Assembly: GCA_949358305.1 (NCBI GenBank)
Contig: OX442314.1
Coordinates: 4,278,001 to 4,342,000 of the forward strand
From: Strigamia acuminata
Taxonomy: Eukaryota
Direction: 5' to 3'
Length of the DNA: 64,000 nt
Shown here: positions 1-64,000 of the stretch, piece by piece
Layout: every line of letters starts with the position of its first letter
Position numbering within the stretch: the first letter of the stretch is position 1
Translations under genes and position numbers: made by a program
The notes under the pieces: model-generated
What the model saw: the letters and a program-made list of their open reading frames with translations, nothing else
Database searches by the model: none
What the model was told of the DNA's origin: nothing

Positions 1-229
1 CGCACGGGTAGGTGCGCACTAGTCTCAAACACCCGGGTTCTGGAGTATATTACCCAGAATCCATCGCGATTACCTCGTGTTCACACAGACTTCCGCTTTT
101 CACAGCTGATCGCTGCATTCGTGCGTGATCCTCGTTTTTAACGTTTTACCGAGTTTTTCACCGAGTTTTTGAGATAGTTTTATCATCCTTTTTAAATCGT
201 GATTGAGATTTTTGTGCGCGCTCCTCGCC

Positions 230-3200
230 ATGGACGAGGAAGAGAACGACGTGCTGGCCATCGAGCACGAGGACGAGGAAAACTGGGACCGCGATGTAAA
301 CCAAGTCCAGCCCGATCAGGTAGAAGTCGGCATCGGCACATGAGAACTAGTTCCGTGCTGCTGAAGAAGAAATTTTGTTGACTAATACCTGACATGAGTG
401 CTTTGCACTCGAAATAGCGTATAATTAATTATTAACCGCGATCGCTCACACGATCGTATTTTTTTTCCTTGTTAATTTGTTTTCGAGGTGCGAGCGCAGA
501 CTTCACGTCGCCTCGCGTCTCGAAAATTCCTCATGACTTGAGTCACGAGCGAGACAATGGGCTCGAGCCATAGATAATTTTATGACAAGGGGAGAATATT
601 CTGTAAAAGAATATTTTTTCTCCACAAGTAATTTGACGCATCAAATTGATGCAACTTAACATTCGTACGATGAATTTTTCGGTGTGTTGGATAAATTTAA
701 TTTGACTTTAACTTTTTTAAAAATTAGACAAAGTCCGACTTCGGAATAATTCTTTATTAGGTTTATTTATTTAATAACATTTCGACAAGCACATTTATTG
801 TGCGATTTTAGTAATAATTTACACCCGACGAATTCTTTTTACGAATGACTGATAATTATTAATTTAATTATTAGTAATGTTCTAATTAATGTTAGAATTA
901 ATTTGAAGTAAAATCTGATGATAAGAATCCAGATTAAAGGCTCGATTCCGTCTCGCTGTGCGTTTTGGACATGAGACAGATTTTTCACGTGATGACTTCT
1001 CTTTTTCTATCCGACGAGGGACAATTCGTCCTACGTTTGCACCGATAGACAGGAATCGGTCTCGACGGACGGCTGCACGTACTGGCAACGTCCCTCGAAA
1101 CCAACCATTTATCTACGTATTTAAATATTAACTTTTTATTAATTGTTTATTTCTCCATCCTTCCAGATGGCACTACGTAAAACATGGGGACCATTAGACC
1201 CCGCTTGCATCACTCGTGGCGGGATATTTCGAGGCGCGCTGCCCGATTTTTACCGACGATGTTTCGGCGAAGACGCCGACCCTTGGCGCCTGCGAATACT
1301 ACATTCCCGATGCATCGCCCGACGTTGGGTACGAGACTGTACGCTCCTGGACACGTTCCCGGAGGGGATGCGCGAAGGCATCGCCACAGAGTTAGCTCGT
1401 GACGAGGACCCGAAATCGCCAATTTTCCACCCCGGATTGTCAAGTCAGTACACTGGCACTCCGGCGGAGGAACACGTGCTGCATGCGTGGCGAGCAGCCG
1501 AGACAGAAGAGGCCCGTGAGGCCATCTATCAGCAGTATAGACAACAGCTGGTGGATACCGCTGCGGCAGTGGCCGAGCGCATCCTCCAAAACGAGGGGAT
1601 GACCGCGGATGATATTCATCTGTGGTTTGAGAGGCTGCGATTGGGAGAGAGTACGCCCCAGTGGAGACCTCGGATGGGAATTTTGACGTCCCAAGCCGAG
1701 ATGTGGCAGCTCCACTACCTGGGGATTTTGGGGCCCAAGAGCAGCTACCCGCGGAAGCGCAAGCGCTCCAAAGGCGCCGGGGACAGCCAGTCGCGTTCCC
1801 CAGCGACAACCAAGAAGCAGCGTGTCGCTCAAAACACGACTGAAGGCAACGAAGCTGGGCCATCCACTAGTACGGTGCGTGACCCTTCGCAGTATTCCCG
1901 ACCGCGAATTTTCATAAACCGTCAGATTAAAGACGGTAAGGAGTGCAAGGAGGTTTGGATGTCTGGTGACGAAGAGCGAGTCTCTCGTCCCAGCACTTCT
2001 AGACGTCCGCTGACTCATCGCGAGCAGCGGAAAAAAGATCGCAAAGAGCGATACTTCGCGAGGTGCGAAGCTCGGGGCCGTCCCATCCCCGAACCCGCCT
2101 ACGTCTCCAAGAGAGCGGGTCGACGAGGTGGTAGCCAGTCAGGTGAGCGAAACGTCCCAGCGGCAGATACGCGGGACCTTCGCGAGATTCTGACTCAGAT
2201 GAAGCGGACGAAACTGACACGTTTCGATCCCGCGATGAAACACGCCAGGAAGATGGGTGTTGTCACCGACGGGAAGGTGACCCCACACGAGGTGGCAAGG
2301 TGGCTCGCAGACTACATTAATTCGCGACCACGACCCGATGGCATGCCAACCGCCATCGTGCAGCCTTCAGGCTCCGGACAACATCTCCCGGCGCTCCAAG
2401 TCGCAATGACTGGAGTGCAGACGACGGAGACGCCACCACCGCCGACGCAGCCAACACCACCGCTGCCGACGCCGACGCTGCCGACCAAGACGCAGCCGCC
2501 TCCGAACCTGCCGCCGCCGTCGTTGTTGAATTCGAGCGATCCGCCGGATTTACCCACCGACCGCTCAGTCCCTCTCCCCGTTGGACAGAGCATTGCGCAG
2601 GAATGTCGAGCCAATTTGACCGGCATTTACAGGCCGAGCCAACCCCGATCCGGTTCCTCGGCCCTGTTTTTCGAGAGGCGAGACGAAGAAGCGCGACTCG
2701 CGAGAGAAGCCGCCAATCCGACTATCTCCGAGCTCTCAGCGTTTCGCTTCGTGATGGAAGACCCAAGAGTCTCCGCGCCCGCCTTGCGAGGTGTGGATCA
2801 GGCCCAGCGATATTTCATCGAATGGGCAACGGCGATGATGAGTAAGCTCTCGTGTGCCTTCACTGCGGATTCGGAGCGATCGAATCCAGTGAATCGTCGC
2901 AGCCTACAGCTATCATTGACCAAGGTCATGATGCAGCTGCTAACCCCAGCACTCTTCGGAGAAGGGCGTCAGGCGATGGCCGCATGGTCTGTCGTGGACA
3001 GAGAGGGTGTACAGGTTCCCCGTGCACTCCTCGCAGAGTGGAGCTCCATTCTGCCCGACCCTGTGTTGACTCGGTACGAGCTAACCAGGGATGTGGTAAA
3101 CCCCGAATTTGAGGGGTACAAGTTGCGAAGCACGGCGTTTCGTTATACCTCCGCCACCTGGACAGCGGCGCCTACCCAACAACTGCGCGCCTTGACCATC

Positions 3201-3932
3201 CAGACGGAAGAATCGGCAGAGGATGTAGAAATGGTGATCTCGCCGACGAGCGGAGTTCCGATTCCGCCACCGATGCCTGCGGAGATATCCCCGCAAGGAC
3301 CCGCCCTGTTCGAAGTGGCGGGTAAACCAAAGCGCTTGCTGTGCCGAACGCCACCCGTCAGGTCCGTCGAGCAAACGAAGCCGACACCGCCCGGGACCTC
3401 ACCGGCCCGAGCGGCGACAACGACGCAAGCCGCTATTCCCGCGGCCACCCAGAAGCCGAAGCCGGCACCGCCTCCGCCAGACTATTACGGGCGAATCATC
3501 GAAGAGTTTCCCCATCTCTCGATGACGACGGCGACCAGGAGGTTTATCCTCGCGCAGCGGGACAAAGGCAAATCAGTCTTCATCTGGCTTCACAACCAGA
3601 TCCGGAAGACTAGAGACCTCATCTTCCACCAGAGGTTGCTGAGAGCCCACCGTGTGCCAGTGACGCCAGCGGAAGCCAATGCCATCCGGCATACGAACAC
3701 CGGCTTCTCCGCCTACATCCCGAGCGTTTGGTTACACGAGAGGACGCGTGCCCCGCATGAGCCAGTTGACGGCCATGCATTATGCTTCATTACGGAGCAT
3801 GAGGACCCCCGAGATCGGTCCTCGGCGTTAGTAGGCGATCTACCCGCGCCACCCGGCACTCAACCGCCTGTCCCTGGAGTGAGTTACGCCCAGGTGACGG
3901 ACTCAGTGTCGGGTCCCCCAGGAAAGAAGTGA
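230..3932 (+). CDS. Spliced ORF of unknown function carried by an LTR element (exon 230-319 joined to 1167-3932, ~951 aa; 921 aa if started at the ATG at 1167)
   Basis: GC-rich 2.77-kb open frame. It is preceded by a polypyrimidine tract plus CAG acceptor (TTTCTCCATCCTTCCAG|ATG, 1166/1167). An upstream GCCATGG at 230 opens 30 codons (MDEEENDVLAIEHEDEENWDRDVNQVQPDQ) ending at CAG|GTAGAA, which joins in phase 0. The protein has basic NLS-like runs (YPRKRKRSK) and Pro-rich tracts, and no gag, pol or env motifs that I recognise. Confidence 0.7.
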
Positions 3933-3957
3933 TCGCTCAGCCCCACGGTCTGAGCTC

Positions 3958-4988
3958 GGAGGGGGAAGTGTTGTGACCCGACTGGACCGGGGTCAACGAA
4001 GAGTTTCTCTCGTGACCTCGTTTCGGGTGTAAGGGGAGCCGCAAGCGCGTCTCCCTTCCCTCAGTGCATTGACATCTAGTCAATGGACAGGCGTCTGCCC
4101 TGAGGGAGTGGGGATGGCTCGTCCACCCCACCATTGGGTGATTCCGGTCACCTGTCAACCCCGCTTTGTGCAACGGAATGTGCCTTGCACTGAGCGGGCA
4201 GAACCAACACAACCATCAAACGAGAAACACACGTAAACCCGTCGTCCTACAAGATCAGGCCCAAGTAAAATATACTGGGATTGACCAAGGACAAAGGACA
4301 ATTTACCGTGAGTACGTTTGGTCAGTGTCAAACTCCGCAGAGTAACCTGCGAGATAAGATTACCACACTATTTTAGCACACCAGCTAGAAATAGTAAAAA
4401 CCACTCCAGTTTAGCGAGTTGTGCAGACAAACGGTCGCACAAGCCTAAACTGCAGTAAAACCACGACGAGCGTTCCCGCCGCTGTGTGACCGCCGGGAGC
4501 CAGAAGAGTCCGCCGCTGTGTGATCGCCGGACACCACACAAAAACCTAGACAACAGCCCGAAGTAAGCCTTTTAACTAAGCATTCACTCGCGCCCGACCA
4601 GCGTGAGCCCGAAGGACCAGCCAGAGACGAGCCGAGGACGCCATATTGCCACGCCGGCCCAAGACGACACCACGTTGCCACAACGAGGACGCCATCTTGG
4701 ACACGACCGAGACAACAGACGACCTCGCCGATTCCAGCCAGCTTTCATCATACCTTTACCTTTCCATTTCCCTTCACCCATTCCGATTTACCTTTTACCT
4801 ACCTTTTATATATATATATATATAAGATATATCTGTACATTGTCCCACAGAATAAATCTATATTATATTTTACCTTTTATATCTGTGTAATCATTTCTTT
4901 GGGTAAACCGCTTGAGCAAAGCGGTAGTGAGTTAGTCGAATTAAGTAATCAACCCACGAGTTAGCGACGGTTAGAGTTGAGCGCGACA
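3958..4988 (+). mobile_element. Polypurine tract plus 3' LTR (~1020 bp) of an LTR retroelement whose 5' part lies upstream of the window
   Basis: GGAGGGGGAAG (3958-3968) is immediately followed by TGTTGTG (3969). The segment ends in CGCGACA (4988), an imperfect inverted repeat of the start. It contains a (TA)n TATA-like run (~4807-4823) and AATAAA (4851), and composition shifts to AT-rich host DNA after 4988. Confidence 0.75.
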
Positions 4989-5262
4989 ATTATTACCGGT
5001 ATATTAAAATATTTTGCTAATTAACACTAGCAGTACAAACCTAAAACAAAAACGCCTTCTCACCAAACCCTGGTCGTTTTTGGCCCAACAAAGATGTGTA
5101 TAAGCGTCCCATTTCATTCAATTATCGTAGTTTAATATTTATTTTGAATCTAATTTCAGTTATTTTGTTATTTTTGGATCAAATAATGGAAATTTCCGAA
5201 TTTTAGTTCAAATTTTGTCGCAATTTGTGATCAAATTTTGTTGAAATTTGACGATTTCAAGA

Positions 5263-6786
5263 AAACAAATTTGACCATTTTTGAACAAATTTGACCATTT
5301 TTGAACAAATTTGACCATTTTTGAACAAATTTGACCATTTTTGAACAAATTTGACCATTTTTGAACAAATTTGACCATTTTTGAACAAATTTGACCATGT
5401 TTGAACAAATTTGACCATGTTTGAACAAATTTGACCATGTTTGAACAAATTTGACCATGTTTGAACAAATTTGACAATTTTTGAACAAATTTGACAATTT
5501 TTGAACAAATTTGACAACTTTTGAACAAATTTGACAATTTCTGAACAAATTTGATAATTTTTGAACAAATTTGACAATTTTTGAACAAATTTGACCATTT
5601 TTGAACAAATTTGACCATTTTTGAACAAATTTGAGAGATGGACTAATCGGCAGCTGTCAATCGTCAGCTGTCAGCTGTCAGCTGGCAGCTGGCAGCTGAC
5701 GAATCGGATTAGCGAGATAATCCCCTAAAAACGCCAAAACTAATCGGCAGCTGTCAGCTGTCAATCGTCAGCTGCCGATTTTTAGCTGTTAGCTGCGCCG
5801 ATTTTCAACCGTCAGCTGCCGATTTTTGGCGGACTAATGCGCCGATTTTCGACCGTCAGCTGCGCTGGTTTTTCACCGGCAGTTGCGCTGGTTTTTCATC
5901 GGCAGCTGCGACGTTTTTAGACCGGCAGCTGCGCTGGTTTTTCAGCGTCAGCTGCGACGTTTTTAGACCGGCAGTTGCGCTGGTTTTTCACCGGCAGCTG
6001 CGCTGGTTTTTCACCGGCAGTTGCGCTGGTTTTTCACCGGCAGCTGCGACGTTTTTAGACCGTCAGCTGCGCTGTTTTTCACCGTCAGCTGCGACGTTTT
6101 TAGACCGGCAGCTGCGCTGGTTTTTCACCGGCAGTTGCGCTGGTTTTTCATCGGCAGCTGCGACGTTTTTAGACCGGCAGCTGCGCTGGTTTTTCTACTT
6201 TTATTTCAATTTTTCCATTATATTTTCACTATAAAATTTATTCTCTCGGTCAAAAACCAGCGCAGCTGCCGGTCTAAAAACGTCGCAGCTGTCGGTGAAA
6301 AACCAGCGCAACTGCCGGTGAAAAACCAGCGCAGCTGCCGGTCTAAAAACGTCGCAGCTGCCGGTGAAAAACAGCGCAGCTGCCGGTCTAAAAACGTCGC
6401 AGCTGCCGGTGAAAAACCAGCGCAGCTGACGATTGACAGCTGACAGCTGCCGATTAGTTTTGGCGTTTTTAGCGGATTAGCGAGATAATCCGATTCGACA
6501 GCTGCCAGCTGCCAGCTGACAGCTGACAGCTGACAGCTGCCGATTAGTCCATCCCCAAATTTGACCATTTTTGAACAAATTTGACCATTTTTGAACAAAT
6601 TTGACCATTTTTGAACAAATTTGACCATTTTTGAACAAATTTGACCATGTTTGAACAAATTTGACCATGTTTGAACAAATTTGACAATTTTTGAACAAAT
6701 TTGACAATTTTTGAACAAATTTGACAATTTTTGAACAAATTTGACAATTTTTGAACAAATTTGACAATTTTTGAACAAATTCGACA
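5263..6786. repeat. 20-bp minisatellite (TTGAACAAATTTGACCATTT), split in two by a MITE
   Basis: About 18 units at 5263-5633 and about 11 units at 6557-6786, with point variants (CAAT/CCAT/CATG). Confidence 0.95.
5634..6556. mobile_element. Non-autonomous DNA transposon (MITE/foldback, hAT- or P-like) with CAGCTG-rich subterminal repeats
   Basis: Long terminal inverted repeats AGAGATGGACTAATCGGCAGCTG... and ...CAGCTGCCGATTAGTCCATCCCC. Both ends are flanked by AAATTTG (7-8 bp TSD), and the internal ~20-bp CAGCTG repeats are inverted between the two arms. Confidence 0.85.
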
Positions 6787-6924
6787 CTTTTAGATAAAAT
6801 TTTGTCAAAATTCTGATTTAATCACTATACATAAAAAAGTATAGTGAATCGAGATATGAACGCAATTTGCTTAAATAAAACATTCGTTAAGAATTTATTT
6901 GTCCAATATTTATTTCAAATTCCA

Positions 6925-8601
6925 TCAATCGTACATGGACTCAATTTCGTCCCTCGGAAAATCACGAAAAACATCGGCCAACATGTGTTTCGGTATCTCG
7001 GAACCGCGCACTTGAATGGTGTAACACGCCGTCTCCACTTTGGCCAGCGACTGCTTCAGCGTGCTCAACTTTCGCGTGATTTCTCGCGGACCTTGGTTGC
7101 CCACGCCTACAAAACCGTCGTAAATATTTCGCAAGAAGCCGCATAATTCGAACGGCATCTTCACTTGATCCACGCTCCCGATCGCGCTGATGCACTTGCG
7201 CATCAATTCGCCCGTCAGATCGGCAATGCCTAAAATGTAATCGGCCGGTTGGATCAGTTCGAGCACTTGGCGCCGCAGCGAATTCGATTCGTCGTTCTCC
7301 ATCGTGTCGTTTTCCTAGGAAGAAAGAAGAAAATATTTACGGTAAAAATTGTTTAGGTGCGGTCAATTTCAAATCGAAAACCCATTCTCTTGATTTTTTC
7401 TCCATTTATTTTTTAGAATTGGTGATTTTTGTATAAATAACAGTGAATCGTTTAAACAACGATCGTTTTATCGTTTAAATAACGATCGTTTTCTTGTAAA
7501 AATCGGCAAGTTGGACAAGAAAATCATCGTTTGGTAGAAAAAAATTGGTAATTTTTAGAAAAAAAATTGGTAATTTTTAGAAAAAAAATTGGTAATTTTT
7601 AGAAAAAAAATTGGTAATTTTTAGAAAAAAAATTGGTAATTTTTAGAAAAAAAATTGGTAATTTTTAGAAAAAAAATTGGTAATTTTTAGAAAAAAATTA
7701 GTAATTTTTAGAAAAAAAATTGGTAATTTTTAGAAAATCCGCTGGGTTCGAATAAGCGCCGGGGTTCAAATAGGTGCGGGGGAAAGGTATGTCCAAGGAA
7801 TCACCTTGTTCAAAGTCAAAATCCCATCCGATAATCAAGTTTTTGTAATTGGTTTCTAACAATTTGAAATTGACGTTAAATCTCAATTCATTCTCCCTAC
7901 GAATATGTTTTTCATTAATTCGTCCGTGATTTTCGGCAGCGACGGCAGAATTTTCTCTTTTTCGTAGAAATAGAACGTGATGGCCTCGACGAACTCTTGG
8001 ATACCCGCAGTGTACGCGCGTGCGTACTGGTACGGACCTTCGTTGACCAATTCCAACGCAATTTGCTTCAAAAGTCCAGACTCCAGTTCCTTTAGTCGTT
8101 TCTCCGCTTCCTGTAACGTCAGTTCCTTGTCTTCTTCCCTATTTCGAATTAAATTAAAATTAATTTTGTGTTTTTCCATTTAATTTTGTGTTTTTTCATT
8201 TAATTTTGTGTTTTTTTAAATTTAATTTCGTGTTTTTTTAAATTATTTTTGTTGATATTTTTTTTTACTTTTTGATCCGGTGAAGCAAAAATATGATTCT
8301 TTTACTCTCGATCGTTACATCGCGACTGCATTTGACCAATCGCTCGTATTTATCATGTTTGGCATCCAGTTCTGATTGATAGGTGAGGAATGATTGAATT
8401 ATCGGCGAATTTGTGTCGTAGTCCTGCGCTGTCATTTCTTCTTGTCCGAAATGTTTTTGTTTCTGACCGCCGCCTCTTCTCTGACCTGTCGAATCAAACG
8501 ATAAAATACTCAAACTAACATATTTAACTCTCTAAAAATACTCAATAAATGTAATTACCCCTGTTTCCATCCCGCGAAAATCGTTTTTCGTGCGAAGACA
8601 T
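6925..8601 (-). CDS. TSNAX: Translin-associated factor X (TRAX); exons 8559-8601, 8269-8485, 7901-8138, 6925-7314; 295 aa
   Basis: Motifs [55 protein letters not shown] and KVETACY-VRGSE are present. GT-AG introns have consistent phases, and the catalytic acidic residues are retained. Confidence 0.95.
7535..7737. repeat. 22-bp intronic minisatellite (TAGAAAAAAAATTGGTAATTTT)
   Basis: About 9 near-identical tandem units in TRAX intron 3. Confidence 0.95.
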
Positions 8602-8808
8602 GACAAAACAACGAGGTAAACAAACGGCGTTATTAAAACGCTTTATGGTTATATGTTCAAATTCGCCACCAGTCGGTGCGCCAAACAAAATTCAGCACGA
8701 TATTCAAATTCCCAAACAATATTTCCAATGTTTTTATTTTAAAAATAAATAAAAAACGCTTTATTAGCAAAGTACAACGTACAAAACACTATTTTTCTTA
8801 TTTGAAAT

Positions 8809-11347
8809 TTATTTAGTCATCCAAACTGGTCTGTAACTATCCTTTCGCATCATAACTCGATCAATTATTGCTCCATTCTAAAAAAAACAAAAAAATTAAA
8901 AAATTAAAATATAAAAATATAATTAATAATACTTTATCATTCGATATCTGTTCCCAAAACAAATTCTTAGCATCGATCACAAACAACCGCGTGAAACCAT
9001 AATCCTCGCTTCTAAAAGCGCTCCAGTCCTTTTTATCAGATTTAAATCCGTTTCGTTGACAAATTGAACCCTAAAACCAACAAATTATTTTTAATAAAAT
9101 CAAATTTATATTAAAATTTATACAAAAATTAATAATTTTACCGCAGCGCCACTAATGACATGGACGGGCGCTTTCGGATTATCATACGGCGCTTCGTAGC
9201 TGCCATTTTGTACGGTCATGTTGAACACGGGCCAAAATCTCTCGTACGAATTCTCGTGCGCCCACAACTCCAAATCGACTCCATATTTGTAGAAAAGCTG
9301 CTCCAATGCGTACTCTCGGATATGTGGTAAGCCCGTACGAATCTGGTAAAATATAAATTGAAAATTGAATCATTTAACTACATCGATCAATATTTACGAC
9401 GCCATCTTGTTTTGTGCAGTCATCCGAATTGTTGTTGGAACAATACATGGGCCGATGTCCCATTGTGATGATCCAGGGTCGTTTACGTCGGTTTTCGTCG
9501 AGATTTGCTCGCTAAATAGAAAAAATGTTGTAAATTGGGAATATTTTTGGTTGGTTGTCAAGTTTTTTCTACTTTGAGGTCTTTGTCCAACCAATTGAAT
9601 TGTTCCACAATTTGCGACCAGCCGAATTCGGTGGAGAAATAAAACTCAGTTGAAAATGAAATGATGTGAGCAGAGCCAATATTCCAACTGTAATGTAAGG
9701 GAGTGGTCGTTTTTTTGTCTTTGTTAGGCATCGAGAACCGGTTTTGGTAGTTTGAAAAATTGCTGCAATCAAAACAAAATGAAATGCCGTAAATATTTAG
9801 ATCAGTAATGAGATGATTCGGTCTGATCCCGTCTTTATTTTTTAGCCATGAAAGCTGCATTTTTATGCACAAAACAGCATTTTTATGCACAAAAACAGCA
9901 TTTTTATGCACAAAAACAGCATTTTTATGCACAAAAACAGCATTTTTATGCACAAAAACCGCATTTTTTTGCACAAAAACAGCATTTTTATGCACAAAAA
10001 CAGCATTTTTATGCACAAAAACAGCATTTTTATGCACAAAAACAGCATTTTTATGCACAAAAACAGCATTTTTATGCACAAAAACAGCATTTTTATGCAC
10101 AAAAACAGCATTTTTATGCACAAAAACAGCATTTTTATGCACAAAAACAGCATTTTTATGCACAAATCAGCATTTTTATGTGCAAAATTGCATTATAAGT
10201 CTCAACACTTTTTTAAGATTTCGTACAGCACATCTAGCAACATTTTCAAACAAAAACTAAATTTTAACCTTTGAGGCATAAAAATTGCACTTCTAGGCAT
10301 AAAAACTAGACTTTTATGCACAGGAACTGGACTTTTATGCACAAAAAATGGACTTTTATGCACAAAAAATGGACTTTTATGCACAAAAAATGGACTTTTA
10401 TGCACAAAAAATGGACTTTTATGCACAAAAAATGGACTTTTATGCACAAAAAATGGACTTTTATACACAAAAAATGGACTTTTATGCACAAAAACTGGAC
10501 TTTTATGTTTTTTTTTTTTCATAATTAATTTCATACTATGCAAGTTCATGATTCCCAACACAAGTCATGTAAGGCACATAGGCGGCTATGGGTTCTATTT
10601 GTCGAAAAAATTCGTCTCCAACTCTCGCATCATTCGAGCTCAAATCAAACGCAAAATCACCTTCAAAAAAAAATGTTTACATTAAAAAAAAAAAAAAAAA
10701 AAAAAATTAAGTTTTAATTTTACCAAGATGCAAAACCGCATTATAAAGTCCGAGCTGAGCCTCTTTTTGAAGCCTGGCCAAGGATTGGGCATTTGCATTT
10801 CCTAAATTGCCAAAAACTGCCAAATTTGGCGTCCAATCTCCATCGGTCCGAATGGCGGTAAAATGATAAACGGCGCTCCAGCCTGCACGACTCCCGCAAC
10901 GATAATCTGTCGAGGATTTTCGATAATATAATTAATGTGGTACATTTATTTGTTTTTTAAATTCAGTTTAATCCATCTTACAATATATTTTCCCCGGTTT
11001 AAGTCCGGTTAATGTGACTCGATGGATAAACACAGACCGGCGCTCAAGCCCGGAATCCATAAAAAGCTGCTCGCTTCCATCGGCCACTTGATTCGGATGC
11101 TTCGATCCGTATTTCACAATGGATTGGTTGGTTTTCATGAATGTAACCCACGTAACTGTCACTTGATTTGGTTTAACTTTAAAAATATAAATGTTAAATT
11201 ATTGTGATCGATAATTCATATTTTTTTTTACAGATGAATTTACGAACTTGCGTATGATAAATGGACCTGTTGCGGCTGCACTTGAATTAATCCATCCACC
11301 GGTACAAAAACGAGCAGCAAATACAGATATGTTGGCACAAACTCCAT
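8809..11347 (-). CDS. ACP7: Acid phosphatase type 7 / purple acid phosphatase-like secreted protein (9 exons) with substituted Fe(III) ligands
   Basis: Signal peptide [19 protein letters not shown], then [92 protein letters not shown] and [11 protein letters not shown]. All exons join in frame through GT-AG introns. Confidence 0.92.
9856..10185. repeat. 21-bp intronic minisatellite (GCATTTTTATGCACAAAAACA)
   Basis: About 15 tandem units in an ACP7 intron. Confidence 0.95.
10309..10507. repeat. 21-bp intronic minisatellite (GGACTTTTATGCACAAAAAAT), related to the preceding array
   Basis: About 9 tandem units sharing the TTTTATGCACAAAAA core. Confidence 0.95.
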
Positions 11348-11973
11348 GATTCCATCACAGGATGATTTCAGTTTCACATAACGGCCGGTTTATTCAATTC
11401 TCAAACGGGAAAATCCCTTTTTTAAATTGGCACCGCGCCATCTTGTATCAAAATACGGCAACGCTTCGTCAACGAAGAAATGGTCTCATTTCGGGAAATG
11501 CGCAGTAATATTATACGATTTTGGTAATAAAAATGGAATATGTTTGTTGAAATTCTTTTCAGATGCTTTCACTTACGTCGAGACGTATTAACGTGTTTTT
11601 TAAAAACTAAAATTCGTCTTTTTGATCACGTGATGGATTTCCGCCAATTAGGACCGAGCAGAATTCCAAACCTTTGTTTCCGGTTCAGTTTCATGGCCGC
11701 TGATTATCCACTGAACCGTGGACCCATTTTCGTCGGACTCGGACTCAAAAGTGATCGCAACAACCGTAAGTTTGCTGTTTCATTTACATTTTAATAGGAA
11801 ATCGTTCCGATAGGCGATAACTCATGATTCAACTTGAAACTTCGGTCAAGTGGGTATTTATTTTCTACACACGTGATGTATTACTGGGGACAATTGATTT
11901 GATTGTGGGTCCGTGATTTGATGTATCATTATGTCTATTATTTATAAAATATTTACAAGGATGGAGAAGTTAG

Positions 11974-12106
11974 AATTCGATTTGTGAGCCTAAAATTCGA
12001 TTTGTGGGCCTAAAATTCGATTTGTGGGCCTAAAAATCGATTTGTGGGCCTAAAAATCGATTTGTGGGTCTAAAAATCGATTTGTGGGCCTAAAATTCGA
12101 TTTGTG
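11974..12106. repeat. 20-bp minisatellite (AAAATTCGATTTGTGGGCCT)
   Basis: About 6.5 tandem units. Confidence 0.9.
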
Positions 12107-12250
12107 AACAGCTAAGGTGGCTAGAACAAATAAAATATAACTTTAGTATGAGAAAAGGAAAAACTAGGTTTGAGACATGATTTCTTCTTGATTTTCTTTG
12201 TGCGAACAAATTCACACAAGAATGTGTCAAGCATTTTAATCGAACATAAT

Positions 12251-15200
12251 TCAATTTTTTGATTTTTTAGCTAATTCTAGAAGTTCATGGTAACAATTTG
12301 CAAACAACTTCATCGTTGTAGTTGTAAAGGCCGCCCTGATAAAGAAATCTAAAATGGAATTTAAAAAAATATGGTTATTACTATGGTTTCTATTTTTTTT
12401 TGATTATTTTTAGTCAATGAATTAATATTTAAAATTACATTAGGGGGTTTCATAAATGATGTGCTGAAGGTGCTGAAACGATTATGACGATTATTCTGCT
12501 TGAAGCGATTATCATGTGACTTGCGTGGGCCAATCACATGAATAATCGCTTCAGCGTTTCAGCGCTTATTTATAATCACTGAAAAAGGAGCTTTTCATGC
12601 TTAAAACATAACATAACATAACCGGAAGTCATGTGACAGTAGTATAATCAATTGAACCTGGCGTGGGTCTTCAATAATAGAGCGATTGTGATTATTGGAA
12701 TAATCACTTCAGCGCTTTCCACGCATCATTTATGAAACCCCTTATTATTCTATTTCCACAAAAATTCTCCTGAATTTTTCCCTTGTCAGCATCTAAAGTT
12801 ACAACGAAATTGAATAAATATATATGACCTAACCTACAGAAGTTGAGGTTGCTCCTGGTTCAAAAAGTGCACTAGCAGATTTCACTATTTTTTCCTCGTT
12901 TTTTTCGTCACAAACTCTCCAGATGCGCGCAAACAGAACATCCAAAAGGAAAATGGAGAGCAAATTGCGCTTGCTGCTCTCTTTCTTGAACACCTCCTAA
13001 ACAGGTAAAAGATGCAAATATTGTTTTAAAAAAAGAGAAATAAAGCTGTAAAAGGGCATACTGATTTGAATAATTTTCCACACTTCGGTGAAGCTGCGAA
13101 ATCATACTCTTCTGACTTGCAGAGGTTCGGCTAAAAAATTAGGAACATAGTTGTTTGAAAAGAATATAAATGTATCTTAACTATAAATTACTTCTGATTC
13201 TATGAACGCGTTTGCACAGCCACAGAAATACTTGCTGAACTGCAAAAATTGAAATTATTTTATAGACATACTACAGTGCAGGACAAAACTTTGGCCGAGT
13301 TGGATAAATGATTAAAAAGTAAACAATTTTCAAAATATAACCAAACTACCGTATTTTATCGATTAAGAGCCGCTGCTCTTATTCAAAAGTGCCATTTTTG
13401 GTTTGTTACATTTGTTTAATGTAACAAACGAAGTCTGAGCGTCACGAACGAAGTGTAAGTTCATCGTTCGTGAGGTTAAATACGGAAACAATATCGTACT
13501 TTTGCAAAAATAGGGTATTCAAGGTGTCTCAGCCGCGGCTACAATTCGATGGCGACTCTTAATCGGTAAAATACGGTAACAATAGATTTTCATTTTAATC
13601 ATGCTGATATAATGTTACAATAAGTATAAGAGTGATCTCTTTCTCTCAAATAAAAAATAAATAAATAAATAAGATTTTAACCTTAGAAATCTGTGACAAA
13701 ACTTTGGCCTGGTCTTCAAATTTTTAACAAAAATCAAAATCAGTTTAACTTTAATACTTACTTCTTTTCCCACATTGTTTAATAACTTCAATGCATCTTG
13801 TGTGCATTGAATCAATTAGTTTTTTTTGCAACTTTCAGCAGTGATGGGCTTCCATGCTTTTTCAATGGATACTAGCGTTGTCCTGCTGAAAAATCCACTT
13901 TGCTCGAGCCATTTCTTTTAATACTTATTGCAACATTATTTCAGCATGATTAAAATGCAAATCTATTGTTAGTTTGGTTATATCTTTAAAATTGTATACT
14001 TTTTAATCATTTATCCAACTCAACCACTGTTTTGTCCTGCACTGTATACAATCCAATTTTAATATTTTAGTTTAAATGTACCTTGCCATTGTCTTGAGGA
14101 AAATCTTTGTCACTGACTTTGCACAACACTTCACCAGTTTTTTCTTTTACATTACAATTCTTGTTTTTCTTGAAAATACAACACTGAAAAAAATTTTTGA
14201 TTTTCTAAATAAATGTCATTGGAAAGTATAAATTCATGACAAAAGACAAGGTCGGATTTACAACACGTAAAACAAGCGGTTGCCCACCAATCAGGGGCCC
14301 CGAGCAGCTGGAAAAGAATTCAAATTTCCAAAGAAATTTGAAAAAAATCTGCATTTTCAATAATTATAGACGAATTAGACTTTTTAAAATTTTACTTTTT
14401 TTTTTTGGGGGGGGGGGGGAAGGTAAAGGTCCCAAAAAAATTTTTGCTTGGCGCTTCACAAGACCTATATCCGGCCCTGACTAAAGATTTATGCTTCCAG
14501 CTTGTGAAATGTATGGAAATGTATGGGTTGATCACCAGCTGGCGACATAATACAAAAATAGAAAGCTTATAAAATTTATATTTATTAACTATGGGGTTGG
14601 TTTTATCATGTGTACTACAACACATAATTAGATGATTATTGGTGGAGTTAGACGAAATATTACGTTGACATAAATTTTGTAGTTTAATTTTAATTTGGTT
14701 CTAGAATTTGTAACACCATCGCATTGATGTGAGTTTGTGTCACTGCTGTTGAATTTCAATGTAAATTCCTAGGGATTTATTTCTTGAGATTTAACTTATT
14801 TAGGTTTTCTAGTAAAGAAAACTATGGTAGTTAATAGAGACTATAGAAATAACATTTTATAGTTGGAAAGTCGTTGTTTACTGATGGGAAATTCATACAT
14901 TTAATACTTGGAAATGACTGTTTGGAAATGTAATATATCATGTTGTGAAAAGTTGTTTGGAAATGGTTGCATTCAGTGTTGGAAAGTCATAGCAAATTTC
15001 ATGTTGTGTACAATTTGGATACGGGTGTGTAACTTTTTAAGGGTTGTAAAATTTACGAACAAAATTCGGTATTAGTACATTAAAATTGGGAAAATTACAT
15101 TTGAATTATAGTCAAGCCTCGTTATAACGAATCGCAAGAGACCCGAGAAATTTGTTTGTTATAACAAAAAATTCGTTATATTCAAGTTCGTTATAACATG

Positions 15201-15316
15201 GTTCGACCGTACTTATAGCTACTTGTGAATTATGGTATTGTGCAGAAAAGCTAACTTACACTTTCAGCTGTAGCGATAGCAACGAGAATAAGAATAAAAT
15301 AATTAAAGTTGCCCAT
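12251..15316 (-). CDS. Secreted 8-cysteine protein, paralogue A (most divergent), 6 exons, ~180 aa
   Basis: Exon translations: MGNFNYFILILVAIATAES | KNKNCNVKEKTGEVLCKVSDKDFPQDNGK | FSKYFCGCANAFIESE | PNLCKSEEYDFAASPKCGKLFKS | EVFKKESSKRNLLS...RVCDE...EPGA | ...LFANCYHELLELAKKSKN*. Intron positions and phases match paralogues B-D. Confidence 0.8.
12442..12743. mobile_element. PIF/Harbinger-like MITE
   Basis: TIR AGGGGGTTTCATAAATGATG / CATCATTTATGAAACCCCTT with a 3-bp TSD ATT. Same TIR start as 48278-49876. Confidence 0.8.
13274..14044. mobile_element. Tc1/mariner-like MITE with a nested pogo-like CCGTA MITE (13349-13576)
   Basis: TA|CAGTGCAGGACAAAAC...GTTTTGTCCTGCACTG|TA with long inverted arms. 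The inner element is TA|CCGTATTTTA...TAAAATACGG|TA. Confidence 0.8.
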
Positions 15317-16446
15317 TCTGCAGTGTTAAGCGAGCAGCAAGCAGAGAAATGGTTGTTACAAATGTATAGCGTTCCACCAAGTGCAGTTAGGTGTTTATAT
15401 ATGTTTTGCATTGGGCAATAGATGTCTAAATTAGTCAACAATAACATTGCCAATAGCAGCTGCACATGGTGCAATTCAACTCTATTGTATTCAATATTAA
15501 AAATATGACTTTAGTTGACAACAAAGATTGATGTGGGAAACAGAAATTTATTTCATCAGTAGCGTTTCAAAAACCATTTTTCCAACCTAATTTCCAATCT
15601 TTGCATTGCAAGAACTTCCAGTTTGTGCTCGAAGCACTTTTCAAACGCAATTGATTACTGCGGGGTATCCAACATCCTGGCTTTCGCAGACCACATTGGA
15701 TTTTTTAGCGTTCAAAAGGGCGGCATATGCCTTGCTCGCCTCAGGTGGAAATGTATGTCGCACTGGCCCTGTGTGTTGGGTCAGGGGTCGCAACCTGCGG
15801 CTCTTTCGATACCATAATATAATATCATAATATTGAAACAAAAATGTTAGTGGCTCTTTAAAAACTGGGAAATTTTGTAAATTGTAACTTTTGACTCTTC
15901 CGTCTCAAAAGGTTGGCTCTTCCGTCTCAAAAGGTTGCCGACCCCTGTGTTGGACACCCCTGTATTACAGCAATATACTTAGCCAATTTTCATGTGATTT
16001 ATGTAATACTTTGTTGCTTTAAACGTGTGAAAGGAAACCCGGATGTAATTGAGGAAACTGTTGCTACAAATGTGTTTCCTTTCACCAAGTAATGAACAAA
16101 CACTGGTTCAAACAAAAACCACCATGTGTATGAGTAAATAATGTTTTTTTGTGATAAAATTGAATTTTTTCAGTCATTTTCACATTTTTACATTGGGCAA
16201 TGTATGTCTGGACTGATGTCATCAGTAGGTGAAAAATAGCACTATCAATTGCACCTGCAGATGGTGCAATACAACTTTTATTGAATTGAATTGATACAAT
16301 AGTTTTAGTTTTGTTGACAGGAGAAATTGATGGGAAACAGAAATTTATTTTATTTGTTCCTGTGAAAATTCTTTTCTTTATCTTCTTAGCTGTGCAAGTA
16401 ACTTACAGTATGTCCAGTCAGTACTTTCCATAGCAAGTGCTCCATA

Positions 16447-16873
16447 GGGGCCGTCCATAAATTACGTAGCGGCTTAAGGGGGGGGGAGGGGGTTTCGAAT
16501 TTTGTTACGGGTTGTTACGATGGGGGAGGGGGGGAGTTCGCAATAATGTTACGTAACTTATTTTTTTTTTGAAATTTTGAAATTCTGAAATTTTGAAATT
16601 TTTATATTTTTAAAAGCTAAAAATTTTACTTTATAAATAATTCTTTTTTGAGTTATTATTTTTTTTTTGTATAAAATTAGAGAAAAAGTCATTATTAAAT
16701 AAAAATTGTATTTATATTTAGTGTGCCGTATATCAAAATTGGGGGGGGGGGTAGTTAGTTTCGTTACGTAATATTCTAGGGGGGGTTTATGGATTTGTTA
16801 CGACCTTGTTACAGGGGGGGGGAGGGGGTCTAAAAGTCCAAAAATTAGCGTTACGTAATTTATGGACGGCCCC
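16447..16873. mobile_element. PIF/Harbinger-like MITE
   Basis: TIR GGGGCCGTCCATAAATTACGT / ACGTAATTTATGGACGGCCCC with TSD ATA. Confidence 0.85.
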
Positions 16874-17523
16874 ATAGTACAGTGGAGCCTCGATATAATT
16901 AATTGCAAGGGACCCAAAAAAATTGGTTTGTTATGGCTAGAATGTGTATCGTTTATTTCTCACAACACCTTACACGCGTTCAATGGAAATAAAGCAGCAC
17001 TTTTGAGTGGGAGAATTATCAATAAATAGAAGAGCACATGCAACTTGTCTATAGTTCTTAAGGAGTTGCTGTTATTATAGTACAAGGAAATGGCGCATGG
17101 CTGTACCAATGGCTTAACAAAGACGGAGTGGGCTTGCACTTGTCAGTGAAAGTAGTGGCAATAGGCATGTTCAATTTCAAATTGAAAAGCCGATTCCCTC
17201 GATTCTCTAAATGAGTGATATTTTGAAGAATCGATTCTCATAATCCACGTTTGGGGTTGATTCTTTGGATTTCAACTTCTTTACGTGTCGGGCATTTTGA
17301 AATTCAATAGGTCGGTGCGATAAACTTTTTCAAAAGACTTTGAATTATATGAATATTTTCTAGTAAGGAAAAAATTTGAGAAATTTAAAGCTTTTACATT
17401 ACAGTAGTTTTTATTTATTTTTTGCGTAAGAGAAGAAGGAAAAACTGGTTTAGTACACAATTTATTTTTGATTTTTTACTGCATACATTTTGACAGCATT
17501 TACATTGAATAATTCAATAAAAT

Positions 17524-19967
17524 TTAATCTTGTGACTGTGCTGCCAATTCTAGCACTTGCTTGCGGCAATTGTAAAGCAAATTTGCCAATTTAGGTTTAA
17601 ACGTCTTTTTCGTCAGGAAGGCTAAAAGCAAAGCAAAAGAAAATGATGGGGTAGACAATAAATACCGTACTGCCTCGTATCTAAACGCCGGCTCCTGATT
17701 AAGCGCCGGGCAAACTGAGAGCGAATAGGCAATAAAGACCGGCCTTAAATGGACGCCGGGTTTGTTTAAACGCCGGGTTTAAACGTTTTTTAAACGAATA
17801 TACGGTAATTTAACGTAGGTTGGGTGGCGGCAGTTGAAAACCTTTTTTTTTCGTTAGACGCCCGGCGAGAATAATCGCCGGGCGTTGAATAAACTTGAAA
17901 AAATAAATAAGCGCCCCGGCGTTAAATCGAGGCAGTACGGTATTGCAATTTACTTAAAGCATCTGCAACACATCCTGGTTGATAAAGTGAAAGTGCTGCT
18001 TCAACCACTTTGTCTTCACTTTCAGTACAAACTTTAAACTCCCTTTCAAAAACAACATCGAAAAAGTAATCGCCGAGCAAGTTGTCCTTGCTGGTCAGTT
18101 CTGCAAACTCTTTCTAAACACAGCAAAGGCAAAAACAGTTTTTCAAACAGATATCATGTGATGTAAGGTGGTTTCATTTCAGCATACTGATTTGAATAGT
18201 TTTCCACAGTTAGGTGCAGGTGAAAAATCATAATCTTTCGAGTCGCAAAGAGCAGGCTAAAAAATTGAAAATGCAGTAATACAAAAGGTACAGTCGTGTT
18301 AAAAAAAACTGGACCCTTACTCTAAGCTGGCTATTGAACTTTTGAGTAATTTTGTGTTTTGCTACTAGGTGAAACATCAGACATCAACAGGTGATAATAG
18401 AGAGGTTCTGCTAGGCGTTAGATGCCTGGAAAGCCGAAACGTCATCTATGTGCTGACATCATGGAGGCAAAGCTAAGTTTCATGTTGACCGCACAGGCTT
18501 TGTTGTTTCCTACGTGTAATGGCGTGTCTAGACTTCGTTGGAGAACGTGTAAAAACAACGGCAAACGGGCGGGCAGGGCTAATTCTTCAAGTTGTTGTTG
18601 TTCCCGTTTAACCACTGGCAGAACCACAAATCCTCACAAGGCAATACAAGGCTATACAAGTATTATCACTTGTTAACCTTCCCATAGCCATGGTGGGTCA
18701 GAAAAATAAAAAAAAGTAGTAAAATAGCTGTAACTCCTTTTTTCCTGAAAATTAATTTAGGGGACCAGCTTTAATTCCTCCAAAAATAATTTTTCTAAAT
18801 TTATAACAATTAAGTTCTGATATTATTTCGATTAGGAGTAAGTTAAACTAATAATAAGAATAATATTTACAACATAAAACACCATTACGTGAGCGCCGTA
18901 CACTGTTTTGCCACTTTTTAGCACTAGGCGGTATATTGAAACGATTCTGCGCATGTGCACAATCTTAATTTTTCAGGTGCAATCGCATTTTTTCTGGTTT
19001 GAGCACATTAAAACATTTGCTGAGGCCAGGAAAAATGCGATTGCACATGGAGAAATAAGATTCTGCACATGCGCGGAAGCATTTTAAAAGAAGGCCGATT
19101 TGACCGACCACAGCTAGCTAGGTGTGGTAGCCAGGCTTGGCTATGGGAAGGTTAATGTCTGGTGTTTCACCTAGTGGCAAAAGACAGAATTACTTACAAG
19201 TTCAATTGTCAGCATAGAGTGAGGGTCTAGTTTTTTTGAACACGACTGTACGTTCAAACAAGTTTGTTGCTACAGTTGAACCTGGTTATAACGGACCGCG
19301 AAGTAACAAATTTTTTGTTATAACAAATACATAAAAATGGCTTGGTTAGTTGGATGGCCATAGAACACCATGTTAAAAAATTTCGATATAACGAACTTAC
19401 GTTATAACAAACTAATTTTTCGCTCCCTTGTGATTCGTTATAATGAGGCTCGACTGTACTAACGATTACTTGTGATTTCATGAGGGCAGTCACACAGGTA
19501 CAGAGATGCATGGCAAACTATAAAAAATTAGATTATTTCTCTACATGATTTTAATTCCCTTCAGTTTAGCTGTTTAAAGTTTATCTATCATTATTTTCCC
19601 GGTCTATCTGTTAATACTGTTGTTAGGGTAAGACGAGAGACCGGGTCAAGATTGATGTCACTGAATCTGAATGGATTTTTATGCCACCTGGTAGATAAAC
19701 TTAAAACAGCTAAACTGAAGGGAAGTTTTTTTTTATCCACGACTGTACTTTGCCATCATCTTGAGTGAATGTCTTGTCCATGGTTTTGCATAGTGCATTG
19801 ATAGACTTATCCTTAACATCACATTTCTTTGAAAAACAAAGTAGGAATAAATTAGTTAACTTAATAGGATGTGATATTTATCAAAGTCAACCTACCTGCT
19901 CGTCAGTTGCAATTGTTGTATACACAACAGACAAGATGAGAATGAAATGACAATTGAAATTAAACAT
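17524..19967 (-). CDS. Secreted 8(+1)-cysteine protein, paralogue B, 6 exons
   Basis: MFNFNCHFILILSVVYTTIATDEQ | KCDVKDKSINALCKTMDKTFTQDDGK | FAMHLCTCVTALMKSQ | PALCDSKDYDFSPAPNCGKLFKS | KEFAEL...FKVCTESEDKV...YQPGCVADAL | ...LLYNCRKQVLELAAQSQD*. Confidence 0.85.
17665..17940. mobile_element. pogo/Tc1-like CCGTA MITE (related copies at ~23171-23340 and 31870-32289)
   Basis: TA|CCGTACTGCCTCG...CGAGGCAGTACGG|TA. The equivalent intron in paralogues C and D shows the empty site (AAATATTGCA). Confidence 0.85.
18291..19248. mobile_element. Tc1-like MITE containing a nested piggyBac-like MITE (18677-19151)
   Basis: Outer TA|CAGTCGTGTT...AACACGACTG|TA. Inner TTAA|CCTTCCCATAGCCA...TGGCTATGGGAAGG|TTAA. 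Confidence 0.85.
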
Positions 19968-20668
19968 TTTGCGCTGTGGTAGAATTAGAAAATAAAGGAT
20001 TAATTACTGCAAATGTAGTAACTTCGTTCTACAGTAAGGTGTTTATATACACATTGCATTGAGCAATGAATGATGAATGTCGCACATGGTGCAATTCGAG
20101 TTTATAAGGCGAACAATGAAACGAGGTGTGGTTTCTATTTTAAATTGTTGCGAAATAAATTAATGAAAATTATTCTCGTATTTGACCAGACTACAGGTAA
20201 ACCTTTTTACTGGCATGTCGTTATAAATGAGTACGGATTTTTTGAAGCGAGGATTGAGCCAAAACAAGCTTACAAATCGTTTTTAGATGTCAAAAATAAA
20301 GGAAATTGGCCTAATTTCTATAAATTTTGGCAAATTTTAATAATAATATTTACTGGGCTGGATTTAGGTCTTGTGGGACTCCAAGCAAAAATTTGTTTGG
20401 CACCCTTCCCCCTCCCCCCCCCCCCCCCCCAAAAAAAAACAAAAAAGTTTAAAAAACACATTTATTATCTTTTTATATTTTTATTTATGTGAGTGTATAC
20501 GCAACATTTTCTCCGGCGGCCCAGAGCTGGTTGTTTTGCTTGTACGTAAATCCGGTTCTGAATATTCAGAAAATCAAGAAAACTCAAATGTATGGGCCGA
20601 ATTTCGACATAATTATTCAAATTGCTGTCAGAGTGTGCTATTATCGCAAATTTTTTCGTGATTGCTGT

Positions 20669-21301
20669 GACCTAAACTCTATTCCAAAAAGTAATTGAAA
20701 TACTCCCATTGGTTGGGAGATTCATAACACCAGTATAAATGCATTGAAAATCTTCGCACAAGTCTACTGGAATCTGAAAACAGCATCATATTCAATACAC
20801 AACTGAACTAGAGCACCAACCAACCAATGGGAGTATTTCAATTACTTTTTGGAATAGAGTTTAGGTCGATTAACTACAGGACTTCTCAACTAGCACAATA
20901 TTAATTGTTAGACTGTACGGCGAGTCTGTCTTCTGATCGTAGCGCCATCCGGCCGAAACGGCACAAAATAACGTTATTTTGCGGACAAATGGCGGACAAC
21001 TGACATGACATCCCGCATTTGTATTTTTAGAGGACATTTATATTTTATGTTTAAGTTAAAAATAATGTCTGAAAATAATTTATTACGGAGTACATTTTTA
21101 AATATTATTTTTAAATCAAACGTTAAATAAATTTGAACCTTGTTCGAACGTCCGACAAAGATGTAAATGCGGGATGTCAATTGTCTGCCATTTGCTCGCA
21201 AAAAGTTTGAGCAATGGGACGACAGATGGCGTTAGCTTAGTTTTTGTGCGGGACAACTTAGATTTCAAAAAAATGGCGGATGTGAAGTTCTGTAGTTAAT
21301 C
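20669..21301. mobile_element. Two adjacent inverted-repeat elements (20669-20867 and ~20868-21301)
   Basis: The first has a ~48-bp inverted repeat starting GACCTAAACTCTATTCCAAAAAGTAATTG. The second is bounded by GATTAACTACAG / CTGTAGTTAATC. Confidence 0.65.
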
Positions 21302-21643
21302 ATCCTTGTTCCGGAGGCCAGTGAATCTGTAGACTGCAAACATAACAACTAACTCCACTTTTTAATGAACTAAACTAACTAACTATATGCACTAACGCCA
21401 TCTATTGTGCCAAATCAACATACTGTATCACAAACAAACTCAAACTGGTTTCACAATTTACTGAATTTACTGAATTTACTGACTAGGATCCAACGATTTA
21501 GCATTCATTATAATTTTAGTCGCGTACAGGTGGCGCACAAACACACACACAAAGAAACAAACAAACATTCATGTTTTTTTTTAAACAATTTATTCTTTAT
21601 TTATTTATTCAGACTAAACATTAAGTATTTTATTCAATAAAAT

Positions 21644-22898
21644 TTAATGCTTTGGCAGTTTCGCCAATTCTAGCAGTTGCTGGAAGCAATTGGAAAGTAA
21701 CTCTGCTAATTTAGGTTCAAATGTCTTTTCATGCAGGAAAGCTAAAAGAAAAACCAAGTGACGATTTAATAACAGATGGTGTACAATAAATATTGCAGTT
21801 TACTTAAAGCATCTGCAACACATCCTGGTTGATAAATTGAAAGTGCTGCTTCAATCACTTTGTCTTCACTTTCGGTGCAAACTTTAAACTCCTTTTTGAA
21901 AAGGACATCGATAAAGTATTCGGAGAGCAAGTTCACCTTGATGTCCAGTTCTGCAAACTCTTTCTAAAGGTGGCAAAGGCAGAAATAGTTTTCAAGCAGA
22001 AATCATGTGATAAAAGGTGCATTTCACTTTAACATACCGATTTGAATAGTTTTCCACAGTTAGGTGCAGGTGAAAAATCATAATCTTTCGCGTTGCAAAG
22101 AGCGGGCTAAAAAATTGGAAATAAAGTTTTACAAATGATACCACCGAGTTTGTTTGTCGTTAATCCTCCCGCCACAACCTAGGGTCAATTTTGATCTCCA
22201 AAAGTGTTTTTATTTTTTTTCGCGAATACTAATAAGTTTTTTTTCTTAAATTTTATGTATTTTCCTTAAATATCATGAAATAGTCAAAAAATAGAATTAT
22301 TTTCACTCATTTTGGAAAAATTCTTTTGGCTTTGGGTAAAAAACGACCCGGGTTGGGTGAGTAAGGGATTTTTTTTAGGTTGATACTGCTAGGGTTAGTA
22401 CTTGTGTTTTCATGAGGGCGGTTACACAGGCACACATATATTTGCTGAACTGGAAAAATTAAGATTATTTCAAACTTGATTAAATATGTGGCGTGCCAAC
22501 CGATCAAGAGCCCCATGTGAAATTGGTTTTTTCGGATATTGGATTTTGAGTCTTTTTGAATTCTGTTTTTATTTATTTATTTATTTTAATTTGGACAAAT
22601 TTTAAACTTGTGAATTTTTTTTCTGCTCTTGATCTCGATTGCACTGTATCTTATGCAATTTTGTAGTTTTGGATATATACAGTACATTGTCATCATCATG
22701 AGGGAATATCTTCTCTATGACTTTGCACAGCGTTTTGAGAGACTTATCCATAACATCACACGTCTTTGAGATACAAAATAAGAATAAATTATTTAATAGC
22801 ATAGGGTAGTTATAAAGCCAACTTACTTGCTTATCTGTTGCAGTGGTTATATAAAAAGCAGTCAGGATTAGAATGAAATGGCAATTGAAGTTAAACAT
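21644..22898 (-). CDS. Secreted 8(+1)-cysteine protein, paralogue C, 6 exons
   Basis: MFNFNCHFILILTAFYITTATDKQ | TCDVMDKSLKTLCKVIEKIFPHDDDN | FSKYMCACVTALMKTQ | PALCNAKDYDFSPAPNCGKLFKS | KEFAEL...FKVCTESEDK...YQPGCVADAL | ...LLSNCFQQLLELAKLPKH*. Confidence 0.85.
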
Positions 22899-23848
22899 TC
22901 TGCGATATGGTAATGCTAATAAGTAAAATCTAAGAAAGACTTGCTGCAAGTGTGGTGTCTTTCCACTAGAGTAGGGTGTTTATTCAAGCCGCGCATCTGG
23001 TAATGAATATATGGTGACAATTAGTGATAATTACTAGCACCTGCATGTTTGTGCAATTAAAATTTAATGAAGCTACAGAGCTGATGTTGACATTTGAAAT
23101 TGTTTGGAAAAATTAAAAAATGGATTTATTAGAACAGTTATGCTTTTCTGTAAAAAGGTTTGTACAAGTATCGTACTGCCTCATTTATATGCCCGGGCGT
23201 TTAATTTTTTTTTTGGGTTGACCCTCTCTCGGTAAAGTCGGTTCGAGGCGGCGCGCGGTGCAATAAACGCAGCCGAAGCCCCGGCGTTTATTTGGGCCCG
23301 GCGTTTGAATGAACCCAGGCGTTTAAATGAGGCAGTACGGTAGTTGTTAATAAAGATGTGGGAGAAAGTAATTGACATCGTAGCCTAGCAACCCGTTCTT
23401 TCTTAGTATATTGTTTAAATCGATGCCAATAAAAATATGTAAAATAAAAAAATTTATTCGAGTGAAATCAGGTGTTAAATTACAACTTAATGCCTTTTCC
23501 AAGTGTTCTTGATGTAAATGAATTATAATTAACAATTACAATTCATCTTTTTTGATTTTTTTATTTGTTTATTTCTTAAAACTTTTTCCAGACACTCATT
23601 TAGTGACTTCCCCTGCTGTCTGTTTTTGGCGAAGCTTTTTTCGAATGCAAGGCATACATACATGATGTGTCTTTAAAAAAAGGCAAAATTTGACACAAAA
23701 AATTCACAAATTGCCGTTTATTTTTCTGGAAAAATAGCAATTTATGCATTTATTTTCTATTTTCGGAAAATATGCATTTATACCAATTTCGGCTTTTTAT
23801 TGAATAAAAATATTTCCTATGCATTTCTGCATTTATCCGGGCCTTATA

Positions 23849-24745
23849 CAGGGTGGAACAAACATCTGTTCCCTTCAAATATTTCCTGAGCAATTGCATC
23901 TAGGCCAACTTTGATGAAGCGATCTTATAGGAAGTTGGGTGAGAGCAATCCAATGATGTTATCAAATTTGACCTTGAAGGCCATTTTCAAGGTCATTCAC
24001 TTGCTAACGTCTAAACCAATCAGGTTAGAGCAAAAACGTCAATTACAAAGTTGTTGAGCACCATCAAATCAGTACTATCCAATTTATCTTAGCCACCTGA
24101 AGTTAAATATTTTCGTTTTAAAATGAAAACAAATCAGCTGAAATAAAGTCAGCCTTTGTGACAAAAATTAATATCGACTGCAAAAGTACTGGATTTCTTT
24201 AATAAATGTATTCAAATTTGCATTATTATGCAAGCAAACAAGAAAAACCACTGTTTTTTTAATGTCTAAATTATTTTATCTTCATAAGAAGAAAAAATTT
24301 CAATTTGCTGTTGGGGTTCTTGAGGCTTACGGAGGCGCCAATGTACCTGGCTAAAGTTGGCTAATTGGGGATTAAAATTTTGATGACCCGGACTTCCACT
24401 CGAAACAATGGACATGGGGGTATGACGACTATTTCTGGGTATTGGAGGAACCAATCATGTTACAGTGCATTGAACTTCTTGACCTTATTTCATTTCACTT
24501 AAAAGCTGTAACTCAAAGAATAAAACTCACTTGCTGTTTAACCATTTCAAAGACTTGACTCCAAGATTTATTCCAACATTTGCTGATTTGTTTTCCTTAT
24601 TTTTTTAAAATGGCCTTCAAGGTCAAATTTGATGACATCATTGGATTGCTCTCACCCAACTTCCTATACGATCGCTTCATCAAACTTGGCCTAGATGCAA
24701 TTGCTCAGGAAATATTTGAGGAGAACAGACTTTTGTTCCACCCTG
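23849..24745. mobile_element. Tc1/mariner-like CAGGGTG MITE family (other copies at 33900-34653 and 48761-49514, partial at ~40460-40743)
   Basis: TA|CAGGGTG...CACCCTG|TA with inverted arms over 100 bp containing TGACCTTGAAGG. Confidence 0.85.
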
Positions 24746-24912
24746 TATGAAGACTAAAGACTAGATATATCACAGTTGAACAAACCTTACTTGAAAATGA
24801 GCTAACAGAAACATAAATGTTTGTCTTTTGATGCAGGATTTAAATTGCATGTCGTGCATTATTTAGTGTATGAAACGAAGGTAAAATTGATTTAGCACAA
24901 TTTATTTTTGAT

Positions 24913-26428
24913 TTTATTCTGCTACAAATTGATAGACTAAACATCCAATAAGATTTAATCTTCTGACAGACTAACATCAAGCAAGTGATTTCCATAAAAA
25001 TTTACCGTTAACCTCTGGCTGTGCCGCCATTTCAAGCACTTCGTTGTAGCAATTGGAAAGTAATTTTGCCAATTTAGGTTTAAACGTCTTTTTCGACAGA
25101 AAGGCTAAAAGCAAAGCAAAAGAAAATGATGACTTAATAACAGATGGGGTAGACAATAAATATTGCAATTTACTTATAGCATCTGAAACACATCCTGGTT
25201 GATAAATTGATTCTGCGGCTTCACCCACTTTGTCTTCACTTTCAGTACAAACTTTAAATTCCTTTTTAAAAAGAACATCGACAAGATATTCGGAGAACAA
25301 GTTCTTCTTGCTGGTTAACTTTGCATACTCTTTCTAGGCAAGGCAAAGAGAAAAGTAAGTTTTAAACCAGGGGGTACGACATTCAACCGAATCTCCGAAT
25401 CTTGAATCTTTACATTTTATAAAAATTTTGAATTTTTTGTCGAAAATTAGACAAAAGTTAAAATATTTTCGATTTTTTTTTTATTAAAATAATCATCTAA
25501 ATCTTTCCGAATCCCATCCGAATCAGTTGAAAGATTCGAATCTCTGACATGCAGATTCTGATTGTCGTACCCCCTGGTTTATACAGTGGGTTTAACTTTA
25601 ACATACTGATTTGAATAGTTTTCCACATTTTGGTGCAGCTGAAAAGTCATAATCTTTCGCGTCGCAAAGAGTAGGCTGAAAAATTGAAAATGATGTAGGA
25701 AAGGGACAATAAGTTTGTCGTCACTGTAATAATTACTTCTATTTTCATTAGGGCAGATACACAGTTACAGGTATGCACGCCAAACTACAATAGTTAAGAT
25801 TATATTATAGTACTTTGCTTGGTTTAATTAGTGGCGCACAAGCCTCATGTGAATATGGCGTTCCCTTGTGTAAGGTTTTGTTAAATTTGTGAAATATTTT
25901 GATAAATTGGAAAAAAAATTGACTAATTATAAACAAATTTTGACAAATTATTGACAAATTTTGACAGATTATTGACAAATTTTGATAAATTATTGACAAA
26001 TTTTGACAAATTATTGACAAATTTTGACAGATTATTGACAAATTTTGACAAATTATTGACAAATTGGAGAAAATTTTGATGTTATTGAGAAATTTGAGAA
26101 GTTATGTTGGAAAATGTCAATTTGAAGCAGTTTAATTCTTTTGGTTGTACTAGGGGTCCCAAGTGCAGTTGATGACACTATTTTATGCAATCTTGTGTTT
26201 TGAGTGTACTTTGCCATCGTCTTGAGGGAATGTTTTCTCGATAACTTTGCAGAGTGCATTGGCAGATTTATTCTTAACATTACACGCCTTTAAAAATCAA
26301 AAAAAGAATAAATTATTTAAAAGCATATGGCAGTTATAAAGTTAACTTACCTGCTCTTCAGTTGCAGTGGTCGTAGAAACACAAACAACAGTCAATATGA
26401 GAATGAATTGACAATTGAAGTTGAACAT
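24913..26428 (-). CDS. Secreted 8(+1)-cysteine protein, paralogue D, 6-7 exons
   Basis: MFNFNCQFILILTVVCVSTTTATEEQ | ACNVKNKSANALCKVIEKTFPQDDGK | FGVHTCNCVSALMKIE | PTLCDAKDYDFSAAPKCGKLFKS | KEYAKL...FKVCTESEDKVGE...YQPGCVSDAI | ...LLSNCYNEVLEMAAQPEVN. The 3' end is uncertain (either a short terminal exon near 24913 or a stop at 24977). Confidence 0.8.
25925..26065. repeat. 21-bp intronic minisatellite (AATTATTGACAAATTTTGACA)
   Basis: About 6 tandem units. Confidence 0.9.
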
Positions 26429-26499
26429 TCTGCAGTACAAAACAAGTTGCAAACAAAGAAATTCTTGTTGCAAATGTAACGCCCCTACACTACAGTAAG

Positions 26500-26530
26500 G
26501 TGTTTATATATGCATTGCATTGGGCAATGA
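26500..26530 (-). promoter_or_regulatory. CCAAT plus TATA core promoter conserved upstream of the secreted-protein paralogues
   Basis: Minus strand reads TTGCCCAATGCAATGCATATATAAACAC. Similar blocks lie at ~15390-15420 and ~20039-20066, about 75-100 bp upstream of the respective ATGs. Confidence 0.6.
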
Positions 26531-27929
26531 CTGAATCTATGGATTAATGTCGGGAATAAATTACTATAGCACCTGCATGATGCTGCAATTCATTTACTGA
26601 AATAATAGAGCTGATGAATAAAAACGATCAACGGGATTTCATAGAAAAACAGTTTTTATAAAGTCATCCATCACATAAATTTGTTTCCAAACAATTACAA
26701 CAACTGCTCTATTATTTTATTGCCCAATTCAATGCAATTATAAACACCTTACAGAAGTAGAGGGACACTCACTACATTTTCATCAATTACTCCGTAAATT
26801 GGGTTTGTCATGAGAGTTTTTTGAATCCATTATGCAGAAGATATTGTTACGCGTACGGATTGTTCCGATTGTCGGTCGATCCATAGTGCGTTATTTGACT
26901 AAATTAAACGTTAAAGTTGCTAAATTTTGTCAACAGATGGCGTTGGCGTTTGGCTTGTGTCACCACCTCGTCATCTGGTTGATTGACTTGTCTAACAGGG
27001 GTGGCAGTCATAGTTTTCCTAATGGAATTTCGCCCAGCTTTGGTCAGTTCACTCCAGGACTTCATTCGTGAATGATCTCTTCTTTAATAAAAGTCTGATG
27101 CCGGCCAGATGATGGTCCGGCTGATGATCTCTTTTTTCTGATGTAAACATTGCTTTTGGTCACAGAAGGTTATCAATTTGTTTGTGTTAAAATTGTAAAG
27201 AGAGTTTAATTGTTTACTTGTTTGATGTAATTATAAAGTCATTTAATTACTTGAATTTATATAGATTGGAATAGTTTAGATTACTTCAGACAGCAATTGC
27301 TACGGTCTGACTTTGATTTAACTGTGAAACATTTGATTTGTTTAGTTGCGGACTTTCCTGCAGAAGAGTCCGGTTCAACAATAAAGATTAATTTGAATTT
27401 AAAACAAACACAAGAGTCATTCTTAATTCTCTATTACGTGATCTGGACTCAGGACTCAGAAACCACATAATAATATATTTTACTTTATTCCTTTAAATTT
27501 CTTGTATCAATTAATTGAGTATAAACAGATCACTCGTAAGACACACCATAACTTACACTTAGCTGGTTATTTTAGATCGGGTACACTGGAAAAAAATATG
27601 GCTTTAGGAATTGTAAATGTTCCAAAAATTCATGTGTAAAGTTGTTGATTAAAACAAAAATTTACACTCTTTGTAAATGTGACTTCACAAAGCTAAAAGT
27701 TCAGCTTTACATTAACTTTTCAGCAATTAAAAGATATTTAAAGCCCTATTTTTTTCCAGAGGTAAAGACGCAACTACGCGTTTGTTTATACGTAGTTTCC
27801 GAATAATATGTTGATTATAGATCAAGACAATTTTCAAATTTAAGTTGAACTGTCAACATGTGAGTATTCACACATGGTTCCCTAGCAACATGTTGGTTGA
27901 CTATAGATCGGTACAGTTTGTGTACAGAT

Positions 27930-28132
27930 CGGGACATTAGTTTGTCATCAGTTTTGACATCAGTTTGTTATGAGTTTTGACATCAGTTTGTTATGAGTTT
28001 TGACATTAGTCTGTCATGAGTTTTGACATTATTTTGTCAAGAGTTTTGACATGACTTTTGACATTAGTTTTGACATAAGTTTTGACATTAGTTTTGACAT
28101 TAGCTTGTCATGAGTTTGTCATGAGTTTTGAT
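27930..28132. repeat. Degenerate tandem repeat (GTTTTGACAT-based, ~11/22 bp)
   Basis: Repeated AGTTTTGACATTAGTTTGTCATG-like units. Confidence 0.85.
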
Positions 28133-28690
28133 ATGGCATTGTTTGTTTATATTTTTTGTTTACATAAAACTAACGAAAACGCAAGATATTATTGACGTCC
28201 GAAGTAAATAGACAACTACTTCTGTTGATAATAAATTCTTAAAAGAATATTTATGGTGATAAATTTGCAATTTTATTTTTACTATTTTATTAAATTTATA
28301 CAGGTTATGGCTGTACATACAACACTGTACTGAAGTTATATTCTTGCTATATCAACAATCACTACTCTAGTCTTTCAGTCGTCATGGAGCAATGGATGGT
28401 GCATCATCGCGCATGATTATTAAAAAATGGCCACTGTGATTACAACTCAACATCTAAGTGATATATTTTTTCAGACTTAAAATGTCATTTGACACACTAG
28501 GTGCATTCAATAAGTCTAAAACGTATGCAAAACTCGTTTCGTGTTTGCACCTGACGTCATTCCCATTGAATAAAATGTTATTCAATGGGAATTGGAATGA
28601 CGTCACGTAGTGGTTTTAGTTTCACGTATAAATTTATTAGTTACAGCGTGATTACAATTTCAAATGAGTAGAAAACCAGTTATAACTTTT

Positions 28691-31600
28691 TCAAATAAAA
28701 ACGTGCAGTGAAAGTAATGACAGTCCCAATGCTAATCCCACAATGCTGCCGACATCACTTAGCAATTGTGATATTGGATATTTTTGGCTATCTATTGTAG
28801 TTTCATCGAAACTATCAGCTGGCCGAAGCTTTATAAACGTGTAAAAATTAGGTTTGAGTTTAATTTCATGCATAATAGTTTGGTAATAAATATTTTCACA
28901 GGGTTGTTTACATTTGCAAGTTTTGAGATTGGAATTATAATTGTTAAAGTACAGGGAACGAGCACGAGTAATGTCTTGCACCGTGTTGCAAGGCGCCAAA
29001 TACGGTGTTGGCATGAACGGCAATCTGAAACCAATTATAATCATTTAATCAAATGTTGTCAGCATTTTCTAAACGGAACTACAACATTACCTGCAATTCA
29101 TCCTGTGAAATAAATTGTTATGCATGCAAGAAGTTTGACACGTGAAATAGGCAGTTTTGTTTTGTTCACACGGATTGTGTTTGGTATTTCTCTGTATGGT
29201 CTGTTTGATAACGTAAGCATGCTTTATAAATTTTGTTTTTGTAGTGCTTATACACAGTGTACCCTGTGTGGTTTGGACAACTCTGAGATCCAGAAAGTCT
29301 AAGTTTGGCAGATAAACAATCGTTTATATGGTAAATAAATGATTTGATTCAAAAACAAACATTTCGTCTACAAATTCGTCTGAGACAAAAATTTAGACAA
29401 TGTGACTGGTATCGTCTTTGCCTTGGCAGTCTGGGGACTGGTTACTATGGTTTGGGACGCATACTCACTTAATAATGACAAGAGATTCCATATTGTCGAT
29501 TCCTAGTCCATTGCCTTAACCACTGGGCCACCACTACAAACTATTGTTGTCTTTGAGCAGGCAGTCATGTTGATGAACAAAGTTGTGATGTCATATGTCA
29601 TGTGATATCAAATTACTTGGCTTCCAGAGTAAAGTTTGAACAGGCTAATCACCAAGTGTAGTGCTACACTTGACCTTTTTACTCAAAAAATCAAAAAATG
29701 GTGTTTCAACACACAGTAAGGAATCCTGTGTGTTGTAACTGTTTGTAACAATGTGAGAGAGAGGTGCATTTAAATATTTGAAAGGACCATTGCTCAGGTA
29801 ATGTGAATACTTTATTTAACAACAATTTTAACAATTGTGGATTACACACTCCTACGGTCTCCTTCTGAGCGTTGCAGTGGTGAATGGGGAGGAGACAGAG
29901 TCAGCAATAGGCACGACTGCCCTTGCTGGCTCAGGCCTTTCTTAACACATTCATTTGTCTCGGCCGAGACCAAGCACTCTATCTCGTGACCTCTCTCTAT
30001 GGTAGTCGTTCTTCAACTCTCTACTACTCCGCACACCACTCAGCTCCCTTCATCCCTCACTGGGTCATACCACTCCGCAAAAGAGGAATGATATTAGGGC
30101 CACTGGGCGGTGTGTGGCAGTGACGCGGGTCACCCTTGGGTGGTGCAGCGGTCACAACGAAAAGTAATTGAATTATTCAAAATTGTGTATAATTATTTTT
30201 CTGCTTTGTCTAGTCTGGACATATGACATTTGACCAATTTAGAGAACGGACTCAGGATCAGACAACTTTCTGGAGCTCGATCTATGTCTGGACAACACAG
30301 GGTACACTGTTCTTAGAAGATGCAATAAAACTCTGAACGAATGCGGAGTAACAAAATCATATTTTCTTGGAGTAGGTTTTTGGTCATTAAATCTAGCAGT
30401 TTTTAAAAATTGCAAAAACTAAAACTTTGAATGCACTCAGACGTCACCTTAGATATACGAAGAGCTAGTATAGTCGCTGCACCATAGTTTATAAACATAG
30501 GTGCTAGAATATTAACTTCATCTTCTGGATTATTTAGAAAAAACTGAAAAATATTGTAATTACCATTAATGCACTAATAGAATGTGGGTGTATTATTGAC
30601 ACCTAGATGTTCTAGTCATTTATTGGTATTGCTATTTATTATGAGTTTCTATGATGTCATTAATGTATGAGCGCCACCTGGTGCACTGTGCTTTATACCG
30701 TAAAGGAACTTTAACGGAACCACTTCCGGTTTTACGCTAACTCTAACACGTCTTTTTTCTGTACATCCACTTCAATCCTTAGACAGTCATCACTATTTAT
30801 TTTATCTTTAACAATCTTGTGTTCAGAACTTAGCATCAACATCCCAGGTGCAAATGCCACCTTGCATTGGCTGAACAAATTTTTTAGGAATTTAGATGAG
30901 AGATATAGTACCATTGCTTTTTAATCAACGTCTTTTCGCTTGTTGTTAACTACGGAGTATTTTTTATGAAATAAATTTACTTTAATCTTACCCATAGATG
31001 TTGTTCACAAACTTCTGGAGGAAAAAGACGTATAAATGCAATTATGACATCTGCTGTTACATGGTGGGTTTTTTCTTTAAATAAAAATTAAAAATAATCA
31101 ATATACTTTAAAAGATCCTGTACAGTACTTGCGAAGACTAATAGCTAGGGGAGGTGATTAATTCAACATCAGCGGGTTCTGGGAAAAGCTTGGTCTGCAG
31201 GATTACCCAATCTCCAAAATGACTCTGTTTAGACCACGCATCTAGTCTGCAGACTGTTACCGTATCAGATTTTTGTTGGGCCTTCAATAATTGAGTGGTT
31301 ATGATTATTGCAATAATCAACAAATCACAATAATTGCTCATTTAATGAAACTCCTTATTATAAATGCTTGTTTTTATGCTAAATGAGGCTCACAGCAGCT
31401 TGACAATTGATAACTCATGATATGTGAAGAAAAGAATTTGTAAACATCTTGCATTGCAAGCCGGTTATAGTTATTTTAGCGACGCTCATTTTAGCAATTT
31501 TTACAAAAAAAGTGCCATTTTAGCGATCACGTTTTAGCGACACGATTTACCGCGACAAGCCGGCTCAAAAAAGTGGTTTGCATAAAAAAACCAGCAAGGT

Positions 31601-34600
31601 TAGGTTCGCGGGGGGTCAAGGGCCCCCCCCCCTTGTTAGCCCTTCTTAGGAGTTAAACCTAAGTATTAGTGCCGTTTTGTGTCGCTAAAATGACACGTTC
31701 GCAAAAATGGTGTGTCGCTAAAATGAAATCGCTAAAATGTAGTACATCCTTGCAAGCATGTATTACTGCAGGTACAGAAATCATTGATCAAATTAATTTG
31801 TATAAACATGTAAAAGGAAATACTAGTTGTCTCGTTGTTTCGAAGGCATCAGAAAAGCAAAGGATGCTACCGTACTACCTTGAACAATGGCCCGGGCGTT
31901 TAATTTTTTTTTCGACTCGCCCGCCAAGTGTTTATTCAAAACCAGGCAATTATTCAAGCCAGGCCTCTATCCGAAAAAAAATTTAAAATAACAAGGTATA
32001 AAAAATTTGTGGTTGTGTGCACGTTTTTTCAAATTTTTTGGAGCTATACCGCTGTATTATTGGTAGAAATGCAGCAATGAAACAATGAAGGAGTGTTAAA
32101 TAGCTCATTTCTACCGTACATTACGTGTACGTGTACGGTAGACATAAAAATTTACAATAAACCCGGCGTTTAAACACGCCCGGCGTTTATTTGAGGCAGG
32201 CGCTTATTGGTTCTTTAGCTGGTGGTTGCCAGGCGCTTAATCAAGAGCCGGCGCTTAATTGCGCCCGGCCATTTTTCAAGGCAGTACGGTATACACAATA
32301 CAGAGTATAGACCTAAATTGTTGAACTGATAAGTTACCTGTGTTTACTTGTGAACAATTACCAAAAGGAAGTTGAATAAGACTGGTTGTTGTGTTTAGTA
32401 TTGTTTCATATCCCAAAAAGTGCTATAAATGTAAATTCTACATCATTTCTGTTGTATTTAAAAAAAAAAATCTATTGTACATACTTTAGTGAGCGTGTCG
32501 TTAACATTAACTGTTTGATGGATATTTAGCATCTTCCAAATATCTTGCAACGACAATTTATCATTGACTAATAGCCATGGTGATACTTCATTGCAGGTTT
32601 TGTTTGTCTGATAAATTTACTGCCGCCTCGCTTGTTCCATCTCATCACTGCGATTTTCACCACAGATTGTGACGGATGGAAACTGTATGAAGGCCCGTTG
32701 ATCTATAGTAATGATTTTTGACACAGGTTCTTCTATGTAGCAGCTTAAACGACATTGCAACAAGTATAGAGTGAATCCGACACTAATTACAACCAGCACA
32801 ATTTTAAGCTTTTTTAAAACTTTATTAGTTTCGATTTGCTCTTCACTCGCAATGACTTCTTTCTTGGTTAACTCATAGAGATGGCGAATCTTATCAATGC
32901 TTCTTATTTTGCGCATGGTTGCTACAACATAATATAAATACCAAATAATTTCAGGTAGTGAGATTACTGATAGACCGAGAAATAGTCCTAGATTGCCGCC
33001 TAAATCTGATAGTAAAGCAATAAGGTCGTAGGTGAAGCGTTCTTGATACACGGTAATTTTGTCGTTAGTTAGAGCTAAAGTCAGAGACATTATTTTTGGA
33101 TCATCTGCTTCGCCGGAATCAGTGTAGGGTGTGAAAGCCAGATGCTGACATGGAGGTCGACAAGAACAAGTAGTAATTGCATTTGTGGTGTCAATTAATT
33201 TATTGACTATGCCGTATTGATCGTGTGTAGCATTTGAACATTCACAAAGCGGTAAATTTATTTTCAGAAAAGGAAATCTTAAAAAAAAGAAAAGTGTGTG
33301 AAATTAGGATGGTTTTGTTGTGGGTGTGTATGGATTTGTGCAAAACATATTGATAATCTTGAGTGAATACGTATACAGTATATTATATGCTTTTTACCGG
33401 CAGGTTAGATCATTTTCTAATCTTTTGAACAAACACTTTTGGTAGCAGTCTCTGTATTCAGTTTCATTGGAGCATGCGCGTTTCGATGAATTGAGAAATA
33501 CGTACTGAAATTATACAAGTAGAAACATACTAGATCAGAGTTTCATTTTAAATGGGTTTAAATGTTACTTTGTCATAACTCAAATTTATTTTCACTGTTG
33601 TGCCAGTGGTTTCATATGTAGTGAAGAAAACTTTTCCAAAATTATGTAATGAAAATATAATCTATAAGTAAAAAAAAAAGAAGGAAATTTATTTCTCTTC
33701 TTGCTATTGGCATGAAATTTTATAACATTACTAGGTATAAGGCTTCAGGGCAGATGTCGTGATAAAACTTTTCAAAATTGACTGTCAGTTGTTTTCCAAC
33801 AAACGATTCACTAGAATTCTTAGCTAACCATAAAATGAAAAGATTATTTTACTTTTATACAGTTGAGTAATCAATAGTGAATGCATAAGGTGTATTCTAC
33901 AGGGTGAACAAAAAGTCTATCACTATAGTAAATATTTCTGAAAGTGCTGACAATTCATCTGATCTAATGATGGTAAAGTATTAAAGTTGGGTGGGGCAAT
34001 CTTTTGGTGACCCGAAATTTGACCTTGGGATGTTCCTTCAAGGTCATTGGGAAATTATCTCGGAAACCGTTAGAGATAAACAGAAATTTCCATTTATAAA
34101 CTTGTAGAGCAACATTTGTTTAGTCTAAAAATGACGAATTCTCAAAGCTGTTGTACTAAAAATTTTTAAGAAAATTGCAATTGAAAAAGTAGACACAAGT
34201 CAAAGGATAACATGGCCAAAATGGAAAAAGTGCCAAAAACGTGCTGATTAGACGTAAAATGATCCAAAAAAATCGATTCTCCTGGTCGGAATTTGCATAT
34301 CTGGCACCGTTGCAGAGATATGGGCAGAAAACTGAATTTTTTTATGACTTTCTTTTCAAAACTACTTTTTCAATTGCAATTTTCTTAAAATTTTTTGTAC
34401 AAAAGATTTGAGAATTAGTCATTTTTAGACTAAACAAATGTTGCTCTACAAGTTTACAGTTGGAAATTTCTGTCTATCTCTAACGGTTTCCGAGATAATT
34501 TCCCAATGACCTTGAAGGAACATTCCAAGGTAAAATTTCGGGTCACCAACAGATTGCCCCACCCAACTTTAATAGTTTACCATCATTAGATCAGATGAAT

Positions 34601-35309
34601 TGTCAGCACTTTCAGAAATATTTACTATAGTGATAGACTTTTTGTTTACTCTGTATACATAGTCAACTGCGCACTACAACTGTAGTGTTTTATTTACCAA
34701 ATTGAAATGCTGAGCAGATTCCGAATGCGTGATCTATTTCCTTCTGGATAAAGCTTTTGTTTGAAAATTCCTGCAGCGGTTTAAATAATTAGTTTTTATT
34801 CTTTGTCATAGTTTTTAATTTGTCTTTACTTTCATTTTGACGTTCACTATTGCTGTCGTCAAATTGGTGGCTTTCCAAACTTCATCCATATTGTAAATTG
34901 GGCGTTCCATAAGAGTTTTCATCATGTTTATGCACTCGTATGGATTCTTTCGACCTGTTTTATCTAATTCCTTACTCTTATTCCAAAGCATGGCCAATTC
35001 TTTTGAATGGCCACCACAGATCATCAAGTATGGTAAAACGACATCGTCTGATTTTTCTATTACGTCAACAGCCGTTGGATAACTAAAGTAATGCATTACT
35101 CTGTCATATGTCTGATAAGTGAGCACGCATGAGCAAAATAAGAACAAAATAAGCCAAAAGGTGTGACGTTTGCTCCAACGTTGTTTACTGTTAATGAAAT
35201 CATCCAAACCAGTTAAACAGCAGCTCGGTTTGTTCGCATCATCTCTCATTAATTGATGAATTGTTATTCGTAGTTTTCTGTTTCTTTTTTTGGTATAGTT
35301 ATTTTGCAT
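28691..35309 (-). pseudogene. Tandem two-domain DEG/ENaC (pickpocket-like) gene, copy 1, 11 exons, with an in-frame nonsense codon
   Basis: Exons 34830-35309, 34698-34770, 33732-33823, 33569-33661, 33398-33504, 32485-33277, 32338-32422, 30992-31074, 30448-30543, 29091-29200 and 28691-29024. They encode TM1 + YFSYPT/LPYLMIC, a Cys-rich thumb and TM2 LLSDLGGNLGLFLGLS, then a second TM1 + FPSVTIC, thumb and TM2 LLSDVGSIVGLALGLS. TAA at 32617-32619 and TGA at 28691 both align to TTA in copy 2. Confidence 0.8.
29255..30309. mobile_element. TIR element in an ENaC copy 1 intron
   Basis: CAGTGTACCCTGTGT... and ...ACACAGGGTACACTG inverted ends. It is absent from the short equivalent intron of copies 2 and 3. 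Confidence 0.65.
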
Positions 35310-35565
35310 TGTGTTGGTTATTCGCGCAACAAATATTATAGAAATGACTGAGTGGTTAATAATTACGGTTTTCCAGCTTACAAATGTGTCAGTAATGTAG
35401 AAGAGATATTGTGTGCTTTCGAGCAGAGTTGGTAGTTGCAGTTTCTGCTCTTAAACTGTTATGGAGTTCAAGGTAAACTGTCATGTCTGTCAACTTGTCG
35501 TAAATATTGAGGGGTGTGGCTAGTCAACTACCGATGAGTACACACATTGTGTGTATTCATTTATA

Positions 35566-35578
35566 GTTTCTTAGCAAC
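35566..35578. promoter_or_regulatory. RFX X-box-like motif upstream of ENaC copy 1
   Basis: GTTTCTTAGCAAC, 257 bp upstream of the ATG at 35309. The motif is conserved in the paralogous upstream regions. Confidence 0.55.
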
Positions 35579-36569
35579 ATGTGGGTTGATTATTGATTAG
35601 TACAGTGTTACGGTTTTGCAACTGTAAAAGTGGCAGTAATTACCACCAGAGCTCGCTGCACCGATGTAAATTGCGAAATTTTAACTTAAAATACAGAAAT
35701 GTATCGCAATGTAAATAAATCTACAACATTTGATATTATTTAGCATTGAATCTATTTTGTAACAATAATCAGCAATGTAAAGGACACTGGAAAAAAATAT
35801 GGCTTTAGGAATTGTAAACGTTCCAAAAATTCATGTGTTTTTGTAAAGTTGTTGTATAATCAAACAAAAATTAGAAATTTAACGTTGTATTTACAAACTT
35901 CTTAAATTTCATGTATAAATTATACATTTACATTAAATTTAAGTTGCTTGTAAATGACTTGGAAAGTTAACATACCGTACCCCCCCCCCCCCTCAGTCGG
36001 GTCAGTTCGGGGCGGTGCGCTGTGCACTAAACGCTGCTGACACACTGGCATTTAAAAGAGTCTCAGCGACTATTTAAACCCAGCGGTTTATTCAAGGCAG
36101 TATGGTATGAGATTAAAAATTTAAATTTGTTAAATGTGGGGTTCTATTAATTTTAATTCAAAATTTAATTAAAATGTCATTGATGGAATTAAATGAAACA
36201 AAAAAAGTTATAAAATTCTGTAGTTCAACATTTTAATTTGGTTCTAGAATTTGTAACACGATGACATAGATGCGAGCTAGTATCATTGCCTTCGGTTGAT
36301 TTTGTCCACACTTTTGATCGAGGCTATGAATCTTGTGCATATCTTATATATGTGTGAGATTTTCATGAAAATTTAATGGATTTTCATAGGATTGATTTTT
36401 ATCTTTATTTTGTTAGTAATGATAAATGGAATTCTTAATCATACAAGTGGCAAAAGTGGATATGTATATTTAATTGTGGATAGATCATGAATTGTAATGT
36501 GCATGCGAAGTGTGCAGACTTATAGGTATTAAGTGAGTTGTAATTGGTGCAGAAACATTAGCATCAATC

Positions 36570-39500
36570 TTATGCAGTCCTAGTTTCGACAAACTGACCA
36601 ACCAGATTAAGTCGAAACCAATTATAACTTTTTAAAACGTAAACTTGCAAAGAAAGTAATGACATTCCCAATGCTAATCCCACAATGCTGCCGACATCAC
36701 TTAACAATTGAGACATTGGATACTTTTGGTGTTCGGTTGTAGTCACATCGAAACTATCAGCAGGCCGAAGCTTTATAAATGTGTAGAAACGGTATTGGAT
36801 TTTAGATTCATGCACAATAGTTTGGTAGTAAACATTTTCGCAGGGTTGTTTACATTTGCAAGTTTTTTGATTGGAATTGTAATTGTTGAAATACTGAGAA
36901 CGGGCACGAGTAATGTCTCCCATCGTGTTGCAAGGTGGCAAACTAGATGTTGACATATATGGCAATCTGAAACAAGCAGTAGTTCAATTCGACGGTAATG
37001 ATTAGTAGATTAGAGTCAAATTTTATGAGTATTTTACAACAATACCTGCAATTTATCCTGTGAAATAAATTCTTCTGCATGCAAGCAGATTGACACATGA
37101 AATAAGCAGTTTTGTTCTGTTCACAAGGGTGGTGATTGGTATTTCTACGTATGGTCTATTTGATAACTTAGTAAGTATTACGGAGTAAAACTTTTGTTTT
37201 TGTATTTTTAATATACAATAAGTGCATTCGATCTCTTTTGCCATTAAAGTTGGCTGTTTTTAAAATTGCAAAAACTAAAACTTTGAATGCATCCAAACGT
37301 TACCTTGGATATACGAAGAGCTAGGACAGTCATTGTACCATAGTTTATTGACATAGGTGATAAAATATTAACTTCATCTTCCGGATTATTCAGAAAAAGC
37401 TGAAAATTATTATATCTGGTATTAGAAAAAAACTTCTTCAATCGTTAGACATTTGGAGCTTGTAGTGTTGTAAGCACAAGATTAACTTTTTTTATGAAAT
37501 AAATTCACTTTGGTCTTACCCATAGATTTTGTTCACAAACTTTTGGAGGATAAAGCTTTAAAGGTGCCATTGTTACCTCTGTTGTTACGTGGTGCGTCTT
37601 TTCTAAAAAATAAAAATAAAATAAAAAACAGTGAAAAATTAATTTAACTCTTAAGTTTTTTAACTCTATGGTGCCGTACGTTTTCTCTAGTAGTGGCCCA
37701 ACACTGGTCGGTACTGTACCCTTATACCATGTTCACACAAACGGATCGAGTTTGACTGGATCTGATCCGCCCGATCAGATCCAACTGAACAGTCCCAATA
37801 TTCACTGTGATGGAGTTGTGTTCACATCCAAATGTGATGCGCAACAATGGAATGCCACAGACTGCTGACATTATTTAATGAATTCCAATCCGAATTCAAT
37901 TGTCGAATCAAGTTGTGGGAACTCGATTGACGAACGGTGTTGTTGGGCCCACAAATCTAGATCTTTGAACGGAGTTCAGTGTTCACAACAATCTTGGATC
38001 TATACTCTGGTTCGACTCAAGAGTATGCCTTTCTAAGAGCCGCATCACTGGTGTAGTGATCCAAAAATGTAGACCCAAACACCATAACAAACATGAGTTT
38101 TTCACTCATATGTTCATAAAACCTTATTTAATAAGTTTAATAAGTATAATAAGTATAAAATAATCAAAATTATATCAACTTAAATGGTAATAACAATCAC
38201 AAATCATAATAAAAATAAAAACTACTTTTCCTAGTGGTAGTAATAAAACTTGAGTTAGGAGTAATGCGGCTCTTAGAAGGGTATACTCTTGAGTCGAACC
38301 AGAGTATAGATCTGCAACTTCGGATGAGATCCAAAAGCGTAGTGTGAACATGGTATAAGTTAACACAATGTTGTCTTTTCTCGCATTGGCAACTTGCATC
38401 ACCTGATGGTGTGTTTTTGCCAAGCTGAGGCCTCGAACGACTTATGGGATTTGCAGTGCTTTATGGAATTGTTCACAATGCCACAGGAATTTGTCACAAG
38501 TTTTGATCAAGATCGTGTAATTGTGTTCTGTTGAAAAAAAAGTTTTCTGTGTAAATTACCTGTTTTTACTAGTGAACAATGACCAAAAGGCAGTGGAATA
38601 AGACTTTTTGTTATATTTAGTACAGTTTCATAACCAACAAAGTGCTATAAATAAAAATTAGATACATTATAAGCTTACTTTGAATAGTTATTGTTATATC
38701 CATGTACACCTATGGACAAAAAAATCTTCACTTACTGTCAGTCGCATTTAAACTTTCTGTTGCCCCCAGAAGAAGTAGACTGCTCTAGCCGCCGGTGGCA
38801 GAAAAATGAACTGCTCATTTGGAGCTGAAGCAGCCTGACAGCATATGAAGATTTTTTGTTTGTAGGTGTACAATCTAGGTCATAAAAATTGTCGCTGTTT
38901 TCCATGCTAGGCCTAGGGAAAAGGCGACAATTTTTACGACCGGATTGTACCTTAGTCAGCTTGTTGTTAACCTGAAGTGTTCGATGGATATTAAGTGCCT
39001 TCCAAATATCTTCCAATGACAAGTTCTTGTTGACCAATTGCCACGGTGATATGTCATTGCAAGTTCTGTTTGTCTGCTTAAGTAACTGCTTTCTGGCTTG
39101 TTCCGTCTGGTCACTGCGATTTTCACCACAGATTGTAGCGGATGGGAACTCTATGTACCGCCGTTGATCTATGGTGATGATTTTTGATACAGGTTCTTCC
39201 ATGTAGTAATTTAAACGAACTTGCAACAAGTATAGAGTGAATCCTGCACTAATTACAAACAGCAGCAACTTAAGCTTTCTTAAAACTCCGTTAGTTTCGA
39301 CTTGCTCTTCACGTGCAATGACTTTTCTCTTGGATATCTCATAGAGACGGCGAATCTTATCGATGTTTCTTGTTTTGCGCACGGTTGTTGCAATACAATA
39401 TAAATACCAAGTGATTTCGGGTAATGAGGTTATCGATAGACCGAGAAATAGCCCCAGATTGCCCCCTAAATCTGATAGCAGAGCAATAACATCGTAGGTG

Positions 39501-42349
39501 AACCGTTCTTGATAGACGGTGATTTTCTCATTGGTTAGTGCTAAAGTCACAGAAAGTGTGTTTTGATCATTCGCTATGCCGGAATCAGTGTAGGGAGTAA
39601 AAGCTAGGTGCTGACATGGAGGTCGACAAGCACAAGTAGTAATTGCTTCTGTGGTGTCAATTATTCTATTGACTATGCCGTATTGATTGTGCATAGCATT
39701 TGAACATTCACAAAGTGGTAAATTCATCTTCAGAAAAGGAAATCTACAGGTTAGATTGTTTTCTAATTTTTTGAACAAGCAATTTTGGTAGCAATCTGTG
39801 TAGTCCTCTTCATCCGAGCACGGGCGTTTCGATGAATTGAGAAATACGTACTGAAATTTAAAGCAGATTAAGAATAGATGTTTCGTTTTAATCAAGTTTA
39901 AATCTTACCTTGTCATAGCTCAAATTTATTTTAGCTATTCTACCAATGAGTTTACGAAGCGTAAAGTAAATTTTTCCAAATTCATACAACGTTAACATAA
40001 TCTAGAAATAAATATAATATAATACGATATGTAATATTATGGCCTGTTATTTTATAAATACTACTAGGTATGACGTTCGAGGGCAGATGTCTTGATGAAA
40101 CTTTTCAAAATTGACCGTTAGTATTTTTCCAACAAACGATTTACTCGAACTCTTATCTAACCACAGTGGAAAGATTATTTTATTTTTAGTCGGTTGAATA
40201 ATTGATGAAGTTATAAAGGGTGTTCACAAAGTTTTTATAGACGTGTTTATTTAATTTATTGGTTGCTTTGTCAGGAACGCACACAATTTACTAACAATAG
40301 GTAATCGATTGCAATGTCTGTACATCTAATGCAATTCTGGAGTTTTGATCTACTTTTATGTGTCACTACACAAGTGAAATGGCTCGGCCAATGGGAGAAA
40401 CACCAAACTTGTAGTGAGCCAGAGTAAAGAGTAATTTAATGACTTGTGTCTGCTTTAGGAAATTGCAATTTTCTTAAAAAAATTTAGTACAAAAAATTTG
40501 AGTAGTAGTTATTTTTAGACTAAATAAATGTTGCTCTACAAGTTTACAATTGGAAATTTCTGTCTATTTCTAACGGTTTCCAAGATAATTTTCCAATGAC
40601 CTTGAAGGAACATCCCAAGGTCAAATTTCAGGTCACCAAAAGATTGCCTCACTCAAATTTAATACTTTGCCATCATTAGATTAGATGCATTGTCAGCACT
40701 TTCAGAAATATTTAGTAGAGAACCAGACTTTTCTTCCACCCTGTATAGAAATTTATTAACTACAGTGTAGGCTGCGTAGCCCGGACATAGCACCAACCGG
40801 ACAGCTGTGTGGTCCGGACAGTTTGGAGGGCCTGATTTGGTCCTACCCAATACCCAGCAATATAAAATCTCCTCTGTCATCCGGACATTCCCTAGACCGG
40901 ACAAGTTTCTGGGTCCGGGCTACGCAGCCTACACTGTAATTGAAAAAAAAAATACTACCGGTATACAGTATACTTTGTTACCGGTATATAGAAGTTTCAA
41001 AGTTTCTGACTTTTTTTTAATTTTAACAAAACTTTAAAATTGTCTGGAGACTTTGGGAACACCCTGTATAATTAATTGCACCCAATATCTCAGTGGCAAA
41101 CGCAAACATTTTAATAAAGATATTGGGTGAGATTGGGTAAGTTATTTACCAAATTGAAATGCCGAGCACATTCCAAATGGGTTATCAATTTCCTTCTGGA
41201 CAAAGCTTTTGTTTGAATATCCCTGCAGAGGTTGAAATCATTAGTTTTTATTCTTTACAATAATTTTTTCTTTTTGCTTTTACCTTCATTTTAATAGTAG
41301 GTGCATTCCAAAACGCAGTGTTAGGCGTTTTAAGCGTTTTCGTTCCGTGTCGTTTTATGGTCGTTTTAGGCCTGTTTAGGAATGTCAAAACAAAATTTTT
41401 TTTTGCCCTTGTTTTAGCAAAATTTGTATTACCTTAGTAACATCAGTTTTGGAAATATTTATCTGTTTACAAAATCAATTTATAAAATATTCGAATTCTG
41501 ACTAATTTTATTTATTTGTGGGCGGAAAATGGCTAGGTTTTTAACAGCCGACGAATTCACATCAACAATCGCGCCAAAATCCAAGCACCGTCGATTTTTT
41601 GACAATTAACACGTGTTGACAAAAATAAATAAAGTTTTTTAAAACTTCGAATATTTTATAACAAATAAATAAATATATATTTCCACAAAAATTTCCATAA
41701 AAATGAAAATCGAACGATGGCAGCCCTAACACCCAAATCGTGTCTGCTAAAACGTGTTTTGATACACGTTTTCGTTTCAGCCGTGTTAGCGCCACAGACA
41801 CGGAATTTTTCCGGATGTGACGTCATTATTGCTAACACGACACGGCTGAAACGGCTGAAACGGGAGTTTTGGAATGCACCTACTGACTACTTCTGGCGTC
41901 AAATTGGTTGCTTTCCAAACATCATCCATGTTGTAAATTGGGCGTGCCATAAGAGTTTTGATCATGTTTAGGCAATCCAATGGATTAGTTAGACCTGTTT
42001 TATCTAATTTATCACTCTTATACCAAAGTTTGGCCAATTCTTTTGTATGTCCACCACAGATCATCAAGTATGGTAAAACGATTTCGTCTGATTTTTCTAT
42101 TACGTCAACAGCCGTAGGATAACTTAGGTAATGCATTACTCTATCGTATGTCTGATAAGTGAGCATGAATGTGCAAAATATGAACAAAAAAAGCCACAAG
42201 GCGTGGTGCTTGTTTAAACGTCGTTTACTGTTAATGAAATTATCCAAACCAAATAAACCACAGCTCGGTTTGTTCGTATCATCTCTCAGTAATTGATTAA
42301 TTCTGAGACGTAGTTTACTACTTCTTCTCGTGATATAGTTATTTAGCAT
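36570..42349 (-). CDS. Tandem two-domain DEG/ENaC gene, copy 2 (~800 aa, 10 exons; exon 1 interrupted by a MITE)
   Basis: A single 900-nt exon (38951-39850) encodes the domain-1 thumb and TM2 (LLSDLGGNLGLFLGLS), a ~45-aa linker, and domain-2 TM1 + YMEEPVS/FPSATIC. The terminal exon has CKCKQPC and LLSDVGSIVGLALGMS. No internal stops were seen. Confidence 0.85.
37722..38357. mobile_element. Harbinger-like MITE with a nested inverted-repeat element (~38033-38275)
   Basis: TTATACCATGTTCACAC...GTGTGAACATGGTATAA. The inner element is bounded by TAAGAGCCGCAT / ATGCGGCTCTTA. Confidence 0.7.
40763..40936. mobile_element. Tc1-like MITE
   Basis: TA|CAGTGTAGGCTGCGTAGCCCGGAC...GTCCGGGCTACGCAGCCTACACTG|TA. 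Confidence 0.8.
41299..41881. mobile_element. Harbinger-like MITE inserted in ENaC copy 2 exon 1 (relative at 54211-54348)
   Basis: TIR AGGTGCATTCCAAAAC / GTTTTGGAATGCACCT with flanks AGT/ACT. The relative at 54211-54348 has a perfect ACT TSD. Confidence 0.85.
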
Positions 42350-42534
42350 TGTTTTGGTTAAATTAGGAGTAATGGACCCAGTGGTTAATAATTACATTTA
42401 TCCAGTTGACAAATTTGATGGCAGCCAACCTTGTCTAATACTGTAACACAAACTTGTGATCTTTAAATCTGTTTTATAGAGTTGAGTTGGTAGCTGCAGT
42501 GTCTGTATGAACTGTCTGCAATACTCTGGTTAGA

Positions 42535-42547
42535 GTTTCCTAGCAAC
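42535..42547. promoter_or_regulatory. RFX X-box-like motif upstream of ENaC copy 2
   Basis: GTTTCCTAGCAAC, 186 bp upstream of the ATG at 42349. Confidence 0.6.
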
Positions 42548-44335
42548 ATGTGGGTTGATTATAGTGTTTTGAAATTTTCAAGTTACGTGAGCTGTAATAG
42601 ATTGTCTCCTATAATCAACCAGATTATAGGTCAGTGCTGTTTTCAATTTGCTGATTATTAGTCAGGCTGTATTGGAGCTATTTGGAAAATTGTGAGTTGA
42701 ATTATTAATAGTGTGAAAGGGAAAAGCGAGGAAAACCGATGAGGACTTTTGGAATCTTGCGGAGTAAATTTCAGTGTGAGAGTTGAATCATTTTTCACTT
42801 TACGGGTGACGTTGGGACTGCGATTTCATTAATCTTCTCACAACTGGAGATGAAAAAATTTTCCCAAATCGTTTAATAACTAATCACCGTATTTTACTGA
42901 TTAAGTGTCGCCCTCGGATTGTAGTCGCGGCTGAGACTCCAAAAATACTGTATTTTTGCAAAAGTACGGTATCGTTCCCGTATTGAACCTCACGAACGAT
43001 GGACGTATGCTTGGTGAAACAAAAACTTGCAATTTTGAATTCCTTAACCCTCGCAGCCCCAACTTAAAAAAAATCACCCAACTCGGGTCATTTTTGACCC
43101 CAAGCCAAAATTTTTTTTTCAAAAATGAGTGAAAATGATTTTATTCTCTGAGTATTTCATGTTTCTGAAGAAATTTTAGCAATTCGGTATTTGTGCGCCT
43201 TATTCAAACAATTTCTGCTCTTAAACTGTAGCTGAGTTTAAGGTAAATTGTCAACAGGTGCCTATTGATTGATAGTTTTCTAGCAATACTAGTATGTTGG
43301 TTGATTACAGGTCTGCGCAAATTTTAATTTGCAGCTTAGAATACAAGTCTGTACAAATTACAATGCACTGCTTATTAGTCAGGCGGTAGCAGAGTTGAGT
43401 AGAAAATTGACAGTTGAATTATTAATCGTGACAGGGAAAAGTGAGAAAAACCGATAAGGACTTTTGGTGCTTGGAAAAGTGAATTTCAATACATGCATTC
43501 AAATATTTTTACTTTAATGAATAAATACTTTTATTTTTTCAATTAGCAATAAGACAATTTAACCCTTCTAACCATAACATGGATCTTTTTGTGACATCAT
43601 TTGTAAAAAATCATTATTTTCATATGAAATAATTTTTTTTAATCTGATTTTTGCTGACTATTTCTTTGAAACATCACTAGACACTACGTCACAATTGAAA
43701 TTTTTTAATATTTTTATTTTGTCTGTAATTTGAAACCAAAAATTAACTGGGTGAAAAAAGACCCATCTTAGGAGTTTAAAGGACATAAACCCAATGTTGT
43801 GTGTTCGTGAAACATATACAAAATGAACGTAAATGTTTGTATATTTTATTTAATTTTGCCATTAGGAAAAGGAATGAATGTTACATTATTAAAAGTACAA
43901 GTGCATTTGACTTTGTGTGCAGACGTAAAGGACAGAAATCACTTATGATTTGCATGTGCAAAGTACTGCTGTTCTGTTATAAGAAAAATCCACAGTTGAA
44001 TAACTTGCAACTTATACAATCCTTTTAAAAGCAAGAAGATAGGCACAAAAGAGAAAACATTTTAATTTTTATTGTAACAATTAGTCTGTGCAAAAATTGT
44101 AATGGTGAACAAACATTTGGAACAATCCAATGTAGAATTAATGAAACATTTAATTGCCTACAATAGACCATTAGATAATTATGACATAATGCAGTTTGGC
44201 TCCGCCCACAAAAACAAAACTACAAATTAACAATGTTAAAATGTTATTTTGCATTGGTTTTTTTCACAAAGGCGGGTGGGGCAACCATTGTTATGATCAC
44301 ATGATCGGATCACCTGACCGCATTTTTCCAAAGGT

Positions 44336-47300
44336 CTATTTGAAAAATCGACCAGCCAGATTGTGTCGAAGCCATTTATAACCTTTTAAAATATCAATGT
44401 GCAAAGAAAGTAATGACATTCCCAACGTTAATCCTACAATGCTTCCGATATCGCTTAACAACTGAGATGTTGGATATTTCTTTCCTTCTACTGTGGTCTG
44501 TATGAAACTATCAGCCATTAGAAACAGCATGTACGTGTGAAACTTTAATATGATATTATTTCCATGCATAATAAATTGGTAAAAAATATGTTCACAAGGT
44601 CGTTTACATTTACATTGTTTTTGATTTATGTTGGAGTTATTCAAATATGTGAAATGGGCTCCAGTAACGTCTTCCGTTGTGTTGCAAGCTGGCAAATTAG
44701 ATGTTGCCATGTATGGTAATCTGAAATAAGTAGGCTTACTGTACTGCAAACAAACCGATTTATAAATACTCCTGATTAATTTTGTTTGTAATCCACACTT
44801 ATTATGAGCACATAAAACATGTCCTTAAAAATGGGATTGCACCTGACAAACTAAGATTTTGCACATGCACATAAGCAGTTCAGAGTATCGCCTAGTGCTA
44901 AAAAGTGACAAAAAATGTGTACCCTTCTCTCGTAAAGGTGTCATCTGTAAATGTTATACTCCGTATTATTTTATTAGAGATGGAAAAAATATTAAATCTT
45001 TGGAGGAATTTAAGTTGGTCTCCAAATTAATTTTCAGAAAACAGTTAGTTATTTTACTACTTTTGTTATTTCCCTGACTTCCCCTAGACTATGGGAGGGT
45101 TAAAGGTCATTAGAAGAGAAATAAAAAATTTCTCTAATCTGTTTGAAATAATCTTAAAAAAGGTTATAGAATATTTTTTTCTGCAACACTTAGTGGTTTC
45201 TCATGATCAAACCGTGTTTTAACCATTTGAACAAGGGAATCATTTTGTGCAATGCATTCTGGGATTTCATGTCATTGATGACGTCATTACTAAACACTGA
45301 GGTAAACAAATATCATGTGTTCATTGTTTCTCAATAACACTTGTTACCGCACATTTTACTCATTTGTTATTACACAGTACTGTGCAGCTGTGGAATGCCA
45401 GAATTCATCAAAAAGTAACAAATTTTTTTATTTCTGTAACTAAAAATTTTGCTTTAACCTCAACTTTGTAGCTAAAATTATCGATATTGTATAGCTAAAA
45501 ACAGATGCAGTTAAAACATGCAGTTAAAACATGCAAATCACTAACGCATAAAAACATGTTAAAATAGCGAATTTGTGCTTGAATTCACCTGCTTGTTTGT
45601 CGTCGATGACGTATAAATAACGCCACCTAGTATTTATAATTTTTTGAAAAGTGTCATGGCAGAATAATTACTGCTAGGTTAGAAGTTTAACTGCTTTTTT
45701 TCATACGCTGTACGATTAACAGTTAAAAATATTACATAACCTTTTTTCAGTTTATTTTAAAAAGATTAGAGAAATTTTTTATTTCTATTCCTATGACCTG
45801 GTGTGAACTCTCTTTTACAAGTAGTTTAAAAAGGAATTGGATTACAATCAAATTTTAAAAGATAGTTTTGTAACAGCTTCTAAATACCTGCAGTTGATCT
45901 TTCGAAATAAACGGTTTTGTCTGCAAGCAGTTTTACACATGAAATAAGTGGTTTTGTTTTTTTCGCAGGGGTTATGTTTGGTATTTCTACGTAAGGTCTA
46001 TTTTATGAAATAAAGACAAGCGTGGTTTTTGAATTTTTTAAAATAGGTTTTGTCATACCCATTGGTGTATTCAGAGTTAGAAGAGTTTGTAAAAACTACA
46101 AATTTAAAACTTTGAATGCACTTAACATTTTGGCACCTTAAATGTTCGAATAGATATCGTAGTACTTCCACCATAGTTTGTCATCATTGGTGCTAAAATA
46201 TTAACTTCGTCTTTTGGATCATTTAGAAAAAACTGAAGGATTTTTATTGTTATTGAAATATGTGTCGAGTAAACAAGGGACTAGAAAGAACTACCGTCTT
46301 CCACCGACCGTGGTGTTGTATTCGAATATAATCCCACCGTAGGGTTGTATTCGAATACAACACTATCGTCTCATATTTATCCAATATCATGTAAGTTTGT
46401 CAAAAAAGTAAAATAGATTTGTATACTGTAGGTTTTAAATATTTTTATAAAAATTTGAAAAGAACACCATGGTTCTGTATTCAAAAACAATACAAATCTT
46501 AATATAATACCATGGTGGTATATTCGAATATAACACCGTGGTGTTATAGCTGAAGTGGTGTTATATTCGAATTTTTGCTCAATGTTTACAAAATTGCCAT
46601 TTCTAGCATAATTCAAATACAACACATGATGTTATTTTCGGTGGAAAACAGTAGTTGTTGGTTAATTGGTTTTATAATTGATTAGTTTCGTGACTATGGA
46701 AATGCATGTATACTAAATTAGACTAGTACAACAAAGGTTATGGGCCTACACCGATTAATGACATTAAGGAAATTACTGTGAGTGGTCTGCACGTGATTAT
46801 GATGCATAAATCGCCGAAATTTTGATATTTTTTGGGCCAATTACAAGTTGGATTGTCTCTCTCCTGTGTTTTTGTTGCGCACATCTTGGAAAGAACGTCA
46901 TGGCGGTCAAGTTGGACAATTCGATGGCGTATGTTGAGAAATTAAATGGGAGAAATTACCCAACATGGGAATTCTGAGTTCAAGTGCTGCTCAGAGCAAA
47001 TAACGTTTGGAGTGCAGTTGAAACAAGTAAACCAATTAAAATCATAACCGAGTCTGAGGCCGATTTTAAGATGCGTAAAGATGCGTGGAGTGTCAAGGAT
47101 GTTGAAGCACTCAATTATATTTTACAAATGATTGATGCAGCCCAGTTATAACACGTTTTGAACAAGGAGACGGCAAAGCAGGCCTGGGACGCACTGAAGG
47201 CGGAGAACCAGGGCGAGCTGGAGGAACTCAAAGTTTGAAAGCGTGTGGAGATTGGACACATCAAAATGAAATCAAATGAAACGATATCGGTATATTTGGA

Positions 47301-50300
47301 TCGGATGATTTCGATTGCAGAGGAATTAAACTCGATAGGATCACCCATTGCAGAGGCAGAGTTGTGTGCTCACATTTTACAGGGACTCACCACAAGTTAT
47401 GCTGCGGTGGTCACTAGCTGCGACGTAATAGGGCGCAGTACTTTGAAATTACCGACGCTACGACGGGCGCTGCTGGCTGAGGAGTTGAGGAAGACATCAC
47501 TCTCACCCGCAGTGGAAGTTGGAGCAGAAAGTGCTTCTTGGATTGGTGGATTTGCGAGAGGCAACGAACGTGGATTTACCGGGTCGCGGACCAGCCGCGG
47601 TGGAGGAAGTGGTCGCCCCGGACCTAAGTGCTGGAACTGTGGCCGAATTGGGCACCGATATTCCGAATGTCGTCAACTTGATGATCCAGCGAAGGTTGCC
47701 GATAATCGCGTACGCGGTCGTGGGCAATTTCGCAGACGAGGGCGAGGACCGAACCAGCGAGCAAATGCTGTGACATCGGAACAGCCTGACGACCTTTCAT
47801 ACGTGGTCGATTATGCCATGAATGTGCAGGAAAACTTTAATCAAGTAATGAGTGAATCGAATTCAAATGATAGAGATATGAAAGAGGAATTCACCTGGTA
47901 CATAGACTCAGGTGCATCATCTCATATGGCCAATAATGTGAAGTGTTTTAGTGAATTGCAAATAGTGCCTGGTAAGAAAGTGATATTAGCTGATGGACGT
48001 CAGGAACAGTGCTACTTTATTTTTTGATAAAGGAAAAACGTCGGATAATTAAGTTGAGTGAAGTAAATTAGGTACCTTCATTGAAAACTAATTTACTTTC
48101 GGTGGGACGAATTGTGGAATTGGGTTATATTGTGAGTTTTCATGATGGGATTTGTGACGTTAATTTGAAAAGTAGACAGATGATTTTTAGAGCGTTTAAA
48201 TTCCGAGGGTTATACATATAAAGTGGACAATCACTCAAATATTTCATCTGCGGGATTGACGACGACTAAGAGACAATAGGGGGTTTCATTATATGAATGA
48301 TTTTGCAATTTTGTGATTTTGCATTAATTACAAAATCATTATTTTTTGATGCCTCTAAAAATGGGATTACATTGAATTAACCCAGTCAATTTTGCAATTG
48401 TGTGATCTGGACAACTTTGTGATTTTTGAGTATTGCCATGTGATATCTGTTCTACCAATCACATTCACATTCACTAAAGTACAAGAGAGTAAAAACACAA
48501 AATCCCAAAAACATCTAAAAGGTAGTTTTTGTGATTTTGATAAGAAGTGATTTTGAGGCTTGTGAAACTCAAAACAAAATGGAGGCATCCAAGCTCTATC
48601 TAAGTGGCCAACTTGTATCCTTGTATATCATCAATATGCTGATGCATCCATGACTGTATAACAGCTAGGAAACTCAATTAATGGCTCTTGTGCAATCTGT
48701 GAAACTTATATTTATTAAAATGTACTTTTTTAAAAAAAATTTTGTTCTATCACACAAATACAGGGTGAGTCAAAAGTCTGGAAACACCTTTTTTTCTTGA
48801 AAATAACCGAAGATACATCAATTCTATTGATGTAGGCATATAGGAAGTTGATGGTGGGCTATCCAGTGGTGATCTTAAATTTGTCCCGGAAGGTCATCTT
48901 CAAGGTTATTCACTTTCTAACTTTTAAACCGTTTAAGATACAGCAAAATTTCCAATTACAAAGTTGTAGAGCACCATCAAATTAGTATTATCCAACTTAT
49001 CTTAGTCACTTTAAGTAAAATGGTTTTTTTTAAAAAATGAAAACAAATCAGCAAATTGAAATTTTTTATTCCTATAAAAATAAAATAATTTAGACATTAA
49101 AAAAAGACAGTGGTTTTACTTGTGTACTTACATAATAATGCAGATTTGAATATATTTATTGAAGAAATTCAGTACTTTTGCAGTAAAAATTTAAGTTTTG
49201 TTACAATGGCTGGCTTTACTTCAGCTGATTTGTTTTCATTTTAAAATGAAAACATTTAAATTAAGATGTCTAAGATAAGTTGGATAGTACTAATTCGATC
49301 GTGTTCTACAACTCTGTAATTGGAAATTTTGCTGTATCTTAAACGGTTTAAAAGTTAGAAAGTGAATGACCTTGAAGATGACCTTCTGGGTCAAATTTAT
49401 GGTCACCACTGAATAGCCTACCATTGACTTCCTATATGACCACATCAATAGAATTGACATATCTTTGGTCATTTGCAAGAAAAAAAAGTGTTTCCAGACT
49501 TTTGACTCACCCTGTACAGTAAGCTAGAACTAGTTATTTTGCATCACATTTTAAAATTGGTTAGATATAACTAAAACCCAATATGGTGGATGAGTCATGT
49601 GACTATTTAAATAATTGCAAAATTGCAAAATCATGATATTGTTTTTGCAACTAATTGTTAATCACAATTTGTGATGACAACTTGGATTGAGTTTGGCTGC
49701 TGCCATTTTGCCAAAATATCAAAACTATCTTTGATTTTGTGATTGTGTATTTTTTCTGTTTTGTGTTTTTGCAATTATGCACACAATTGGTGGAACTGAT
49801 ATCATGTGACAAATTCAAAAGTGCAAAATTGCTAAAGTAGCAAAATTGCAAAATTGCTTAATTAATGAAACCCCCTAATTACCTTTGATTGAGAATAATC
49901 ACAAATCAGTACCAAATATTCCGGGATTGCCAATTACTTTATGGCATAAAAGATTGGCTCATTTAGGATTTAAATCGATTCACGCAATAGTCAGCGAAGG
50001 ACTGGTTAAGGGTATGCGACTAAATGTAAACAAGAATCCCGGAATATGTGATAAGTGCGTAGTTTCGAAGAAAACTCGTGACCCATTCTCTTCAACTCAA
50101 CATATTACAGCCACTGGACCATTTCAAATGGTTCATGTGGACTTATGTGGACCTATGAAAAGTGCATCTACTTTGGGGAATAGATATATTTTTACAATTG
50201 TGGATGACTTTTCGCGTGCAATTTTCACAGAAATCCGAGACAACCAAAGAATTTCTTAACTATTTGCAACTCTACGAACCCACATATGGCCGATCTTTAC

Positions 50301-53300
50301 GAAAAGTGAGGTCAGACAATGGCACTGAATTTCTGGGTTCCAAATTTAAAAATTTGTTGCATGAGCGAGGAATTAACCACCAATTAACTGTTCCTTACTC
50401 GCCTCAACAAAATGGCGCTGCCGAGCGCCCAAACAGGAAGTTACTTGATGCGGCTAGGACACTGTTACTGGATGCAAATTTGCCTATTCGATTTTGGCAA
50501 AATGCGGTGGAAGTTGCCGCATACTATTGTAACAGATCCCGAATGAGACGTTTTAAAGATGAGACACTTATTGAGAGATTTACTGGACATAAACCAAACA
50601 TTGCAAACATGCGCCTTTTTGAGTGTCTTGCTTACACCTGGTTTCCGGCTCAGGAAAGGACCAAGTTCGACCTCCGAGCGAGGAGAGCAATTTTTATTGG
50701 TTATTCATTTCAATCGGCGGGTTGGCGGTTCTTTGACTCCAGCAGGAATAAATATTTTGTTGCACGTGACGCCAAGTTTGATGAGCAAACTCAGGGATCA
50801 AAGCTGTTATTGAAGGAATCAAGCGACGCATTGGACCGAACCGAGCCGAATCCATCATTGGAGAGTTGTGGATGAGGAAGTTTTAGTGGAGTTCAATGAT
50901 CTACCTTCCCAACCCCCACAGCCTCCTCCACCTAATATTATGTAACCGAGCGCAGCACGACCGGTACGACGCAATCCAGTAAGGACATGTAGATTACCTG
51001 CCCATCCCACTCCATATGATGTGACGGATTGGCGCCGACACCGTAGAGTCAGGTTTTCATCTGGGGATATACACACGGCACGTCTAAACAAAGTTGAAAT
51101 GGCAGATGATGTGATCGTGCCGAGGAATTATAAGCAAGCTATGGCATCAGCGCAAGCAGACAAATGGCAGAAAGCCATGGAATCGGAACTGAAGTCTCAG
51201 CGGGAACAGGACACTTGGGACATAGTTGACTGTCCTATTGGAAAGAAAGTTGTCGGATCTCGCTGGATTTATTTGCTTAAGACCAATCAGAAGAGAAATA
51301 TTCTAAAATAGCCCAAGGTTATAATGTTTTCAAGGGCGTGGATTATGATGAGTCGTACTCCCCCGTGGTGCGAATTGCGACAATACGCATTTTAATGTGT
51401 GAAAATCGGATGATTTTACGTGTAAATTACAATTTTTAATTGATTTGTATTGTTGAATTATATTTCCATTTTTACTTGTGAATTTTGATATTGAATTTAT
51501 GATTTTATTTGATTTGTGTATGTTATATTTTCATATTACAATGTGTTTTATCTCCACTTAAAATGTTTATCAATTTATTATAATATGTTTTCAATTTCCA
51601 TTTAAAAGGGTTTAACTTGTTCTCTTATCAACCGGAATGTTAGTTGCTAATCTGTTAAAGAATGTTATAATCTTCTAAATTGTGACACGCTCGTCATTGG
51701 TCCTTTGAGCGCGTCATTTGCATTTTGCCATCTTGTAAATGCTTGTGATTGGTTCTCCGAACTTATCATTTGCATCACCTTTTATCATTTGAATTGAATA
51801 AATCTTAGTGTACTTTTTTACCTTAAACTGTGTGATCGTGCTTCCTTTATACTCCGACGCCATATTGGAACTTCAACAGAAACATCATTTGTATCCAGAG
51901 AACTTTGGAAATTAATTGGTAAACTTCGAATAACTTTTTATTTACTTCAAGTTTAACATAATGGCATTGGCTGCCTGACACGGATTAAGAATGCGACATT
52001 GTGACATCGAAACAGCATATTTACATGCACTACTCAAAGGGACGGTTTTTATGGAATTATCCGAGGGCATTGACCTCGGTCCGGACAAGGTGAAACTACT
52101 AAAGAAAGCCATATATGGCCTTTCTCAGGCTGGCCAAGCATGGCACATCACACTGGAAAAGGAATTACTAAAGTCAGGATTTGTGAAACATCCAACCGAA
52201 CAATGTGTACATTTGTATTTTCTGGGAACGTCAATAATGATTTTAGCAACTTATGTCGACGACTTACTAACGTTGGACAATGACCCAAAGTTGCTGAGTA
52301 AGTTAATGACAAAGTTTCGTCAGCGTATTCGAGTCATTGATCTGGGGAAGATTGAAACCTTAGTAGGCATTCACATTGATCAAGACTTGAATAAAAGTAC
52401 AATTACATTGGATCAAACCAAGCATATTAGAGAGTTAGGCGAACACTTTGGACTTACTGGGTCGAGAACATTTAAAACATCAATGGACCCATCTCAGAGA
52501 TTAGAACTTCCGGGTTATCCCTTGAGACCTGATGCCAAAGATAAGCCTTATCGGGAACTGATGGGAGCATTACTCTACTTAGCTCAAGGACCTAGACCCG
52601 ATATTGCATTTCCGGTCCCCTTCTTGTCTCAATGGCTCAACCAACCCTGTGAAGGACATTGGATCTCTGTGAAACGGATTTTGAGGTATTTACTGGGTAC
52701 AGCGAATTACAGACTCACTTATATTGGGACGAAGGTGGACTTAACCACATATACAGATGCTTCTTGGAACACATGTGGCAAAGACTCTAAATCATTTGCC
52801 GGGTTTGTGAGATTGTTGAATAACACTGCAATTACGTGGCAAGCCAAAAAGCAAAGCTTGGTTTGCTTATCGACTTGTGAAGCAGAATTTACAGCCATGA
52901 TTGAGGCTAGTAAGGAACTTAAATGGATCCGAAACATAACCGAGGATATGCGAATCAACCCGCCATAGATTTGAAAAAAAATTTTAACTTTTATGCGAGA
53001 ACGGAAAATTTTAATCGAAGAGTTTCATTTGTGCGACAGGACTTGGAGAAGGGATTTTATGAGCTGACATATATATCAACGGACAGAATGTTGGCTGATA
53101 TGATGACTAAAGCGATAGGGCCCGAAAAGTTGAAACACGCATGTGAACAAATTGGATTAGTTGACTTTACAGAAAGTTTGAAGAATTAGAAATTGCGAAT
53201 TATGATAAATCCAATATGTTGGTTAATTGGTTTTATAATTGATTAGTTTCGTAACTATGGAAATGCATGTATACTAAATTAGACTAGTACAACAGTAGTA

Positions 53301-56300
53301 CATTTTATATAGATTCTAAACCCTTTTCGGCCCAGAGAATCCACTCATTCTTATTAGCTGTTTGTTTTGCTAGGTGACCATACCAACCAATCAAGCTCTC
53401 TAATTAGAGCCATTTTTTAATATAGGAATAAGTTGTCAGGATTTTTCAGATGCAATTTCAGATGTACTGTAATTTGCTTGCTGAGTACTATGAGCAATTA
53501 AAGTTAATGCTTTTCTGGGCAGATAGAGTTCACTAAATCTTCTCTATACTTTATAACTCAAATGGGATCAAATTAATCACCCCCATCTTTGAATCATTTT
53601 ATCCCCAACAATGTCTTAGTCCCCAACTAAAAAGGCAGTGGCTACGTTCATGTCCAACGTGAACGTATTATTTTGATGACATGCTGTGATTGACTGAGAC
53701 CCATTGATGTCAATTCGTTCCCTCGACGTAAGGTTTCTCAAATTTGATGTTCTCGAGGTTTTAGCTTCTCTTTTGTCAGGTAAGAATGCGTACTGCCAGA
53801 GGAACTGTACCCATGGGTTAGAAACACCATTGTGGCAGCCTATCAATAGCTAAGAGAGCATGGTGTTCACAATAAAAATAAAAATAAGAATTGAGCTAAA
53901 GTTGGCAGCAATTGGGATAAATATGTTGGGATATGAAACCTTTATTAGGAAGGGAGATTTTAAGTCATTTTGTTGGTTCATTTGATAAAGTTCTCAGGCA
54001 TTTAAACCGTAAAAAGATGAGTGATCCCACGTCATGCCTCTGACCAGTTTTAGACTTCTAAACTAAAGGTTCATTTTTCCCGCCCTTTTTTTTTCCCCGG
54101 GAAACGGGAAATTTTAATTCAATTTCCCGGGAATTCAACAAAATTAGGTATTTTTACACTAAAAACAAAAAAAAACGTTGAAAACACAAAAAAAAAACAC
54201 TGAAAACACTAGCTGCATTCCAAAACTAAAATATTTTGGGTTTTACTACAATTTTAAACCCAAAATGGCATCATTTCCTGCTTAAACCCATGTCAAAACT
54301 TAAAATACACTTAAACTAAAATTGTTATTTTAATTTTTGAATGCAGCTACTGAAAACAAAAAAAACACTAAATACACTAAAACAAATTAAAATGACACAA
54401 TAGCCTTCCCTCTAAATTGGTCCCATATTTTATGACCAATGTTTTGGATGCCAAAGTCAATTCTTTTTGGTCCAAATTCAAATCTAGAGTTTTTAAAAAT
54501 TTAAGCAAAGATACACCATCCTTATTCCTGCGCTCCTTAATTCGAACCAATAATGGTCCAAGCAATTCTGCTGAAATTGCATTGTTGTTAGTTTGCAAAG
54601 AATCTATTGTAGTCTATTGCAAACGACAAGAATATGAAGCGAACACGACGAGAAAAACGACGGGAATGCAAAGCAAATGCAACGGAAAAAACGACGAGAA
54701 ATCGACGGGAATGGGAAGCAAATACGAAGTGAATGTGACGGAAAACGACGGGAATGTGAAGCGAATGCAACAGGAAAAACGACGAGAAATCGACGGGAAT
54801 GGGAAGCGAATGCCACGGAAAAACGACAGAAATGCAAAGCGAACGCGACGTGTAAGCGACGTAGTCGTAAATGCTGTTAGGTTATAATATTTACTAAAGA
54901 CATTGTACGTATTATTGTATCGTATTATCAAGCAACTACGATTGCTAATTGTTCCTTCTGTATATATGTCACTTGTATTTATACTTTGCGTTACAAGCAT
55001 TTGCAGTGTTTACATTTGATATGTATAACTTCTATATTGCGCCTATAGGTGGCACTTGTATACCTTTGGATCACGTGATTAGACAGATTAAACTTAGACT
55101 TTCACCTGCACACACCTGTCTCTTCTTTCCTATGTTTTGGGTTTTCCACACCACTGCAAAGCTGGGCTTTTGCTAATGATTTGTACCACAAATCAACAAG
55201 GTTATGGGCCCAACAACGTGGGAAAACCCTGGAAAACCATTTGAAGTCATTTTCAACAAGTTGGAGCCAATTAGAGGTGAAGAAAGAAATTCCCTCTAAT
55301 TTATTCAAAATGGCGGCGCCCACAACTGAGGATGACAACTTGTGTTTTTGCCGAGATTCCGTGGATTTCCAAGAAGCAGAGAGTCACTAAACAACACAGG
55401 AACACTATTTGGGGTTTGAAAGATATTAAACCCATTAATTATTCGTTTTTTTGTTTCCGAATTTTGGATTTTGGACGTTTTTCCGTGCTACGAGGCGAAG
55501 CACGCATCGGCGAAGTGTCGATATTTACGCAAAGTGAACGTTTTCTTCGAGTGTTACACGAGGACATTAATTCTCGACAACCACACGTGAAGTGTGAACG
55601 AGAAAGAAGAAAGGAGACGGAAAACAAGCGGATTTTTGTGACAAAACGACACCTGATCTGATGAACGAGATTTTCGACGCGGAAAAGACATCAAAACGAG
55701 GCGAAATCAACAATACAGCTTTAAGAAGACTAGAACTTTTGTTTATTTCGAATATTGCTTTGAATACTATTAGTTATTTAAGTTTATTAGCTTAGTACTG
55801 TGTTAGGATTTACTAACTTAACTATAAGAGCGAACTAACATCACAACTTTGCACCTTGTTGTGATAAACCAGTACTGAAAGTGTTTTTGAGGAAAACATT
55901 GTGTGTATTCAACGTTTTTCAAGTGGTGGACACTTATTTCAACCATGGAAACGGATAAACCAGAGAGGAAAATCACCTTGCTGAACAGAGAGAACTATGA
56001 TTCCTGGAAACAACAGATAAAAGTACTGTTAATGCATCATGGTTGTTGGGGTTTCACCGATGGAACTGAGGAGGCGTTGGCACCGGGGGCGTCATGGCGT
56101 GATCGCTCAGATTACAAACTGCGGAAAGGACGTGCCTTCAGCCTAATTTACTACTCGATTGAAGACCAATATCATGAGCTGCTTAACGGGATCGAAGACG
56201 CGAAAAAGGCGTGGAATACGCTGCAAACCAACTTTGAACCAGTTTCCAGAGCGCGGATCATTCGTTTGTTGGACGAATTCTTCAGTTTAAAATATGACCC

Positions 56301-59300
56301 GGCAACGGAAACAATTGGGATTTTTGCAGCAAAGATACGAAACGCCGCAAAGAAATTGGCCGACGTGAAACACAAGTTGGAGGACTTATATCAAGCTTTC
56401 CAGTTGATTCGGTATTTACCTCAACAATACCAATCAATCGTTCAAAGTATCTACAGATGGGAAGACATAAACTTTACATTAGAGAAGGTCGAGGCCGAAT
56501 TGGTGGCAGAAGAGGGCAGACTTGCACAACAGAGACGGGATTCGGGTCAGGGACAGATAATAGATGCTTTCAGCACTGGACCAAGCAATTCCAACACAAA
56601 GAGCGCTGAAAACACGCCGAAATCTCAACAGCAGCAGGGAAACAATAGCCAAAACAGTCGTGGATACGGAGGCGGACAAAAGGGCGGCCGATCAAACTAT
56701 AGAGGCGGCAAAAATTTCAGAAATTTTTGTGGAAACACGACCGGATCATCGGGACGGGGGCCGTGTTTTCGCTGCAATCAACCAGGCCATTGGGCGAGAG
56801 ATTGCACGACGCAATTGCCACCAAATAGCAGCCTAAATACCAACACAATGGAAGAATTGGATGCGAATATGATGAATGTCGGTTTCCTAACCGAATTGGA
56901 CAAAGAAGAAATGCTGCAGTGCAGCACAGCAAATAACTGTTGGATTTACGACACCGGGGCAACAGGGCATTTCTGTAAAGAAAAGGACCAGTTCTTTAAC
57001 TTCAAACAAACCACGGGGACCATTAGCCAAGCGGATAAGAAGACATTAATCCAAATCCAAGGCGTCGGCGACGTCTGCGTGATGTGCGTCGTGGGACAAG
57101 AAACAATTCCGATTACTTTAAAGAAAGTTTATTACGCACCGGATTTGAGGAGAAATTTGATGTCGGGACCGTGTATAGATGAAGCAAGATGCAAGGTCGC
57201 AATTGGCTCTGGAATAGTGAAGATTTATGATCCACAGTGGAAACGACAGTTAATGCAAGCAGTGAAAAAGGACAGGCTGTATTACCTTCAAACAAGTGAT
57301 CAGAAACCAGATTTCGACAAGTTGAGACAAAAACAGAACAATAAAGCCAATGTTGGCGAGCAACAAAACCAATCACCGGCTGGATCAACGAAAAATGCAT
57401 CAAGTCCAGAAGAGGCTAGGCTTTGGCACGAGAGATTGGGACACATCCATTTTCCCAGTGTCCAACAAATGAGCAAAACACAAGCGGTAATTGGATTACC
57501 AGTGCTAGATGTCCCAATCACACAGTGTGATGTCTGCACATTGGCGAAAAAGAAGTCGGTTTCGCACAAATCAATACCTGGAATTAGATCGAAACAGCCA
57601 CTAGAATTACTGCACATGGATGTATGCGGGGCTTTTGGGACAGCAACGCTCTCAGGAAATAGATATTTCCTGACCATCACAGATGATTATTCGCGTTACT
57701 CAACAGTGTATCTAATGAAGAAAAAGGATGAGGTATTCGAGATATTTCAGAAGCATGTGAAACGAATAGAACGATTGCTCGGAAAGTCGGTTCTAGCAAT
57801 TCGAACGGACAATGGGATGGAGTTTTGTTCCAACAAGTTCGGGGAGTACCTTGAGGGACAAGGAATTGCACACGAGAGAACCAACGCATACACACCTCAG
57901 CAGAATGGAGTTTCTGAGAGGCTTAACCAGACTTTGGCGAATGGAATGCGCGCACTCGTCTATGACGCGTAATTGGAACATCGTTTTTGGGGCGAAGCAA
58001 TCCTAACATTCAACTATCTCCGAAATAGGATTGCCAAACTAAATTCAGATAAAACACCAATGGAACTGTATTATGGCCGTAAGCCGTCGCTTCGACACTT
58101 GAGGAAGTTTGGGAGTTTATGTTTCGTGCAAAAGAAAATTCGAGATGGGAAAATAGACAATAAGGGACTGCACGGAATTATGCTTGGCTATTCCCGGATA
58201 ACAAAAGGATACAGGGTCTGGCTGCCAGAATTTTCCAAAGTGATCGAGACCAATGACGTTAAGTTTGTAGAAAGCAGACGCGGAGTTGAAGGCGTGCTGG
58301 GCCTACCAGAGAAATATACAACGTATATCGACAACCTAGAAGACAACTTGGATGATAACATCGATCGTCAATACTATTCGGATGATGATGTAAGACCACC
58401 GCTACCTCCGCCGCAACCTATTGTGAAGAAAGAGGAAGAAGAATTTCCTCAACTGAAATTGAAGTTCAGATTACCGGATGAAAAGCTTCGACCCAAACCA
58501 AACATACAGCTGAAGCAGGGGTAAAACCGCAGGGCATTTTACCGCAGCCATGTCTTATGAATCCAATACCTACGATACCTGATCTTGTCTGGAAGAAGAC
58601 AGAAAAGACAAGACCAACTGGACAGAGAGATATTGAGTACACCATCGAGGGATACGACAAACCAAGATTGCGTTCGATACCAGAAGTCAAACGTTACTGC
58701 AGGGACCACAATCTCCGTGTTCCTGAACATCTTTTCGAGGACAAGAGAAAGAAGAAGCCATCGGAATCGAATACAACAGCAGACTATTCAGACGCAGATA
58801 TAGACGAATTAACCCTTGACTTTGAAGCCAATCACCTCGAAGTTCACATTCCTACACGCTTTGAGCAGATTGCTAACTTGCCACAAAAAGGAGAGTGGAA
58901 TCAAGCGATGTCTGACGAGATCGACACTATGCACGAACGCGACGTTTGGGAGTTGGTTCCACCGCCACCCGATACTAAAGTGATTGGATGTAGGTGGATC
59001 TACACAATCAAGCTGAATGAAAAGGAAGAGATAGCCCGATATAAAGCGAGACTTGTCACGCAAGGTTTTTCGCAAATCTACGGCGAGTCTTATGAAGAGA
59101 CTTTCTCGCCTGTGGTCGACTTCTCCATTGTACGCTTTATGTTTACGCTGCTAGTGTGCATGTTAAAGTGGTCCTATATCCAGGCTGATGTCAAGTGCGC
59201 TTATCTCTACGCAAAGCTGCACAAAACCATATATATGCGCCAACCCAAGGGATTTATTTGCAAAGGGAAGGAAAACTACGTATGCAAACTCCTTCGAGCA

Positions 59301-62300
59301 ATATACGGTCTACACCAATCAGGCCGAGAATGGGGAATCGAATTGGAGGACACTTTGTTAAAACTTGGATTGGAGCATGTCAACTGGTGTAATTGCGTTT
59401 ACAAGTTCGGAAGCGTGGCATACTTAATTGTGTATGTCGACGACCTCGTTGTTTTCGGCAGACAGTACGAGGATGCCATGAACGTCCTGAATATGGTCAA
59501 AACGCAATTTGATCTCGTGATTTTGGGAAAAACGAAGAAGTTGCTGGGAGTGGAATTCCATCCACATAATCAACAGATGGTGTTACATCAAAGGACTTAT
59601 ATAAATAAGGTCCTGCTCAAGTTCAAAAACCATCTGGAATTAGTCAAGATTAGATCGCAGCCGATGACGAAATCGACTGTTCTCACAAAGAAGCAGTGCC
59701 CAACCACGATAGATGACTTTAAACAAATGGAGGGAATCCCTTACAGGAACCTACTTGGGTGTCTGGCCTTCATCGCTTCGAGAACCAGACCAGACATTAC
59801 GTACGCAGTTAATATACTGAGTCAGTTCCAATCCAATCCGGGGTGGGACCACTGGATCGTCCTACTGGACCTACTCAGCTATGTTAGAACCACCAAGAAC
59901 TTAGGACTGATGCTTTTCCCAAATAATCAAATTGAGATCATTGGATACAGCGACTCCGATTATGCTAATAATCGAGACGATCGGATCTCCATTGGAGGGA
60001 CTTTAATAACTCTTGGCGGCGCACCAATTTATTGGAGAACTTTTAAACAACGAAATGTGACGCTGTCCACTATGGAAGCCGAATATGTGGCCCTTACCGA
60101 AACAGTGAAGGACTATATTTGGATCGTCCGAGTCCTACACGAGATCGTCCCTAAACTTGCAGATCACTTTTACCATCGTGTTCTTTGCGATAACATTTCG
60201 GCAGTAGATTTCACCAAGTCGAATATCGAAAATCGCAAAACTAAACACATCGATATAAGATATCATTTCATCCGAGAGCTTGTTAGGAGAGACAACCTCC
60301 AGATCTCACACGTTGGGACGAAATATAATTTTGCAGACATTTTTACTAAGTCCGTCGACAAGGTTGACCTTTTGCATTTTTGTAATCTTTTCCTTGTTGA
60401 CATTTGTCCGTTGAGCGCTTGATTATACGAGGGGGCCGATTGTTAGGTTATAATATTTACTAAAGACATTGTACGTATTATTGTATCGTATTATCAAGCA
60501 ACAACGATTGCTAATTGTTCCTTCTGTATATATGTCACTTGTATTTATACTTTGCGTTACAAGCATTTGCAGTGTTTACATTTGATATGTATAACTTCTA
60601 TATTGCGCCTATAGGTGGCACTTGTATACCTTTGGATCACGTGATTAGACAGATTAAACTCACTCTATGTTTAGACTTTCACCTGCACACACCTGTCTCT
60701 TCTTTCCTATGTTTTGGGTTTTCCACACCACTGCAAAGCTGGGCTTTTGCTAATGATTTGTACCACAAATCAACAAATGCAACGTCCAAGCGCATATTTC
60801 ACGTACATGTACGTGTCGGGAAAACCCGGGAAATTCAACCAAATTTCCCGGGAAACGGTAATTCAAAAATTGCAAAAATTCCCAGGAATTCCCGCCCGGG
60901 AATGAACCTTTATTCTAAACCGGATGTTTAGAAAGTCTCATGTAACGGTCATGTCTGTCTGTCTGTCTGTCAACAACGATTCCGCAAAATCTACCGCAGC
61001 TAGAGCCAAACGGACAACGACATTAAATCGAGCATATCTATATTAGTCTCCTATGGTATTTTCAGATTTCTCCGACCTCCGGTTGAATTAATAAACCGGT
61101 TTTAGTGCACTTTTAGCTGTGTATTTCATGAAAATTATGGAAATGACGTCATCATGACGACGTCATTTCCGTAATTTTCATGGAATAGACTTGGGACAGA
61201 CGGAAAACGGAAAACGAGAAACGGGAAATTATAACGACGGAAATGCGAAGCTAGTGAAACGTTCGTTGTATGCGATTGGTTTACATCCCGGCATCGGCGT
61301 ATTACGCGCATTTGGCGGCGTTCTGGGCGAAGAAGCTTTTGAATGATTTAATTGCAAAATTGTTGTTTTGTGTCATTAATTTATTATTATTATTTTTTTA
61401 ATTAGGGGCAGCGTTTAGAAGTCTCATGTGTAATGCTTCCCTGCATTACAAATGTTTACTTGTTTGTCTTTCCATTTCGTCCATGCTTCTGGGGTTGGGG
61501 TGCCTCAATCTATGATGCCAAATCATGCGTGTAGGCGCTCTAGCTGCACACGCAACTTCTCCCCTTGACCCCTCGCAATATGTTGCCGACAGTAAGAACT
61601 TGTCGTCCACTCGCTGCGCCGTCATCACTTTATTCCCAGCAGCGTCAAGTACGCTTGCGCAGTTTTTCGTAAATCTGACCTCCAGTCTGGCGTCCACGAT
61701 TTTAGGAACGGATAATAAATTGGTTTGCAATGTCGGAACGTATAAAACGTTATTTAGACATAATCTATTCACCATCTCATTTTCCTTTATGACCAATTCT
61801 CCACGTCCTGGCAACCCCGCTTCGACTTCTCGGCTAGCCAGTCCTACATTTTGTGGATACGGCTCAAATGTGTAAAAAGCTTCTTTGTTTGACACCATGT
61901 GGCTCGTCGCACCCGAATCAATTAGCCACTCTTCTTCTCTTTCTTGCGCCGTCACAGCATTGGCGCGCTCGTCCCCTCGACTTCTCGGCTTCACCCACGC
62001 TCCAAACGAATATTCGCGTGGCTTGGTTGATGGATACGCCTCGCAACGTGCGCTGTGTTCGGTTGGCTTCTTTTCTCCTCGCCATCTCTCGAATGTTTTC
62101 GTTCCACCACCCACTCGTGTTTGTGCGTTCGCGTTTCCCGTCGACCCATCTCTTCCTTTATCCTTGGACCAGCAGTCCCTGACAAAATGCCCATTTTTGT
62201 GACAATTATAACATTCCATTCCAGTTTTTCCTTTCGGTCGCGCCCTGTAGACATTTTCAGATCCTTGTCCGCTTTTCTTTTTGTTACGTAGTCTTTCTTT

Positions 62301-63512
62301 CGCCCGAAGCATCGTTTGTGCGTCCATCATCAACAATTGTTTTTCTTCCCTTCAAAAATCCTGACGTTGTGCTCGAATTCGTAAGCGACCATTTCTTGGT
62401 TCGAATAAACCTTCCTAAGCTCTGCTCTCTTTGCTCCTATCGCTTCGGCTCTGTTCACGTATTCATCCACGGTCTCTTTTTCCTGCATCTTTAACTTTGC
62501 CAATTCAATTCCACACCTGACTATTTTGTAGTTATTCTTCGGCCCCATGTCGGCTTCAATCTTCTCCCACAAGCTCTTTGCACTTGTCTCGGTGCAGTAC
62601 CGTATCGCTTGCTCTGCCGAAAGTGAAATCACCAAAACGTTCATGGCCTCGTTATCTCTCTTCTCCCAATCTTCCTAAATAGCTTGCATTTGAGCATAAG
62701 TTGCCTGTCCCGGTTGTGCCATCTCCAGTTCCGCTTGCTCGATCGATGTTTTCCACAAGCATTTCATTTTTAGCATCGTCCTCACGCGCATCTTCCATAG
62801 GAAATAATTCCGCTCTGTCAGCCTCTCTATCGCCGTTGAAGTTGAAGAGATATTCACGACCGTCGCCGCCATTTTCTCTCGAACAAATGCGTGCAAAAGA
62901 ACGTACGAATTACTCTCTCTTGTCAATTCCACTTATTTATACTTGCGCTTCACTGCTACAGCCCGATTTTTTCAACCGTCCTCTGCTACCACTTGTTGGT
63001 TCATTTGATAAAGTTCTCAGGCATTTAAACGGTAAAAAAATGACTGATTTGCTTTAATCGACCATTTTGGTACAACTCGTTGTCAAAAACAACCTCTTGC
63101 GCGCAACAAAGCTTATTTCACAGAGTGATTAACAATCGCGCAATTAGTAATTACTTTGATGTTAAAATTCACTCACAATCGTTTGGTGGAAAATGAGTCA
63201 AAGATGTGGGGTGATTACCATTCTGCCTCATATTAACGCCGGGTTAAAACAGGTGTCGGGCCCGAATAAGCAAAGGGCTTCAAATAGACGTCGAGTGGTC
63301 GAGTCAGGAAAAATAATGAACACGCCCTGGCATTTATTTGAGGCAGTATGGTAAATCAGTCAATTTAATTGTTATTAGATTGGTTAGATAAATAATTTTT
63401 GTGAATCATTAATTTTACTTTAATCATACCCATATATGTTGATTGCAAACTTCTGGAGGATAAAGTCCTATCAACGACATTTTAAGTTCTGCTGATAGAT
63501 AGTTTGATTTTT
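44336..63512 (-). CDS. DEG/ENaC gene, copy 3: last four exons (63430-63512, 46137-46232, 45888-45997, 44336-44720); the 5' part lies beyond the window
   Basis: Exons are homologous to domain-2 exons of copies 1 and 2: LYPPEVCNQHIW | FFLNDPKDEVNILAPM | NPCEKNKTTYFMCKTAC..INCR | LPYM...CKCKRPC...LLSDIGSIVGLTLGMS. Splice phases are the same. Confidence 0.8.
48278..49876. mobile_element. Harbinger-like element (TSD AAT) inserted in the Copia, itself carrying a Tc1-like MITE (48761-49514)
   Basis: AAT|AGGGGGTTTCATT...AATGAAACCCCCT|AAT. Inner TA|CAGGGTGAGTCAAAAGTC...GACTTTTGACTCACCCTG|TA. Confidence 0.85.
51398..51958. mobile_element. Solo LTR inserted in the Copia RT domain
   Basis: TG...CA ends (TGTG...AACA), 5-bp TSD TAATG and an internal AATAAA. 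Removing it restores the RT frame IRILM-ALAA. Confidence 0.85.
54875..60775 (+). mobile_element. Full-length Ty1/Copia LTR retrotransposon with an MBD-like domain
   Basis: LTRs 54875-55198 and 60441-60775 (TGTT...AACA; 1 substitution plus an 11-bp indel), TSD AATGC, PBS GGTTATGGGCCCA, PPT GAGGGGG. Confidence 0.97.
55945..60422 (+). pseudogene. Copia gag-pol (gag, zinc knuckle, protease, integrase, MBD-like, RT, RNase H) with one nonsense codon and one frameshift
   Basis: Motifs CFRCNQPGHWARDC, WIYDTGATGH, LWHERLGH, HMDVCG, RTDNGMEF, YKARLV, YVDDL, YSDSDY and KHIDIRYHFIRE. TAA at 57970-57972 inside integrase; frameshift within 58482-58521. Confidence 0.93.
61446..62872 (-). mobile_element. 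Truncated, decayed Copia (gag, protease, GAG-pre-integrase)
   Basis: ERLTERNYFLWKMRV, CYNCHKNGHFVRDC, WLIDSGATSHM, NVLYVPTLQTNLLSV and IWHHRLRH. Stops at ~62675 and ~62330; no integrase core or RT. Confidence 0.9.
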
Positions 63513-64000
63513 CTAAAGAAATTTAAAAAATCTATATCAATATATCTATCAACACCTCTAAATATGCAAGACTCCAGAAAAGCTAGGGTAGTGGTTCAAA
63601 CACTTTCGCATGCTAAACCCTTTAGCTAGTGGTGCATTGCCAGTAGTAATATACCAAGCATGATCAATGATTGTCGGATCTTGCGGTCTGATCGTAACTG
63701 GATCTTGTTGTAAAAGAACAGGTGTGGAAGCGAATATACAAAATGGCCAAGATCGTGTGGTTCTTTAAGTGTTCCTGTCTCGTAATTTGCCACTATGCGC
63801 GCTGGGAACAAGTAGGCCACACGGTCTAAAATAATTACATTAGCGCAACAAGCGGATTTTTATTCGAGTCATTATTTAATGACGTAATTTACAGGCCCGA
63901 TTACGGGTTGCCATTTGGTGGATTTCGGCTAAACTTTGCAAGTTCTTAGGGATAGCCTGAGAGGGCGCTAGAAAATTGTTACGCGCCTGAACCTCGCAGT

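What the first reader, a model, noticed from the sequence alone, without database searches (positions are those of the whole stretch)
28691..42349. Naturally fused two-subunit (4-TM) DEG/ENaC channels, tandemly amplified
Seen in sequence: in copy 2 (38951-39850) and copy 1 (32485-33277), the TM2 of one DEG/ENaC subunit (LLSDLGGNLGLFLGLS) runs with no stop and no intron through a ~45-aa basic linker into the TM1 and post-TM1 motif of a second subunit (LLLFVISAGFTLYLL...YMEEPVS...FPSATIC). That second subunit has its own Cys-rich thumb and TM2 (LLSDVGSIVGLALGMS). Because the junction is inside one exon and is conserved in two diverged paralogues, a gene-model merge is unlikely. Established knowledge: DEG/ENaC/ASIC/pickpocket subunits have two TMs and assemble as trimers. 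Inference: a covalent A-B dimer cannot form a simple homotrimer. It would need a third single subunit (fixed A:B:C stoichiometry) or would cross-link neighbouring trimers. The ectodomains are compact, and the pre-TM1 HG gating motif is altered (LTG/LFG in domain 1, not evident in domain 2).
Basis: partly seen in the sequence, partly recalled or inferred. Interest (0 to 1): 0.9.

Follow-up and report, generated by a model that had tools for sequence, protein, structure and literature searches.

The report
Centipede ion channels with fused subunits
These genes join two sodium-channel (DEG/ENaC) subunits in one reading frame, as do about twenty related gene models in the centipede Strigamia; the protein likely needs one free third subunit to make the usual three-part pore, but both complete copies here look broken and no transcript was seen.

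Summary
The fusion is real in the DNA. In both copies TM2 of subunit A runs through a 37-residue basic linker into TM1 of subunit B inside one exon, without stop or indel. The two halves share five intron positions and phases (0,1,0,0,2), so one single-subunit gene duplicated and fused last exon to first exon. Of 26 hits named as Strigamia maritima models (picked mostly for spanning the junction), 22 carry it. A and B halves form separate clades, pointing to one old fusion followed by expansion. No transcript of an AB gene was seen. Best model: AB fills two adjacent places of a trimer and a single-domain subunit completes it (0.55); the complex prediction gave only weak support. Three-domain versions occur in Strigamia and in a shrimp-related clade, the latter as unbroken ORFs on short contigs. 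Ten literature searches found no natural DEG/ENaC concatemer.

The parts
36570..42349 (-). Copy 2: two-domain (A-B) DEG/ENaC gene, 803 aa if the insertion in exon 1 is left out. Exons 42349-41881 + 41297-41284, 41222-41150, 40156-40065, 40001-39909, 39850-38951, 38644-38560, 37602-37520, 37399-37304, 37155-37046, 36966-36570
   Evidence: GT/AG boundaries, one terminal stop; Pfam ASC; two near-full profile hits
38951..39850 (-). Copy 2 junction exon: thumb-A, TM2-A (39511-39392), linker, TM1-B (39280-39197), post-TM1 motif, finger-B
39281..39391 (-). Copy 2 cytoplasmic linker, 37 aa, K/R-rich; no Met between TM2-A and the end of TM1-B
41298..41880 (.). 583-bp MITE-like insertion (terminal inverted repeats, apparent TA duplication) inside coding exon 1 of copy 2; breaks the frame unless spliced around
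   Evidence: absent from copy 1
28652..35309 (-). Copy 1: two-domain gene with two in-frame stops. Exons 35309-34830, 34770-34698, 33823-33732, 33661-33569, 33504-33398, 33277-32485, 32422-32338, 31074-30992, 30543-30448, 29200-29091, 29024-28652
32485..33277 (-). Copy 1 junction exon = last exon of A joined to first exon of B; linker at 32925-32815
32617..32619 (-). Premature TAA (aa 502) in domain B of copy 1; Leu codon in copy 2
28691..28693 (-). Premature TGA (aa 782) at the end of TM2-B of copy 1; Leu codon in copy 2
44336..46232 (-). Copy 3: last three exons of domain B (46232-46137, 45997-45888, 44720-44336), open and in phase
63430..63512 (-). Copy 3: next upstream domain-B exon; the rest of the gene lies beyond the window
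46233..63429 (.). 17-kb intron of copy 3 filled with copia-type LTR retroelement ORFs on both strands

Best explanation
These genes belong to an old, expanded centipede family in which two different DEG/ENaC subunits (A and B) share one reading frame, and the protein likely folds as two neighbouring protomers of one trimeric cation channel that a separate single-domain subunit would complete (A-B + C). Origin (shown by gene structure): a six-exon single-subunit gene duplicated in tandem, and the last exon of the upstream copy joined the first exon of the downstream copy. A and B then diverged to about 20% identity and each kept its position. Mechanism (inferred): the short cytoplasmic linker holds B next to A, which fixes one ligand-sensing subunit interface and the subunit order. 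B contributes one asymmetric pore helix (3' Ser/Asn/Ala, usually no acidic 18' residue, no HG loop in these copies). A and C keep the canonical pore, giving a weakly selective cation channel. The likely role is sensory, as for the antennal centipede channels BRTNaC1 and PDPNaC1. The family turns over by tandem duplication and loss: copy 1 is likely a recent pseudogene, and copy 2 is disrupted unless the insertion is spliced around.
For: Fusion: single-exon junction in both copies. Five introns of A and five of B fall within 3 alignment columns of each other with phases 0,1,0,0,2 in copy 1. 22 of 26 hits named S. maritima carry the junction, 18 of AB type and 4 of a three-domain type (chosen mostly for spanning it). 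GGNLG-to-FP spacing is 106 in both copies and 106, 106, 106, 105 in four relatives at 50-58% identity. An ENA protein on a 1154-nt contig spans the junction at about 30% identity. B domains 15 of 15 in one clade (SH-aLRT 98), A domains 11 of 12 (94). dN/dS between copies 0.44 in ectodomain A, 0.37 in ectodomain B, 0.14 in TM2-A. Fold: the AlphaFold model of the complete relative T1JD34 has four long TM helices and two ectodomains, pLDDT 69.7, pTM 0.65, with best structural matches PDPNaC1 and BRTNaC1 over half the model. Fixed position for B: 3' Gly in 12 of 12 A, 21 of 22 single/other domains, 1 of 12 B; acidic 18' in 10 of 12 A, 20 of 22 single/other, 2 of 11 B. Losing one of three E18' lowers but keeps the ASIC1a selectivity order (PMC5449180, passages). 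Third subunit: single-domain S. maritima subunits exist in the same 97-supported clade (T1JKA6 and others), and three-domain concatemers exist in Strigamia and in a Halocaridina-related clade. ESMFold2 of T1JD34 68-753 with T1JKA6 56-368: weak support, score 0.34 against best control 0.00, partner pLDDT at least 69, runs agree in at least 66% of contacts. The mark was reached by 51 of 78 solved and 2 of 108 mismatched pairs; passes at 0.60 or under are more often wrong than right unless likely beforehand; solved DEG/ENaC trimers exist, so it may show likeness only and does not identify the partner.
Against: No transcript of any AB gene was seen: of the junction-spanning AB hits I looked up, all were genome-derived S. 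maritima models except one ENA contig, and RNA reads could not be examined. Both complete copies in the window are broken. The linker shows no amino-acid constraint between the copies (dN/dS 1.32, 3 synonymous and 14 non-synonymous differences; TM1-B 1.05). Introns in the S. maritima models could not be checked at DNA level. A profile search with the family alignment returned only its own first sequence and the metagenome scan found no relative, so the known range is narrow. Engineered ASIC1a dimers gave currents with no added monomer (PMC4529235, passages), so self-complementation is possible. The tree is a quick LG+G4 search with long branches flagged; one A domain (T1IP81) is unplaced.
Confidence: 0.55

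Rival explanations
1. AB completes itself: three AB chains build two linked pores (AAB and ABB), or one pore borrows A from a second chain and leaves its B dangling, so channels are cross-linked into pairs or clusters.
For: Engineered ASIC1a 2x fusions were functional in oocytes (PMC4529235). A keeps a canonical pore helix. A 30-55 residue linker could reach a neighbouring channel (inference). AB-type models far outnumber the single-domain models among the hits I named (biased sample).
Against: It needs an ABB pore with two bulky 3' residues, or unassembled B domains. The strict A/B positional divergence fits one B per pore better. Lower-mass bands in the engineered dimers could explain their currents.
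Confidence: 0.22
2. The gene is a polyprotein or co-expression device: one transcript, but A and B are separated (cleavage in the basic linker, or an alternative B-only transcript) and assemble as ordinary free subunits.
For: The linker is K/R-rich and unconstrained in sequence. Some database models are B-only (P0027, P0032, P0024). A few relatives keep an HG-like motif in the linker (P0014, P0020, P0055).
Against: Copy 2 has no Met between TM2-A and the end of TM1-B, and no AATAAA/ATTAAA in the junction (copy 1 has one hexamer). The linker is cytosolic, out of reach of luminal convertases (established topology). B-only model P0027 begins inside the linker right after TM2-A of its paralogue P0055, as a truncated model would.
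Confidence: 0.1
3. The family is largely dead or unexpressed; the fusion is an old accident copied by tandem duplication and forms no channel.
For: Copy 1 has two nonsense codons and copy 2 a transposon in exon 1. Many S. maritima models are partial. No AB transcript was found.
Against: dN/dS 0.42 over 792 codons, with both ectodomains constrained. Complete 791- and 805-aa models at 20-24% identity to these copies keep TM1, cysteines and TM2 in both halves. 12 cysteine columns are shared between A and B. The four visible exons of copy 3 are open.
Confidence: 0.08
4. AB works as a non-trimeric assembly: a dimer of AB (four protomers), or a non-conducting receptor.
For: Even-numbered symmetry is the simplest use of a covalent dimer, as in K2P channels (recalled). 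One paper argues for tetrameric ASIC1a (PMC4529235). B has lost the HG loop and 18' acid.
Against: The closest solved relatives have 3 chains per entry. Natural three-domain versions stop at three. TM2 of both halves is under constraint.
Confidence: 0.05

Closest known systems
[quoted passage not shown]
   Same: Best sequence and structure matches. Compact ~420-aa DEG/ENaC fold, 17-22% identity to A and B. PDPNaC1 also lacks a canonical HG motif (PMC12714832, passage). Both are antennal sensory channels.
   Different: They are single 2-TM subunits, and PDPNaC1 is described as a homotrimer. They fall outside the clade that holds A, B and the Strigamia single-domain subunits.
Engineered ASIC1a / ENaC concatemers
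   Same: Head-to-tail subunits joined by a cytoplasmic linker; 2x, 3x and 4x fusions conduct (PMC4529235).
   Different: They are artificial, keep full N- and C-termini plus a Gln linker, and repeat one subunit. Here the linker replaces both tails and the halves are about 20% identical.
Vertebrate ENaC alpha-beta-gamma (obligate heterotrimer; recalled)
   Same: Fixed subunit order and an asymmetric pore; from memory alpha-ENaC also has Ser at 3' and 6', as many B domains do.
   Different: Three separate genes; no evidence of orthology; the resemblance was not tested.
Internally repeated channels: K2P, TPC, Nav/Cav (recalled)
   Same: Tandem duplication and fusion of pore subunits followed by position-specific divergence.
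   Different: Those are tetrameric scaffolds, which 2 or 4 repeats divide evenly. Two repeats do not divide a trimer.
Strigamia maritima UniRef models T1JEH2, T1JGJ4, T1JEG4, T1IYF0, T1JD34, T1ITL7 ('uncharacterized protein')
   Same: Same junction and architecture; the nearest are 50-58% identical to the junction exon.
   Different: Unannotated and often partial. The architecture sits in databases but was not found described in the papers searched.

Membership tests
DEG/ENaC (Pfam ASC, PF00858) | ASC profile match in each subunit-sized domain | tested here: met
   above the gathering score; two near-full hits of a custom profile per spliced model.
DEG/ENaC (Pfam ASC, PF00858) | Two TM helices flanking a large ectodomain, per domain | tested here: met
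   AlphaFold model of T1JD34: helices 38-71, 359-395, 423-452, 755-790. Hydropathy alone found 2-3 of 4 in the window copies.
DEG/ENaC (Pfam ASC, PF00858) | One 2-TM subunit per polypeptide | tested here: not met
   Two domains in one ORF. This is the variant feature.
DEG/ENaC (Pfam ASC, PF00858) | Cys-rich thumb and post-TM1 FPxxTxC motif | tested here: met
   12 shared Cys columns between A and B. Motif canonical in B, variant LPYLMIC in A.
DEG/ENaC (Pfam ASC, PF00858) | TM2 signature D0'-G2'-G3'-G6'-G10'xS12'-E18' | tested here: inconclusive
   Met in A; altered in B at 3' and 18', GxS kept in both window copies.
DEG/ENaC (Pfam ASC, PF00858) | Pre-TM1 His-Gly re-entrant loop | tested here: not met
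   FG/TG in A, none in B. Also non-canonical in PDPNaC1. Role of the motif from the abstract of PMC7308080.
DEG/ENaC (Pfam ASC, PF00858) | Trimeric assembly | tested here: inconclusive
   ESMFold2 weak support, 0.34 against 0.00, for AB plus one single-domain subunit.
DEG/ENaC (Pfam ASC, PF00858) | Cation conductance, amiloride sensitivity | not testable with these tools
   Needs electrophysiology.
Insect pickpocket subfamilies | Phylogenetic placement inside a ppk subfamily | not tested
   No named Drosophila ppk was in the trees. A and B group with Strigamia sequences, apart from the Polypedilum row used as outgroup.

The most novel reading that the evidence does not exclude
Arthropods have hard-wired DEG/ENaC stoichiometry by gene fusion at least three times. 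Strigamia centipedes built a large sensory-receptor family of A-B dimers that pair with a shared single-domain co-subunit (tuning module plus co-receptor). A second Strigamia lineage and a decapod-crustacean lineage encode whole six-TM single-chain pseudo-trimers.
Probability: 0.45. Interest if true: 0.9.

Novelty: new variant of a known kind. Interest (0 to 1): 0.78.

Why it matters
DEG/ENaC subunits are described as single 2-TM chains, and subunit make-up and order in heteromers are studied with artificial concatemers that can clip or misassemble. A natural, old, diversified A-B concatemer shows which linker geometry evolution accepts. It fixes two of three positions, so the third subunit, the handedness and each position's share of gating and selectivity can be tested directly. 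It adds a trimeric family to the channels that evolved by internal repeat, with the twist that two does not divide three. It also warns annotators that multi-ASC gene models in arthropods are not always merge errors, and it points to natural single-chain three-domain channels that would need only one cDNA for expression.

Tried and rejected
Gene-model merge: rejected for the window, because the junction is within one exon with 0 gaps in 318 nt while all 5 alignable intron pairs have 1-7 gaps; 4 longer intron pairs were not aligned. Stop-free linker as proof by itself: rejected as weak (39% stop-free in simulation; 99 of 993 overlapping intronic 111-nt stretches are stop-free). A hidden third domain in these genes: not supported. 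All three copies end in stops at different positions shortly after TM2-B, the gaps to the next ATG are 1260 and 1986 nt, and copies 1 and 2 share short upstream non-coding blocks; splicing between copies was not excluded. First tree put one B domain among the A domains; this was traced to a chimeric model (P0054: A front half, B back half). The tree was rebuilt from 64 hand-picked near-complete domains, and 55 of these went into IQ-TREE (9 outgroup-side rows dropped for time). AlphaFold of a three-domain relative (1199 aa of P0154): pLDDT 56.6, pTM 0.42, uninformative about a single-chain trimer. Family-profile search returned only its own first sequence. Metagenome scan: 152 pattern matches, none confirmed. 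ESM Atlas: only generic single ASC clusters for P0063; the query with P0010 did not complete. No whole genome is held. RNA runs could not be examined, so expression is open. Earlier findings of this scan: none.
Full report
Observation. The region holds tandem minus-strand genes. Exon models built from GT/AG boundaries give copy 2 at 42349-36570 and copy 1 at 35309-28652. In both, TM2 of a first DEG/ENaC domain (A) continues through a 37-aa K/R-rich linker into TM1 and the FPS(A/V)TIC motif of a second domain (B). There is no stop in frame, there are 6-10 stops in each other frame, and there is no gap over 318 nt between the copies. Pfam ASC matches the first, junction and last exons of both copies. 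A profile built from 27 single-domain relatives hits each spliced model twice, nearly end to end.

Copy 1 has in-frame stops at 32617-32619 (aa 502, in the junction exon after TM1-B) and 28691-28693 (aa 782); both are Leu codons in copy 2. Copy 2 has a 583-bp insertion with terminal inverted repeats inside coding exon 1. A phase-0 GT at 41890 might let splicing skip it at the cost of eight codons; this is untested. A third copy shows four open domain-B exons, split by a 17-kb intron full of copia ORFs, and runs off the window. So the window holds no copy that is both complete and intact.

Is the fusion real? The stop-free linker in two paralogues is weak by itself: 39% of simulations with the observed 17 changes stay open, and the linker's dN/dS is 1.32 on few sites. 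Stronger evidence comes from four other lines. First, gene structure: in copy 1 the five introns of A and the five of B lie within three alignment columns of each other and have the same phases, 0,1,0,0,2. The junction exon is therefore the last exon of one six-exon gene joined to the first exon of its duplicate. Copy 2 lacks one of the A introns. Second, relatives: the only hits of the first search were five Strigamia maritima models, and the full HMMER scan gave 532 proteins at E <= 0.001, of which 150 were listed. I looked up 30 of them, mostly junction-spanning ones. Of the 26 proteins named S. maritima in all, 22 carry a TM2-to-TM1 junction, including complete 791- and 805-aa two-domain models. 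The TM2-to-post-TM1 distance is 103-131 residues in the 20 AB-type proteins my pattern picked up (28 of 30 proteins given were matched). A 241-aa protein on a 1154-nt ENA contig spans the junction at about 30% identity. I could not see the DNA behind the S. maritima models. Third, phylogeny: 15 of 15 B domains form one clade (SH-aLRT 98) and 11 of 12 A domains another (94), while A and B of one protein are only 19-23% identical (quick search, long branches flagged). That means one old fusion and later expansion, not repeated merging of neighbours. Fourth, selection: dN/dS between the copies is 0.42 over 792 codons, 0.44 in ectodomain A and 0.37 in ectodomain B, so both halves were constrained until recently. 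The organism is inferred to be a centipede close to Strigamia from these hits.

Structure. AlphaFold2 on the complete relative T1JD34 with a 22-row alignment gave pLDDT 69.7 and pTM 0.65, with four long helices at the expected places, two ectodomains and a low-confidence helical linker. Foldseek's best matches are PDPNaC1 and BRTNaC1, covering about half the model (TMq 0.34, TMt 0.68-0.73). The same two lead the sequence search of solved structures. I could not inspect how the two domains pack in the model.

How it most likely works. Pore positions differ by place in the chain. Position 3' is Gly in 12 of 12 A and 21 of 22 single/other domains but in 1 of 12 B. Position 18' is acidic in 10 of 12 A, 20 of 22 single/other and 2 of 11 B. 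In ASIC1a concatemers, one E18'Q lowers selectivity but keeps the order, and two collapse it (PMC5449180, passages). A pore with one B is thus easier to picture than one with two. B in these copies also has no HG loop, which in ASIC1 lines the lower pore (PMC7308080, abstract); PDPNaC1 lacks a canonical HG too (PMC12714832, passage). Single-domain S. maritima subunits lie in the same 97-supported clade as A and B. One of them, T1JKA6, has a canonical TM2 and a relative on a 1495-nt Logan contig. ESMFold2 of T1JD34 68-753 with T1JKA6 56-368 scored 0.34 against a best control of 0.00: weak support, partner pLDDT at least 69, runs agreeing in at least 66% of contacts. The mark was reached by 51 of 78 solved and 2 of 108 mismatched pairs, such low passes are more often wrong than right unless likely beforehand, and solved trimers of this family exist, so it shows likeness at most and not which partner binds. 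I put A-B + C at 0.55 and self-complementation or cross-linking at 0.22, since engineered ASIC1a dimers conduct alone, though with clipped products (PMC4529235, passages). A sensory role is inferred from the antennal Scolopendra channels (PMC9974506, passages; PMC12714832, listing and passages) and from the birth-and-death pattern.

Three-domain relatives. Two further groups carry two junctions. In S. maritima, T1IZL2, T1IU28 and T1IL99 overlap to outline a three-domain protein whose domains are 49-57% identical to each other and form their own clade, so this is a separate, younger concatenation; no single model is complete. Six Logan clusters of 1245-1307 aa sit on contigs of 4.2-5.3 kb and group with a 1244-aa Halocaridina rubra model, mostly position by position (the third Halocaridina domain is unstable). 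An unbroken 3.8-kb ORF on a 4.5-kb contig is most simply a spliced transcript, but the tool does not say RNA or DNA. AlphaFold of one was uninformative (pTM 0.42). These support the view that fused DEG/ENaC domains are made and fill neighbouring places in one trimer.

Against. No AB transcript was seen and RNA reads could not be examined. The family-profile search returned only its own first sequence, and the metagenome scan found no relative. Both complete window copies are broken.

Novelty. Ten full-text searches (four aimed directly at natural fusion: 19, 32, 62, 87) listed no paper describing a natural DEG/ENaC concatemer. Word searches in the main text of PMC8438182, PMC5203786, 10.1101/2022.06.28.497943, PMC11534843 and PMC7067487 (passages) showed none, and the S. 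maritima genome paper PMC4244043 has no ENaC, ppk or amiloride term in its main text. I did not read any supplement, nor the Vizueta surveys of arthropod DEG/ENaCs cited there, nor subscription papers; a passing mention could be in those. K2P, TPC, Nav/Cav and the ENaC residue comparison are recalled.

Noticed in passing
P0063, P0073, P0152-P0157 (Logan contigs 4.2-5.3 kb); P0080 (Halocaridina rubra KAK7028032.1): Three DEG/ENaC domains in one ~1250-1300-aa ORF with short linkers; domains about 20% identical to each other and mostly position-specific across species. A candidate natural single-chain trimer that deserves its own follow-up.
   Followed up: partly
P0002, P0003, P0004, P0011 (S. 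maritima T1IU28, T1IZL2, T1IL99, T1ITG7): A second, younger concatenated lineage in Strigamia, apparently three domains at 49-57% mutual identity, with Gln at pore position 18' in 5 of 5 domains scored.
   Followed up: partly
P0046 (Polypedilum vanderplanki, 1460 aa), P0128 (Oedothorax gibbosus, 1043 aa), P0138 (Notodromas monacha): Other multi-ASC gene models. In the first two the domains are each other's closest relatives; they may be merged tandem genes or recent fusions.
   Followed up: no
window 33278-33397: Intron present in copy 1 (and at the matching place in domain B of all three copies) but absent from domain A of copy 2: a precise intron loss.
   Followed up: yes
window 46233-63429: Several copia-type elements (gag, protease, integrase, RT hits) on both strands inside one intron of copy 3; a 336-nt repeat at 54875-55199 / 60441-60776 is 96% identical and looks like an LTR pair.
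   Followed up: partly
window 33898-34657 and 40440-40747: A ~300-nt repeat occurs as an inverted pair in intron 2 of copy 1 and once in the matching intron of copy 2.
   Followed up: no
window 6925-7314 (-): Exon of a Translin-family gene (Pfam PF01997, E 3.6e-25), probably TRAX.
   Followed up: partly
window 1143-3932 (+): 929-codon open frame, GC- and Pro-rich, with no Pfam match; possibly from a mobile element.
   Followed up: partly
window 17400-26600: Three-fold duplicated segments (about 17.4-20.0, 21.6-23.1 and 24.9-26.6 kb) with short open frames; not identified.
   Followed up: no
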